Shown here: positions 1-64,000 of the stretch, piece after piece | Position numbering within the stretch: the first letter of the stretch is position 1 | How the letters are laid out: the number at the start of each line of letters is the position of its first letter | Assembly (NCBI GenBank): GCA_002633005.1 | Contig: NMRA01000001.1 | Span: 839,755-903,754, forward strand | DNA from: Phoronis australis | Taxonomy: Eukaryota; Animalia; Phoronida | Length of the DNA: 64,000 nt | Direction of reading: 5' to 3' | Made by a program: the position numbers and the translations under genes | The notes under the pieces: model-generated | What the model saw: only the letters and a program-made list of their open reading frames with translations | What the model was told of the DNA's origin: nothing | Database searches by the model: none

Positions 1-718
1 ATGGATGGCGTGGATCAGCATTAGTCGTGCGGGGTTTGATTTTTACCATATCGTTCTCTTCTTCGTATACATATACCCTGCCATTATAGATTAGCTTGTT
101 AAAGCTGATTTTAGCGTTTTCCATGTTGTTTGATTGTGAGAATTCGTACAGCTTTCTCCTTGCCTTCTTAACCCGGATTGAGAAGTCTTCTGTTATGAAT
201 ATGTTGGGGTCCCTCACTTCTCTCCGTTTCCTCATTATTTTTTGCTTATCTTTCGAATTCAGTTTTGCTATTATGGGCCGCACTTTCCCCTGGGTTCTAC
301 GGCCCAGTCTGTGAGCTCTCTCGATGTTTATATCTACAATGTTCAGCTGCTCCTTGAGAAACTCTTCCAGTTGCTTTTCCGATTCTTCCCAGGTTTCATT
401 ACCATTTTCAACCATGCCATGGAATATAAGGTTGTCTCGCCTGGATCGATTCTCTAAATCATCTAACTTTTCTTCCAGTGATTTGACCTGATCACGTAAG
501 ATAGAGTTCTCTTCCCTTGACGTGGCATACTCGCGTCTGAGAGACTCAAAATCGTTGGACAGCTTTTCGAACTTGTCGTTTATTATCTCTAATAGTTGAC
601 GGTTAGATATATCTGTAGTCTTCGGGCTCGTCTCACTTCTAGGCATATAGGACGAAATGCTTCGAGTCACTGACCTGTCACTGGCTGAAGGTGTTGTTGT
701 CTTCCTAGACCCAGGCAT
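1..718 (-). CDS. Non-LTR retrotransposon ORF1 protein (L1/Tnp_22-like: coiled coil + RRM + CTD), 3'-truncated by the window edge
   Basis: Manual translation from ATG at 718 is open to position 1 (239 codons; absent from the ORF track because no stop lies in the window): MPGSRKTTTPS...LEEKLDDLENRSRRDNLIFHGM...NIERAHRLGRRTQGKVRPIIAKL...NIFITEDFS...KLIYNGRVY. LENRSRRxNL, IERAHRLG, RPII and ITEDF are hallmark ORF1p motifs of L1/L2/CR1-type LINEs. Confidence 0.88.
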   Translation of the reverse strand, partial: MPGSRKTTTPSASDRSVTRSISSYMPRSETSPKTTDISNRQLLEIINDKFEKLSNDFESLRREYATSREENSILRDQVKSLEEKLDDLENRSRRDNLIFHGMVENGNETWEESEKQLEEFLKEQLNIVDINIERAHRLGRRTQGKVRPIIAKLNSKDKQKIMRKRREVRDPNIFITEDFSIRVKKARRKLYEFSQSNNMENAKISFNKLIYNGRVYVYEEENDMVKIKPRTTNADPRHP

Positions 719-1366
719 TATCGCTAATATTACGTAAGTAGGTCAATTAATGGCGGACAGCCAAGGGCGCGGTTATTCCTTCTTCCTCAGGTGCTCTACA
801 CACATACTAAATATTCACTTCTGAAGTGAGTAGCACACAATATATATTATGATTTGTGCTATATATTTGGTTCAGTTGTAATTTGTACGGTGCTTTTCAA
901 TTATAATATATAGTGACACTAACACCATAACAGAATTGGAAGATGTGAGTGATATACAACAACATGAGCTAAAAACAACTACCGAAATTCTTAAGGACTT
1001 AATAGCCTGCCAAACATGATAATCCTTACGGCTTTGCCAGGGTTGTTTTCCTCTCCAAACAAAATACGGAAACGTAGTTCTAACGAATTTCACGGTGAGA
1101 TAACACTGATAACACAGTTACTCAAGGCCTTGTCATCACCTATGTACGATAACGAAGTTTATGTACGATAAATAAACATGTTGTATAACATACGTGATAA
1201 TTGTGGTTTATTATATCGAGATCGTGATACAAGGAAGGCATTACCTGGCTTTGCATATCACGTATCGAGTTCGACGTATTTCATGGTGAGATAACACAGT
1301 AAGCATATTCAGCATTTAAGCGCTCATAGTGATTTATGCTAAAATGCTTCAGTCATTAAAAAATTA

Positions 1367-1478
1367 AAATGAAAATAAAAAATATTACCTGACTAAATAA
1401 ATGTTAATGCCTGCTTACGAAAAAATATGAAAATAAAAATATTACCTGACTAAATAAATGTTAATGCCTGCTTACGAA
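1367..1478. repeat. Short tandem duplication (2 x ~56 bp)
   Basis: atgaaaataaaaa(a)tattacctgactaaataaatgttaatgcctgcttacga occurs twice head-to-tail. Confidence 0.85.
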
Positions 1479-4400
1479 GAAAAAATATTTGGGGAATCGT
1501 AATCAAAATAAACTCACCACAGAAGTAGTGTTTGTAAAGCAACTTCAGGGGATGGATCTACAAAATAAAATAACGGGAGTTTAAAAAGTATCTTGGATCT
1601 TCAGTTTAAATTAAACGGCAGGCCAAGAACACAACGAAAAACTAGACAAAACGAAACAATCGGTCACCATCGGAAAGAACAATTAAGACAAATAAATAAA
1701 GAGGGGAGTTCAACAGGATATTTCAAGTTTGACAACATCGGATAACTACAAAAGGGTGAAAAGCGAAGCATTTATAATGGCATCGTTAGAAATTCACTGT
1801 TTTAAGAAGTTTTTGAGTTAAAAGTTTCGCCGGAGAAAGTAATATTTTTCTTACACGAGTTAAAGATATAGTTAATTAACTCACCGAAACATTAACTAAT
1901 GATTTTCAGCTCGGAACACCTTCTTGAGTAGGCAGAAAGTGTACCGACAGGATGCTTACCGCCACCTGCTTTCTGTACTTTCGACGAAAAAGTCAATAAT
2001 GATATGGCGGTCTCTACTTACAATTGCTAGCAATTGTGATATGTAGGCTACGGGCAAATTAACCCATCACGATAAGTCTTGCGATTTGTCATATTAATAT
2101 GACAATTTTAGGTTTTAATGACGATGGCGGTCTATGGCTATTTTGTGGAAATAACGATGACCGGGTATCATTTGAATATTGCGAGATGAACATAGATTCA
2201 GCGTACAAAGTACGTATCTAGTATTTGCCTAGAGCCGTCTTGTGATCAAACCCCACATGCGAGAAGCTTTCGGGAGGTAAAAACCTAAGAAATATTATAG
2301 TCATAAATAAAAACGAAACCCGCCCCCCTTTCAGTAACGCTACGACAATGAGCAATATCTCATTGCGCTACGACCTCGATAAGAATCAAGACGTCGCGAG
2401 ATTACCTGAGAAATTGCCGTGTATTTTAAATAAGAACACGTGACTTTGGCTAGCGTAGGTCCCAGCGTACTGGACGCACGCCCGTACTGCAACGCAACCG
2501 ATCTAATAAGCTGTCCACAGTACATTTCAAAACTACACGATAGACGTTTTCACATATATTATCTATCAAAAAACTCTTACCTGTAGATAGGTAATTGAAG
2601 TAATTAGATAGGTAATTGAAGTAATTAGTTTATGGCAAATGTCAATGCCTATTGACTTTTTACTGAAGAGTGTAATTGTGTCAAACGGCACCAAAGGTCC
2701 AATTGAAGGTGGACGAATGCCTAACTAAATGATAGTGATTATAAAATAAATTATTCAACTTTTGCTTATATTTGGTATAATCATACAACATCAAGAACAG
2801 ATGAACGGCCGGGTTTCGCAATTCGGTTGAAAAACGACGGGTTACGAAAAGTTTTACGGACAGTAAAGAAGGTGACGTTTAATGACATTACGTTACGCCT
2901 GCCCCGATCGGCTTCCTGAATCGCAAGCATAATGATCCTCCGTTTCTGACAATGGGACCATCAGACCGCAACTATTCCAAAAACGTAGATGGAATCTGTT
3001 CAGAAGAAGTTTTTGGTGATAACAATTTTCAACTTACTTCATTTGTGCTAAACAATCATTTCACCCTTTAATTCCATAGCAAGAAACAATACCGAACAAA
3101 CGAATGCAAACAACTCCAGCGCACTGGCAAGTGACACGCAACTACCTCAGCCCCGCCTGATACAGAAAGTGGCATTCTAGTCCTAAAGTTCTGTGCTACG
3201 AGAGATGCTTTTTACAGAAATGATTGCCCCTCATATAATGACATGCATTTAAGCAGGAAGACATTATTTCTTGATTTTAGAGAGCATTTAGGGCCATGAA
3301 TGTTTATTATACAATGAATTTCATGCCCATCAGTTGCACGTCGCGTAGGAGTGATTTCTTTATAAAACGCTCCTCGTATCGGACATAATAATAGATGCCT
3401 GATAACTACCTATGTGTCTTATTTACCAGCATGTCAATCGGAAGGTCACTCTTCTTTGCACGACTTTGTTCATCTGTGCCTAGTTGTTGATGATGACAGA
3501 ATAATAAAACGGAATCACGCGAAGCAATGCAAAGAATCACGAAAGCTAGTTTCCGAGCATTTACTACACATGCATGACCAGCATGACATCTGTCTACCTC
3601 CACACTGCACAGCTATTTCAGTGGAGACCTCTGATGGGACGTGTGGCTTGTGCTTGCAGTCTTCACAGCAAACACCTGCCTTATGTCAAAATTCAGCGAC
3701 ATCTATTGAACTTGATCTAAACTAAACTATTCTCAACTTTTTGATGCATAGATTTTTAAGAGAGTTCTGGGATTTGAAACCGTCAGTTCGTTATTTCTCG
3801 AGGTCGTTTCCCGCATAAAATGATCAGGCGAGTCTAGCCTACTTTCTAAGCCTGGTTTTGTGAAACTGTCGGTTCTTTTCAACACCAGATGTCACGACTG
3901 AGTAGGAAATAATTTTGACATGAATTTGACATGCGGGTGGGAAATGAAGTCATTTTAGGCCCTGAAACAGGCGTGTTTACCTAACATTCGAAAAATTACT
4001 CATAATTGCTTACCTAAGTGCATGTGTGTGTGCGTGCGTGTTTATCATAAATGTTTTCAATTGCTTCTGTAATTCATTTGTGCAATATTTACCTGTTGCC
4101 CAGATGCCACTTTCTGTTAATTTGATTCCTGAGAAGTTAGCCAAATGTTACCTGAGGTATTTACCTATACCCATGAAATCAAATTAAAAAATGAAAAGCT
4201 TACCTTGGAAAAGAACTGACCCAATCCAATACTTCCTGTTGCTGACAGCGTACAGTATATTTGGCAATTGCAATGCTTTAGGCGGACTGTCCCACTTTGT
4301 CGATTTTATCCGCCATGATCCCGCGACATCATCTAAACGCCCCTCTTCTTGACACACGGCCAAATTGACATAATTATATACTATTTAATTTCCCACGCGA

Positions 4401-5585
4401 CATAGTCATCTTTTCTCGTTCGACTAAAAAGAAAAAACGAGACGTTTCGTGGATTTTTGCGCCACCTGCAATTTCCCATTCAGCTATAAAAAAGCAACAA
4501 AAACGCTGTCGTGCATTTCTGGATGTTACATCATGTCCCGTTCGACAAAAAACGCTGTCAGTACGTCTTAATGCAGCGAAAACTTCACCCTTACACTTTG
4601 GCTAATATAGACCCAGATGTCCCAGTTTTAATCCTGAAGTAGGGCTTTTCAATCCACTTCCGTTTTTTCGTTCTTGAATGTTGGCCGTGACAACTATGCA
4701 ACAGGTGTTCAAAGTAACATTGTCTCTTATTAGGAATATTGTTATTTTCCAGAATCCAATTTCTTTAGCTGTAACATAACAATTGTAAAAATGTGTTCCA
4801 ATGTCTCTTGTTTAGGTAACACACCCTACATGTATCAGGATCACTAACATTTACTTTCTAAAGAGGAGTTTATTTCTAAACCTTTATGGAAAGGTCTACA
4901 CAGCAACCAATGTGATGAGCTAACCACAATACATTTCAAAGCTACATGTACGAGATAGGTGTCTGCCCATTTTTGTATCCATCAGGAAACCTTTATCTGC
5001 TAATTTTGGATAGATACGTGGAGCAGTTTATCGCATTTTTCGTAAATGTAACTGCATTCTGAATTTTACTGAAGAATGCAATTGTATCAAACGGCACCAA
5101 ATGTCCAATTAATAATAATTTATAAAGATGAATAATTTTTTAAGAATACCTGACTAAGTTGTCCACAACAAGTGTGATAAATCCATATTCTAAAGGTTTT
5201 GTCTTTATAGGGTAGAAATCTTTTGAATCTGATTGAAAGTACTTACCTAACGGCTTAACTAGTCATTTACAAAACCTATCTGGTTCATTTCCTTTTTTAT
5301 GTTACTACTACACGTTGTTATTTTTCGCATTATGGCAACACTCTTGGTTTTTGGATTTAAAAACATTTTTAGTCAGGTATGCGAAAAGGTAATTACTTAT
5401 GAATTAAATTATTCCATCTTTTGATTCTGGTATAATCAAGAACTGAAATGAAATTCGGTTGAAAAACGATGGAGTTGCGAAAAGTTTTAATGGCAATAAA
5501 TCCATAGCAAGTATACACACCGGAAAAAAACGAATGCAAACGAATTCCACGCATGCGCGGCGCAACCTCGGCGGCCGCGAGACCA

Positions 5586-5723
5586 GGCGTGCGTTCAATA
5601 GACGCTAGGGCCTACGCTAGGACCTAGCTGAAACCTAGTCAAAGTCACGTGTTTGTATTTAAAATACACGTAATCTCGCGAAGTCTTTCTTTTTAGCGAG
5701 GTCCTAGCGTTACTGAACGGCAG
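5586..5723. mobile_element. Small MITE; related inverted copies at ~2322-2480 and ~7738-7897
   Basis: Imperfect TIRs (cgttcaatagacgctagg ... cctagcgttactgaacg); core caaagtcacgtgtttgtatttaaaatacacg matches the reverse complement of ~2419-2447; absent from the duplicated copy at ~11795 (gagaccggagttggc). Confidence 0.6.
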
Positions 5724-6523
5724 GCGGAATTGGCATTCCAGGATTAGAGTTACGCCTTTACTAAGTCTTCATTCCAATGATGTCGAAATTGAAAACTAAA
5801 ACGTTTCTTTGAATAGAGTAACAAAAAGGATAAAATTGCCAGAAAAACAATGGTTCAGAAATGAACATCATTCGGCATTGAAAGAATTTCTAAGAAATTC
5901 GGATTTATTGGATAAGGAAAATACTATTTTTGAAGAAGACTGAACTTTTAAATTATTAACGCAGGATTTTCAAATGACTTTTTTGAAGAAAAATGTAAAT
6001 TTATAAAGAATGAATGAAAAAAATTAATTTTAAACCAATGTTTATTTGATATTGTGGTCTGAGAAAATATAGAAGCACACTTTGCAAGTAATTTATCTTT
6101 AAATGCTAATACTGTGTTACCAGTCATTTCTTTTGGGAGGATTTGGCGAACTGTCGATATCATTAAGGTGTACACGGTGGTGCGGACGCCAAGAATCATC
6201 ACACGTTTTCAGTCACTCAAGAGGTCGGCGTCCGTCAACCACACCAAGGATGGTGGTGGCCAGGAAAATCGCGTTGGAATTGGCGTTTATTCAATACAAC
6301 GGATACGTGCGTACTATCGCAATAAACGTTGCGATAGTTGTGTGACGCATGTAACCACTAAACATCATGAAAAGGGCTCCGGATCTAACTTAAATGTGAA
6401 GGCGTCAAATATGTTTTACAGGCTGGTATCTTTCATTTTGTTTGCACCGGATATGAAGGAAGCTGTTAACGATGCCACGCAAACATCAAACCGACACCAT
6501 GATAAAGGAGGACTTAGACGAGG

Positions 6524-6946
6524 AACTGCTGTGCGTGAACATGGAATCCTCGTTAATCTCAAGATCGCGTACGTGTGAACTTGGAACTGAATATTCATTA
6601 GGGAAATCAGGTGAAATTTTTTGTTCAGTGTAAAGGATTTTTGTTGTTATTGGCCTCGTGGTCACACATTTTCTCCTTTAGCGAAACTTGTGTCAAAGGA
6701 TTGAAGGAATATGTGAATGCTAAATCAATTATTGTTTGGTTAATAAGATCGCCAACACTTGGAAAATACATGTATTGGTTAAAATTTGTAATCTTATTAA
6801 CATGTAATTTGATTTAGTACAGTGCAAATTTTTATCAACGTGAACGTGATTATCAGAGTGAACTTGTCTAGTTTGCTCGTGTATTCCAAGTTCACGCATA
6901 CGCGATCTTGAGATTAAGCATGATTCCACGTTCACGCAAAGCAGAA
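6524..6946. repeat. Inverted repeat pair (~60-bp arms, MITE-like); duplicate at ~12594-13014
   Basis: ctgctgtgcgtgaacatggaatc...ttaatctcaagatcgcgtacgtgtgaacttggaa vs ttccaagttcacgcatacgcgatcttgagattaa...gattccacgttcacgcaaagcag. Confidence 0.7.
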
Positions 6947-9900
6947 CGAGATAGAACCTGCATGTCAGCACCGCTGAAGCACGTGACGTTAGGATAAGGT
7001 GCCTACTAACAGTACCAAGCTGCTGATGGGAACGCAACGCAAGCTCCCTGGCGAGGATCACGAGCACGTACGCCTGACGAAAGACAGTCCCAGCTTTTCG
7101 GTCTGCATATTTAGTATGGAGAAGATGACTTATCACAAGTGGTGCAAATTGCACTAGCTGAAATAGCGCTGAGCCTAGCGACTGAACTCGTAACCTGTTC
7201 TGTGAGAGTGTGTGGACGGCACTTTAGACAAAGTCGTCACAAGTTTGCCTAATTAAAAGAAGTCGATAAAATTAAATTAAAGCACTCTCCCTCCGACTTA
7301 GATTCAAGTCAAACAAATTAATTATGAACCCGTTTAATAGTTCGAAACTTATTAAGACACAACGTAGGACCTCCGTGTATTTAGCTAAATAAACCAGCAA
7401 ACGTATACACTCTGATTTTCGAAAGTTTGTCAAATCCATCCGACCTGTTTTCGAGGCCCCTACNCTACGGGCAAATTAACCCATCACGATAAGTCTTGCG
7501 ATTTGTCATATTAATATGACAATTTTAGGTTTTAATGACGATGGCGGTCTATGGCTATTTTGTGGAAATAACGATGACCGGGTATCATTTGAATATTGCG
7601 AGATGAACATAGATTCAGCGTACAAAGTACGTATCTAGTATTTGCCTAGAGCCGTCTTGTGATCAAACCCCACATGCGAGAAGCTTTCGGGAGGTAAAAA
7701 CCTAAGAAATATTATAGTCATAAATAAAAACGAAACCCGCCCCCCTTTCAGTAACGCTACGACAATGAGCAATATCTCATTGCGCTACGACCTCGATAAG
7801 AATCAAGACGTCGCGAGATTACCTGAGAAATTGCCGTGTATTTTAAATAAGAACACGTGACTTTGGCTAGCGTAGGTCCCAGCGTACTGGACGCACGCCC
7901 GTACTGCAACGCAACCGATCTAATAAGCTATCCACAGTACATTTCAAAACTACACGATAGACGTTTTCACATATATCATCTATCAAAAAACTCTTACCTG
8001 TAGATAGGTAATTGAAGTAATTAGTTTATGGCAAATGTCAATGCCTATTGACTTTTTACTGAAGAGTGTAATTGTGTCAAACGGCACCAAAGGTCCAATT
8101 GAAGGTGGACGAATGCCTAACTAAATGATAGTGATTATAAAATAAATTATTCAACTTTTGCTTATATTTGGTATAATCATACAACATCAAGAACAGATGA
8201 ACGGCCGGGTTTCGCAATTCGGTTGAAAAACGACGGGTTACGAAAAGTTTTACGGACAGTAAAGAAGGTGACGTTTAATGACATTACGTTACGCCTGCCC
8301 CGATCGGCTTCCTGAATCGCAAGCATAATGATCCTCCGTTTCTGACAATGGGACCATCAGACCGCAACTATTCCAAAAACGTAGATGGAATCTGTTCAGA
8401 AGAAGTTTTTGGTGATAACAATTTTCAACTTACTTCATTTGTGCTAAACAATCATTTCACCCTTTAATTCCATAGCAAGAAACAATACCGAACAAACGAA
8501 TGCAAACAACTCCCGCGCAAGTGACACGAAACTACCTCAGCCGTGCCTAGTTTGATACAGAAAGTGGCATTCTAGTAGTCCCAAAGTTCTGATCAATGAG
8601 AGATGCTTTTTACAGAAATGATTTGCCCCTCATATAATGACATGCATTTTAGCAGGAAGACATTATTTCTTGATTTTAGAGAATTTAGGGCAATGAATGT
8701 TTATTATACAATGAATTTCATGCCCATCAGTTGCAGGTCGCGTAGGAGTGATTTCTTTATTAAACGCTCCTCCTATCGGACATAATAACAGATGCCTGAT
8801 AACTACCTATGTGTCTTATTTACCAGCATGTCAATCGGAAGGTCACTCTTCTTTGCACGACTTTGTTAATCTGTGCCTAGTTGTTGATGACAGAATAATA
8901 AAACGGAATCACGCGAAGCAATGCAAAGGGTCACGAAAGCTAGTTTCCGAGCATTTACTACACATACATGACTAGCATGACATCTATCTACCTCCACACT
9001 GCACAGCTATTTCAGTGGAGACCTCTGATGGGACGTGTAGCCTGTGCTTGCAGTCTTCACAGCAAACACCTGCCTTCTGTCAAACAAAATTCAGCGACAT
9101 CTATTGAACTTGATCTAAACTAAACTATTCTCAACTTTTTGATGCATAGATTTTTAAGAGAGTTCTGGGATTTGAAACCGTCAGTTCGTTATTTCTCGAG
9201 GTCGTTTCCCGCATAAAATGATCAGGCGAGTCTAGCCTGCTTTCTAAGCCTGGTTTTGTGAAACTGTCGGTTCTTTTCAACACCAGATGTCACGACTGAG
9301 TAGGAAATAATTTTGACATGAATTTGACATGCGGGTGGGTTACAGCAACTTCATACTGACATTTGAATATCATTGCATAAAATCCTAAGAATATTTCAAA
9401 ACAAAAAATTATATCAAAATCGCAAGTTGATGTTTAATATCAAATACTTAACCAGGAAAACTTACGCAAGTTCAGAGGAAATATGAAAAAGTCTCTTGAC
9501 TTCTGCCATCATTGTGTTCGCTCATTAAATCAAAACTTACGAATCAAATCTAAAATAGTTAAGATATCTGAAAAATAATAAAATGACACCTACACTCCCA
9601 GCAGATTTTCATGCTATAAGTCAGTTTTAACTTAAATATCACTACATAAATATTGAATAGACAAACCATAATTATTATATCATTTTGACTCGAAATTTTT
9701 TAAAATTCAGAATATTACGTGCTCCTGATCCAGACGATACCTCAGTATTCCAGGTAAAATTTGTGTAGTGAAATCATTGCTGCTTCCCCGGCTTTCACAC
9801 CTTTTACCATAGAACTCTAGCCCTGGAATGCCAACTCCCGCACGTGACCCAAGTATTCTATTATTAGAGCTTGCGACATTGAGACTGGCCGCGAGAGTTT

Positions 9901-12900
9901 GCACTGAGAATTTCTGGCTGCCTGATCGACTGAGTTTTGTTCAAGAGTTATAGTTATCAAATCAAGCCTAATTTCATTGCTTCATTTTCATTTTGTTATC
10001 TTTTCAGCTCCAGTCGTAGAACCACTTTCCGGCGACAACCTATCTTTATTACCTGCCAGTTTTTCAACAAGACATTTTTGGGTGTTAAAATCGTGCTACA
10101 ATATTTTACGGAAACAAGTTAGGTCTATATTTGGCCAAAATGAAAGTCATTTTAGGCCCTGAAACAGGCGTGTTTACCTAACATTCGGAAAATTACTCAT
10201 AATTGCTTACCAAAGTGCATGTGTGTGTGCGTGTGTTTTTATCATAATTGTTTTCAATTGTTTCTGTAATTCATTTGTGCAATATTTACCTGTTGCCCAG
10301 ATGCCACTTTTTGTTAATTCGATTCCTGAGAAGTTAGCCTACTGTTACCTGTGATATTTACCTATACCCATGAAATCAAATTAAAAAATGAAAAGCTTAC
10401 CTTGGAAAAGAACCCAATCCAGTACTTCTTGTTGCTGACAGCGTACAGTATATTTGACAATTGCCCCGCTTTAGGCGGACTGTCCCACTTTGTCGATTTT
10501 ATCCGCCATGATCCCGCCACACCATCTAAACGCCCCGCTTCTTGACTCACGGCCAAATTGTCATAATCATATACTATTTAATTTCCCACGCGACATAGCC
10601 ATTTTTTCTCGTTCGACTAAAAAGCAAAAACGGGAAGTTTCGTGGGTTTTTGCGGCACCTGCAATTTCCCATTAAGCTATAAAAAGCAACAAAAACGCTG
10701 TCGGGTATTTCTGGATGTTCCATCACGTCTCGTTCGACAAAAAAGTTGTCAGTACGTCTTTGTGTGTTGCAGCGAAAACTTCACCCATACATTTTGGCTA
10801 ATATAGACCCAGATGTCCCAGTTTTAATCCTGAAGTCCCGCTTTTCAATCCAGGTATTCCGTTTTTTCGTTCTTGAATGTTGGCCGTGACAACTATGCAA
10901 CAGGTGTTCAAAGTAACATTGTCTCTTATTAGGAATATTGTTATTTACCAGAATCCAATTTCTTTAGCTGTAACATAACAATCGTAAAAATATGTTCCAA
11001 TGTCTCAACATACCCTACATGTATCAGGATCACTAACATTTACTTTCTAAAGAGGAGTTTATTTCTAAACCTTTATCGAAAGGTCTACACAGCAACCAGT
11101 GGGATGAGCTAACCACAATACATTTCAAAGCTACGAGATAGGTGTCTGCCCTTTTTTGTATCTATCAGGAAACCTTTATCTGCTAATTTTGGATAGATAC
11201 GTGGAGCAGTTTATGGCATTTTTCGTAAATATAACTGCATTCTGAATTTTACTGAAGAATACAGTTGTATCAAACGGCACCAAATGTCCAATTAATAATA
11301 ACTTATAAAGATGAATAATTTTTTAAGAATGCCTGACTAAGTTGTCCACAACAAGTGTGATAAATCCATATTCTAAAGGTTTTGTCTTTATAGGGTAGAA
11401 ATCTTTTGAATCTGATTGAAAGTACTTAGCTAACGGCTTAACTGGCCATTTACAAAACCTATCTGGTTCATTTCCTTTTTTATGTTACTACTACACGTTG
11501 TTATTTTTCGCATTATGGCAACACTCTTGGTTTTTGGAATTAAAAACATTTTTATTCGGGTATGCGAAATGATAATTACTTATGAATTAAAGTAGTAATC
11601 TTTTGCTTCAGGTATAATCATCAAGAACTGACAAAAGTTTTCTAATGACATGGCTCTTATGAAATTCGATTGAAAAACGGCGGAGTTGCGAAAAGTTTTA
11701 CTGACAGTGAATCCATAGCAAGTATACACACCGGAAAAAAACGAATGCAAACGAATTCCACGCATGTGCGGCGCAACCTCAGCGGCTGCGAGACCGGAGT
11801 TGGCATTCCAGGACTAGAGTTATGCTTTCACTAAGTCTTCATTCCACAATGATGTCGGAAATTGAAAACTAAAACGTTTCTTTGAATAGAGTAACAAAAA
11901 GGATAAAATTGAGAGAAAAACAATGGTTCAGAAATAATGAACATCATTCGGCATGGAAAGAATTTCTAAGAAATTCGGATTTATTGGATTAGGAAAATAC
12001 TATTTTTGAAGACTGCGCTTTTAAATTATTAGCGCAGGACTTTCAAATGACTTTTTGAAGAAAAATGTAAATTTATAAAGAATGAATGAAAAAAAAATTA
12101 AGGCAATGTTTATTTGATATTGTGGTCTGAGAAAATGTAGAAGCACACTTTGCAAGTAATTTATCTTTAAATGTTAACACTGTGTCACCAGTCATTTCTT
12201 TTGGGAGGATTTGACCGACTGTCGATATCATTAAAGTGTACACGGTGGTGCGGACGCCAAGAATCATCACACGTTTTCAGTCACTCAAGAGGTCGGCGTC
12301 CGCCAACCACACCAAGGATGGTGGTGGCCAGGAAAATCGCGTTGGAATTGGCGTTTATTCAATACAACGGATACGTGCGTACTATCGCAATAAACGTTGC
12401 GATAGTTGTGTGACGCATGTAACCACTAAACATCATGAAAAGGTCTCCGGCTCTAACTGAAATGTGAAGGCGTCAATTATGTTTTACAGGCTGGTATCTT
12501 TCATTTTGTTTGCACCGGATATAAAGGAAGCTGTTAACGATGCCACGCAAACATCAAACCGACACCATGATAAAGGAGGACTTAGACGAGGAACTGCTGT
12601 GCGTGAACATGGAATCCTCGTTAATCTCAAGATCGCGTACGTGTGAACTTGGAACTGAATATTCATTAAGGAAATCAGGTGAAATTTTTTGTTCAGTGTA
12701 AAGGATTTTTGTTGTTATTGGCCTCGTGGTCACACATTTTCTCCTTTAGCGAAACTTGTGTCAAAGGATTGAAGGAATATGTGAATGCTAAATCAATTAT
12801 TGTTTGATTAATAAGATCGCCAACACTTGGAAAATACATGTATTGGTTAAAATTTGTAATCTTATTAACATGTAATTTGATTTAGTACAGTGCAAATTTT

Positions 12901-14074
12901 TATCAACGTGAACGTGATTATCAGAGTGAACTTGTCTAGTTTGCTCGTGTATTCCAAGTTCACGCATACGCGATCTTGAGATTAAGCATGATTCCACGTT
13001 CACGCAAAGCAGAACGAGATAGAACCTGCATGTCAGCACCGCTGAAGCACGTGACGTTAGGATAAGGTGCCTACTAACAGTACCAAGCTGCTGATGGGAA
13101 CGCAACGCAAGCTCCCTGGCGAGGATCACGAGCACGTACGCCTGACGAAAGACAGTCCCAGCTTTTCGGTCTGCATATTTAGTATGGAGAAGATGACTTA
13201 TCACAAGTGGTGCAAATTGCACTAGCTGAAATAGCGCTGAGCCTAGCGACTGAACTCGTAACCTGTTCTGTGAGAGTGTGTGGACGGCACTTTAGACAAA
13301 GTCGTCACAAGTTTGCCTAATTAAAAGAAGTCGATAAAATTAAATTAAAGCACTCTCCCTCCGACTTAGATTCAAGTCAAACAAATTAATTATGAACCCG
13401 TTTAATAGTTCGAAACTTATTAAGACACAACGTAGGACCTCCGTGTATTTAGCTAAATAAACCAGCAAACGTATACACTCTGATTTTCGAAAGTTTGTCA
13501 AATCCATCCGACCTGTTTTCGAGGCCCCTACATAGTCATCAGTTAATTTTGGCTACATTGATGACTGCTTTTAATGTTGATAATATTGAGGATGCGTCTG
13601 ACGACCTCTTTGCCGGTACCAGCCATTTTTGAAATTCGACCCCACCCCTTTTAGAAGCTGGTGGCGCTTATGAACCGAGATCCGCCAGTGGAATCGGTTT
13701 ACACCCCACATACCACCATTGACGCAGACCATTATACGCTCCCAACGTTGGCTGTCATAAATCCCACGAAAAACGTTTCTAGTCGTGGAATACGATCGAC
13801 AATCCTGAGCAAGATTACACTATTAAGTTGTAGATAGAGTTTAGAACTCATGGCACATGAGGTAGGTCTACTCGGGATCTTCGAATTGAAAACATTACAT
13901 TAAATTTAGTTTTTGAATTTCTCGGGTGGCTCACCAAAAATGGCCGTTGGAATTGAATGGCACCGAAATTCACTTTATAAACGTAAAAAAATAAGTAAAG
14001 AAGAAATGCAAATCAACAATTATTAAGTCACAAACCCGAATGCTCTTCAAAAACATTTCTTTATTTATACCACA

Positions 14075-17000
14075 TAACGCCATTACAGTAGATATTCAAT
14101 TTTTCAATCTTGTAAGGAACTAACAGTTATTCCTCAGACTATGCGATGTTGGCGAATAAAACGACAAGAGGTTACGAACCAACTTGTACAGCCTGTTCTC
14201 AAGCAATAACAACATTATCAGTACTTTGGAAGCCCTGAAATCAACTCCAAGTTTACTAGAGAACAGAGTGAGACCAACTTCGTAAGGGTATTACCGGTAA
14301 GTAGTGTAAATCATTTTTGGAAGCCTGGCGGCGTTATAGCCGCTACACCATCTTGGGTAGTATTTACACAGAAATTGATACAGGAATTTTCAAAAAAAAA
14401 AACGCACATTCCTCATGCACTGGTATTTGCTTAATTTTGCATACAGAAGGGTATTAACGTAATGAACTCACACTGTGGTACAACGCAATTAAGCTCACAT
14501 GAGTGACATTCAGAGATGGCATTAAAAAGATACAAGCCGTGGGCGTAGGCTATAGATGGTTTGTAAAACAACTTCTGAGTCCATTTTCGGGGTCAATTTT
14601 GTTTGATACCAAAAACTAAGAAGTTCCCGTGTTTAATCATATTTCCATGAAATGTGTAACTTAACATGCGGTATTTTTCGAATATCAAATTTTTGGTATT
14701 ACATTTAGCAACAAAAGAAAAATAAAGTTGCCTCCCACACGCTCACAGGATGAAAAAATTGGAGCTACGGCCCACGACATATCATGACCTTGTCTGACCA
14801 GCAGATAACACACACACGCACGCACGCACGCACACACACACATATCATCTAAATGAAATAGTGAAATTAGTGCTCCAGAACAAAAAAATAACGATAACTA
14901 ACAATATGGTAAAATCTCGCGAATTTCGGACAAAAATAATTACCAAATGTGACCCTTTTTCATTCCCAAGGGCACCCAACAGTGATGTGAATGCCCACAA
15001 ATTTTCAAAACTTTCTTTCATGACAAGGGAATAGTAGCTTAAGACCTGGATAATGACACCAACACTAGGCTAGGCCCTTTTGTATCTTAAGGCATCAAAT
15101 GAATTCTGGCAACAGCCACTCAAGCCTATTCATCCGACATGCCGATCTTAATTGAGCGCGTAAATCTTTGTTAGAAAGCAGTGCGCTTGTAATGACTTCC
15201 AACAGATAGGTATATTGGATTGGAAACACCTATTGTATTGTATGGGCTGATGGCAAGTGATTCAGTTTAGTGGGGTGTAATTTGTAAGTGCAACTTATAA
15301 GTCACGTGATCATAGCTGTAGAGCAAATCTGAAAATGGAATATCCTTTAATTTTGTGCTACATGTAATGACAGAATAAGCATTCACTTGTGGGCCATATT
15401 GTGTCTCAAATTGGTGAGATTTTACGTCAACAGTCCAGTATACAACAAAAACCCAAAGAAAAACTTCTGACTTTTGATAATTAAGAAATTAACAAAGTAA
15501 GAATTACCACTGCTTACCAACTGAAGAATTCCAATTGATGGGTTCATAAAGTGACTAATGATGACTAATGGCACCAATTTCATATTTCAACAAATACCCA
15601 AAATATCTTGCGTTCAAAAACAGAGTACAGGTTTTTAAGAATGGTGTTAAAGGCGAAGGCAACCTTTTTCCATGTCATTTTGAGCTAAAATAAGGTTGGT
15701 TGGTTATNTAACGCCATTACATAGATATTCAATTTTTCAATCTTGTAAGGAACTAACAGTTATTCCTCAGACTATGCGATGTTGGCGAATAAAACGACAA
15801 GAGGTTACGAACAAACTTTTACAGCCTGTTCTCAAGCAATAACAACATTATCAGTACTTTGGAAGCCCTGAAATCAACTCCAAGTTTACTAGAGAACAGA
15901 GTGAGACCAACTTCATAAGGGAATTACCGGTAAGTAGTGTAAATCATTTTGGAAGCCTGGCGGCGTTATAGCCGCTACACCATCTTGGGTAGTATTTACA
16001 CAGAAATTGATACAGGAATTTTCAAAAAAAACCGCACATTCCTCATGCACTGGTATTTGCTTAATTTTGCATACAGAAGGGTATTAACGTAATGAACTCA
16101 CACTGTGGTACAACGCAATTAAGCTCACATGAGTGACATTCAGAGATGGCATTAAAAAGATACAAGCTTGGGCGTAGGCTATAGATGGTTTGTAAAACAA
16201 CTTCTGAGTCCATTTTCGGGGTCAATTTTGTTTGATACCAAAAACTAAGAAGTTCTCGTGTTCAATCATATTTCCATGAAATGTGTAACTTAACATGCGG
16301 TATTTTTCGAATATCAAATTTTTGGTATTACATTTAGCTACAAAAGAAAAATAAAGTTGCCTCCCACACGCTCACAGGATGAAAAAATTGGAGCTACGGC
16401 CCACGACATATCATGACCTTGTCTGACCAACAGATAACACACACACGCACGCACGCACACACACATATCATCTAAATGGAATAGTGAAATTAGTGCTCCA
16501 GAACAAAAAATAACGATGACTAACAATATGGTAAAATCTCGCTAATTTCGGACAAAAATAATTATCAAATGTGACCCTTTTTCATTTCCAAGGGCACCCA
16601 ACAGTGTTGCGAATGCCCACAGATTTTCAAAACTTTGTTACATGACAAGGGAATAGTAGCTTAAGACCTGGCTAATGACACCAACACTAGGCTAGGCCCT
16701 TTTGTATATTAAGGCATCAAATGAATTCTGGCAACAGCCACTCAAGCCTATTCATCCGACATGCCGAACTTAACTGAGCGTGTAAATCTTTGTTAGAGAG
16801 CAGTGTGCTTGTAATGACTTCCAACAGATAGGTATATTGCATTGGAAACACCTATTGTATTGTATGGGCTGATGGCACGTGATTCAGTTTAGTGGGGTGT
16901 AATTTGTAAGTGCAACTTATAAGTCACGTGATCATAGCTGTAGAGCAAATCTGAAAATGGAATATCCTTTAATTTGTGCTACATGTAATGACAGAATAAG

Positions 17001-17271
17001 CATTCACTTGTGGGCCATATTGTGTCTCAAATATGTGAGATTTTACGTCAACAGTCCAGTATACAACAAAAACCCAAAGAAAAACTTCTGACTTTTGATA
17101 ATTAAGAAATTAACAAAGTAAGTCTTACCACTGCTTACCAACTGAAGAACTCCAATTGATGGGTTCATAAAGTGACTAATGATGACTAATGGCACCAATT
17201 TCATATTTCAACAAATACCCAAAATATCTTGCGTTCAAAAACAGAGTACAGGTTTTTAAGAATGGTGTTAA
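14075..17271. repeat. Near-identical tandem duplication: 14075-15650 and 15709-17271, joined at n15708 (probable haplotypes)
   Basis: taacgccattaca... restarts right after n15708; the copies align to ...aatggtgttaa and differ in SNPs and microsatellite length. Confidence 0.9.
15651..15707. mobile_element. Terminal fragment of the Kolobok-like element (same TIR as 51647), cut by the contig end
   Basis: TTAA (15647-15650) then aggcgaaggcaacctttttccatgtcattttgagctaaaataaggttggttggttat, identical to 51647-51703. Confidence 0.85.
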
Positions 17272-17384
17272 TGTTTGGCGTTACACTAACTCAATGAAAT
17301 TACAGACAAAAAAAACAGGATTATTCCAAGACTTTGATAAGGCCTAAGCAAGAATTATAAGTCTTCACACGCCATGTTGGTCTC

Positions 17385-17600
17385 ATCACATAACCTAAGA
17401 GTTAAGTTTGAAAAGATTTCCATCTTGAGCGGGGATCGAACCCGGGACTGCCTGCTAACGTTGCAAGCGCTCTTGTATGGTGGTCCTCAGGATATATCTC
17501 CGTGGACTAGAGCATCTGCACAATTAGCAGACAGTTCCGGACTCGAACCCTGGTCAGGACAGAAATCTTTTCAGACTTAACTCTAGGTCACGTGATGTGA
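17385..17600. repeat. Palindromic element with tRNA-like (B-box) arms
   Basis: tcacataacctaagagttaagtttgaaaagatttc...ggggatcgaacccgggactgcctgctaa...gctct vs agagc...ttagcagacagttccggactcgaaccc...gaaatcttttcagacttaactctaggtcacgtga; a deleted remnant sits in the paralogous segment at ~25390-25490. Confidence 0.6.
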
Positions 17601-17936
17601 TCAAGAAATGTTGTGATAGAAGACTAATATTGTTGCTTATGCAGAGTTCAAATTTGGTTGAGAAATCATTGTGAATAGTTACAAATGGAGAGATTCAACA
17701 ATTTTGGATACTCGAAGGTCTCGCCCGCATTGAAGATTTTGCGTCCATAACAACAAAAGCACCTAGAACCGCACAAACTCATCCAAATTTGAAATCTTGT
17801 AACAGGCAAAACGTAACATCCGCTTAAAAATAAAAAAGCACCAATAACCAAAGCTAAAGAGACTGCTGGAGGAAGCTATCAGCTCACAGAGTGAGAAAAT
17901 ATTGCCATAATTTTCAGTTCTAAAACAAAATACAAA

Positions 17937-18026
17937 CTAGCCAGACCGGATTTCGCAGTGTAGCATCACACACAAAATGTCCTTTTTGTCATCTCCCGTG
18001 ATCTCCCACTTCAAGCCAACTTTCAT
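17937..18026 (-). CDS. NPC2: NPC2/ML-domain protein, terminal coding exon, distal cassette B
   Basis: Acceptor ttgttacag|ATG; encodes MKVGLKWEITGDDKKDILCVMLHCEIRSG*, matching the NPC2 C-terminal VxWxL...FC...I strands; phase 0 fits exon 20385-20560. Confidence 0.8.
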   Translation of the reverse strand: MKVGLKWEITGDDKKDILCVMLHCEIRSG

Positions 18027-18200
18027 CTGTAACAACGGCCAATTACAGTACAACGTATCATCTATAACATGAAGGAACCCCACACCACAATTTCTGTTTA
18101 TTTATTTAAATTCTTTAAGAGACTGGTTGACCAGTTCAGTGTATAACAGCTTGGAACGCAATACTTCAAAGTATACTTCACAGTATTCAGTTACTTATTT

Positions 18201-19482
18201 GAAGCGTTTCTACAATGGATTTATTCATTTTTGAAGTTTTAGACCGAATAAAATATTTTTGTAACACGAAATCTAACAGAAAACACTTATTTTGGCAAAT
18301 TGAAGAATTTAGACTTTTAAAGAAACATTAATATTTTTTGGTTCCCGCCTCATGATGTCATCAGTGGAAGACGTTGATAAGTTGACAGCATATGCAATGA
18401 TGGATAGTAGCCACTGTCGAAGTTACGAAGAATTCGAGAGCGAGTTTGAATATTACGAAGACAGGTATGGAGAAGGGAGTGAAGACGACAGTCAGGCCCT
18501 AAGTGAAACAGATGAGTTAAACCTCGCCATATCGGCAGACTGCGTGTTTGAGGCAGAACGAAATTGACCCTCCCCCGAGTCGAACCGAGTTTGCGGGCAC
18601 TTCTGATTTCAGAACTGACATTTTTGGCTTTATTATAGCGACTTTAGTGTCGAATAATATGTATATGTCATGAACTGTAAATCTATAATCGAAGTTTTTA
18701 TCCCGACTGTTGCGAATAAAGGCCACCTTGATTTCAATTCTTCGAATCCTAAGAGCGTTTTTAATGAACGATCATATCTAATCATTCATGATTGTGATGC
18801 TAACTGAATTTTATGTCTGGTAAATGATAATCGTTTCTTGTCTGTTCCAAAATACTGAGCTGTACTGACGCGGCTGCCTGGAAACTATGGTATACGGAAC
18901 ACTCAATATGAGCATGACAACCACGTTCCCAGAAACGGTACAACACAATACACTGTTTTTGTGCATCAGATGCACTTACACGTTGGAGAATCCTTCATCA
19001 AATTCCCGTTTCTGCGACGGCTCGAAGCACGACTCTTTAAAATGGGCTAATGTGAGCCCACAGTGGCCTCGATCTGAACTAGTGATCGTTTGCTACACCA
19101 TGCACTGCTATACCCACGTCTCATGTACAAACCTGTGCCTTTTCTGAGGTACATGTATCTTAAGGTCTTTTAGAAACGCAAAAACTGAAATATTGTATAT
19201 TCGATTGCTATTACAGCATCCTATGCACGCGCATCTTTTCTACTACTTGTGTCAGGCAATGTTCAACTCTTTTCGAGACCACTCCGCCTCACAACTTGTG
19301 TAAAACAACAAACAATACAATGGCGGAGACCGGACTTCCACTGATGAGATCACACAATTTTTTATTTTTCAATTTTTGCGTTTATTTCTTGACTACAAGT
19401 ACACAAGTTGAAGATATACGTACATAAAATATCATACCAAAATTGTTGTTAACCGAATTCAAGCACTTATGATCATGAAGGG
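18201..19482 (+). mobile_element. ~1.3-kb insertion in the cassette B intron, possible decayed piggyBac-like remnant
   Basis: Absent from the paralogous intron (26101-26150: ttacttatttaaacttc). Ends ...gaaggg next to tttaa; carries an acidic ORF (18352-18567) followed in another frame by PPPSRTEFAGTSDF, reminiscent of piggyBac N-termini. Family assignment is weak. Confidence 0.45.
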
Positions 19483-20384
19483 TTTAAATTTCTTGATAAG
19501 AGACTGATTAATCACTTCAGTGATGCCAAGGGGGCCCAGTCTGAATTAATAATACAAAGCAGTTTCAATTAAACTACTAAAAGAATTAAAACAAATTAAG
19601 GGCTATATACATATACAAAAGAGTCAAAAAGAAGATTACATCATTAAATATTTATTCTGTCCCTAAAGGTGAAGTTTCATCACCTTTATTCCAGTAAAAC
19701 GGACAAATGCAGAAAAGCATTTCAGTACAGGTAATGAATGATCACTTTTACCAAAAATACAGTATGCAGCTGATTTATTTTCGTTAATTGAGAGAACTAA
19801 GCGACAAGAAAATGCCTAAATGCAAAAAATATAACCCAAACATTTAAAAGTTAGTCTTGAAGGATAAAGCGAGAAATGACTACATGAATGTGACAATGAC
19901 CTTTGACCTGCCGACGTCAACATCGAAAGCACAGTAGTCATCGAAAACTTTGGATCAGCCACTGCAGAGCCGAGGACAGTTGCCTGCGTAAATATTTCCA
20001 ACTTAAACCATATAAACGTACCAGAATTGAGAAGGTGGATTCCAAATTAATCTAACGAACTTGCTTTATCCACTTCCTCAGTTTTTTCTCGTCTTAGACT
20101 GATGTCGGAAAGGCGAAGAACTGATCTACGGATTTTTCAAGATTATCTAACTTTCTCCTGTCGCTGTTACAGCCCAAAGAACAGCAGTATTCTATTGGCA
20201 ATGGAAAGGCGAATAGAGTAATAAAATGTAAATAAAACAAGAACAAACAATATGTGCAACTCCAAAGGCGCGAAAACGAGCGGCTACAAAAGTGTCGGAC
20301 GAAATTGCGGCATCCTTGGTAAATACAGTGAGATTCAAGTGTTACAGTGTAATCTGGGATGGTTCTGTTATGAGCTTCACTCAC

Positions 20385-20560
20385 CTCAGGATAGATCTTC
20401 GCAATAGAAACAGTGGCGTGGTAGGAGTATGTCTTCTTTGCAACAAGAGGGCACACGATGCCAGAGTTCTTGCATCCATCAGGATTCCGCAGGACGAAAC
20501 GGATCCACACACCATACACATAACCATATGCAATAGACGTCAATGACTTTGAGGGCTCTC
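20385..20560 (-). CDS. NPC2: NPC2/ML-domain protein, exon 3 equivalent, distal cassette B
   Basis: tctacag|...|gtgagt, 176 nt, phase 1 to phase 0; (G)EPSKSLTSIAYGYVYGVWIRFVLRNPDGCKNSGIVCPLVAKKTYSYHATVSIAKIYPE contains the NPC2 signature NPDGCKxGIxCPL...TYSY...YP. Confidence 0.85.
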
Positions 20561-20651
20561 CTGTAGATACATTGGTTATGTAGACAGTGTCGGATTATCA
20601 AAGCTTGGGGCCCCACACAAAATAGGGGATACAAAAATTTGAGGATACAGT

Positions 20652-20712
20652 TAGGGTCCGAAGCATTGAGGTCTGGACTCCCGTCCGGGAGAGCCGGGTT
20701 CAAATCCTGGTT
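20652..20712 (+). repeat. Degenerate tRNA-derived (SINE-head-like) sequence; paralog at ~26688-26748
   Basis: B-box ccgggttcaaatcctgg preceded by an anticodon-arm-like ctggact...ccggg; no intact acceptor stem. Confidence 0.45.
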
Positions 20713-23460
20713 TTACTGGCTGACAAAATGCGTCTCTAACGCTTCTAAGCAGGGTGAATGTGCGCAAGGGGGTGAATGAGAACCTGGACATAATGCGANG
20801 AAATTTAAGGCGAAATGTGGGAATTGCAATGATTATGGCCCCCAGATATTTCATAACAAGGGACCCCGAGAAACTTTCATCTGGCACTGTTCATAGACAA
20901 TGATTACGATCACGACTGCGTTTTTGCCACAACAGACGAATTATGGTCTCTAACAATAAGGGAAGTTCAAAGCAAAACTGTTAGCAAAAAGTGACACTTC
21001 TTGTGGAAAGAAATCTAGATCCACATATGTTGGGTATTAAATGCCTTCAAACTGGAAAACTAATTTTTGATCCAGAAACCAACACGTTGAATGAGATAAA
21101 TCTAATAGTGATGAGTGGTCTAAAGTGAATGTTAGACTCTTTTGCGGAACATGAGTTTATAAGGCATTTAACAATACGAAGAAAAAGTCTGATGTATGAT
21201 GTTTCAAGTCCGGAGCAGACAACAACCATCATAGAAATCGATTAATAATATGTAAATTGATTGTGGTCCCACAATAGCAGATCAACCATGATGTAGAACG
21301 GGTGAATAGGAATGCGTGTCAGCGGGGATACTGCGGAGCTTAAGTAACTAGTTCCTATTTGTGCTTTCTACTTGTGACGTGACAAAAACTTTTTACTGTC
21401 ACATGGGACCAGATACCGGTGGCCTCTAGAGGACGAGGGGGTACTTTATAACTGTTGTTTGAAAAGGTTTTCTACTAGTCAATGGGAACACTAAAATTCG
21501 GTCTTGAATCGAAGTTAACAGCGCAAATTAATTCTGAAGTAAAGAGGTGGATTTAACAGGGAAGCGACGACCCTTCGTTACAGTGGGAACACTTAATTTC
21601 GATGTCATCAGAGGTGTCGGCAGGGGTAGCTGCCTGCTTTTGCCAACAGTGGGCGGTCACTGGTTACTGTTTGCTAACATTTTGTTCAAATAATTATTAT
21701 TTTGCCGGTATAAGCATTCTGTTTCAATTGATCCGCCATTCTTTCGTTCTTGAATGTTGGCCGTGATAACAACGCAACAGGTGTTCAAAGTAACATTGAT
21801 TCTTTTTATGAATATTGTTATTTTCCAGTGTCTGACTTTCTTTAGCTGTTACATGACAATCGTAAAATGTGTTCCAATAATAAATGTCTCTTGCTTATGG
21901 TAACATAGGCTACAAGTATCAGGATCACTAAAATTTACTTTTTGAACAAGACTTTATTTCTAAACTTTTAGGGAAAGTTCTACACTGCAGCCATAATGAT
22001 CTATCCTCAGTACAATTCAAAGATACGTGATAGATGTTTGCCCATTTTTATCAATCAGAAAACCTCCAAATTTCCATTCTGTATTTTTACTGAAGAATGA
22101 AATTGCACGAAATGTCCGATAAATTATAACATACAAAGATGAATAATTTTGAATGAATGTCTGACTAAGTAATCCATGTTAAGTGTGAGGGAGTCCTAAA
22201 GCTCTTGTCTTTATAGGCTAGAAATCAAAGGAATCTTTGAAATTATTTCCTTAGTCATTCATATGTTACTATTATACGCTTTTATTTTTCGCATTTTGGT
22301 AACACTCTTAGTTTTTGGAATTAAAAATATTTTTAAACCAGTCATGCAGATATGCGAAAGCAGTGTGAACTGATGGGGCTACCCTCATTGTAAATATTAC
22401 ATTAATAATTACTTATGAATTAAATTATTAATGTTTTGCTTCTGGTATAATCATCAAGAACTGACTAAGAGCTTTCTAATGATATGGCTCTTATGAAATT
22501 CGGGGGAGTTGCGAAAAGTTTTAATTACAGTAAATTCCATAGCAAGTACACACATCGAACAAATGAATGCAAACGAGTTTCACGCATGTACAGAGCAACC
22601 TCAGCGGCCGCGAGACCACATTCCAATGCTAAATTATGCTTATACTAAGTTTTGATTCCCCAATTATGTCGAAAATTGGAAATAAAAAGTTTTTTGAACA
22701 GGGAAACAAAAAGGACAAAATTGCCAGATAAACAATGGTTCCCAAATGATGAACACATTTCGACATGGCACTAAAATTTTTACAAAATTTGTATTTACTG
22801 GATCAAGAAAAAACTGTTTTGGAGGAGAATGCGCTTTTAAATTATTAGCGTGGGATTTTCGAAAGACTTTTTGAAGAAAAATGTAAATTTATAAGGAATG
22901 AATGAAAAAAATAAGCCAATGTTTAGTAGATATTGTGGTCTGAGAAATTGTAGAACCACACTTGGCAAATAATTTATATTTTAAATGTTAATACTTCGTC
23001 ACCAGTCATTCCTTTTTGGAAGATTTGGCAGTGTCGATATCATTAAGGATGAGGCTGACCATCTTATTGCCAGTACCAGCCACTTCTGAAATTCGACCCC
23101 AAACCAAAGAGAAGCTAGTGGCGCTTATGTCCCGAGCTCCGCCAGTGGAATCGGTTTACACCCCACAGACCACCATTGACACAGCCCACTATACGCTCTC
23201 GCCTTTGACTGTCAGAAATTCCACAAAGAACGTTATCTACTCGCGTAATAAGATCGAGTATACTGAGCACGATTATACTGTTCAATTGTAGATACAGTTT
23301 GTAACTGATGACTAGAGGCATACGAGGTACTCGGGATCTTCGAATTGAAAACATTACATTGAATTTAGTTTTTGAAAATTTCTTGTGGCTCACCAGAAAA
23401 CGGCGGTTGGAATAAGATTGCACCGAAATTCACGCTATAAGCATGAAAATATGGTAGACA

Positions 23461-23552
23461 CATGGACGGCGCAGCCCATGGTCTATGAGCGATGCACTAC
23501 AGGGGGGCTGGAGGCTATAGCCCCCCACTTTTTCAGGGCTGCACCGCCCATG
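23461..23552. mobile_element. 92-bp MITE with 5-bp TSD (agaca)
   Basis: agaca|catggacggcgcagccc...gggctgcaccgcccatg|agaca; not present in the paralogous segment near 13985. Confidence 0.75.
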
Positions 23553-25847
23553 AGACAAAATACAGAAGAAATACAAATAAACATTTATTAAGTCCAATAA
23601 ACACATATTCCCCCACAAAATCTTAGTAGACCACTTAACGCCATAACATTGATCTTCAATTTATCTTTAGTCAGATAAAAAGCGATTTTTGGTCTTGCAA
23701 AGAACTAACAGTTTATTATTCCTCAGACTATGTGATTGGAGAATAAAATGACAGGCAGTGACAAACAAACTTGTACAGCCTGCTCTCAAGGCAATAACAA
23801 AGTTATAAGTTCTTTGGGAGCCCTGAAATCAGCTCTAATTTTACGAAGGAACAGACCGAGACCAACTTCATAAGGGTAAGTGGTCTAACTCACTTTTAGA
23901 TGCATGGCGGTGTTATAGCCAGTACACTATCTTGGGTAGTACTTGCACAGAAATTTATACAGTAGTTTCCAAAAACATACATTCCCTTATGCACTGGTAT
24001 TTGTTTAATTTTGCATACAAAAGGGCTTAAAATAATGAACAAACTTTGTGGTACTATGCAATTAAGCTCACATGAGTGACATTCAGAGATGGCTTTAAAA
24101 AGATATAAGCCGTGGACGTGGGCTAGAGGTGGCTTATAAAACCACTTCTATGTACACTTTCGGGAGGAAATTTTGTTTTGATGTGAAAAGCCAAGTTCCC
24201 ATGTTTAAACATATTTCCATGAAATGTGTAACTTAACATGTGGTACATTTCGAATATCAAATGTTTGATATTACATTTTGCTACACAAGATAAATGAAGT
24301 TGCCCCTGACATGCTCACAGGATGAAAAAACTGGAGCTAGGGTCCACGGATGTACCATGACCTTTTCTGACCATCATATAACATAGTATTACATACACAC
24401 ATATGATCCCAATGCAACAGTGAAATTAGTGCTCCACAACAAAAAATAAAGACCGCTAACATTATGGTAAAATGTAACCAATTTCAGACAAAAATAATTA
24501 CCAAATGTGACCTTTTTTAATTTCCAAGGGCACCCAACAGTGTTGTGAATGCCCACAAATTTTCAAAACTTTGTTTCATGACAAGGGAATGACACTTTAA
24601 GACCTGGCTAATGACACCAACACTAGGCTTGGCCCTTTTGTATCTTAGGGCTTCAAAGGAATTCTGGCAACAGCCAGTCAAGTCTATTCCTAAGAGATGC
24701 CCAAGTTAATTGAGTGTGTAAATCTTTGTTAGAAAGTAGAGTGATTGTAATGATTTCCAGCAGATTACGTATCTTCTTGCATTGGAAAATATTGCATTGG
24801 AAACACAAGGGGTATGGTAAGGACTAACGGCAAGTGATTCAGGTTAGTGGGGTGTAACAGGTAAATGCAACTTAAAAGTCAGGCATGTGACTGCAGCTGT
24901 AGAACAAAATGTAAACATGGAATATCGTTTAATTTTGTGTAACATGTACTGACAAAACTGGTGAGATTTTAAGGCGACAAAATAAAAGTTCAGCATACAA
25001 CCAAAACGCAAAGAAAAACTTCGCACTTTTGATAATAAGGAAATTAACAAAGCTTTGTCTGGGAGTCTTACCACTGCTTACCAACTAATGAACCATCTAC
25101 TTGATCAGTTCATTAAGTGACTTATGACAACTAATGACACCAATTTCGTATTTTAACAAATGCTCAAAATGTTCTCCATTAGAAAAGTCTAGGTTTTAAA
25201 AAAATGTCACCATATGTGGTGTTAAACTAAGCCAATGGAATTTCAGACAAAAAAACACAATTATTCCAAGTAACTTTGTTCACAGAAAGAAAAAGTAACA
25301 ATAACATGTATATAATTATGCGGTACAAATCAACACAATGATATGGCCTGAGCAAGAATTATTAGTCTTCTTGCATGCCATATGTTGGTTACATCGTAAC
25401 CTAAGAGTTAAGCTCAAACCAGGACTGCCTGCTAACATTGCAAATACTATAGTATTGTGGTCCTCAGGATATAGCTCCTAACGTGACCAAGAAACGGTGT
25501 GATAGAAGACTAATAACTATTGCTTATGCTCCTAATAATAGCAAAATTCAAATTTGGTAGAGAAATCATTGTGAATACATGGTAGCTATAAACGGAGAGA
25601 TTCAACAATTTTGCAAGCTCGAAGGTTACGCCCGCATTAAAGATTTTGCATCTGTAACAATAAAAGCACCTAGAACTGCACAAACTCGTCCAAATTTGAA
25701 ATCTTGTAACAGGCAAAACCTAACATCTGCTTAAAAATCAAAAGCACCAATAAAAAAAAACTAAAGAGACTGGCTGCTGGAGGCAGCTAACAGCTCACAA
25801 ATAGAGAAAATATTGCCAAATTTTTCAGATCTAACACAGAATAAAAA

Positions 25848-25937
25848 CTAGCCAGACCGGATTTCGCAGTCTACCATCACACACAAAATGTCCTTTTTGT
25901 CATCCCCCGTGTTTTCCCATTTCACGATAACTTGCAT
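25848..25937 (-). CDS. NPC2: NPC2/ML-domain protein, terminal coding exon, proximal cassette A
   Basis: tttttacag|ATG; MQVIVKWENTGDDKKDILCVMVDCEIRSG*. Confidence 0.85.
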   Translation of the reverse strand: MQVIVKWENTGDDKKDILCVMVDCEIRSG

Positions 25938-26421
25938 CTGTAAAAAGGCCAATTACAGTACATAACCTAACATCTATAACAGCATGGAAAAGGATACTAC
26001 TATTTCTGTTTGTTTATCTAAAATTCTTTCACAGACTGGGTGACCACTTCAGTGTATAAGGCCATGGAACACAACACTTCAAAGTGTACTTCACAGTGTT
26101 CAGTTACTTATTTAAACTTCTTTATCAAACACTGGTTAACCACTTCAGTGATTCCAAGAGGGCCCAGTCCGAATTTAAGTAACATTGTGTTAAAGCACAA
26201 AGTAGTTTCAATTTAACTACTAAGACAAATGAAACAAAGTACTATACAGATATTAAAAAAGCTAAAAACAAGATTACATCAATAAATATTCATTCCAAAG
26301 GCGCGAAATCGAGCGGCTAAAAAAGTGCTCGACGGAAATTGCGGCATCATGGGTAAATACAGTGAAATTCAAGTGTTACAGTGTAATCCAACGCGGCTCT
26401 ATTATCAGGAGATTCACTCAC

Positions 26422-26597
26422 CTCAGGATAGATCTTGAGAACAGGAATGGCGGTGTGGTAGGAATATGTCTTCTTTGCAACAAGAGGGCACACAATGCCA
26501 GACTTCTTGCATCCATCAGGATTGGGCAGGTGGAAAGGAACCCACATGTCATACACATAACCATGTGCAACAGATGTCAAGGACTTAGAGGACTCTC
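26422..26597 (-). CDS. NPC2: NPC2/ML-domain protein, exon 3 equivalent, proximal cassette A
   Basis: tctacag|...|gtgagt, 176 nt; (G)ESSKSLTSVAHGYVYDMWVPFHLPNPDGCKKSGIVCPLVAKKTYSYHTAIPVLKIYPE. Confidence 0.9.
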
Positions 26598-28600
26598 CTG
26601 TAGATACATTGGAATTCTAAACAGCTAAATATGTTAAAGCGAAGGGCCCCCACACAAAATAGGGGACATAAAAAATTGAGGAGACAGTGATGCTCACTGG
26701 TTTGAGCACTGGACTTCCCTTTTGGGAGACCCGGGTTCAAATCCTGGTTTTACTGGCTGACAATCGAGCATTGCACGAAATGTGTTTTTCTCTTCTAACC
26801 TCAGTCATAGTAGTGAATGTATGCAAGGGTCTGAATGAGAGTCTGCACATCAAGCGAAAGCAATTTCCGGGGCGGGGGGGCCGTGTTGAAGAAAACAAAA
26901 AAGCGGTACAATCAATCAAAGCTTGTAGTAAAGGGACTCGAAATTACACAAAATAGGGCCTGTCTTGTTGACAAATGGGCCCCTCGCAAGTAGAAGTGAA
27001 CAACGGGTCCCATCTCATTGCCACAGGGGTCCTTGAGAGCTATGACGACCAGGGAATAGCTCCAAAGTTCAGGCAAAAGGTGGGAATTGCACTGATCATG
27101 ACCCCAGACTTTTTACAGCTAAGGGTCTCCGAGAAACTTTTGTGACAAAAATTATGATCATCTTTGCGCTTTTGCCACTACTACAGATAAATTTGGGTGT
27201 GTAAAAAAGTTACACGTCTGACAGTGAAAGAAATATTAATCGAGAGATTGGGCAGTACATGCCTTCAATCAAAACTGGCTATAAAACCGCCTCTGTTCAC
27301 AAAAACTAATTTTTGATCGTTAAAACCACTTCCCAATCTAAGTTAGGAACAAGTTGAACAAGATCAATCTAATAGTGGTAAGTGGTCTAAATTTTAAGTT
27401 AGTCTTTTAGGTAGAACATGGGTTTATAACACATTTAACAATACGAGGATAAGGTCGATGATTGATGTTCCACGTCCAAAAGCAGACGACAACCATCTTT
27501 ATAGGAATAGCTTAATAATAATTGATTGTGGTGCCAAAATAGCAGATCTGAGCCATGATGTTAAATGAGTGAATAAGAAAGCGTGTCAGGAGGAAAGCTT
27601 TGGAGCAGAAATCACACGAAGCATCTATTATATAAAGTGCATCGTTTGCACAAACTCTGTCTCCTCCGCTCTACTACAGACCTTCGTTGCGCCCGTTTCG
27701 TCACTGTCTTGGTCCCAGGTATTGCACCGGCCCCCTATTTGGATTCGAGGTGTTCTATTTTTTTCTCACGGGTTGTTTTTTCGCAGACACGGAGGGAGGG
27801 TGTCCAGTTTCGTACTGGGCTTGGTGACGTCAGTCCGTCGGCTCAACGGCCTGGGTGACGTCACTCCGTTGGCTTAATTTCACTCCCTCCGGCTTCTGTT
27901 GCATATATAATTCATCGGGCCTGTCGCCACCAAAATGCATGATGCCTCATTAAATTAATCTTTTACTCTTCCTTGAGTAAACTAAATTATTTACTCGGGT
28001 GTTGGAAAATTGGGCTTCCTCAGTTATCCTGCTGCTAAAATTGCCATGCACTCTTTGGGTGCCATACGTCACCTATCGGGCCAATTTCCATGTTCTTCAA
28101 TCAAGGAGGTTGCGTACATGTCATAACAATCGGAAGTGCTTTCATTTCGTAATAAATTTTTACTATTTTAATACCAAAAAAAAACAATTTCAGAAAATTC
28201 TCTCGAGAGATATCGCAAAGTTTTGGGAAATGGCGCGTACGTGCCCGTGTCACGAGATTGCACTGTTTTCAAAACCATGGCAGATAGGAATTTTCTTTGT
28301 TACAAAAGGCAGAGAATTACGAAAAATAACGTTTTTTAGATTTTGTTTACTTCTATAAACGGCTGTAACGGGCACTGTGAATGTCGATTCATTCCCAGAT
28401 TCTGCATGCACCCCTGCAGGTTATAAGCTCTAAGTTTCACGATGAGGTGACGAGCTGAGCACCTGGGTTGTGTGAAATTTCGGTGTCTAACAGAGCTCTA
28501 CACATGGCTACCTTGCTGTATGTTGACAACAGTCTTCATACAGCTAGCTGGCTTTCTATCTCAGTATGTACATTTATGATGCAACTTTTGTAAATACATC

Positions 28601-28761
28601 CAGGGGCAGATCCAGGATTTTGAGTTGGGGGGGCAAGGCAAATAGAGCACTAGCCAGAAGTTTGCCCTTCAGACATTCGCACCCCCGAACTGCCAAATGG
28701 AAGCTGGGAGAATTTTAGGTGGGGCCATGGCCCCCTTGGCCTCCCTCTAAATCCGCCACTG
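28601..28761. mobile_element. 161-bp MITE with 5-bp TSD (acatc)
   Basis: acatc|caggggcagatccagg...ctaaatccgccactg|acatc; same TIR type as 40626-41571. Confidence 0.8.
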
Positions 28762-29429
28762 ACATCTATATACTTTGTATACTATACAATATTTTAAATG
28801 CATTCTTAGTTTTCACTTTAAACTGAAGAATATCTGATTAACGTTCTTTTGTGTTACAGCAGGGTCAAATGTTCTGGAAAGAAATTTGTACTCCCTAAGG
28901 GAAGAATCACACAGCCGCACACCTTAATTGCCTACTAAAATCTGACAAGAGGCAGAAATTCTGCTTGAAGCTTTGAACACGGTCTCTTCAAGAAGTATTC
29001 CTGTCTCTTGCGATGAATGACTCGATTGGTTCACTCTTAGGTGTAGCTATTTAACCTTGGCGTTTCCCACTAGCTGCTACCTGTGCGAAAGTTATCAATG
29101 ATATAATGTTAAGGCTCCGTTAGAAACTATTTCAGTCTTAGAGACGAAATAACAATGCTATCATTCTATCACGTTACATTGCACTTGTTAAACAGTGCTG
29201 ATGAGGAGATGCCAACAATGAAACATTTTTAAAATTAAACTTTCATGAAACGCCTGGGCTAAATGCATTAACTGAGTAGATGCGAGCTCACCGTTTCCTG
29301 ACATCGCAGACACAAAGTGTTATGTGTCCTTCTAATTCGCTATAGAAGATTCGATAAGCAAATTTGATATGATGCTGACCAAGGTCTTCTAACTGGCAAT
29401 CATATTGTGTAGACCAATAAAGGTAACTT

Positions 29430-31776
29430 AAAGCTTGCTTATCTGATGTGTGTACTCATTGTTGTATGGTATGTGTATTTATGTGACATTTTGTGGAGTT
29501 ATTATTGCACAGAGATTGTGGATACCCTGTCTATATTTGTGCTCTGTATTATTTTGTAGATATTTTATTATTATTTCATAGATATATAATAGATATGCAA
29601 GTTTCCATATGAAATGTTAATTTAACTTCTTCTTGTAGTACATTGCGTGATACACAGTAGATAGTAATTGCCTAACAGCCCAAGTATGAGCCTTCTTTTT
29701 TATACTGTGTGACACTGTGCACTTAGGATAATGGTTTCTGGTCATTTTGGACAGGTTCGACAGTTTACACAGCCTACGAATATTTAATTTTTCTGTTTTT
29801 GTGTACGTCCATATAAGAAGAAATTTTAATCATCATTATTACATTTACATCAATGTAGATATTGTCTAAACAGTGATTTTGAAAGTGATGCTTTACTATT
29901 TATAATCTTAGTATATGCTAACCTCACTTTTGCTTTTAATTAAGAATCAGTAAGTTACACAACTTTGTACAAGCATCGTATTTCAAATAAAGTCTGAGAA
30001 AAACGTTATCGCAGAACTTTTGAAAGAGCATACTTCAAGGAATCCACATGTAAAAATTCACGTCATTTGCTCTTCCCATTAAAAATGCGACAGCAGAACG
30101 ATTGAAAATGGGTGAAAATGCGCCAGAGCCGCCATCTTGAAAGTGACTTCCAGTTAAACAAAATTTTATAAAAGCAGATCACTAGCAACAAACACGTAAA
30201 CAGTTTGAAAGTTTTTGGTTCGCCAATGCGCCCTCTACAGGAGAAAACGGTTGTGGCCAGATATCGAGGTGCGCATGCACCATTGTCAATATTTCCGCCA
30301 TCTTTGACCAGAAGCCAACATTTTTCAGCACAGTTGTACTATTGTGTTCTATAATAATCGAACCAAGTTTCATCAGCCTTGTACATCAAAAATTGCGGCC
30401 TCTATGAGCATTTGAATGTGAAACTGGAAACAAAATGGCCGCCACATCCGCCATTTTGAATCGGATCATAACCAAAAACAATAGGCTTCCAGGGCTTTCT
30501 GATCTACACATCGTGTGCAAATTTCGTGCAGATATGACGAAAATTGCGACCTGTAGAGTGAAAACAAAAAAAACAAACTTGACGGCAGAGCAACATACTT
30601 ACCNAAAGCTTGCTTATCTGATGTGTGTACTCATTGTTGTATGGTATGTGTATTTATGTGACATTTTGTGGAGTTATTATTGCACAGAGATTGTGGATAC
30701 CCTGTCTATATTTGTGCTCTGTATTATTTTGTAGATATTTTATTATTATTTCATAGATATATAATAGATATGCAAGTTTCCATATGAAATGTTAATTTAA
30801 CTTCTTCTTGTAGTACATTGCGTGATACACAGTAGATAGTAATTGCCTAACAGCCCAAGTATGAGCCTTCTTTTTTATACTGTGTGACACTGTGCACTTA
30901 GGATAATGGTTTCTGGTCATTTTGGACAGGTTCGACAGTTTACACAGCCTATGAATATTTAATTTTTCTGTTTTTGTGTACGTCCATATAAGAAGAAATT
31001 TTATCATTATTACATTTACATCAATGTAGATATTGTCTACACAGTGATTTTGAAAGTGACGCTTTACTATTTATAAACTTAGTATATGCTAACCTCACTT
31101 TTGCTTTTAATTAAGAATCAGTAAGTTACACAACTTTGTAAAAGCATCGTATTTTAAATAAAGTCTGAGAAAAACGTTATCGCAGAACTTTTGAAAGAGC
31201 ATACTTCAAGGAATACACATGCAAAAATTCACGTCATTTGCTCTTCCCATTAAAAATGCGACAGCAGAACGATTGAAAACGGGTGAAAATGCGCCAGAGC
31301 CGTCATCTTGAAAGTGACTTCCGGTTAAACAAAATTTTATTAAAGCAGATCCCTAGCAACAAACACGTAAACAGTTTGAAAGTGTTTGGTTCGCCAATGC
31401 GCCCTCTACAGGAGAAAACGTTTTTGGCCAGATATCGAGGTGCGCATGCACCATTGTCAATATTTCCGCCATCTTTGACCAGAAGTCAACATTTTTCAGC
31501 ACAGTTGTACTATTATGTTCTATAATAATCGTACCAAGTTTCATCAGCCTTGTATGTCAAAAGTTGCGACCTCTATGAGCATTTGAATGTGAAACTGGAA
31601 ACAAAATGGCTGTGACGTCCGCCATTTTGAATCCGATCATAACCAAAAACAATAGGCTTCCAGGACTTTCTGACCTACACGTCGTGTGCAAATTTCGTGC
31701 AGATATGACGAAAATTGCGACCTGTAGAGTGCAAACAAAAAAAAAACAAACTTGACGGCAGAGCAACATACTTACC
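29430..31776. repeat. Near-identical tandem duplication: 29430-30603 and 30605-31776, joined at n30604 (probable haplotypes); contains an interspersed repeat
   Basis: aaagcttgcttatctgatg... restarts after n30604; both copies end ...gagcaacatacttacc. The internal aaaatggc...cgccattttg segment looks like an interspersed (possibly Helentron/HINE-type) repeat. Confidence 0.88.
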
Positions 31777-31976
31777 GAAATTCGAAGAATTCTGCCAAGT
31801 AATGTGTGCTTAAGAAGCTTAATGGATCACAATTCTAGATTAGATAGTGTCAGTGGAAATTTCCTGAGTTTTACACTTTAGGGGAATGGTGCATAATATG
31901 CAACAAGAATTTTCTAAGTATTTAACACTCATTGAGGAAAGGCAAAATTTTCAGGTGACAACTAAATGATACTTAC

Positions 31977-32087
31977 CAGTCTTGAAAACAAGAGTGAAGT
32001 TTGCATTGGTTCCCTTGACCAGAATGCATGCATCAGTTTTGCCATTCACAATGACGTTTGACAATGTGCCAGTGACCGGAACATCCT
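31977..32087 (-). CDS. NPC2: NPC2/ML-domain protein, exon 2 equivalent (single copy in the window)
   Basis: ttttttccag|...|gtaagt, 111 nt, phase 1 to phase 1; xDVPVTGTLSNVIVNGKTDACILVKGTNANFTLVFKT(G) matches NPC2 G.I..V.V..C...PC.L.KG......V.F; splices in frame to either exon-3 copy. Confidence 0.85.
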
Positions 32088-33032
32088 CTGGAAAAAAACA
32101 GCTACCCTATTTAGTAAATGAATTCAATATGGCCAAGTGCCCCTACATATGAATTCGGGCGTTATTGCAAAGTCTACGCAAAACCAAAGACCAATGTCAA
32201 CCCTTTACACTCATGCATCTTGGTCCTGTACAATGTTGTACAATTATCACTTGTGATGACACATTCTTGTTTACAGGGTATGTTCACAACATGTTCATCC
32301 GGGTTAACACCCACACTCATCTTAAAATTCATCTTAAAAGTGCTGATTTCTGTTCTTTATAACTTTTGAAAACTGGTAAGAAACAGGGATTAAGAAAATA
32401 CAAAAATGTTGATTTTGCAAGGAACTTTTGTAATCGAAGCATTAAAAATAGTCTGTAATATCAAATTTAACAATGTACATGAAAATTAATGACGTACGTA
32501 TTATTTGGAAAAAGGAAATTCGGTGACCCCCACTTTTGTGCACATTCCTAGTAGGCAAAGACAGCCAAAATACAAAGCATGAAATTTTTTTTAAAAATTC
32601 AACGATGAACTAAAACTGATGCGAATCTCATTTGTCTCCACAACTGTTACACATATTATATCAAAAAGTTGTGACATTTGGGAGTTTTAAATCAGTTTTG
32701 GTTCAGTGATCACACTAGCACAAATACAAAATACATGACCTGTAACAAAACCTTGAGATAATGTCATCAATGCTATTTATATGAAGTCATAATTTCCTGG
32801 TGTCCGTGGTGGGAAAGTTGGTATGACTGAGTGGCCAGCATGAGCAAAGGCACAGGCCGCTAATAGCTGACGCACAGAGTAACAATAAATTTAAAAAAAT
32901 AATATGCTCTGCCACTTATACCTACCAGATGGGATACAGTCAATTTTTTGTTCCCATGTTCATGCAAAACAAATTCCCCAACATTGTGATTGGACTTTTT
33001 AAAAATCATTTCTAATCAAAGTGAAGGTTCAA

Positions 33033-33110
33033 GGAGGCAGAGTGGCTAAGTGGGACATTAATGTCCACTTCCATTGCTCAAGGTCATGGGTTTGAGACCC
33101 ATTTGGGCAC
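33033..33110 (+). repeat. tRNA-derived SINE-like head (degenerate)
   Basis: A-box-like tggctaagtgg and B-box-like ggtttgagacc at tRNA-like spacing. Confidence 0.45.
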
Positions 33111-33576
33111 ACTGCTAGAACTTTGAGTCAGGTCTCTAGCACCTCAGCTTGGTTTTAATTATGCTAATAAAGCATCACAATAGTTCTAGGTGATCAGTGC
33201 AATCATGGTCCCACTTGAGCAGCCAGCTCACGTCGAGTACAACATGTACCTGCATGACTATACTTGCAATTATTTTAAAGTGAATGCTAAAGCTGCTTTC
33301 GCATTAGAGTTAGTCCTGAGTGACTAGTTCGCGGTTGGAACATACTTTAGATCAGCAACATAACCTGCCGTACCAAACTGTCACCTTTCTCACATGATCA
33401 GACTAACACTCTACCGTCTTCACTTTAAAGCTTCGTCGTACATACTTAACATGAAATGTCACTACTCTGTACCGCAATAGGGATCCCACAAACAATTGTC
33501 TCAAACAACTCACATGCTTATTAGACACGACAAATGATACACTTGAGTTCATATTCGAGTAGTCTAATCCCGTTGG

Positions 33577-33916
33577 ACCTTTTGCACAAAGAGGGACACC
33601 TTAGAAGGCTATCTATGTCTTTAATTACAACTCAAACAAATGCTCCCGTCAACAAACTTTTTCTTCAGGCAGTCCGTCATTCAGTTGCCCAACTGACCAT
33701 TTTTACACAGCGCACGCCAGAGGACAACACGTCACATCACCTAGCGGGAACGGTAAAAATAGGAGCATGCACAGTTTAAAAATAGCCAGTTGCTGATTTG
33801 GGCAACTGAACAAAGCCCTGCTTGAAGAAAAAGTTTGATAATGAGAGATTTGTTCAGGCTGAAAAGAATTAAGGACAACGATAGCCTCCTAAGGTGTCTC
33901 TCTGTGTGCAAAAGGT
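33577..33916. repeat. Palindromic MITE-like element; a further partial copy at ~44293-44480
   Basis: accttttgcacaaagagggacaccttagaaggctat...ttcagttgcccaa vs ttgggcaactgaa...atagcctcctaaggtgtctctctgtgtgcaaaaggt; the ORF track shows spurious related peptides at 33534, 33741 and 44187. Confidence 0.7.
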
Positions 33917-34456
33917 ACTTGTAAGAACACAACTTTGATGTTTTAATCAGTGTGAGCCAAAGGAGCTACACCATCTCTATTGCCAGCTCAAGAAAATGTC
34001 AGTGGTCACTGTCTATATTTAATGGTGCCAAACTTGAATTTCCCTCATTGATAACTTTTTCCTCCACGACAGTTTGTGAAATTTATTCCCCCCAATTCAC
34101 TACTTGCATGAATTCGCCATCATGCTTGAAAATGAGGTGTTGTGTCCAAACTACAATGGTTCTGCATGTTTGCAACATGCGCGCTTTCACGTTTGCGTCA
34201 AAACTGATGCTAAAACGAGGCATTGTGTCCCAAACATCAATAGCTTTGTAGCGCCACCAAAGTGTGCAAGTAGTGAAGTGGGAGAACATCTGCAACTTTA
34301 GAGAAAGATTTTTCTCCGAACTGAAAGAATTCAACAAATCAGAAGAAATCCCCCAATGTGAGAAGTTTAACCTGCTTCTAATACATTCTCAATGAGTTGC
34401 GACAAATGGTGAAGACAATGTTCAGCTCACAATAGAGAATGTCCGAAGTCATGGAA

Positions 34457-36885
34457 CAGGGCTCGACATAACGAGCTGCAGGCCGCATTTGCGACCTGAA
34501 ATTTCGAAATGCGAGCTGAGATTTTTGTCAACTCGTATCAAGTCGCAAAATGCAACCTGGAATTTCCAACAAATGCGAGCTGAGTTTTTACACTTTTCGG
34601 CAGATACCTGGCAAATATAAAGCAACTATTGTTAATCTGACCATTACTTGGTTGTTGCCAAATCCAAGTTCAAAAGACCTCTAATTGAAAACAGCCCTCC
34701 CGATGACTTGTAAGCAAGTCGCGTGACCATGGGATATGCAGAATCGATCTTTGACGCGTTTCATTGGCTAACATTTTTGGCCACTTTTGCAAATTTCCGG
34801 ATTTGCCGAAGAAAGTTTTGGGCCACATAACACGTGATAAAACCTCACAAAACGGTGGTGTTTCTATTAATTCTTAAGCGATCAACTTATCAAACTTTGC
34901 GGTGGACAAATATGTTTTTTGCTTAAGATGTCCTTATTACCTTTACCAAATATCCACAACAATATCCCTGATATCGCACTGCGGCACTAGTCGGTCCCGT
35001 TGTTAGCGTGCAAGCTGTCCCGGCAAGACAATCGTGACTTAGATATGTGCGCCTCGTTTTTATCCCATAAGACACACATCTTTACTTTCAGTTGGCAAGA
35101 AATTCTCAAACCCCATTACTTGTTTCTGGGGCTACGTGCGCGAAATATGATTAATTTTGTCTTTCACACGTTGTTGCCAACGTAAAGTGTAGGCCTATTC
35201 CAGCGATTCAAGTGCGTGAACTCACGCGTGCGCACCGTTTCAAAGCTGCACATCAAAAGGGAACAACGGCAGTCCTAAATGAAAGAGTATACCGGCTTGA
35301 TGGCTATGTTAAGCACCCGGGTTCCAATGGTTTAGTTGAAAATGAACTCATAGATTTCCGGCGGTTATAAAAGACCTGATGCTTTACGATATTCCCTGGG
35401 ACGGATGTAACCCAGAATGGATATTTTCCGGTTCCGATGTTTTTCGAGGTTGATGTTCTCTAAACCCTATATTCTATGCCAGTAGCCAGCTACATGTATT
35501 GCAACTAAACGGGTACTAGATGCGAAACTGTGGTTAGCGAACTTTTTATTCTTCTCTTCATACACCTCCCCCCCACTCNCGCCGCCGTAAAAATGTTCAG
35601 ACTCCAATAGAAACAATCATGTTCCAGCTGAAGCGGGCAATTAAAAACAAAATTATTCCGGTTGGCTAAAAAGGGTACAGTGTAGGTGGTAACGATATGC
35701 AGACTCACAGACTCACCCCTACTAGATGGAGTTTGCCTCGCAAAATCGTATTATTATAACGTTTCTTACCATTGTAGACTTTTAATATCTTATTACCGCA
35801 AACACTCAGGTTAACGACTATGCTAACGTACAAGCCTACTCCCTATCTTTGAAGTGTTTCACAATAAGCGCTCACTGATCTACTAAGCGTTCCCCCTCAA
35901 CTTTTGAGAATTTCCAATTAAGCGCCCACAGTTTAAGCTAGCGCGCATCATATCGCACTACAAACGACCGAGCGTGGTTTAAAAGTGACTCGCAGCCTAT
36001 ATGGTGTGTCACTCTCATTTTACACAACAATTCCATTTCCAAAAAACGTCTTTTCTCAATATGTAAAAACCAAATCCCGCTTTGTTAGTATACCTCCGAA
36101 AGAAAGTTAACACTAGTGACATGCTTGTCGTTTTGTGACTGACCTATTTTTTCCGTACCTGGATGGTATTGAGCAAACTTGCCATTACCAGATGGAAACT
36201 CGCACGGAGGGAGTTGGGAATTATTTGGAGGCTATTCACTTCATGGAAAACTAATTGTTGAGTACGTAAACAGCATAAGTACCACATTTTTGTTGTGGAA
36301 TTTGCACTGAATTATTTATTCGGTTAAAACATCGTTTCACAGATTTTTTTTCGACAGACGTTTTTCAAACATGTGTTAAGTTGCAAAATTTGGGCTGCGA
36401 ACAAAAAGCGGAGGGAATTTGCCCTCGGAGTTAGTTTGAATCTTTAACGACTTTGATGACAGCCAGTAGCAGGTCAGACCTAGCAAAATTCCGGATACTT
36501 TTTCAACGGGCATTTTCTCCCTTTTCAAATCGCAAACTTAGCTACTCGAATGCACGTGTCAGTTAGAGAGCACTAATTCAACTTTCACGTCGGGAACTTG
36601 ACTTGCACTCTAGAGACTTTCAATGGCGTTCATGAAGAACAGTAACGCCGTACCTATAAACAAAGTCAGTTTTGGGATCTGAAATTTGTGAGTATTTAAC
36701 GCGGCAGGAAAGAGCATAAACTAAATATTTTCTCGATGATCTAATATCAATTATGGCGCGTAAAAATGGCGGGAAAATTTTGCGACCTGGCATTTATGAA
36801 TGCGAGCTGGATTTTGGAAATGCGACCTGGGATTCTGGCTAGCTTGCAAAATGCGACCTGGCGATTTTAAAAGCGTCGAGCCCTG
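34457..36885. mobile_element. 2.4-kb non-autonomous DNA transposon, 11-bp TIR, 5-bp TSD (hAT5-like)
   Basis: tggaa|cagggctcgac...gtcgagccctg|tggaa; arrays of tgcgacctg/tgcgagctg subterminal repeats at both ends; no transposase ORF. Confidence 0.8.
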
Positions 36886-37971
36886 TGGAACAACGTCAAA
36901 GACCGGTGCTGTGTCTTATGACTGGGTATAGTTTACATGGTAAGTATCAAAATGTACCATGTAGCTTAGGGCTCCATGAAATTGCGTGAAGCTGAAAAAA
37001 CGACAGTGTAGAAACAGGCTATTTTTTGTCAAAAAAATAATTGCGTTTCTGAAACTCAGCGAGACATATTCAAAGCGAAAACCAACGTTCTCACAAACAA
37101 AAAATAAATTTTAGCTACCACCATGTTTACGAAATGAAGACATGTAAATTTCAAATCATTTACGAGACCTGATTGGCGTGTTTATGTAAAAAAACATTTC
37201 AACAGATATTCTAGTGAATTTGTGTTCGATAATTTGTAATACAAGAAAAACGACTATGAACTAATTTTTTTAAACCATAGCCTGATCTGAAATTGGCTGT
37301 GTGGCACTGCTTTTCAAGAAGAGAGGTGGGATTTTTTGGAATCATTTACGAGACTGAAAGTAAACTCAACAATAGTGTGTTAATCAAAATAAAAAGTGGA
37401 AACTAAAAAACTTTACAAAGCTATGATGACGTGCAAAATCAATGCACAGTTTTGAAAGTTTTTAGCAAATATTAAGGAAAAATTTTTGGTCTTTGAAATT
37501 GTTTGCTTATTTTCGAGACTTTATTTACGGAATGATAAATTTCACCTACTTTTAGCACTTGTAACCTGATTATAGGTCAATTGTTCAAGAACAAGCATGT
37601 GCATTTCAGCCGACATTGATACTATTTGAAAATACTCAATAAAGCAGCCAGCAGAACTTTTGGGTAAGTTTTGAGTAATCTCACTTTATAATTCACGTTT
37701 CAGGGTTGTTAATAACGTACTGCGAGAAGTAACGAAATGCTCTTCCTGAGAAACATGCTTTGATTAGAATATGCTAGTCATTGGTATTGATAAGTTCTCG
37801 TAAAAAACTGTCAAGTAAGTGACATTCAGTGTCCCGTAAGTGATTTGTTTTATTTTTGCCCAAATTAAATTGATTTTTTTAAGTAGCACTTAGATTATTA
37901 TACATGACGATAAATTGACTTACTGCAGCTGGGATAGCAAAACTAGTGATGACACCTTTTTATTCTATTTA

Positions 37972-39815
37972 CCGTAAACGTTTGGGTTAACGCCCTGGGC
38001 GGTTAAATTGGCAAACCCAAAAAATCGGGGGTGGGCGGTTAACTACACATGGGCACTTAAACGTGAAACTTCAAAAAATCCAGGGTTGGCAGTTAACCGA
38101 ACATGGGCGCTTATTACAACAGGCAAGCGCCCTGGGCGGTTAATCTTACCCCGTGATCTAAGTACCCACACCACACACGTAGGCCTACTCGGAACGCGTA
38201 GCACTTTTCAAAGAGCGTTATCGTCACGTCACCACATGACGGGAAAAATGTCATAACAGCGGATGATCCTAACATAGGTTATCATGCCCTCAGATTAGTT
38301 ATTCACTATTAAATTTACAGAATTGCTGAGTGATAGCCCCGTGCCGTCCTGCGGTCTTGTTATTTAGCCCTGTAGAGCGCAGACAACCAGTGACCACACA
38401 GCCTCTACTTGGATTGCAACTATTTCATCTTGCTAAAGTGCGCACGTGCAAGCTTCACGTGTTGCGGAGGTCACAGCAGACATCAAATTTATGGTTACAG
38501 TATCGTACTAGCTGCCAAGTTCATAGTCAAGAAAGCAGTTTTAAATTTGGTTGTAATAAAAGTTTGAAAACCTCAATTCAGATGTTTTTTTGTGTTTGGG
38601 ATGTTTATAGTCAACACTCCGTGACTCAATGATATTTCCAGCGTATGGTTCTGTGGCTTGCTGTTTTATCTTGACTGCCAAGCATTGCTCACTTGCCGTC
38701 AAAGATACTATATCTATAAAATCTTTGTTGCCGTTGCGCCAAACATGCTCGGCAAAGAAGTAGGCCCAACACAAGAATCGGGGTTAAGCGGCCGTGTGCC
38801 ACTCGCCAATCAAGAATAAAATTTCGAGCCATGGCATAAATATGTGATAAAACGCTACAAAACAGTGATATGTTTCAATTCATAAACGATCACCTTACCA
38901 AACTTCGTGGTGGAAAAACATTTATTTTTCATGCAAGATGTCCAGATTATCCAGATTTATATCACTTGCAATATCGCACTGCGGCACTGTTCGGTCCCGT
39001 TGTTAGCGCGCAATGTCTCAGTCGGCTGAAAAACGTGACTTGGAAATGCCGTCAAGTAATACAACGGCCTCTTTCAATATGCATCTCGTTTTTTATGGCC
39101 AAAGATAGCGGCAGGATTCAGCACGCGCATAGGGCCTACTTGCGAGTCACCTGTCAATCACATGTTGGTGTCAAGGTAACATGCACTCCAAAGTGTGAGA
39201 ACTTGCGCGCGTGCACCACTACAAAGTCACACACCAAAAGAGAATAGTGACAGTCCTAAATAACAGAAACGGGCGTGACTATATACTTTTAACCATTGTC
39301 TCATTTCTCTGGCCTGATTTTTTCGAATATATGTTTTATCAAGTGCACTGCAGACGAAAACTCAGCGCGGCAGACAAAGTCGCTGAAAGCGGAGGTTTTG
39401 ACGCCGGCGGCGTTCTTAAACTTTGCAAACATGGGAAGAAAATAAAGTGACAAAAACGTTCAAGTATTATATTTTGATGTGAGTCCATGACCCAAGACAA
39501 TAACTCGTTACTTGTATAATTGCAATCCACATTGCTAAGCCACCGTCTTGGAGGCCCGGCGTCGTTGCGCTCATTGTGATCATCGATCTTTTTCTAAAAG
39601 TCGGGGAATCGCGCGTTTCCTTAGCACTGGGCGCTAAATCTTCATTCTTTAAAAGTCGGGGATGGGCGCTTAACCGAGAGGTGGGCGCTTAACTGGAAAT
39701 CTTAAAAAATCGCAGGGGGGCGCTTAACCGAGCAGTGGGCGGTTAAATCGAAAATCCACCTAAAGTTGGGGGTGGGTGGTTAACTGAGCATGGGCGTTAA
39801 CCCGAACGTTTACGG
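37972..39815. mobile_element. 1.84-kb non-autonomous Tc1/mariner-pogo-type element (TA TSD)
   Basis: ta|ccgtaaacgtttgggttaacgccc...gggcgttaacccgaacgtttacgg|ta with multiple gggcg(g/c)ttaa subterminal repeats at both ends. Confidence 0.8.
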
Positions 39816-39859
39816 TAATACTTATTAAAAAGTTAGTCACCTTGGTTTGCATTGCAGAA

Positions 39860-41862
39860 TGCAAAAATTCTAATGAAGGAATACAAAGCCCGTAAAAAGG
39901 CACAACTTGGCAACGAATGGCTTAGAAGAGAAAAGTCTTAGTAGAGGAACATTATGAGTGATATTCAAATCTTTCTTGAATGAGCGACAATTCAAGAACG
40001 TTGCCTGGTAAAGCCAACGCAGTCAAAGTTGAGAAAAGCAAGATTCATAAGCGAGTACTAAATGATTACATGCCTAGTAACCTGCAACACAAATTCCGAG
40101 TCCTTGGCGACATTCTGCCGTGCAAGACCATCGCATATTGCCCTGGTAAACTCATTGAGATCAGTTTGCTTACACCCCAAGCATCAGAATTTTGCACTCA
40201 AGCTGAGATGTTTGAAAGACTTGAAAGTCACCAAATGCACAAGCCCAGACAAATTCCTGGGAACTCACAGCCATAGCGACCTAGACGGAAACCTTGGTCA
40301 AGTCACAAAAACCACAACAAATGTGGAGTACCGAGAGTGGAGAAGAGTGAAATTGGCAGACGGAAAGGAAAAAATGCGTATCGTAGAAGCTAAATTGCCT
40401 AGCAATGAGTTCATGAAGGAGTCCCGAAGCTTGTTCGCAAACCACGTGAGAAGTCATCACCCAGTACAAAGCACTGAAGAAAATGAAAGAAAGATTGTAA
40501 CCAAGTCACGTGCTAATCCAGATGGACTTCGCACAAAATTATTGCTGTCAAAATATGGACGAAATACAGTCAGCTTACTGGAATGCAACAGCTGTGACTC
40601 TACACCCCACAGTAATATACTACTGCAGTGGCGGATCTAGGATATCACAAGGGGGGGCCCAACACTTTGTCCGGCTGTAAGCATTTGCGCAAACTGAACC
40701 ACGATTGTAGATGCGCATAAGCACCGCCCAGGAAATTTTTCTGTTTTTACCTCTAAAAATCAAGCATTTTCCTTGATTCCTGAAGTAATATCCAAGAAAA
40801 AAGGCAAGAAAAAAATGAGAACGTGTCAAACAGGAAAAACTGCAAGTACCAAAGACTCGAACTCTCGACCTGGAGGATAATGCGCGCGTGCGTTACCTCT
40901 ACACCACCACGATTTTACTACTTCTCTCATACCAAGAGACCTACTTGTTTATGGTCCACAGCGTTTGCGTGCGAACCTACTTCTTTTTGTAATGCTTATT
41001 ACACGTTTTATATTTTGTGCCATCAATTCTTGACAAATTTGTCGTATTTAAAATGCCCAAAAGACCAAATCCGTTTTTCGTGTTAGCAATAATGACGGGA
41101 TTGCTTTGGAAATCGTCTTATGATAAGGTTTGACAAAGAGAGTATTGCGAGTTTCTGAGTGATTCACATCTTACCAGCAGCTTCTGTTTTTTCATCGCCA
41201 CTCAGGTTCCATTTTCTTTAAAAAATTAAGTAAATTTTCTTCATTGCACAGTGGAGCAGACGACGGAAACGGAGTCGTAGTGCGCAGCGCCACTGCCGGT
41301 CGCCTGGGATATCGCGGGAGAGCCTATACTTAGACATAGTTCCGTTACGAATGCGCCGTGTTACGAATTTGATACTTGAAATTGGATTTGAGCGCCCCCC
41401 CCAACACTAAAACTGCACACATTTAAATCTTTTTTCATCCGTACAATTTTAATTACCGGGGTTAATTAATAAACTCAACATTTCCCTACACTCTTACCGT
41501 TTTATTTTTTTTGCGGCACCCAAGGGGGGGAGGGCCGGGCCCTCTGGGCCCCCCCCCTAAATCCGCCTATGTACTGAAGTGAGGATGGTGGATGGTGATA
41601 AAAGTACCATCGTTGTCTCGGAGGTTCTTCAACACAATGCACCAATGGTCCTTGCCATCATCAGCAAGGTCATGGCGTTTGTGAAGCAGTTCGTGGGACG
41701 ACAGGAAGCAGTTCACTTTTGGACGGACTCACCAATGTCCCAGTACACTAGTACAGGAACAAAACAATCTTCAACTTTGTGAGATTTCACGATGTATACG
41801 GCGTCCGAGCCTCATGGCAGTATTTCGAGGCAGGGCATGGCAAGCATCCATGTGACGGACGT
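39860..41862 (+). pseudogene. Decayed DDE transposase, Sola2-like, interrupted by a MITE
   Basis: Frameshifted pieces: SDNSRTLPGK..KRVLNDYM, FCRARPSHI..VCLHPKHQNFALKL, QMDFAQNYCCQNMDEIQSAYWNATAVTLHPTVIYY (40519-40623), SEVLQHNAPMV..VHFWTDSPMSQY, ASWQYFEAGHGKHPCDG (~41810-41860). The superfamily label comes from recalled motifs (DFAENY / EIQSAYW / HGKxPCDG), not a search. Confidence 0.75.
40626..41571. mobile_element. 946-bp non-autonomous element with 5-bp TSD (tactg), nested in the transposase
   Basis: tactg|cagtggcggatctagg...cctaaatccgcctatg|tactg with G/C-run subtermini. Confidence 0.82.
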
Positions 41863-42712
41863 TAAACTAAGAAAAAACAATGCGTTAGCTTGATACTTGA
41901 AAATCGAGTTTCTTCGGTGTCGCGATTCATTGAGAATAGATCATCTGAAGTTTTGCTGTTGGCCCGCCAGGGTTGTGGGCTCAATGAATTTATATTTATT
42001 GAATAGAAGCAAATTTTCTACTCACTGCAAGTTTTCCACATTGATTTCCCATAGCTAACGTGAACACAAAGCAACGCAGCTATGACAATCGTGAGCCCCA
42101 TTTTGGAAAAATAGTTAATGCCGACCGCACTCCGTTGAGTTTGTTGTTTTCATTGAAGGTCATGTGCCTGTCATGCTGTTATCAGCTCAATTTTCGCGAA
42201 ATAAAAATCATGAAACGAACAATTCTGCTTGTTAATCTTATATATTCTAAAAAGTTATATTATAATATTCATATTTCGGAAAATTTTTATTATATAATTT
42301 ATTTTTTAAACTTACTTACACAAACAACAATTCAAAATATATGAAAAATTTAATTACGGTTCTAGATGGTGATTACTAATTTTTAAAAGCCACAATATTT
42401 AAGTTAGGGGCGTATTGGTACATTTTTATGAAAATTTGGAGCAAGACAATTTGAAAAGTTGGGGAATTTCGATACATAGCACTTTCATCTAAATTGAAAA
42501 GTATTTCACCAAAAAAAACAATGTAATCATATACTCATTGATGCATCATTAATGAAATTTAAGACAATGCAACCCCTTGTTTTTTATCATGGACTCGTCC
42601 GCGACCTTGGCCTTCAAAAGCCATCTTCACAGTTTCGGGTGAATGTGTTGCAAGTTATACTGGTTCAAAAAGATGTAGTTAATTTGGAAGTAACCCCACT
42701 TATGGTGAAGTC

Positions 42713-42818
42713 ATGTTCAGTAAGAAATCTCACGCGGATTCTAAGAAATCTGCACAGAAAGTTTTGGACCCTAAAAAAGACAGCGTTACAAGACTGAAAC
42801 ACCTGCGAACGGTCATTG
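42713..42818 (+). CDS. RALGAPA1: RalGAP-alpha coding exon 1
   Basis: [35 protein letters not shown]; donor G|gtaaga. Confidence 0.93.
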
Positions 42819-45800
42819 GTAAGATTTAACAAGGTTGCAAAACAGTCCTGAGTCAAGTGACTTCTGTTTAAACTAAAGTCGCTTTTCAATACTCTGTCGT
42901 CATTTGCCTAAGGAGTCGCACGTATTTTCCGTGGACTTTGTCTTTTTTTGTCCTTTAAACATAAACCAAACTATCTCAAATATCCCACAATGCCCAGCAG
43001 ACAGTCCCAGCTCCTAAGTTAGAAAGGACCTGCCCACTTTTATAGTGACAGATCAGAGCTATGCAGGTGACCCCTGTTGCAGCCCAAATTGATGCCTGCG
43101 CCAAATTGATTTGGCGTGGGTTGGTGAGCCAAACTGATGCCTACGTCAAACTAAAGCTACTGTAAGTTCTCAAATTTCTGTCGATGGTTTTTATGTTTTT
43201 TCGGTTATCAGAACTGAAATTGACGACAAAGTCAATGAGTGCATCGTGGTGCATAATAGTTTCGCAGGACACTTCCTCCATGTGATTAATTCATTTGACC
43301 TACATACGTGAGCATTAAACCGCTTGCAGTAATTAGGGAACTTACGGTAGCTTCAGTTTGATGCAGGCATCAGTTTGACTCACCAACCCACAGGCGTCTT
43401 CAGCTTTTGATTGTCCCCAATAGGCTATATATACATACATATACTACAAGGTATGACACTCGGGACTTGAAATTTCACGGGTGCTTCACTTCTGCCGTCT
43501 ATATCAAACACAAAACTCAATAAATTTAAGCAAAACTAGTTCAACAAAGCATGTTCTTTCGTCTAATATCATTTACAGTGTCCTGCTCCATCGAGTTCGC
43601 AACAAATTCGAAATCAAAGAACAAAAATCTTCACAAAAAGCACATACGTACCAACTACTTTGTCAAATACAGTAGGGAATTATCTGATAAGTTGCAGATA
43701 GACGGCAATTGCCGGTTCATCACGGAAGGTTATGAAATAGTGCGTTATTGATGTTGTGACTTTCCATGACAAATCGGCAATTTCTGGTTGACAAAGTAGT
43801 TAGTACGCATGGGGTTTTTGGGAAGATTTTTGTGCTTTGACCTCGGAGCAGGACACCATAAGTGGTATTTGAAGAAAGAACAATTGCTAATGGTTTGTTG
43901 AAGCCCTATTTTGTGTAAATTTATTGAGTTTTGTGTTCGATATGGACGGCTGAAGTGAAGTACCCGTGGAATTCCTAGTACCGAGTATCATACCTTGTAG
44001 TATCATATGTAGTGGATTGGCGACGATCAGAAGCTGAGAACGCCTGTGCACCAACACATGCCAAATTGAAGGTTTGGTGCAGGCATCAGTTTGGGTTGCA
44101 ATGACCCCCACTTTGCCATGGGAACTACCTCGCTCAGAGTACATGACTGTCATATGTACTAAAGTGTACACTATAACCACTAGGCAGTGTTACCGTTTCT
44201 ATTTAGTAGTAGAAACGGTGGCACTCCCATAGGGCATTCATACTCCGAAAGCATTTTGGCGAATTATGCCTCAGACTCATTAAAACATCAAAGCCTGTTG
44301 TGCATAGAGGGTTACCTTAGGAGGCCGTCGATGTCTTTAATTCCTTCCAACTCGAACAAATACTCCCGTAATCGAACTTTTTTTCAAGCGGTCTTTCATT
44401 CAGTTTCCCAAATCGGCAGCTGGCCATTTTTACCCGACTTGCGCCAGAACATATGACATCACATCTCTAGACCAGTGGAAAAAATAGCGTCGCCATCAGG
44501 TACATTTTTTGGTTTTCGCAATTTTTTAACATGTTTAGGTTTTCTGTTGTGGAGAATGCTGTTTAAACGTTTTTATTTTGGCCCTTAAGTCCATGATTAC
44601 GTTCAAGTTTCCCAAATAAAGATAATTTTCATTGTATATGTATTGGTGGAGTTCATGGTGAGGTGAAGCATGCGAAAGGGATTTGATTGTTTTGTAATTG
44701 TCATATGACTTGTTTCTCTGCTTAGTTCATTACAAAGTAACAACAAATAGCCACAATACGACAACGGCTAATTAGCGTCAGGACAGTGATAAGGGATATC
44801 GATTTTATCAGCAAAATGGTCGCTAGGAACACATCAACGCGTTGTACTCACTCTACAAAGTATTTCCTTAGTTACTCTACTTTGATCAGTCCAAGACCTT
44901 AGTGTTTTCCTCTAGACTCGAGTGTACCGCATAATCTCTGTAGAGTTGTGAACACCTCAGATTTCAATTGCAACCTGAAACTTCCAAAAAGAACGTGACA
45001 ACGTTGCATCGTCTGGTTGGCACTAGTCTAGTGCCAAATATCTTTCACACCTATCCCTATGGTCATACATATTTAAATAAAATGGCTTGGAGATGGGAGT
45101 TAAGCTGAAGTATCTTCACTGAGAATGCTAACAACCACCGTATCTGTCCGGGTAAGCAGTGAACTTAGAACTACGGAGCTTTGAAGGATAGGGGTTTAAC
45201 ACGGGTAGCATCGTGAGTCCATTGTACATAAGACTAGTAAGGACTTTTACAAGCAGTCGTGGTATAGGCCCACAACATAAGGAATCCACCACGCCTCGTG
45301 TTCTGCATTTTTGTAATGGTGTTCTCCAATATAGTTTTGCACTGTCTTGTCTAGACTGAGCAGCTGGACTAAGATGTGCAAAACACAAAAAATTGGTTGG
45401 GCTTATATTTAAGTGTACGGAGTAAATCATAACAGGATGCAAATTCAGATAATTTAGTTGCTTAGTTACATACAGGGCTAAAGTAATCGCACAAAATATC
45501 TTTCAGTCATGACGGCTAATTATGTTAATAGCAAAAATGACTGGTAACGAGTTTAAGATCTGCAAAATTCTAATTAGAGAATGCCGTAGCCATCTTTTAA
45601 ATTTTCCTGTTGATTCGCCTTCATTTTCGATCACTAAAAAGGCTACTCTGGTGATGAATGAAGCATTCGCCCCCACCGTCGTGACAAAAAGGATACTCCA
45701 ATGTCAATAGGCTACGAAAAATATATACCGAAACAGCACAACCACAATTTTCTGTTTCACATTTCTTGATAGTATTCCAATAATTATTAATCACTGATAT

Positions 45801-48800
45801 GTCTGAACAACAGGCCACAAACTCTATCATTCCATATTTACACTTACTCCATCAGTCATGCCAGTTTGTGTACATATGAAGCGCTACTTATTGGCAATTC
45901 GACCAGCCAATCAGAAACCCCGGCGTAAAAATTTTTCCTGAAAAAAATAAATGATACCTGCATGACCCATTACCCCTAGTGGACACGCAGGCAACCATCG
46001 AGTCGGCATGCACAGCATATAAATCTTCATTCTCTGTACAGATAGATGGCAATGGCTTCTTCACATTAATAGTTGCTAGTGTCTTGCTGTAAGATGGCAG
46101 TCTGTTGCCAATAGAAGGAGAAATAATCCTACTTTGGTAATGTCTCCGTGATTCCGGACATACTCGCCAAGAAAGTTAGTTATTAATTGGTGTTTGTTAC
46201 TTTCAGATGCAAACTGAAAATCACCGTTTTCGGTATTGTTACGGTAAAATCTCAATTTCGGTTAAAGGAATTGCCAAAATTGCCCCTTTTCACTTTTCAA
46301 GGACTTCTAGATGTTGGGAATACCCACAGTTCCTCACAGCATAGCTGGTAGCTGTGGTACAGAACTTCAGACCATCTAATGCCATTAATTTGATGCTGCG
46401 TATTCTCAGTGAAAAAATTAGAAAATATAATTTCACTTGTCTGTCGTATGTTTGCTTTAAATTGGTGAGCGTTTACCGTAATTTGATAGTCACTCTACAG
46501 TTTAATTTTGAGTGATTGTCACCGGTTTTGGGTTTACATCAAGGCAGTTTCTGGTCATTCATAATGTATCTCTTTGTGTTCTTAGTTTAGTACATATTGA
46601 GTACATTCTGCAGTAGCACAATCATTTCCTTGTAAGCGAATATAGCATCTTTATTATAGACGCATGTTATATTCGGCTGAGCAGAACTGTAGAGAAAGCT
46701 ATGTTCTGTACCACGCGTGTTTCAAGCCTGCTGCCTGGGAGAGGGTTTATTTTGCTATGTTCTTATCAGGAGTGGCTGTGAAAAATTAATAATTTGTTTT
46801 TGTATACCGAGTCAAAACAATTTTACATTCTACAAGGCTTGTTGTGGATAAACATGTTGATAATTTTCTTAAGTTTTGGTTATGTTTCAACTTTCATAAT
46901 CATCGTTCCCGTTCAAAGTCATAGTTCGAGACATGAGAGAAGGGCTTCTTGATGCAGCCAAGCTCCAATCACTTTTCAGTATGAGACTAGTGATTTATTT
47001 TAAGCCTTCCCGTCTTTTTGCTCCATCTCGAGGTTAAAAAAACAGGGCAAATTGTCTTCTAATTATTCCAAGATACATACTATCACCTAGAATAGACTGT
47101 ATCCTGCTGTGAATACACGCTATATCGCTATATCGGATATTAATGGGTCTTAGTCTTATATTATGTCTCACTTTTGTAGTCATTAGGAACTCTTGGGTGA
47201 CCAGCTAGAATGCCTGTCCTGTTATTTTCTGGCGCAAAGTTCTATTGCTAAAACTTTCCAAAAATACCCTGGTTCCATTTGAAGAATGATATTTTGCATG
47301 GTTCATTGTTTTACGTATTGCATTATATTTATTATTTATTATTTATAATAGGAAAACAAATGAACGTTTTTTGCATTGTTCCCTCGTCGTCTTGAGTTTA
47401 CTTCAGCTGATACAATTTAACATATGAGCGGTCATACACAATACAGACTACTCTTGGGGCAATCTCGTGCGCTAATCAAAATCTTCGCAAGGGCTTGTGA
47501 ACAATTTAGAAAAAGTCTAGATGTGAGGATTTATCCGGAAACTCCGTTCTTAAATGATTATGTCTGATGCAAACAAAAATAAAACATGTTTCATCTTCAA
47601 TTAGATTTTTGTACTGGTACTGTACAAAAGCTTTCATTTAACAGAGTTCCTGAGAAACTCCCTAATTTCTGTCCTCAATTGTGCCAACAGAGACTTCGAT
47701 GTAGCAGGGAAATATACTTAGTTTTCAATACAGTTCTCTGACTTAACTGCCTTATAAAACGTAATTTAGGTTTTAAGCTAATCAAATCGCTCCAAGTACT
47801 TTCCTCCTTTTCAAAACATAAATAAAAATGTTCCACACCAACCATATGTTTGTAATAAATGCATGCAACATTTGAACCTGTGATAATATATCTTTGATAG
47901 ATGAGCTCCAGATTTTTTTGTATATATTATAATCGTAAATAAACATTTTGCTGTTGTGTTTTCATCCATCACGGTCAAAGGATTCCATTAATCACATTTG
48001 TTTTAGGCCATAACAGAAGCACAAACTTTCAAATTAGCGCGTAAGTGAATAATGACATATTTATCCAACGTTTCGTTTCGGTATAGTTTGTTCACCACCT
48101 GTGTCGCCTGTTTGAGTATACGAACTGTTTCCTTGAGAATGGTCTAAAGTAATAAACCAGGTACAGTCTGTTCTCCACCTGTGTCGCCTGTTTGAGTATA
48201 TGAACTGTTTCCTTGAGAATGGTTTAAAACAATAAACCAAAACGTTGGATAAATATGTCGTTATTCACTTACGTGCTAATTTTAAAGGATTCCATAAGTG
48301 GATCATGTTATCATGTTATTTATAAACTGCTGTTGCCAAGCCAGTGTCGCTGTAGAGGACTGTATTAATTGCTGCATATTTTGTAGTCATTTGATACTGA
48401 CTAGATTGTTTGTACTGTTGTTTCCTGGCTCAAATTGCTGGTGCTAAAGCTTTCCTAAAATCTCCAAGTTCCCCTTGAAGGTGATAGTTTTCACGCTTCA
48501 CTGATTTACATGTAAACAATGGTTGATTAATTGTTCTGCCCACTACAAAACCTCTTTAATTTCGTAGAAAGAGATGATTTTTTGCTAAAAACTTAAGACC
48601 ATTACTGAAACAAAAAACTATTTGGCTATCAGCGAATGTCAAAAGTATGGTCCAATTTGTAATTAACATTTTCTTTTAATCAAAAATGTGAAAATGTCAC
48701 CTTTTCTTGACAACTTACAGATTCAAGATTGACAGCTGAGTTTGTAATTAACGCTGCCTGCCTAGTTAATGTGGTGCAGATTGAGAATTCCTAGAATTAT

Positions 48801-51800
48801 TCTCTAAGCTGACATATTTTTATTGGTGAAATTTATGCAATACTATGTCTTTAAAAGGTTAAATTTTAACTTTGCTGTTAACCGAGAGGCTGGAGCTTTT
48901 GCACTTTATGGTCTTTACCAATGGTAGAAAAGTTTATATCTTTATTTTGTCTAAAATAACATGGTATTGAAAGTTAGGAACAGACTTCTACTTCATTTGC
49001 ACAAAACTGCATTTAATTGTCCTCTTATTATGCTCAGTCATCTCATCTCGCTCACCCAAAATTATTTGGAAGCTGCTGTTTCTGGCATTTTCGCTATTTG
49101 CTAACGTAATCGCACGTGTTTTAGCTGGTATACCTGCGGGGTATTTGTAAAACGAATGTTTTTGTTGCAAATTCCTGTGAACAATAATGTTGACAAATGT
49201 GTTCGTGCAGCATAAATAAATTATTGTAATTCATTTTTTTACTTTCAAAATTTGTATACTATGTGATTACGGTTTTACTTTTATTGATCTGTGGCTTTCG
49301 TTTATTGATTTGGTTTTTGATTACAGAATTCTACGACAGTCATGACTGCAAGAACTTCTTCGAAGCTAATTATTCCCCCATCTATTACACGTTTTACGAT
49401 GTCTTCATCAGTGTAGAGGTCGACCTCAGACAACGAGGTAATTACCTTTGATCTACTTTTTTGCTGGCGTGGAGTTATTTTGATGAAGTTCGTTCAGAGC
49501 AGATTGAAACTATTTCTTAGTGGATACTCTAAGGGTGGTAGAATGTACGTCTTTCTCAAAATTCCTTGCTTGAACCTGGAATTCCATGTTTACACATCAG
49601 TGTTCTGCGCAACCTAGTTTGACTCTAGTTTGAATTTTGTCGTTATGAGTTTGTCTTAGTTGCTCCAAGTTTGAAAACTTATGCAATTGAAAATTGAGGG
49701 ATTAGTAATTTCGTTAGCAGATTATGGCATTTTTGACTTGTGCTATCAGTTCCATGCACTCAACACACAGTCTTCCAACGGTATGGACATGAACTTTCGA
49801 ACGTGGATGTGAATTTTGTAATTTCAGTCGAGTTTGAATTTTCTGTTGCAAAGAATGCCTAGCGAACTGTTAGATATTGTCAAGATCAACTACAGTGTTC
49901 ATTCCAGATTGCACCTTCACAGCATTCTAGCGCTCCATGTTCAAAATTTAGTTTTATGCAGTGTGGGACCATGTAGGCACGTAAAGGTCTTCATCAATAA
50001 CCAGCTACCCCGCTTAAATTATTTAGAAGCAAAGATGATTGATACTCAATGGACCCTGCAGTTTCTTAAAATAGCCCCTATTTAAACCACAATAGGGCTC
50101 AATTGGGATTCCTGGTAGTTCGCGCACAATATGTTTTAATCATTAACATTTTCTTTCTGAGCTGTGTAAAACTGAGAGTAAAGCTGGTGAAGTATCTTCA
50201 GTGTTATTTATCTTACTGTGAGTATGCATGCGTTTTATACCTAAAACGTGTCATTAAAGCTACACATTGTGCTGTTCTGAGTGAATTTGGAACTGAAGGT
50301 GCACGTATTTGCAAAGATGACACTGGTCAGTTGTATGAACCAAAATTGGTCTTTCGTTTCATGCCGTTTTTGGTAAATGAACATAACCTGTCTTGCAAGT
50401 TATAATTAAATTATTCTTTTATAGCCAGCAAGGCACACCGAGACGACTTGGACAATGTGTTGTTTATTTTTGAGGTGAGTTTTTGCCAGCAGTATGATTG
50501 ACTGTTTTACACTTGGGGATGATATCACATGATTGTTATTTTCGTTGTTTGACATCTTAGCTCCTGTCAATATTGGAAAAGATTCATTTTAAAGCAGGTT
50601 GTTTTGGCTATAGTTATTGAAACCATGGTGGTCTGTGGTAGATCTTACGCAACCATGTAGATCCGCGTCGTATATTGCAAAATGAATTGTGAGCTCTCGT
50701 CTGCAGCCAGGAGTTCAAAGGGTACGTTACTTAGGAAGCAAATGGTGTGGTGCATACTGACTAAGACCTTTGTCACGAGTAACACCTGGAATTGGCCCAT
50801 ACTTTGCACGCATGCTCTCACTGTGCACTCACTGGGCATAGCAGTATTAAGTAGAAGTGAAATAGAGGTTACAAGGCAACTGGCAGCCATAGAGTCACTA
50901 GGGTCACCAGTTATTAATAAGACATGACTCGAGGGGAAGTCTATTCATGGTCGTGAAAGGAGCTAGCTGATTTAGAACTTCTTCCTTGAAGAACGTTATG
51001 AATAACTGTGTAATGGAAGGTCAGGGGCTTATTGCAATGGGCTTGACCCTGTGGTCTGTGTACAGCTGATGCCGAAATTCACATATCCGTGTAATCTGTT
51101 TTGTTGTTTGCCTCGAATATTCGGTTGGTTGTGGATATCATTTTTGGCATGATGATCAATTTCATCTTTGCTTCCAAAAATTTAAAACAAACTCCAAAAG
51201 ATTGCACAACTGATCGTCGCTGATGTCTTCACTGGTGTGCGTGTATGTTGCAGTCAGGCTGATGTTGGTAATTTTGAATTTTTGGCAGTGAATGTCAAGT
51301 CTGTTATCATCCAGGCACCTTCTTGGTGAAGCTGCTTTCTGAATCAGTTCTGTTGCTTTATCACTGCAAGTATATGAATATCAAATTTTGTAACATACTC
51401 GTTTGTTTCAGAAAATTCTGCTTTGCCTACCTGAACTAATCCACAAGAAATGGCAATATCACAGTATAGGTAAGACTTGCTAGAAATGCACCTTTCGCGA
51501 GATAAGAAGCCAGATGGATTTTTGTCCCACTTCACTTGTTATCACGGTGCTAACCTATTTGTGCACAGGGGAAATTCCCCTAAGGTTTGCAAGCCTACTT
51601 CAGGTTTTCCACATGGGTCTGGGCTGTAGATTTAATGCTAACTTAAAGGCGAAGGCAACCTTTTTCCATGTCATTTTGAGCTAAAATAAGGTTGGTTGGT
51701 TATCCTAGACATATTTTCTACTTAATTACAGCTTTTCGTAATTTTATAAATTACTCGTCCGCTACTCTGGAAGTGACGTTTTANNNNNNNNNNNNNNNNN

Positions 51801-54800
51801 NNNNNNNNNNNNNNNNNNNNNNNNNNNNNNNNNNNNNNNNNNNNNNNNNNNNNNNNNNNNNNNNNNNNNNNNNNNNNNNNNNNNNNNNNNNNNNNNNNNN
51901 NNNNNNNNNNNNNNNNNNNNNNNNNNNNNNNNNNNNNNNNNNNNNNNNNNNNNNNNNNNNNNNNNNNNNNNNNNNNNNNNNNNNNNNNNNNNNNNNNNNN
52001 NNNNNNNNNNNNNNNNNNNNNNNNNNNNNNNNNNNNNNNNNNNNNNNNNNNNNNNNNNNNNNNNNNNNNNNNNNNNNNNNNNNNNNNNNNNNNNNNNNNN
52101 NNNNNNNNNNNNNNNNNNNNNNNNNNNNNNNNNNNNNNNNNNNNNNNNNNNNNNNNNNNNNNNNNNNNNNNNNNNNNNNNNNNNNNNNNNNNNNNNNNNN
52201 NNNNNNNNNNNNNNNNNNNNNNNNNNNNNNNNNNNNNNNNNNNNNNNNNNNNNNNNNNNNNNNNNNNNNNNNNNNNNNNNNNNNNNNNNNNNNNNNNNNN
52301 NNNNNNNNNNNNNNNNNNNNNNNNNNNNNNNNNNNNNNNNNNNNNNNNNNNNNNNNNNNNNNNNNNNNNNNNNNNNNNNNNNNNNNNNNNNNNNNNNNNN
52401 NNNNNNNNNNNNNNNNNNNNNNNNNNNNNNNNNNNNNNNNNNNNNNNNNNNNNNNNNNNNNNNNNNNNNNNNNNNNNNNNNNNNNNNNNNNNNNNNNNNN
52501 NNNNNNNNNNNNNNNNNNNNNNNNNNNNNNNNNNNNNNNNNNNNNNNNNNNNNNNNNNNNNNNNNNNNNNNNNNNNNNNNNNNNNNNNNNNNNNNNNNNN
52601 NNNNNNNNNNNNNNNNNNNNNNNNNNNNNNNNNNNNNNNNNNNNNNNNNNNNNNNNNNNNNNNNNNNNNNNNNNNNNNNNNNNNNNNNNNNNNNNNNNNN
52701 NNNNNNNNNGCACTTCTCGGGGGTGGCGACGGGGCACTGCCGGGAATCAACACAGACGGAATAGCATCCTTCTTCAGACGTTGTTTCGCAGGGACCTTCA
52801 TCAGTTCAGCGTACAAATCCCTTTCGTAATCGGACGGCAGAAAGTGCTTGCCACACACACGGTACATGTAATTCTCCACTGCTTTGTACGTTGCGTGGAT
52901 GGGTAACGCTGCGTTCTTCACACGAACGAGCCAAGTACGGCGAAGTGTGTCATCCATCGGAAAGCGATGCAACGGTACTCCCAAAGCGCGCGTGAGCCGA
53001 TAATTAGTACATCCTGGTACGCAGCTACAGTGTGGCATGTTGACTGACTAGTAAATGAAAGCAAACGACGACGGAACTTAGCACAATCGAGGTAGAACAA
53101 TGACTGACTCGGCAGCTCTCACAGTCAGACTATATGAAAAGAAATTGGCGCGAAATGCTTGCCTTTTAAAACGTCACTTCCGGAGTAGCGGACGAGTAAT
53201 TAATAAAATTACGAAAAGCTGTAATTAAGTGGAAAATATGTCTAGGATAACCAACCAACCTTATTTTAGCTCAAAATGACATGGAAAAAGGTTGCCTTCG
53301 CCTTTAAGGAATTTGATGACGAGGGTGTCCACTTTTCCAAGCTTGGAAACGCACGAGTAATCTGCTCATTATCCCGAGGTGGGTTTTGGGACTATGTTGT
53401 TGGCATTCGTTTTAAAATTTTCAATGACTTGTTTACGAATAGTGTGGTAAACTTGGACAATCTGTTCATAAGCAGAATAGGTGATGGCTTGTGTAGTGTG
53501 AAATTTGTTAGAGTAACAGATCAGATGGGATGCACATGATTTTGCCTGAGCCCCGCTTTTCTTCATTGTGTAACTGAGGTTAAAACCAGACAAATCAAAT
53601 TCTAATTACCTTGTTTCATTGCTATGACTATGAACATGTTTTGTCTAATTGAACACACAGGACACACTGTTATAAAAACATGTTTACAATGTGTCTGTGT
53701 TGCAAAAGCTGTATAAATATACAGCTTTGGAACGATGTGGGTAAAAACGACAAAATGAAATCTGACGCAAAATTGGTGTCATTAAAAACTTAACTATTTC
53801 TCTTCGCTGTCATTCCAAACCCTGAGCATGGGACGTTATATACACAAAGGATTGTGGGATATGGATTTTAAACAGCAGCGCTGCCAGTATACGTAGATAT
53901 ATATATATCCTGTAGTGGTCACTTCATTTTAGCAGCTTTTCAAGCAGCCTTAAGTTTGGTTTATCATGGATACGAGGAAACAAGGAGCATCTAAGTTCTA
54001 TCCAAAATCGTCTGCCAATTTACTGAGCAGACGGACACTTTCATGCCGCTTTCTAGATTCTGCATAACAGTGGCCAGTTGCATGAAACGGTCCCAAATAG
54101 GGACTCTACTAAGTTCCCTAAAATATCTGCATATTTGTGGACTTGTGAAAACACTGATTGTCCTTTCTGATATGCTGTTTGAGTATGATTGCTAAGCAAA
54201 TTTTTGGCTTTGATACAAATTGAGAGTGAACTAGCAACATTATTGAAAATAAGTAAAAAGGATCATTTCATGCAACGCCTCCAATTTAAGTACTAAGTCC
54301 CTAATTATTTTGATTGAATTAAGGACTTAATTATATTATTAGACAATGTCATCAGTCCAAAGAGGAGCTTATAAAGATAAAATGATAGAAAAAATGTTAC
54401 ATTTGTGAGTAAGAATGAAACAAATACGCAAAAGATTTAGGGAACTTAGTCCCTGTTTGGGACTGTTTCTTGCAACCGTCCAAGAGTCTCTTCTCCCTGT
54501 GGTTACATATTATGTTACAAAGTAATATGTACCTGATAACGTAACTTCCAACCTGGCAAAAAGTTGTTTTGTTCACCTTTCTTCTAGAAATGTTTGACAT
54601 TTAATCCTACTCAGCCGCGGCTCCGCCACGATCCTAGCAGTGCTCGCGAACGTTCATAAAAATTTCAAAGTTGATAGATTAGAGATAAAGTATTGCTTAG
54701 TAGATGTCAGCTCCTACAACGATCATGTGGGGAGTGATAGATTGGTCTTCTATTACAGGTTTTCCTCATAAATGAACATAGCAACAAGCATAAATTATAC

Positions 54801-57800
54801 GGACATTAAAGGAGCAATGAACATCCTTTCTGACTATCATTTTGGTCACGTCTGAGTCCTTACATGTAACAATGGGCAGGGCAAATGCGATTAGAGTGTC
54901 TAAAATTTGGTAAAATTTTGAAATTGATTTCGATTGGAAAGGGTTAGTTTGTAGTCACAAATAAAATTTTGGCTACGCTTTTCTTGTTTCAGAGCCTCCG
55001 TTTTACATTAGGTGGTTGTCATGTTGTATTGGGCGCTCTATTGAGCGCTGTATTGAGTGCTGTTTTGGTTAAATATGGCTGTTATCTTGGGACATCCTGT
55101 TTCATGCAATTGCAATTGTCAATTTTAATTTTGCGACTGTTTTTGACTTATTATAAATTGCTTCATACTTATTGCGCGCCCGCATATTTATATGTGGATG
55201 AATTATTTTAGTTAAAACTTTGTAGTTGGCCATGTTGACCCACCAGAGTAGTTCTTGATGTAAAGTTAATTTGTTTTACATTTTGTGTAATCGTTGTGAG
55301 TTGTTATGACTGGCTGTTCATTTTCAACAAACAATCACTTAGCCAGGAGCAATTAGTGATCATTTCAAACAACATTCTTCTTTGGTAATATAACCTGATA
55401 AATTGGTTACATGGTTAATCGTTAACATTGAAATGCTGCTTATCAATACGGTGGAAAGCAGTGATTCAAATTTCTCATGTGCATTTTTTTCCGGTAAATT
55501 GCTTCTGAAAGTGTCATGCTCGTATTGATTTTTTACCACGCTGCTACGTTTTGTTGAAGCTTATGCGAGATTAATGCGAAAGGCAATAAAATGTAAACAG
55601 TGACCCATTATTGTGATCATAATCTATTAAGCTCTTGTGTTATCTCCAAGTCCATAATTTTCCAGATTGCTAAGCAACTTGTGTCATAAATTGACCACTA
55701 CCATGATATTTATTTTCTGTCCCTCGTTAAGTGTTCTGCAGTAGCTTATAACACATTGCTGGACCTTAATTTGAGAAGACAATTGGTCACATGTTTTTGG
55801 TCTTAATTTTCGTGTAATTGGGGTCTTAATTGTTTTAACGCTTGAGAGTGAGAAAAACGATACTGAGTTGGTGGGATTTGAGCTAGTGCTTTTGTCAACA
55901 TTAATCTTGGTTAGTTGATAAAAACAAACACCGCAGTTAATACCTACAGACACCCCAAGCTTATAGTCAACTGGTTTTGAGATTTAATAGCAGTGTCGGC
56001 TGTGAGGCACCTATCTACACTTCTGCCTGTTGATATTTTGTATGATGTAAGCCTTTCAAATTGGTAACTGAACACCTTACTTACCAAAGGTCATGACCTT
56101 CCAAGAATAGTTTTGAGTAATACATGATAAATGGGACCATTTTCATGCCCTATTCTGTGTGTTTGTGGATGGGTTGTGGTCTAGTAGTGAGAATTTGCTG
56201 GGTGTTGTTGCTCTTTTAAATACTTTGGGTTTTGGGTTGTCAACGGTGACGCTAATGTGTTGATGGTTGAGATCGATTTACTCCATCGTTTTGAGATTGT
56301 GGTTTTGGATGAGGAATCAAATTATAGTTTTGGCTTAGCGTTAATGGGCTATGATTGTAGAAAACCTAAGGAATCAAATTATCAACGTTAGACTAAGTAT
56401 GGGTGTTAAAAATCGTTATTTTTTTAAAGTTGGTGTCATTTATTGGAACTGCTAATTTTGGATCAATGATCAGAGGACTGTTGCATTAAAATTTGATCAT
56501 TATACACTTTTTTACACAGAGTCAAAATGAAGACTACCGTATGACCAGTCCGAAATTTCAGCGCAGTCTGCATTTAGATTGCGTGTAAAATATGTTGTAC
56601 AACAGGCCTCTGTTGGTTACATAGATGTAAGCCAGTTCATGTGCAAGAATTATGTAAAAATGTATCAGAATGTATGCAATGTGCTGCTGCATGGTTAGTG
56701 CAAAGTGAGCATAAGATAAGTTATTTTAAGGAACCAAAAGCCTGTGCTGTATTTAGTTAAAGATGGACCTAGGTTATTCAAATATGAACATTTGGAAAAT
56801 CTGGGGGGGGGGGGGTAACTGAAAATGAGCATTATCCAGCACAATAGAGTTGATATGGAATTCATTCCTACTTGGTAAAATCCCTTGATATGCTTAAATG
56901 TGACTGATACGACTTCAATAGATTGTATTTATTTTATTAGTTAGTTTACCTTGTGTTAGTATAATTTGTTCTGCATCACCTATCTAGTACCCCGACCTCG
57001 TTTCCAGGTCGCCTAATGAAGAAACTGCTGCACCCCGGCAACACACTCAGGTTGAGGAGAGAAGGTACTCGGCTGTTCCTCATCTGGTACCAGATCATCA
57101 ATACCAACGGCGACGAGGCCAGTCACAGCATGTTTGCCAACCTGGTGCCTGCACTCTCATCCAAAGAGCTCATCGAGACCGCTATTGTCACAACAGCCAC
57201 AGATTGTAATTACAGTTCTTAAATTCAAATTCTCTATAAGTTTCTCTTTCGCCAAGCATCCATGTCGGTATTTTGAATATATTTTCCTTCTATTAATGGT
57301 TACTAGGTGCAATAAAGCGTCTAACATTTTGTCTTGAATGTCTTAAAGCTCCATTTCCTCATATTTGGATGCCAACAAAACAATTAAGCCACTTAGTTTC
57401 ATAGTATTCGTTACTGTGGAAGGACTTGATTTTCATTATCAACAAATCCATCAAAACCTTCAGCAAAATTTAGAAAAACATTTCATAGTTGATTGGGATT
57501 GGCCAACATTAAAATTGCAGACTCAAAATGGTGCATGAACACATTGCCTTCGATTTGAAGTGACCTCTCATTTGGCAAGAAAACAATTCAGGATCAGCTA
57601 AATGTGGTAACGTCTTAAACCCCAAATCGCTATTAGTATCAAAATTCCCTTTTAACTTTGTTTTCATTACAATTTAGCATGCATTTCTACGGAATGGTAT
57701 GATAAGTTTTACTAGTGCCACCTTGTGAATGTCAAGTTTGGCTTTTGTTTTCTAGTCGGCGTGAGTCCTGTAGAGATTATCCCCATCCTACCTGCACAAG

Positions 57801-60800
57801 GAGGTGAAAAGGAGCCGGAGGACCTCAACAGATTCCTTCTGGAGACGCTGCTGACCTTCATGGTGTCGGAGGTATTCGGGTGTTGAATTGATACAATGAC
57901 TATAGCCAGAACATTTCTGAGTCTCAGGTGGAAAGAACGGAACTTATTTGTACCATTTGGTAGCTCAGTGTTCCGTGTGTTCTCCAGGAATACTCTATGT
58001 AGAGATTTTTGCTATTTTCACTTGCTCCTGGGCTGATTGTCTAACCTTTTCTCTTGCAATCGAACTCAAATTTGGTTTAGTTCACTTTTCCATTCCATTC
58101 CATTCCACGAACTCAAGATAAGTGTCTATTATTTTATGTTCATAATGGCTTGTGTGAACAACTGTCTAATACTATTTTGCTCTAAATGAACCCATCATTT
58201 AGGCTAAAAGTTTGAGTCTGAAATTGAAATTTCCGGTTTTTACTCAAAATTTGACGTTTTACTTGAGTGTGTAACTCTGGTTCAAGTGCGAAAATGGACT
58301 AGAAACCCATATGCATAAACCATAATGCACTCAAGCATAGGCTAATAGACAGTCCCGTATCTTGAGTTGGCACAAAAGTAGAATTATAATAAAAAATACT
58401 AAAAGCAATTTTGAGTTGGATTTCGGTCTTTTGTTCTTAAGTGTCAAAGTCTGTCGGGACATTTTGAATATAGTAGTTAAACGAAATTCGTCATTGGAGT
58501 ATGGCGACCAAAACTTATGCCTAAATTGATCAGCGATAGAGAATGAACACCTTCCAAACGAAGTGGTTCTTTGCCTTGAATCATCAAGTTTGTGCCAAAC
58601 GGGAGGGGCAAAGGGAGTGAATTCTGTTTATGTTCACTATTCTCGGAAATGATTCGGGCAAATGTCTGGACCAAAGTAAAATCAATTGGGCATTCTGAAA
58701 ATAAATCGTACCCTGTCTGATGGGTGATGCCTAGCAAAATCCCTGTGCATGCATAATTAATTATGTGCTGGGTATTGGTATTTGGCAAATGAATGAACTA
58801 CATTAAGGGTGATGAGCAATCATATTTTTGAAAGAATTTCATGGAAAATGCTGGTTGTCTTCTTTAAGTAAGTTTGGCTAGGACTAACCTTGTAATGTTG
58901 ATATTAATATAGTTTATTTTCAAATTCTTTTGAGTATTTCGCTTCGGTTACATTCTTCTGGGCTCTTGTGTTGTTATTTAATTGTTCATTTTGGAAAAAG
59001 TGGCCCATGTCCTACGAGAAGGCGCTCCCCCTGTTGGGTTAGTTTTGAATTCTGTATCCCGAGTAATCCTGGACTTTGTTAAATGATGGTGAATTAAGCG
59101 ATATTGTCAGCAGATGATTTATATCAGTTTTGTCCATCTTTTATTGTTTTCAGGTCACAAAAGTGGAGTGGTCGTCTAGTAGACAGCAGATTGAGAGCTT
59201 CGAGTTCTTGTTCAACCGTTTCAAAAAGCACTACCTGCCCAATATCTTCCCAACATTTTCTTACAGCAGAAGTTTATATCAGCCAACTCTAGGTAATCGC
59301 ATGTCTGACATTTTTTTGATGAAGGTAGCCTCAAGTTGAGACTGAGCACTGACAGGCAAGAGACATCTGGTGCCATGCTTACGTACTATCAACTGTTCAA
59401 GCCACTGCACTATACGTTTCTAATTTGTCTTGTGCTCAGTTCTGTGTCAGTATATTTTTTGTCTCTGAACTATTTGTGTTGTTTCTTTCGTGTCTTTACT
59501 TTGTACGCTTGGCTGACACAAAGTTATCAGAAAGCAACGGCCACCATTGTGGTTCCAGAAACAGGTGATAACGGCAACGTTACAAGCGAAGCTATTGTTG
59601 ACATACTTTTGAGTAAATGATTACCAAAATAAAACTCGTCTTTTCCATCAACACAAACAACATATATTGATGATAATTAGAACTTCTTAATGTAACATGA
59701 ACGGTATTCCATGCCGCAAGGTTTTTAATCCAACTGCATGAGGTTATGATCATAAACATACCTTGTTTACATGCTTTGTTTTCCAGAACTGCCAACTGTG
59801 AGGTTGCCTGGCGATGACTCATCTGAGGAGCATGTGAACGCCTGTAAAGAAACTGTTGTCAAGTGGATGTCTACCTTTGTCACAACATATAAGAAGCCAC
59901 AGCCTATCGAAGTGTGAGTGGGCGTGATATGTGGAGCTGATGACTCTCGCCTTTGTCTTAGACGTACCATTGGAGTCATGCTATGCAAAATGTTGATCTC
60001 AGGATTCATGTATTTCTTTCAGTTGTCTTCAAAAAGAATGGCTATGTATCTTTTCAAGTGGCAGTGTTTATTAAGCAAACCATGGTCAAACCTATGATAG
60101 ATCTTCTGTTTATCTGCTCATTTATGTCAATCAGTTGAATCTTCATCAAAAATTTTATCAGGATGGATTATAGTACACGCCAAAATGTTCAGACAAAATG
60201 ACTCTGAATTAACTGTCGTGATGGCTGGGCAGAGATCCGTTGTCACGTTTGTCCTGCCTCATGAATAAGAATGGAAGGGAATACATTGGAAAGTTGTGGC
60301 TAAGCTTTTCTGCGAGTAGAGTTTCACTGCCAGTCGGTTTTTCTGTAAAAAGAATTATGTAGCAATCATAACAGGGAAATTGTATTTTGTTTAATTAGTT
60401 TTGTCTTTAAGCGTTAACAGGACTCGGAATCTTTTTACGAGGATTTCCTCTTTCTGGGTTTTGTATTTGATTTCCACTTTCCTCTTTTTCATCTCTTTTA
60501 TAATCGTTTTGCCTTTGTTCATGCCAAAATATTTGTTGCTGTTAAATTTTGCAACACAAAAAAATATTTTAATGTATCACCTGGAAAATTTTCCTCTTTT
60601 ATGTCATGGGTTGTTCAAGCCCTGTGTTCAATAATTTATCTTATGAAAGGTATATAATGTCAAACATCTTGTCCTTTTGGATTGAAAACTGCATGTTACA
60701 ATTTTCATTTGCATGTCAAACATATTTAGAACAATTCCCAATTGTTTTATACAGCACTAGTCCCAACGGAGGGTCTGGCGCCCTGTCTGACAGCGCTCGT

Positions 60801-63800
60801 GACACGCCCGACTCGAGCCGGTCCGAGGCACAGGCCGATCACCCGTCTGGCAGTAATGCTAGCACCATGTCCAGCACGGAGAAAGACTCTGTCAGTGCTG
60901 GCTCGAGCGTCTGCAGCGATGATCATTCGCTGTCCGAGTATGAAATTGTGCGTCAGGTGTTGTTCTCCAGTCGCGAGAATGTCAACCTTGTCCACGAGGT
61001 CTTCAGGAAGGTACGTTGCATTCGGTTCTTGGGAAATCTCTCCGTTCATGAGATAGTACACTTTATCCCAGGCCATGTCCCTGAGATAAACCTTTTCGAG
61101 TTGTTGTCAGACAACAGTCGGTAGTAAGAACTTTGACATCAAGCGTTCAGCATCTCATTTTTGTCATTTTTCTATTGTCTGATTTTTGCCCAGAGTTAGT
61201 TTAATATAGAGCGTAGTAAAACCCCACCAATTTATTACTCGATGTGGCAGGCAAATGAATTTAATTTTTTTCATGAAAGATAAGCATAGAGTCAAATAAG
61301 TGCTGAAATCATCGTTTTTAAGTTGGGTCTATCTGTACTGGCCACTATTACGAGCGCATTGTTTGACCAAACATTGAATTGTATTATAAAAATTCTGAAA
61401 ACTTTTTACCATTGACCTCATCAACTGGTGTCATGTTTGATCTAACGCAGTTTGTACTCGGCTGGTTTCAGGCATTCCTCTTCCCCTTCAAACACCACAG
61501 TGCAATAAAACGGGTGATCAATGTCTACAAAGACTGGCTCCAGGTTGGTTGTATGTTGCTGGCTTTAGTATCTCAGCTAATTAACAGATGTCACTAGTGT
61601 TGCCAAAGCATGTTTAGTTTTACCAGTTTTTCTTTGGCAATCCAATCTGGTTGCATCTTTATTGACCCTGTCGTGTGGTAGATAACTGAAGTGTTGTCCT
61701 CACACAGATTTATCCTAGAACAAGTTACTCCTGGGAGGGTGACTTGTCCTAGGGTAAGTTGCACCTGTCCAGTTATAATTGCTGTGTGTCCGCAAACCTG
61801 GGACAAGGTGGAAGTAATTATCAGCTGCTGTTACATACAGGCGGGACTTCTTTTGCACGCTGTATTTGCAGCAGTTGTTTGTTGTCAAACACTTGCACTA
61901 GTTATCGGTTTTATGTGTGTGGACGCTCCATTTAAGTGGGACAAGTTGCACTAGCGCAAGTTGTTTTAGAGTAGGCTATGTGTGGACGGGAGTTAAGAGA
62001 GTGGTTTAGTGCTGGGAAAGGTGTTTTGGGCAGGCTTGGAAGCCTGACTGTAGTTTATTTCTTGTTTTGTCTTAGCTACTTGCTCATTTTGAGTGCATTA
62101 GTTTCATTTCGGGTCAAGTGGTTAGGACGATCTTGGAATTGATCAGCACGTCAGCTCAAATACTAGTGATCGTTTTTAAACTGAGCTTTGCATAAGACTT
62201 GTGATTGTAGTCATTTAAAAATGATAAAAATTTATTATTTCTTTGTATTAGTATGAATGATCACTGCAGACACTTGTTTGCATATGCATAGAATAGGTAC
62301 CCTACATATGACTCTAGTGTACCTAATACTTTATGCATATCATATTTCTTGTTTGTGCCGAATACTTTGAAACTTATTACACCCTCTTTTGACGATTTTC
62401 ATTGCCTAATTTCTAATTTTGATTAGTGAGTGGACCGACTGATTTATTTAACATTGACTGGCCATAAAATACAATGCAACACACTAATAGACAGACACAT
62501 AGACATATAAACTAAATTAAGTAAGACTAATAAGTCTAACCTTTAAGTAAAAAATAAAGAGGCGTTTTTAACAGAACCACATACTGTTTAAAAATTTGGC
62601 CACAACTTTTGTCTTACTCAGATAAAGGGTTATTTCTGGACTTGAAAGAATAGAATTGCTGCCCGACACTGAACTCACAAAGTTGGAATTGGTCCCTTGC
62701 CTGAACACTAGATGGAGTTATCAGTCTGTTAAGCTACTGAGCATAGAGTGAATGTCCCACTGCAATACTTGACATCCCTGTTTTAGTCATCTACAAGGCC
62801 GCTGTTCATGTTGGAGCCAGACAATGAGGCGGAAGTCAAACCAGCCATGTCCGCAGTGAGCCAGTTAAAGCGGGAGGAAGTCGGGACAGTGGAAAAACCT
62901 TTGGTGAGTTTTCAGAACCCATTAGTTGTTGCTGGCTAGTGTATAGTAGTGGTGTTGTACCTCAATGCCATGATATTACGTCAGGTAGTTTATTTAATAG
63001 TCTATGCAATGAGTTATGGGAAATCTTGAATACGTGCGGATGTTGTTTTATTGAAAATTTGTAGCTCTTTCTTCCTTTACAGCTGGGATGGGTTCCATTG
63101 ACCCAAAAACTTGCGAAATCACAATCGGTATCATGCAAGACTTTGAGAGATATCGCCATGCATTACTGACAAACCGCGTGATTATATACTACTGCTTTAC
63201 TTGCAAAGTTCTTGTGTGAACGTAACGTAGTCTTGGTTGGAACATAAAATACTAACGCGTAATCTCTATAGTTAAGCAGTTTGTGGCAAACCAAGCTAAA
63301 AGTGGATTTGTCACTTCAACCTCAAAGAGGAGGGACCTTCCTGTCATTATCAGTTCTGCGATTAAAAAGTATAACGATAACCTGTTACCTTGCAGATACA
63401 GTCATGTGTTTAAAATGTGTTTTCTGCTTTTAGAATGGTTCCGAGTCCAAGCTGGCTGTGGACAATGACTCGTTTCCTCGACTGCGCAACAATTCTTATG
63501 TAGGTGCAATAGGGGAGAGTCCCCGCCATGGTGCTGAGGACACAGCGTGCAATGTGAAGGCTGGCCTTCAGAAAACACTTCAGGTAAGAGTGATCGAATG
63601 TTCTGGGTTGCAACTTGTCAGGCATATTGTAGGTTGCATATAAGGTTATAACGTGCTGTTTTGTGTCCTATTTTATCGATTTGCATTTTTGCCAGTTCTG
63701 AATCTTCTTTCTTCTCTCTCTTCCAAAGGTTTTCGTCTCGAGCGCTGCCAATGTCTTTCTACTTGACACGGGAGATTCTGTAGATGATCACCAGGTGGAT

Positions 63801-63868
63801 CTGTGTAAGCGTGTATTGAGTCTTTACCGCTACCTGGTGATGAATCTACCCCAGGAGCAGCAGACATG
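42713..63868 (+). CDS. RALGAPA1: Ral GTPase-activating protein subunit alpha, first 13 coding exons (1640 nt, ~546 aa; continues beyond the window)
   Basis: join(42713-42818,49327-49437,50425-50474,51412-51469,57008-57205,57756-57871,59154-59292,59787-59913,60755-61010,61472-61543,62787-62903,63434-63583,63729-63868); all introns GT-AG with consistent phases. The protein starts [35 protein letters not shown], as in vertebrate RalGAP-alpha (probably co-orthologous to RALGAPA1/2). Confidence 0.95.
43075..44102. repeat. Nested foldback/MITE cluster in RalGAP intron 1
   Basis: Inverted pair 43116-43170/43338-43391; long foldback 43441-43667/43787-44003 (atactacaaggtatga...tcataccttgtagtat); outer inverted match ~43078-43115/44060-44101. 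Confidence 0.75.
47989..48283 (+). mobile_element. Penelope-like element fragment (tandem + inverted pLTR pieces, variant hammerhead motif)
   Basis: 12-bp flanking direct repeat aaaggattccat (47977-47988, 48284-48295); inverted arms 48031-48073/48239-48282; 70-bp tandem unit at 48090-48159 and 48170-48239; ttgagaa-stem-(g/a)aaacgttgg motif. Confidence 0.55.
49327..49437 (+). CDS. RALGAPA1: RalGAP-alpha exon 2
   Basis: ttacag|...|gtaatt; (E)[36 protein letters not shown]. Confidence 0.92.
50425..50474 (+). CDS. RALGAPA1: RalGAP-alpha exon 3
   Basis: tttatag|...|gtgagt; (A)[16 protein letters not shown]. Confidence 0.92.
51412..51469 (+). CDS. RALGAPA1: RalGAP-alpha exon 4
   Basis: tttcag|...|gtaaga; [19 protein letters not shown]. 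Confidence 0.93.
51784..52709. other. Assembly gap (926 N)
   Basis: Run of N. Confidence 1.
52710..53038 (-). CDS. THAP zinc-finger domain protein (transposon-encoded; 3' part lost in the gap)
   Basis: [12 protein letters not shown]...LHRFP...RRTWL...RVCGKHF..SDY...[10 protein letters not shown] shows the C2CH THAP signature with P, W, F and the AVPT-like box. Confidence 0.9.
54072..54481. mobile_element. MITE (PIF/Harbinger-like termini)
   Basis: ggccagttgcatgaaacggtcccaaatagggact..ctaagttccctaaa vs tttagggaacttagtccctgtttgggactgtttcttgcaaccgtcc; TSD not clear. Confidence 0.6.
57008..57205 (+). CDS. RALGAPA1: RalGAP-alpha exon 5
   Basis: ttccag|...|gtaatt; (G)[28 protein letters not shown]...MFANLVP. 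Confidence 0.92.
57756..57871 (+). CDS. RALGAPA1: RalGAP-alpha exon 6
   Basis: ttctag|...|gtattc; [38 protein letters not shown]. Confidence 0.9.
59154..59292 (+). CDS. RALGAPA1: RalGAP-alpha exon 7
   Basis: tttcag|...|gtaatc; VTKVEW...[18 protein letters not shown]...SLYQPTL. Confidence 0.92.
59787..59913 (+). CDS. RALGAPA1: RalGAP-alpha exon 8
   Basis: ttccag|...|gtgagt; [41 protein letters not shown]. Confidence 0.85.
60755..61010 (+). CDS. RALGAPA1: RalGAP-alpha exon 9
   Basis: atacag|...|gtacgt; Ser-rich linker then [28 protein letters not shown]. Confidence 0.92.
61472..61543 (+). CDS. RALGAPA1: RalGAP-alpha exon 10
   Basis: tttcag|...|gttggt; [24 protein letters not shown]. Confidence 0.9.
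61690..61992. repeat. Degenerate MITE-like repeat with iterated (gg)acaagttgcac motifs
   Basis: gtcctcacaca...tgtgtggacg termini, internal tgtgtggacg/tgtgtccgca and caagttgcac repeats. Confidence 0.45.
62787..62903 (+). CDS. RALGAPA1: RalGAP-alpha exon 11
   Basis: ttttag|...|gtgagt; [18 protein letters not shown]... Confidence 0.88.
63434..63583 (+). CDS. RALGAPA1: RalGAP-alpha exon 12
   Basis: ttttag|...|gtaaga; ...[11 protein letters not shown]...[11 protein letters not shown]. Confidence 0.88.
63729..63868 (+). CDS. RALGAPA1: RalGAP-alpha exon 13
   Basis: ttccaaag|...|gtgagt; [12 protein letters not shown]...[25 protein letters not shown](W). Confidence 0.92.
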
Positions 63869-64000
63869 GTGAGTGCACTGGGAAGCAGACGACTTTTGAT
63901 CCATGATGGTGGACTTCATGACATCTAACTGATGGAGTGCATTATGTTGTTATTATTGTGTTGAGAATGTTGACATGAAAAAGCTTTTAGTAGACATGTT

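Follow-up and report, generated by a model that had tools for sequence, protein, structure and literature searches.

A partial tandem duplication has set two 3′ exon pairs, probably used alternatively, behind a single NPC2 5′ half in Phoronis australis

The locus described here lies in the Phoronis australis assembly GCA_002633005.1, on contig NMRA01000001.1 (839,755-903,754, forward strand), and the window referred to throughout is this whole stretch of 64,000 nt, in whose coordinates all positions are given. It holds an NPC2 gene, read on the minus strand, in which exons 1 and 2 occur once and exons 3 and 4 occur as copies A and B:

42026..42101, minus strand: exon 1, coding part, common to both isoforms; placed here by window search and RNA reads
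31977..32087, minus strand: exon 2, common to both; its donor serves 3A and 3B
21736..27589, minus strand: duplication unit A, from self-BLAST, with the end of intron 2, exons 3A-4A, the 3′ UTR and downstream flank
26422..26597, minus strand: exon 3A, 176 nt, ML domain (PF02221)
25848..25937, minus strand: exon 4A, coding part including the stop, 90 nt, from spliced reads
23570..25847 (end approximate), minus strand: 3′ UTR of A, from sense-strand depth, with read starts at 23613
21323..21735, no strand: A/B spacer of 413 nt, without similarity to exon 1 or 2
4660..21322, minus strand: duplication unit B, longer via insertions and allele-like copies beside single-N joins
20561..21322, minus strand: copied end of intron 2 before 3B, colinear with A across the N at 20799
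20385..20560, minus strand: exon 3B, 176 nt, ML domain (PF02221), spliced from exon 2
17937..18026, minus strand: exon 4B, coding part including the stop, 90 nt, from spliced reads
14000..17936, minus strand: 3′ UTR of B, from read depth followed down to 16600 and alignment

A search for runs containing the B stretch listed no RNA data set, and four RNA runs, chosen by species label, were used, viz. three raw-read runs (X2 and X3 among them) and a contig run, X4. Exon 1 carries the start codon, a hydrophobic leader judged by eye to be a signal peptide, and the first cysteine; its link to exon 2 is given by 391 reads of X3 that continue past 32087, the loose ends of which are the 3′ end of exon 1. 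The end of the A transcript is visible in the RNA reads near 23.6 kb, and AATAAA motifs lie in its 3′ UTR at 23584-23589 and 23712-23717. For B, of which read mapping covered only the part down to 16600, a candidate AATAAA is found at 14060-14065, and the distal part of its 3′ UTR is present twice in the assembly.

An earlier note, made from the sequence alone, had described one front half followed by two interchangeable back halves, and its account of the layout holds. All five exon coordinates were re-found on the minus strand, with AG/GT ends and lengths of 176 and 90 nt in both copies, and on translation both routes are open, each ending at its own stop (TAG). The duplicated unit begins, as claimed, inside intron 2, upstream homology stopping at 27589 in A and 21322 in B, and protein and DNA searches covering the 64-kb window returned one exon 1 and one exon 2, with no copy of either between the units. 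In the other direction the duplication reaches far beyond exon 4, to 21736 in A and 4660/10859 in B, and includes the 3′ UTR; no repeat was found that explains the breakpoints. Behind the original NPC2 gene, a partial tandem duplication has placed a second version of exons 3-4, together with the end of intron 2 and the 3′ UTR. The observation that gaps have gathered in introns and not in exons was borne out, with 58 gap events in 3144 aligned non-coding nt against none in 266 exon nt, where 4.9 would be expected (P 0.007). This contrast is qualified by the substitutions, by which the exons are scarcely better conserved than the introns (38/266, 14.3%, versus 495/3144, 15.7%, for non-coding sequence).

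Considering the use of B, it had been argued that this copy could be expressed only by splicing from the shared exon 2 with A skipped, and reads do enter at 20560 in all three raw-read runs, making up 12 of the 254 exon-2 junction reads. For A, the runs contain 11, 15 and 216 reads joining exon 2 to 3A, and 11, 30 and 367 joining 3A to 4A; the corresponding counts for B are 1, 2 and 9 and then 1, 4 and 41, with GT-AG ends at both joints. The exon 2 to 3B reads in X3 have nine start places, and their shorter side reaches 72 letters; 3B is joined to 4B in 23 loose ends from X3 and three from X2, with an agreement of 1. Joints of 3A with 4B or with 3B are absent among the best 15 of 23 joints. 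At 96% likeness no read enters the intron before 3B (depth 0 at 20571-20645), and an internal start or a retained intron at that place was rejected on this ground. In the contig run X4, the A joints are present and B joints were not found.

The junction counts make B a minor isoform, roughly a tenth, and its share does not differ significantly between the three samples (Fisher p 0.15 and 0.80); tissue regulation, of which none was seen across them, was rejected. Within X3 the share is 9/225 at the exon-2 joint versus 41/408 at the 3-4 joint (p 0.008); part of this mismatch may be due to one B haplotype having a 5′ end like that of A. That the single exon 1-2 pair is spliced to either exon 3+4 unit is, we consider, very probable, and with one front half joined to either copy one gene likely makes two carriers. 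The expectation of two carrier isoforms from one front half is supported in that both routes are spliced, and is to be tempered in that their use is uneven (B 4-12% of junction reads) and shows no regulation in the three samples.

Both exon 3 copies match the ML domain (Pfam PF02221; 30.9 bits for 3A and 25.0 bits for 3B, with a cut-off of 22.7), an Atlas lookup giving the ML domain again and nothing further, and both match human and bovine NPC2 (PDB 5KWY, 6W5V and 1NEP/2HKA), with a score of 36.6 bits for B versus 48.9 bits for A. Two proteins of 150 residues are predicted, in which residues 1-62 are common and the swap covers the other 88. Structural statements on them are mapped from human NPC2: its gate and binding residues F66, V96, Y100 and P101 (mature numbering) fall on F84, V115, Y119 and P120 of A, and B has the same residues apart from I115. 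A PDB search with exon 4A alone gave no meaningful match, so that the mapping beyond P120 rests on ungapped counting, under which W128 and C140 fall in place. The canonical arrangement of six cysteines in three disulfides was not found; five of the six family cysteine columns are filled, the missing second cysteine (present in 91% of 58 homologues) corresponding to a gap in the shared exon 2, and an extra cysteine, C145, is present. A separate NPC2-like transcript is also expressed in the RNA runs.

Mammalian NPC2 docks on membranes by its knob and rim and hands sterol to NPC1. It is at the knob and rim that B carries the changes H74Y, P83R, H85V, P87R, I113V, P114S, V115I and L116A, by which the conserved rim residues H74, P83, P87 and P114 are lost, and its predicted net charge at pH 7 is +7.9 versus +4.0 for A. 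Fourteen of the 17 NPC2 pocket residues listed by PMC13050278 lie in the swapped half, where the pocket changes in B (V82I, V126L and V143L) all remain aliphatic. Kept in B are the frame, the splice sites, the core cysteines, F84, Y119, P120, W128 and a hydrophobic pocket. The gene likely gives two lipid carriers, predicted to differ at the mouth of the pocket.

A serious possibility, if one we would place short of even, is that the architecture is as described and B is a tolerated leak, i.e. a young duplicate drifting freely towards pseudo-exons and spliced in because its splice sites are still intact, the minor isoform being perhaps a leftover. At 0.57, the dN/dS of A versus B cannot be told from 1 (Fisher p 0.15), and at the 22 differing sites the commoner family residue stands in A at 15 and in B at six, with one tie, 14.8 changes being expected on a neutral B branch; by this estimate the amino acids of B have changed at about the neutral rate. 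Conservation in the family is not lower at the changed sites than at the unchanged ones (0.57 versus 0.50), and P83R and P87R each have under 0.5%, and P114S 1%, in the columns of 145 homologues, a set fetched using exon 3 of A and so favouring A. The loss of three conserved prolines and H74, the flat 4-12% share and acceptors nearly identical to those of A agree with such a leak, and with a separate NPC2-like transcript expressed B is not needed for dosage. Against it, B has neither indel nor stop across 266 nt, retains splice sites and cysteines, shows only aliphatic changes in the pocket, and has a slight excess of silent variants among the reads of 3B (four silent, three replacing; P 0.09). 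For a neutral B branch, the probability of still having an intact frame and splice sites is 0.04-0.11; it falls to 0.006-0.024 once three cysteines and a non-polar pocket are also required, the latter a post hoc figure for a copy picked for being intact. The A/B changes are clustered (p 0.035). Word-based protein searches gave no hit; among 150 relatives listed by a profile-free search, none was close enough for an orthologue and none exceeded 58% identity over exon 3; six of the ten looked up bear names, and come from a mollusc, arthropods, a tardigrade and a nematode.

It is very unlikely, in our estimation, that the B reads stem from another template, either a hidden, near-identical exon 1-2 that the assembly does not contain or a haplotype 1-2-3B-4B in which crossing-over between the intron-2 copies has removed A. 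Such a source could be imagined since the exon 1-2 search was confined to the 64-kb window, five single-N joins occur in the assembly, one of them 239 nt before 3B, the samples are perhaps pooled animals, and the identity of exon 2 in the B reads rests on four X3 reads at 96% likeness, in which the letters beyond the 5′ edge of 3B are the last 25 of exon 2 (25/25). However, the junction between the end of A and the start of B lies inside one N-free stretch (20800-30603), an exon 2 paralogue as divergent as exons 3-4 would have P ~0.02 of agreeing at all 25 letters (0.857^25), and an A-deletion haplotype in one animal would put B near 0 or 50%, where 8-12% was observed in three runs. The N at 20799 had been named as a place where a separate exon 1/2 might hide; intron-2 homology is colinear on both sides of it, with about 200 nt missing relative to A, and a hidden 5′ half at this place was rejected. 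That A and B are alleles set in tandem by the assembler, which produced four such arrangements next to single Ns in the window, is scarcely credible and was rejected on divergence, allele-like copies differing by 1.5-2.7% and A and B by 15.7% in non-coding sequence, while X3 carries two versions of each of A and B (two B haplotypes are expressed, and A UTR sites split about evenly).

Returning to one front half spliced to either unit, the choice would be set by a competition between splicing and 3′ end formation. An exon-2 donor that pairs with 3A, at a distance of 5.4 kb, would yield an RNA ending at the poly(A) site of A; should polymerase run past that site before the donor has been used, 3B would become available 3.0 kb further on, 11.4 kb from the donor, and 3A-4A would be spliced out as intron. 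Because exon 3 has 176 nt, a transcript with both copies of it, or with neither, is out of frame, so that mixed products would be discarded. The B protein would fold and, given its kept cysteines, F84, Y119, P120, W128 and aliphatic pocket, would still hold sterol; as knob, rim and charge differ, the effect would fall on hand-off and membrane preference more than on ligand class. Whether B is, on top of this architecture, a working and maintained protein seems to us evenly poised. We think it unlikely that the gene is a young regulated switch in which a single promoter and signal peptide serve either of two lipid carriers and positive selection has reshaped B at knob and pocket rim for another membrane, partner or lipid; if true, this would be NPC2 diversification by splicing, in families otherwise known for whole-gene copies.

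The locus catches at an early stage a type of alternative splicing known mostly from ancient cases: breakpoints, introns and UTRs are still alignable, and the new isoform already accounts for about a tenth of transcripts. A natural NPC2 pair is provided as well, in which 62 front residues are common and knob and rim differ. If B only drifts, what remains of value is a clean example of how cassettes begin.

Shared 5′ exons with alternative duplicated 3′ exons are found in Anopheles GSTd1 and in Drosophila PGRP-LC and lola, where, as here, one promoter and N-terminus serve alternative homologous C-terminal recognition parts. These systems are older, have three or more alternatives, and their protein function has been shown. 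For An. gambiae GSTD1 splice variants are recorded, and the parts of PMC4195677 consulted do not describe the GSTd1 layout.

The NPC2 families of anthozoans (bioRxiv 10.1101/399766) and Clonorchis (PMC6979364), as far as these sources were consulted, likewise contain diverged variants beside canonical forms, with changes in the pocket area, but as whole genes, unlike the P. australis cassettes. The string ‘splic’ is absent from the main text of the former as available, and in the portion of the latter appears only in a reference title. In Aiptasia, diverged NPC2 forms closely resembled the canonical one in sterol binding, according to the portion consulted of bioRxiv 10.1101/399766, which cautions against assuming a new ligand for B. 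No NPC2 or ML gene with alternative duplicated 3′ exons was found in the literature searched; the supplementary event lists of PMC8373072 and PMC9741552 could affect this point of novelty.

The architecture of alternative duplicated 3′ exons is itself already known, from human GNAO1. With such C-terminal substitutions derived from tandem exon duplication the P. australis locus shares tandem homologous terminal exon sets and the splicing of both from the same upstream exon (12/254 reads to 3B). In the parts consulted of PMC8373072 and PMC9741552, these events are mostly ancient, over 90% being shared with bony fish, with a tendency to lie exposed at the surface and away from ligand sites. In P. 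australis, by contrast, the intron alignment still stands at 84%, and 88 of the 150 residues of a one-domain protein are swapped, 14 of the 17 pocket residues among them.

The NPC2/ML-domain gene had been proposed in an earlier note to splice a single exon 2 into either of two downstream exon pairs, and the five exons listed there were recovered where first claimed, with AG and GT ends; both routes are open to a stop codon and, with exon 1 added, each encodes 150 residues.

42026-42101, minus: exon 1, newly located in the present analysis
31977-32087, minus: exon 2, shared
26422-26597, minus: exon 3A, near copy
25848-25937, minus: exon 4A
20385-20560, minus: exon 3B, far copy
17937-18026, minus: exon 4B

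Searches with proteins and with exon 1/2 DNA confirmed that exons 1 and 2 are single-copy in the window. Exons 3A and 3B alike pass the Pfam ML-domain cut-off and each match human and bovine NPC2, and as exon 3 is 176 nt long, the frame is broken if both copies or neither are used. A short deletion has removed from exon 2 the family's second cysteine, and with it the usual partner of C46; both isoforms carry an extra cysteine, C145, at a pocket-lining position. Intron 1 (10 kb) holds a direct duplication (34808-35286 / 38814-39267, 71–74%) without exon similarity.

A search for RNA runs containing the B stretch listed none. Three raw-read RNA runs (X1, X2 and X3; about 18–19 in 100 of each was read) and one contig run (X4) were chosen by species label, and mapped first at 91% likeness. 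The predicted splicing of exon 2 to 3B is present in 1, 2 and 9 reads of X1, X2 and X3, and that of 3B to 4B in 1, 4 and 41; the counts are 11, 15 and 216 for exon 2 to 3A and 11, 30 and 367 for 3A to 4A. All four joints show GT–AG ends and match the gene in strand, 391 X3 reads cross from exon 2 to exon 1, and X4 contains joints of A only. Because a paralogous exon 2 could pass at 91%, exon 3B alone was remapped at 96% (X2, X3, X4): four X3 reads overrun its 5′ edge with a 25-letter consensus identical to the last bases of exon 2 in the window, 23 X3 and 3 X2 reads extend into 4B, and none reaches the intron preceding 3B. We are highly confident that the architecture, an expressed alternative 3′ cassette, is real.

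B accounts for 12/254 reads at the first joint (exon 2–3) and 46/454 at the second (3–4), with no difference between X1+X2 and X3 (p 0.15, 0.80). Within X3 the estimates disagree (9/225 versus 41/408, p 0.008); in this run B is present as two haplotypes, and UTR sites of A are split nearly evenly. One B haplotype, more A-like at its 5′ end, may have been miscounted as A, which may account for part of the gap. In exon 3B (20412-20555), five of seven read variants are A's base and none introduces a new base at a position shared by A and B; this hints weakly at gene conversion from A, or else at changes private to the assembled haplotype. A third NPC2-like transcript (130–441 reads per run, exceeding A in X1 and X2) shares 44 nt (25882-25925) with exon 4A, then diverges on both sides; by eye, both the end of its exon 3 and its C-terminus are its own. 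Since no large loose end is listed at the exon 2 donor, the transcript probably comes from a separate gene at another place.

Self-comparison delimits two units, 68–83% alike in blocks, that take in the final kilobase of intron 2, the two exons, the entire 3′ UTR and flank past it.

21736-27589: unit A
4660-21322: unit B

Only 413 nt separate the end of A from the start of B, and the junction lies inside an N-free stretch. At the single-N join at 20799, where a separate exon 1/2 might have been hidden, intron aligns on either side, and about 200 nt of A find no match. That A and B are alleles is rejected, as they are 15.7% apart over 3144 aligned non-coding letters versus 1.5–2.7% for allele-like repeats beside single Ns; judged by this divergence, they are paralogous segments. 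Single-N joins (7464, 15708, 30604 and flanks) adjoin repeats of 1.2–1.9 kb, 96–97% alike, likely uncollapsed haplotypes.

2048-3941 / 7465-9339: repeat pair
14075-15650 / 15709-17271: repeat pair
29430-30607 / 30605-31780: repeat pair
5725-7463 / 11795-13531: repeat pair

At 51642-53308, inverted repeats of 142 nt (97.9%) enclose a 926-N gap together with a reading frame whose first part, by eye, resembles a THAP zinc finger; 61 nt of the repeat are found again at 15647-15707, and the element is likely a DNA transposon. A frame of 183 codons between two stops (60573-61124, plus), which includes a serine-rich stretch, is possibly an exon of a neighbouring gene.

The exon-2 donor lies 5379 nt from 3A and 11416 nt from 3B, and A's AATAAA stands 3029 nt before 3B. 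Most RNAs would be spliced to the nearer acceptor and have their 3′ end at A's site, and a minority would have to pass it. Read starts at 23613 mark A's approximate 3′ end; X3 sense-strand depth just past the site is 6.2 versus 93.8 in the distal UTR, showing that the site can be passed, and is nil in X1 and X2. A 3A–4B hybrid would stay in frame, and is absent among the 15 joints listed (8 more were weaker). In X3 only, sense-strand reads extend about 1.2 kb beyond A's main 3′ end (22310-23411), with a non-canonical joint at 22310-22452 (18 reads), which may reflect an extended UTR carrying a polymorphic indel.

Whether B is a maintained protein is a separate question. In its favour, B's exons show no indels against A in 266 nt (4.9 expected); if the B branch were neutral, its frame and splice sites would survive with P 0.04–0.11, or 0.006–0.024 with three cysteines and the non-polar pocket included, tests that are post hoc, B having been noticed because intact. 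PMC13050278 lists 17 pocket residues of human NPC2; 14 map to the swapped half, and three of these differ, each Val to Ile or Leu. Against it, the dN/dS of A versus B, 0.57, is indistinguishable from 1. Among 145 of 150 homologues (five longer than 310 residues left out), fetched with exon 3 of A and so favouring A, the commoner residue at 22 differing sites is A's at 15 and B's at 6; under neutrality, 14.8 changes would be expected on one branch. B no longer has H74, P83, P87 and P114, retained by 73–89% of this A-biased set. Mammalian NPC2 docks on LBPA membranes and on NPC1 through a hydrophobic knob (PMC6855803); A and B differ at 4/9 residues of the matching stretch, and at every one of residues 111–116. 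The sequence suggests that B keeps an intact barrel whose mouth has been remodelled. Protein searches for relatives found no outgroup for A and B, so relaxed and positive selection are inseparable. We put maintenance of B as a protein at even chances, and consider a regulated, functionally new carrier improbable.

In the partial literature searched, no NPC2/ML gene with alternative duplicated 3′ exons was found; the expansions they describe are of whole genes (bioRxiv 10.1101/399766, PMC6979364), and diverged forms bind sterol much like the canonical one (bioRxiv 10.1101/399766). The kind of cassette is already known. Tandem-exon substitutions are for the most part ancient and tend to spare ligand sites (PMC9741552); 77/236 human cases are C-terminal, and in human GNAO1 a duplicated pair can replace the final two coding exons (PMC8373072).
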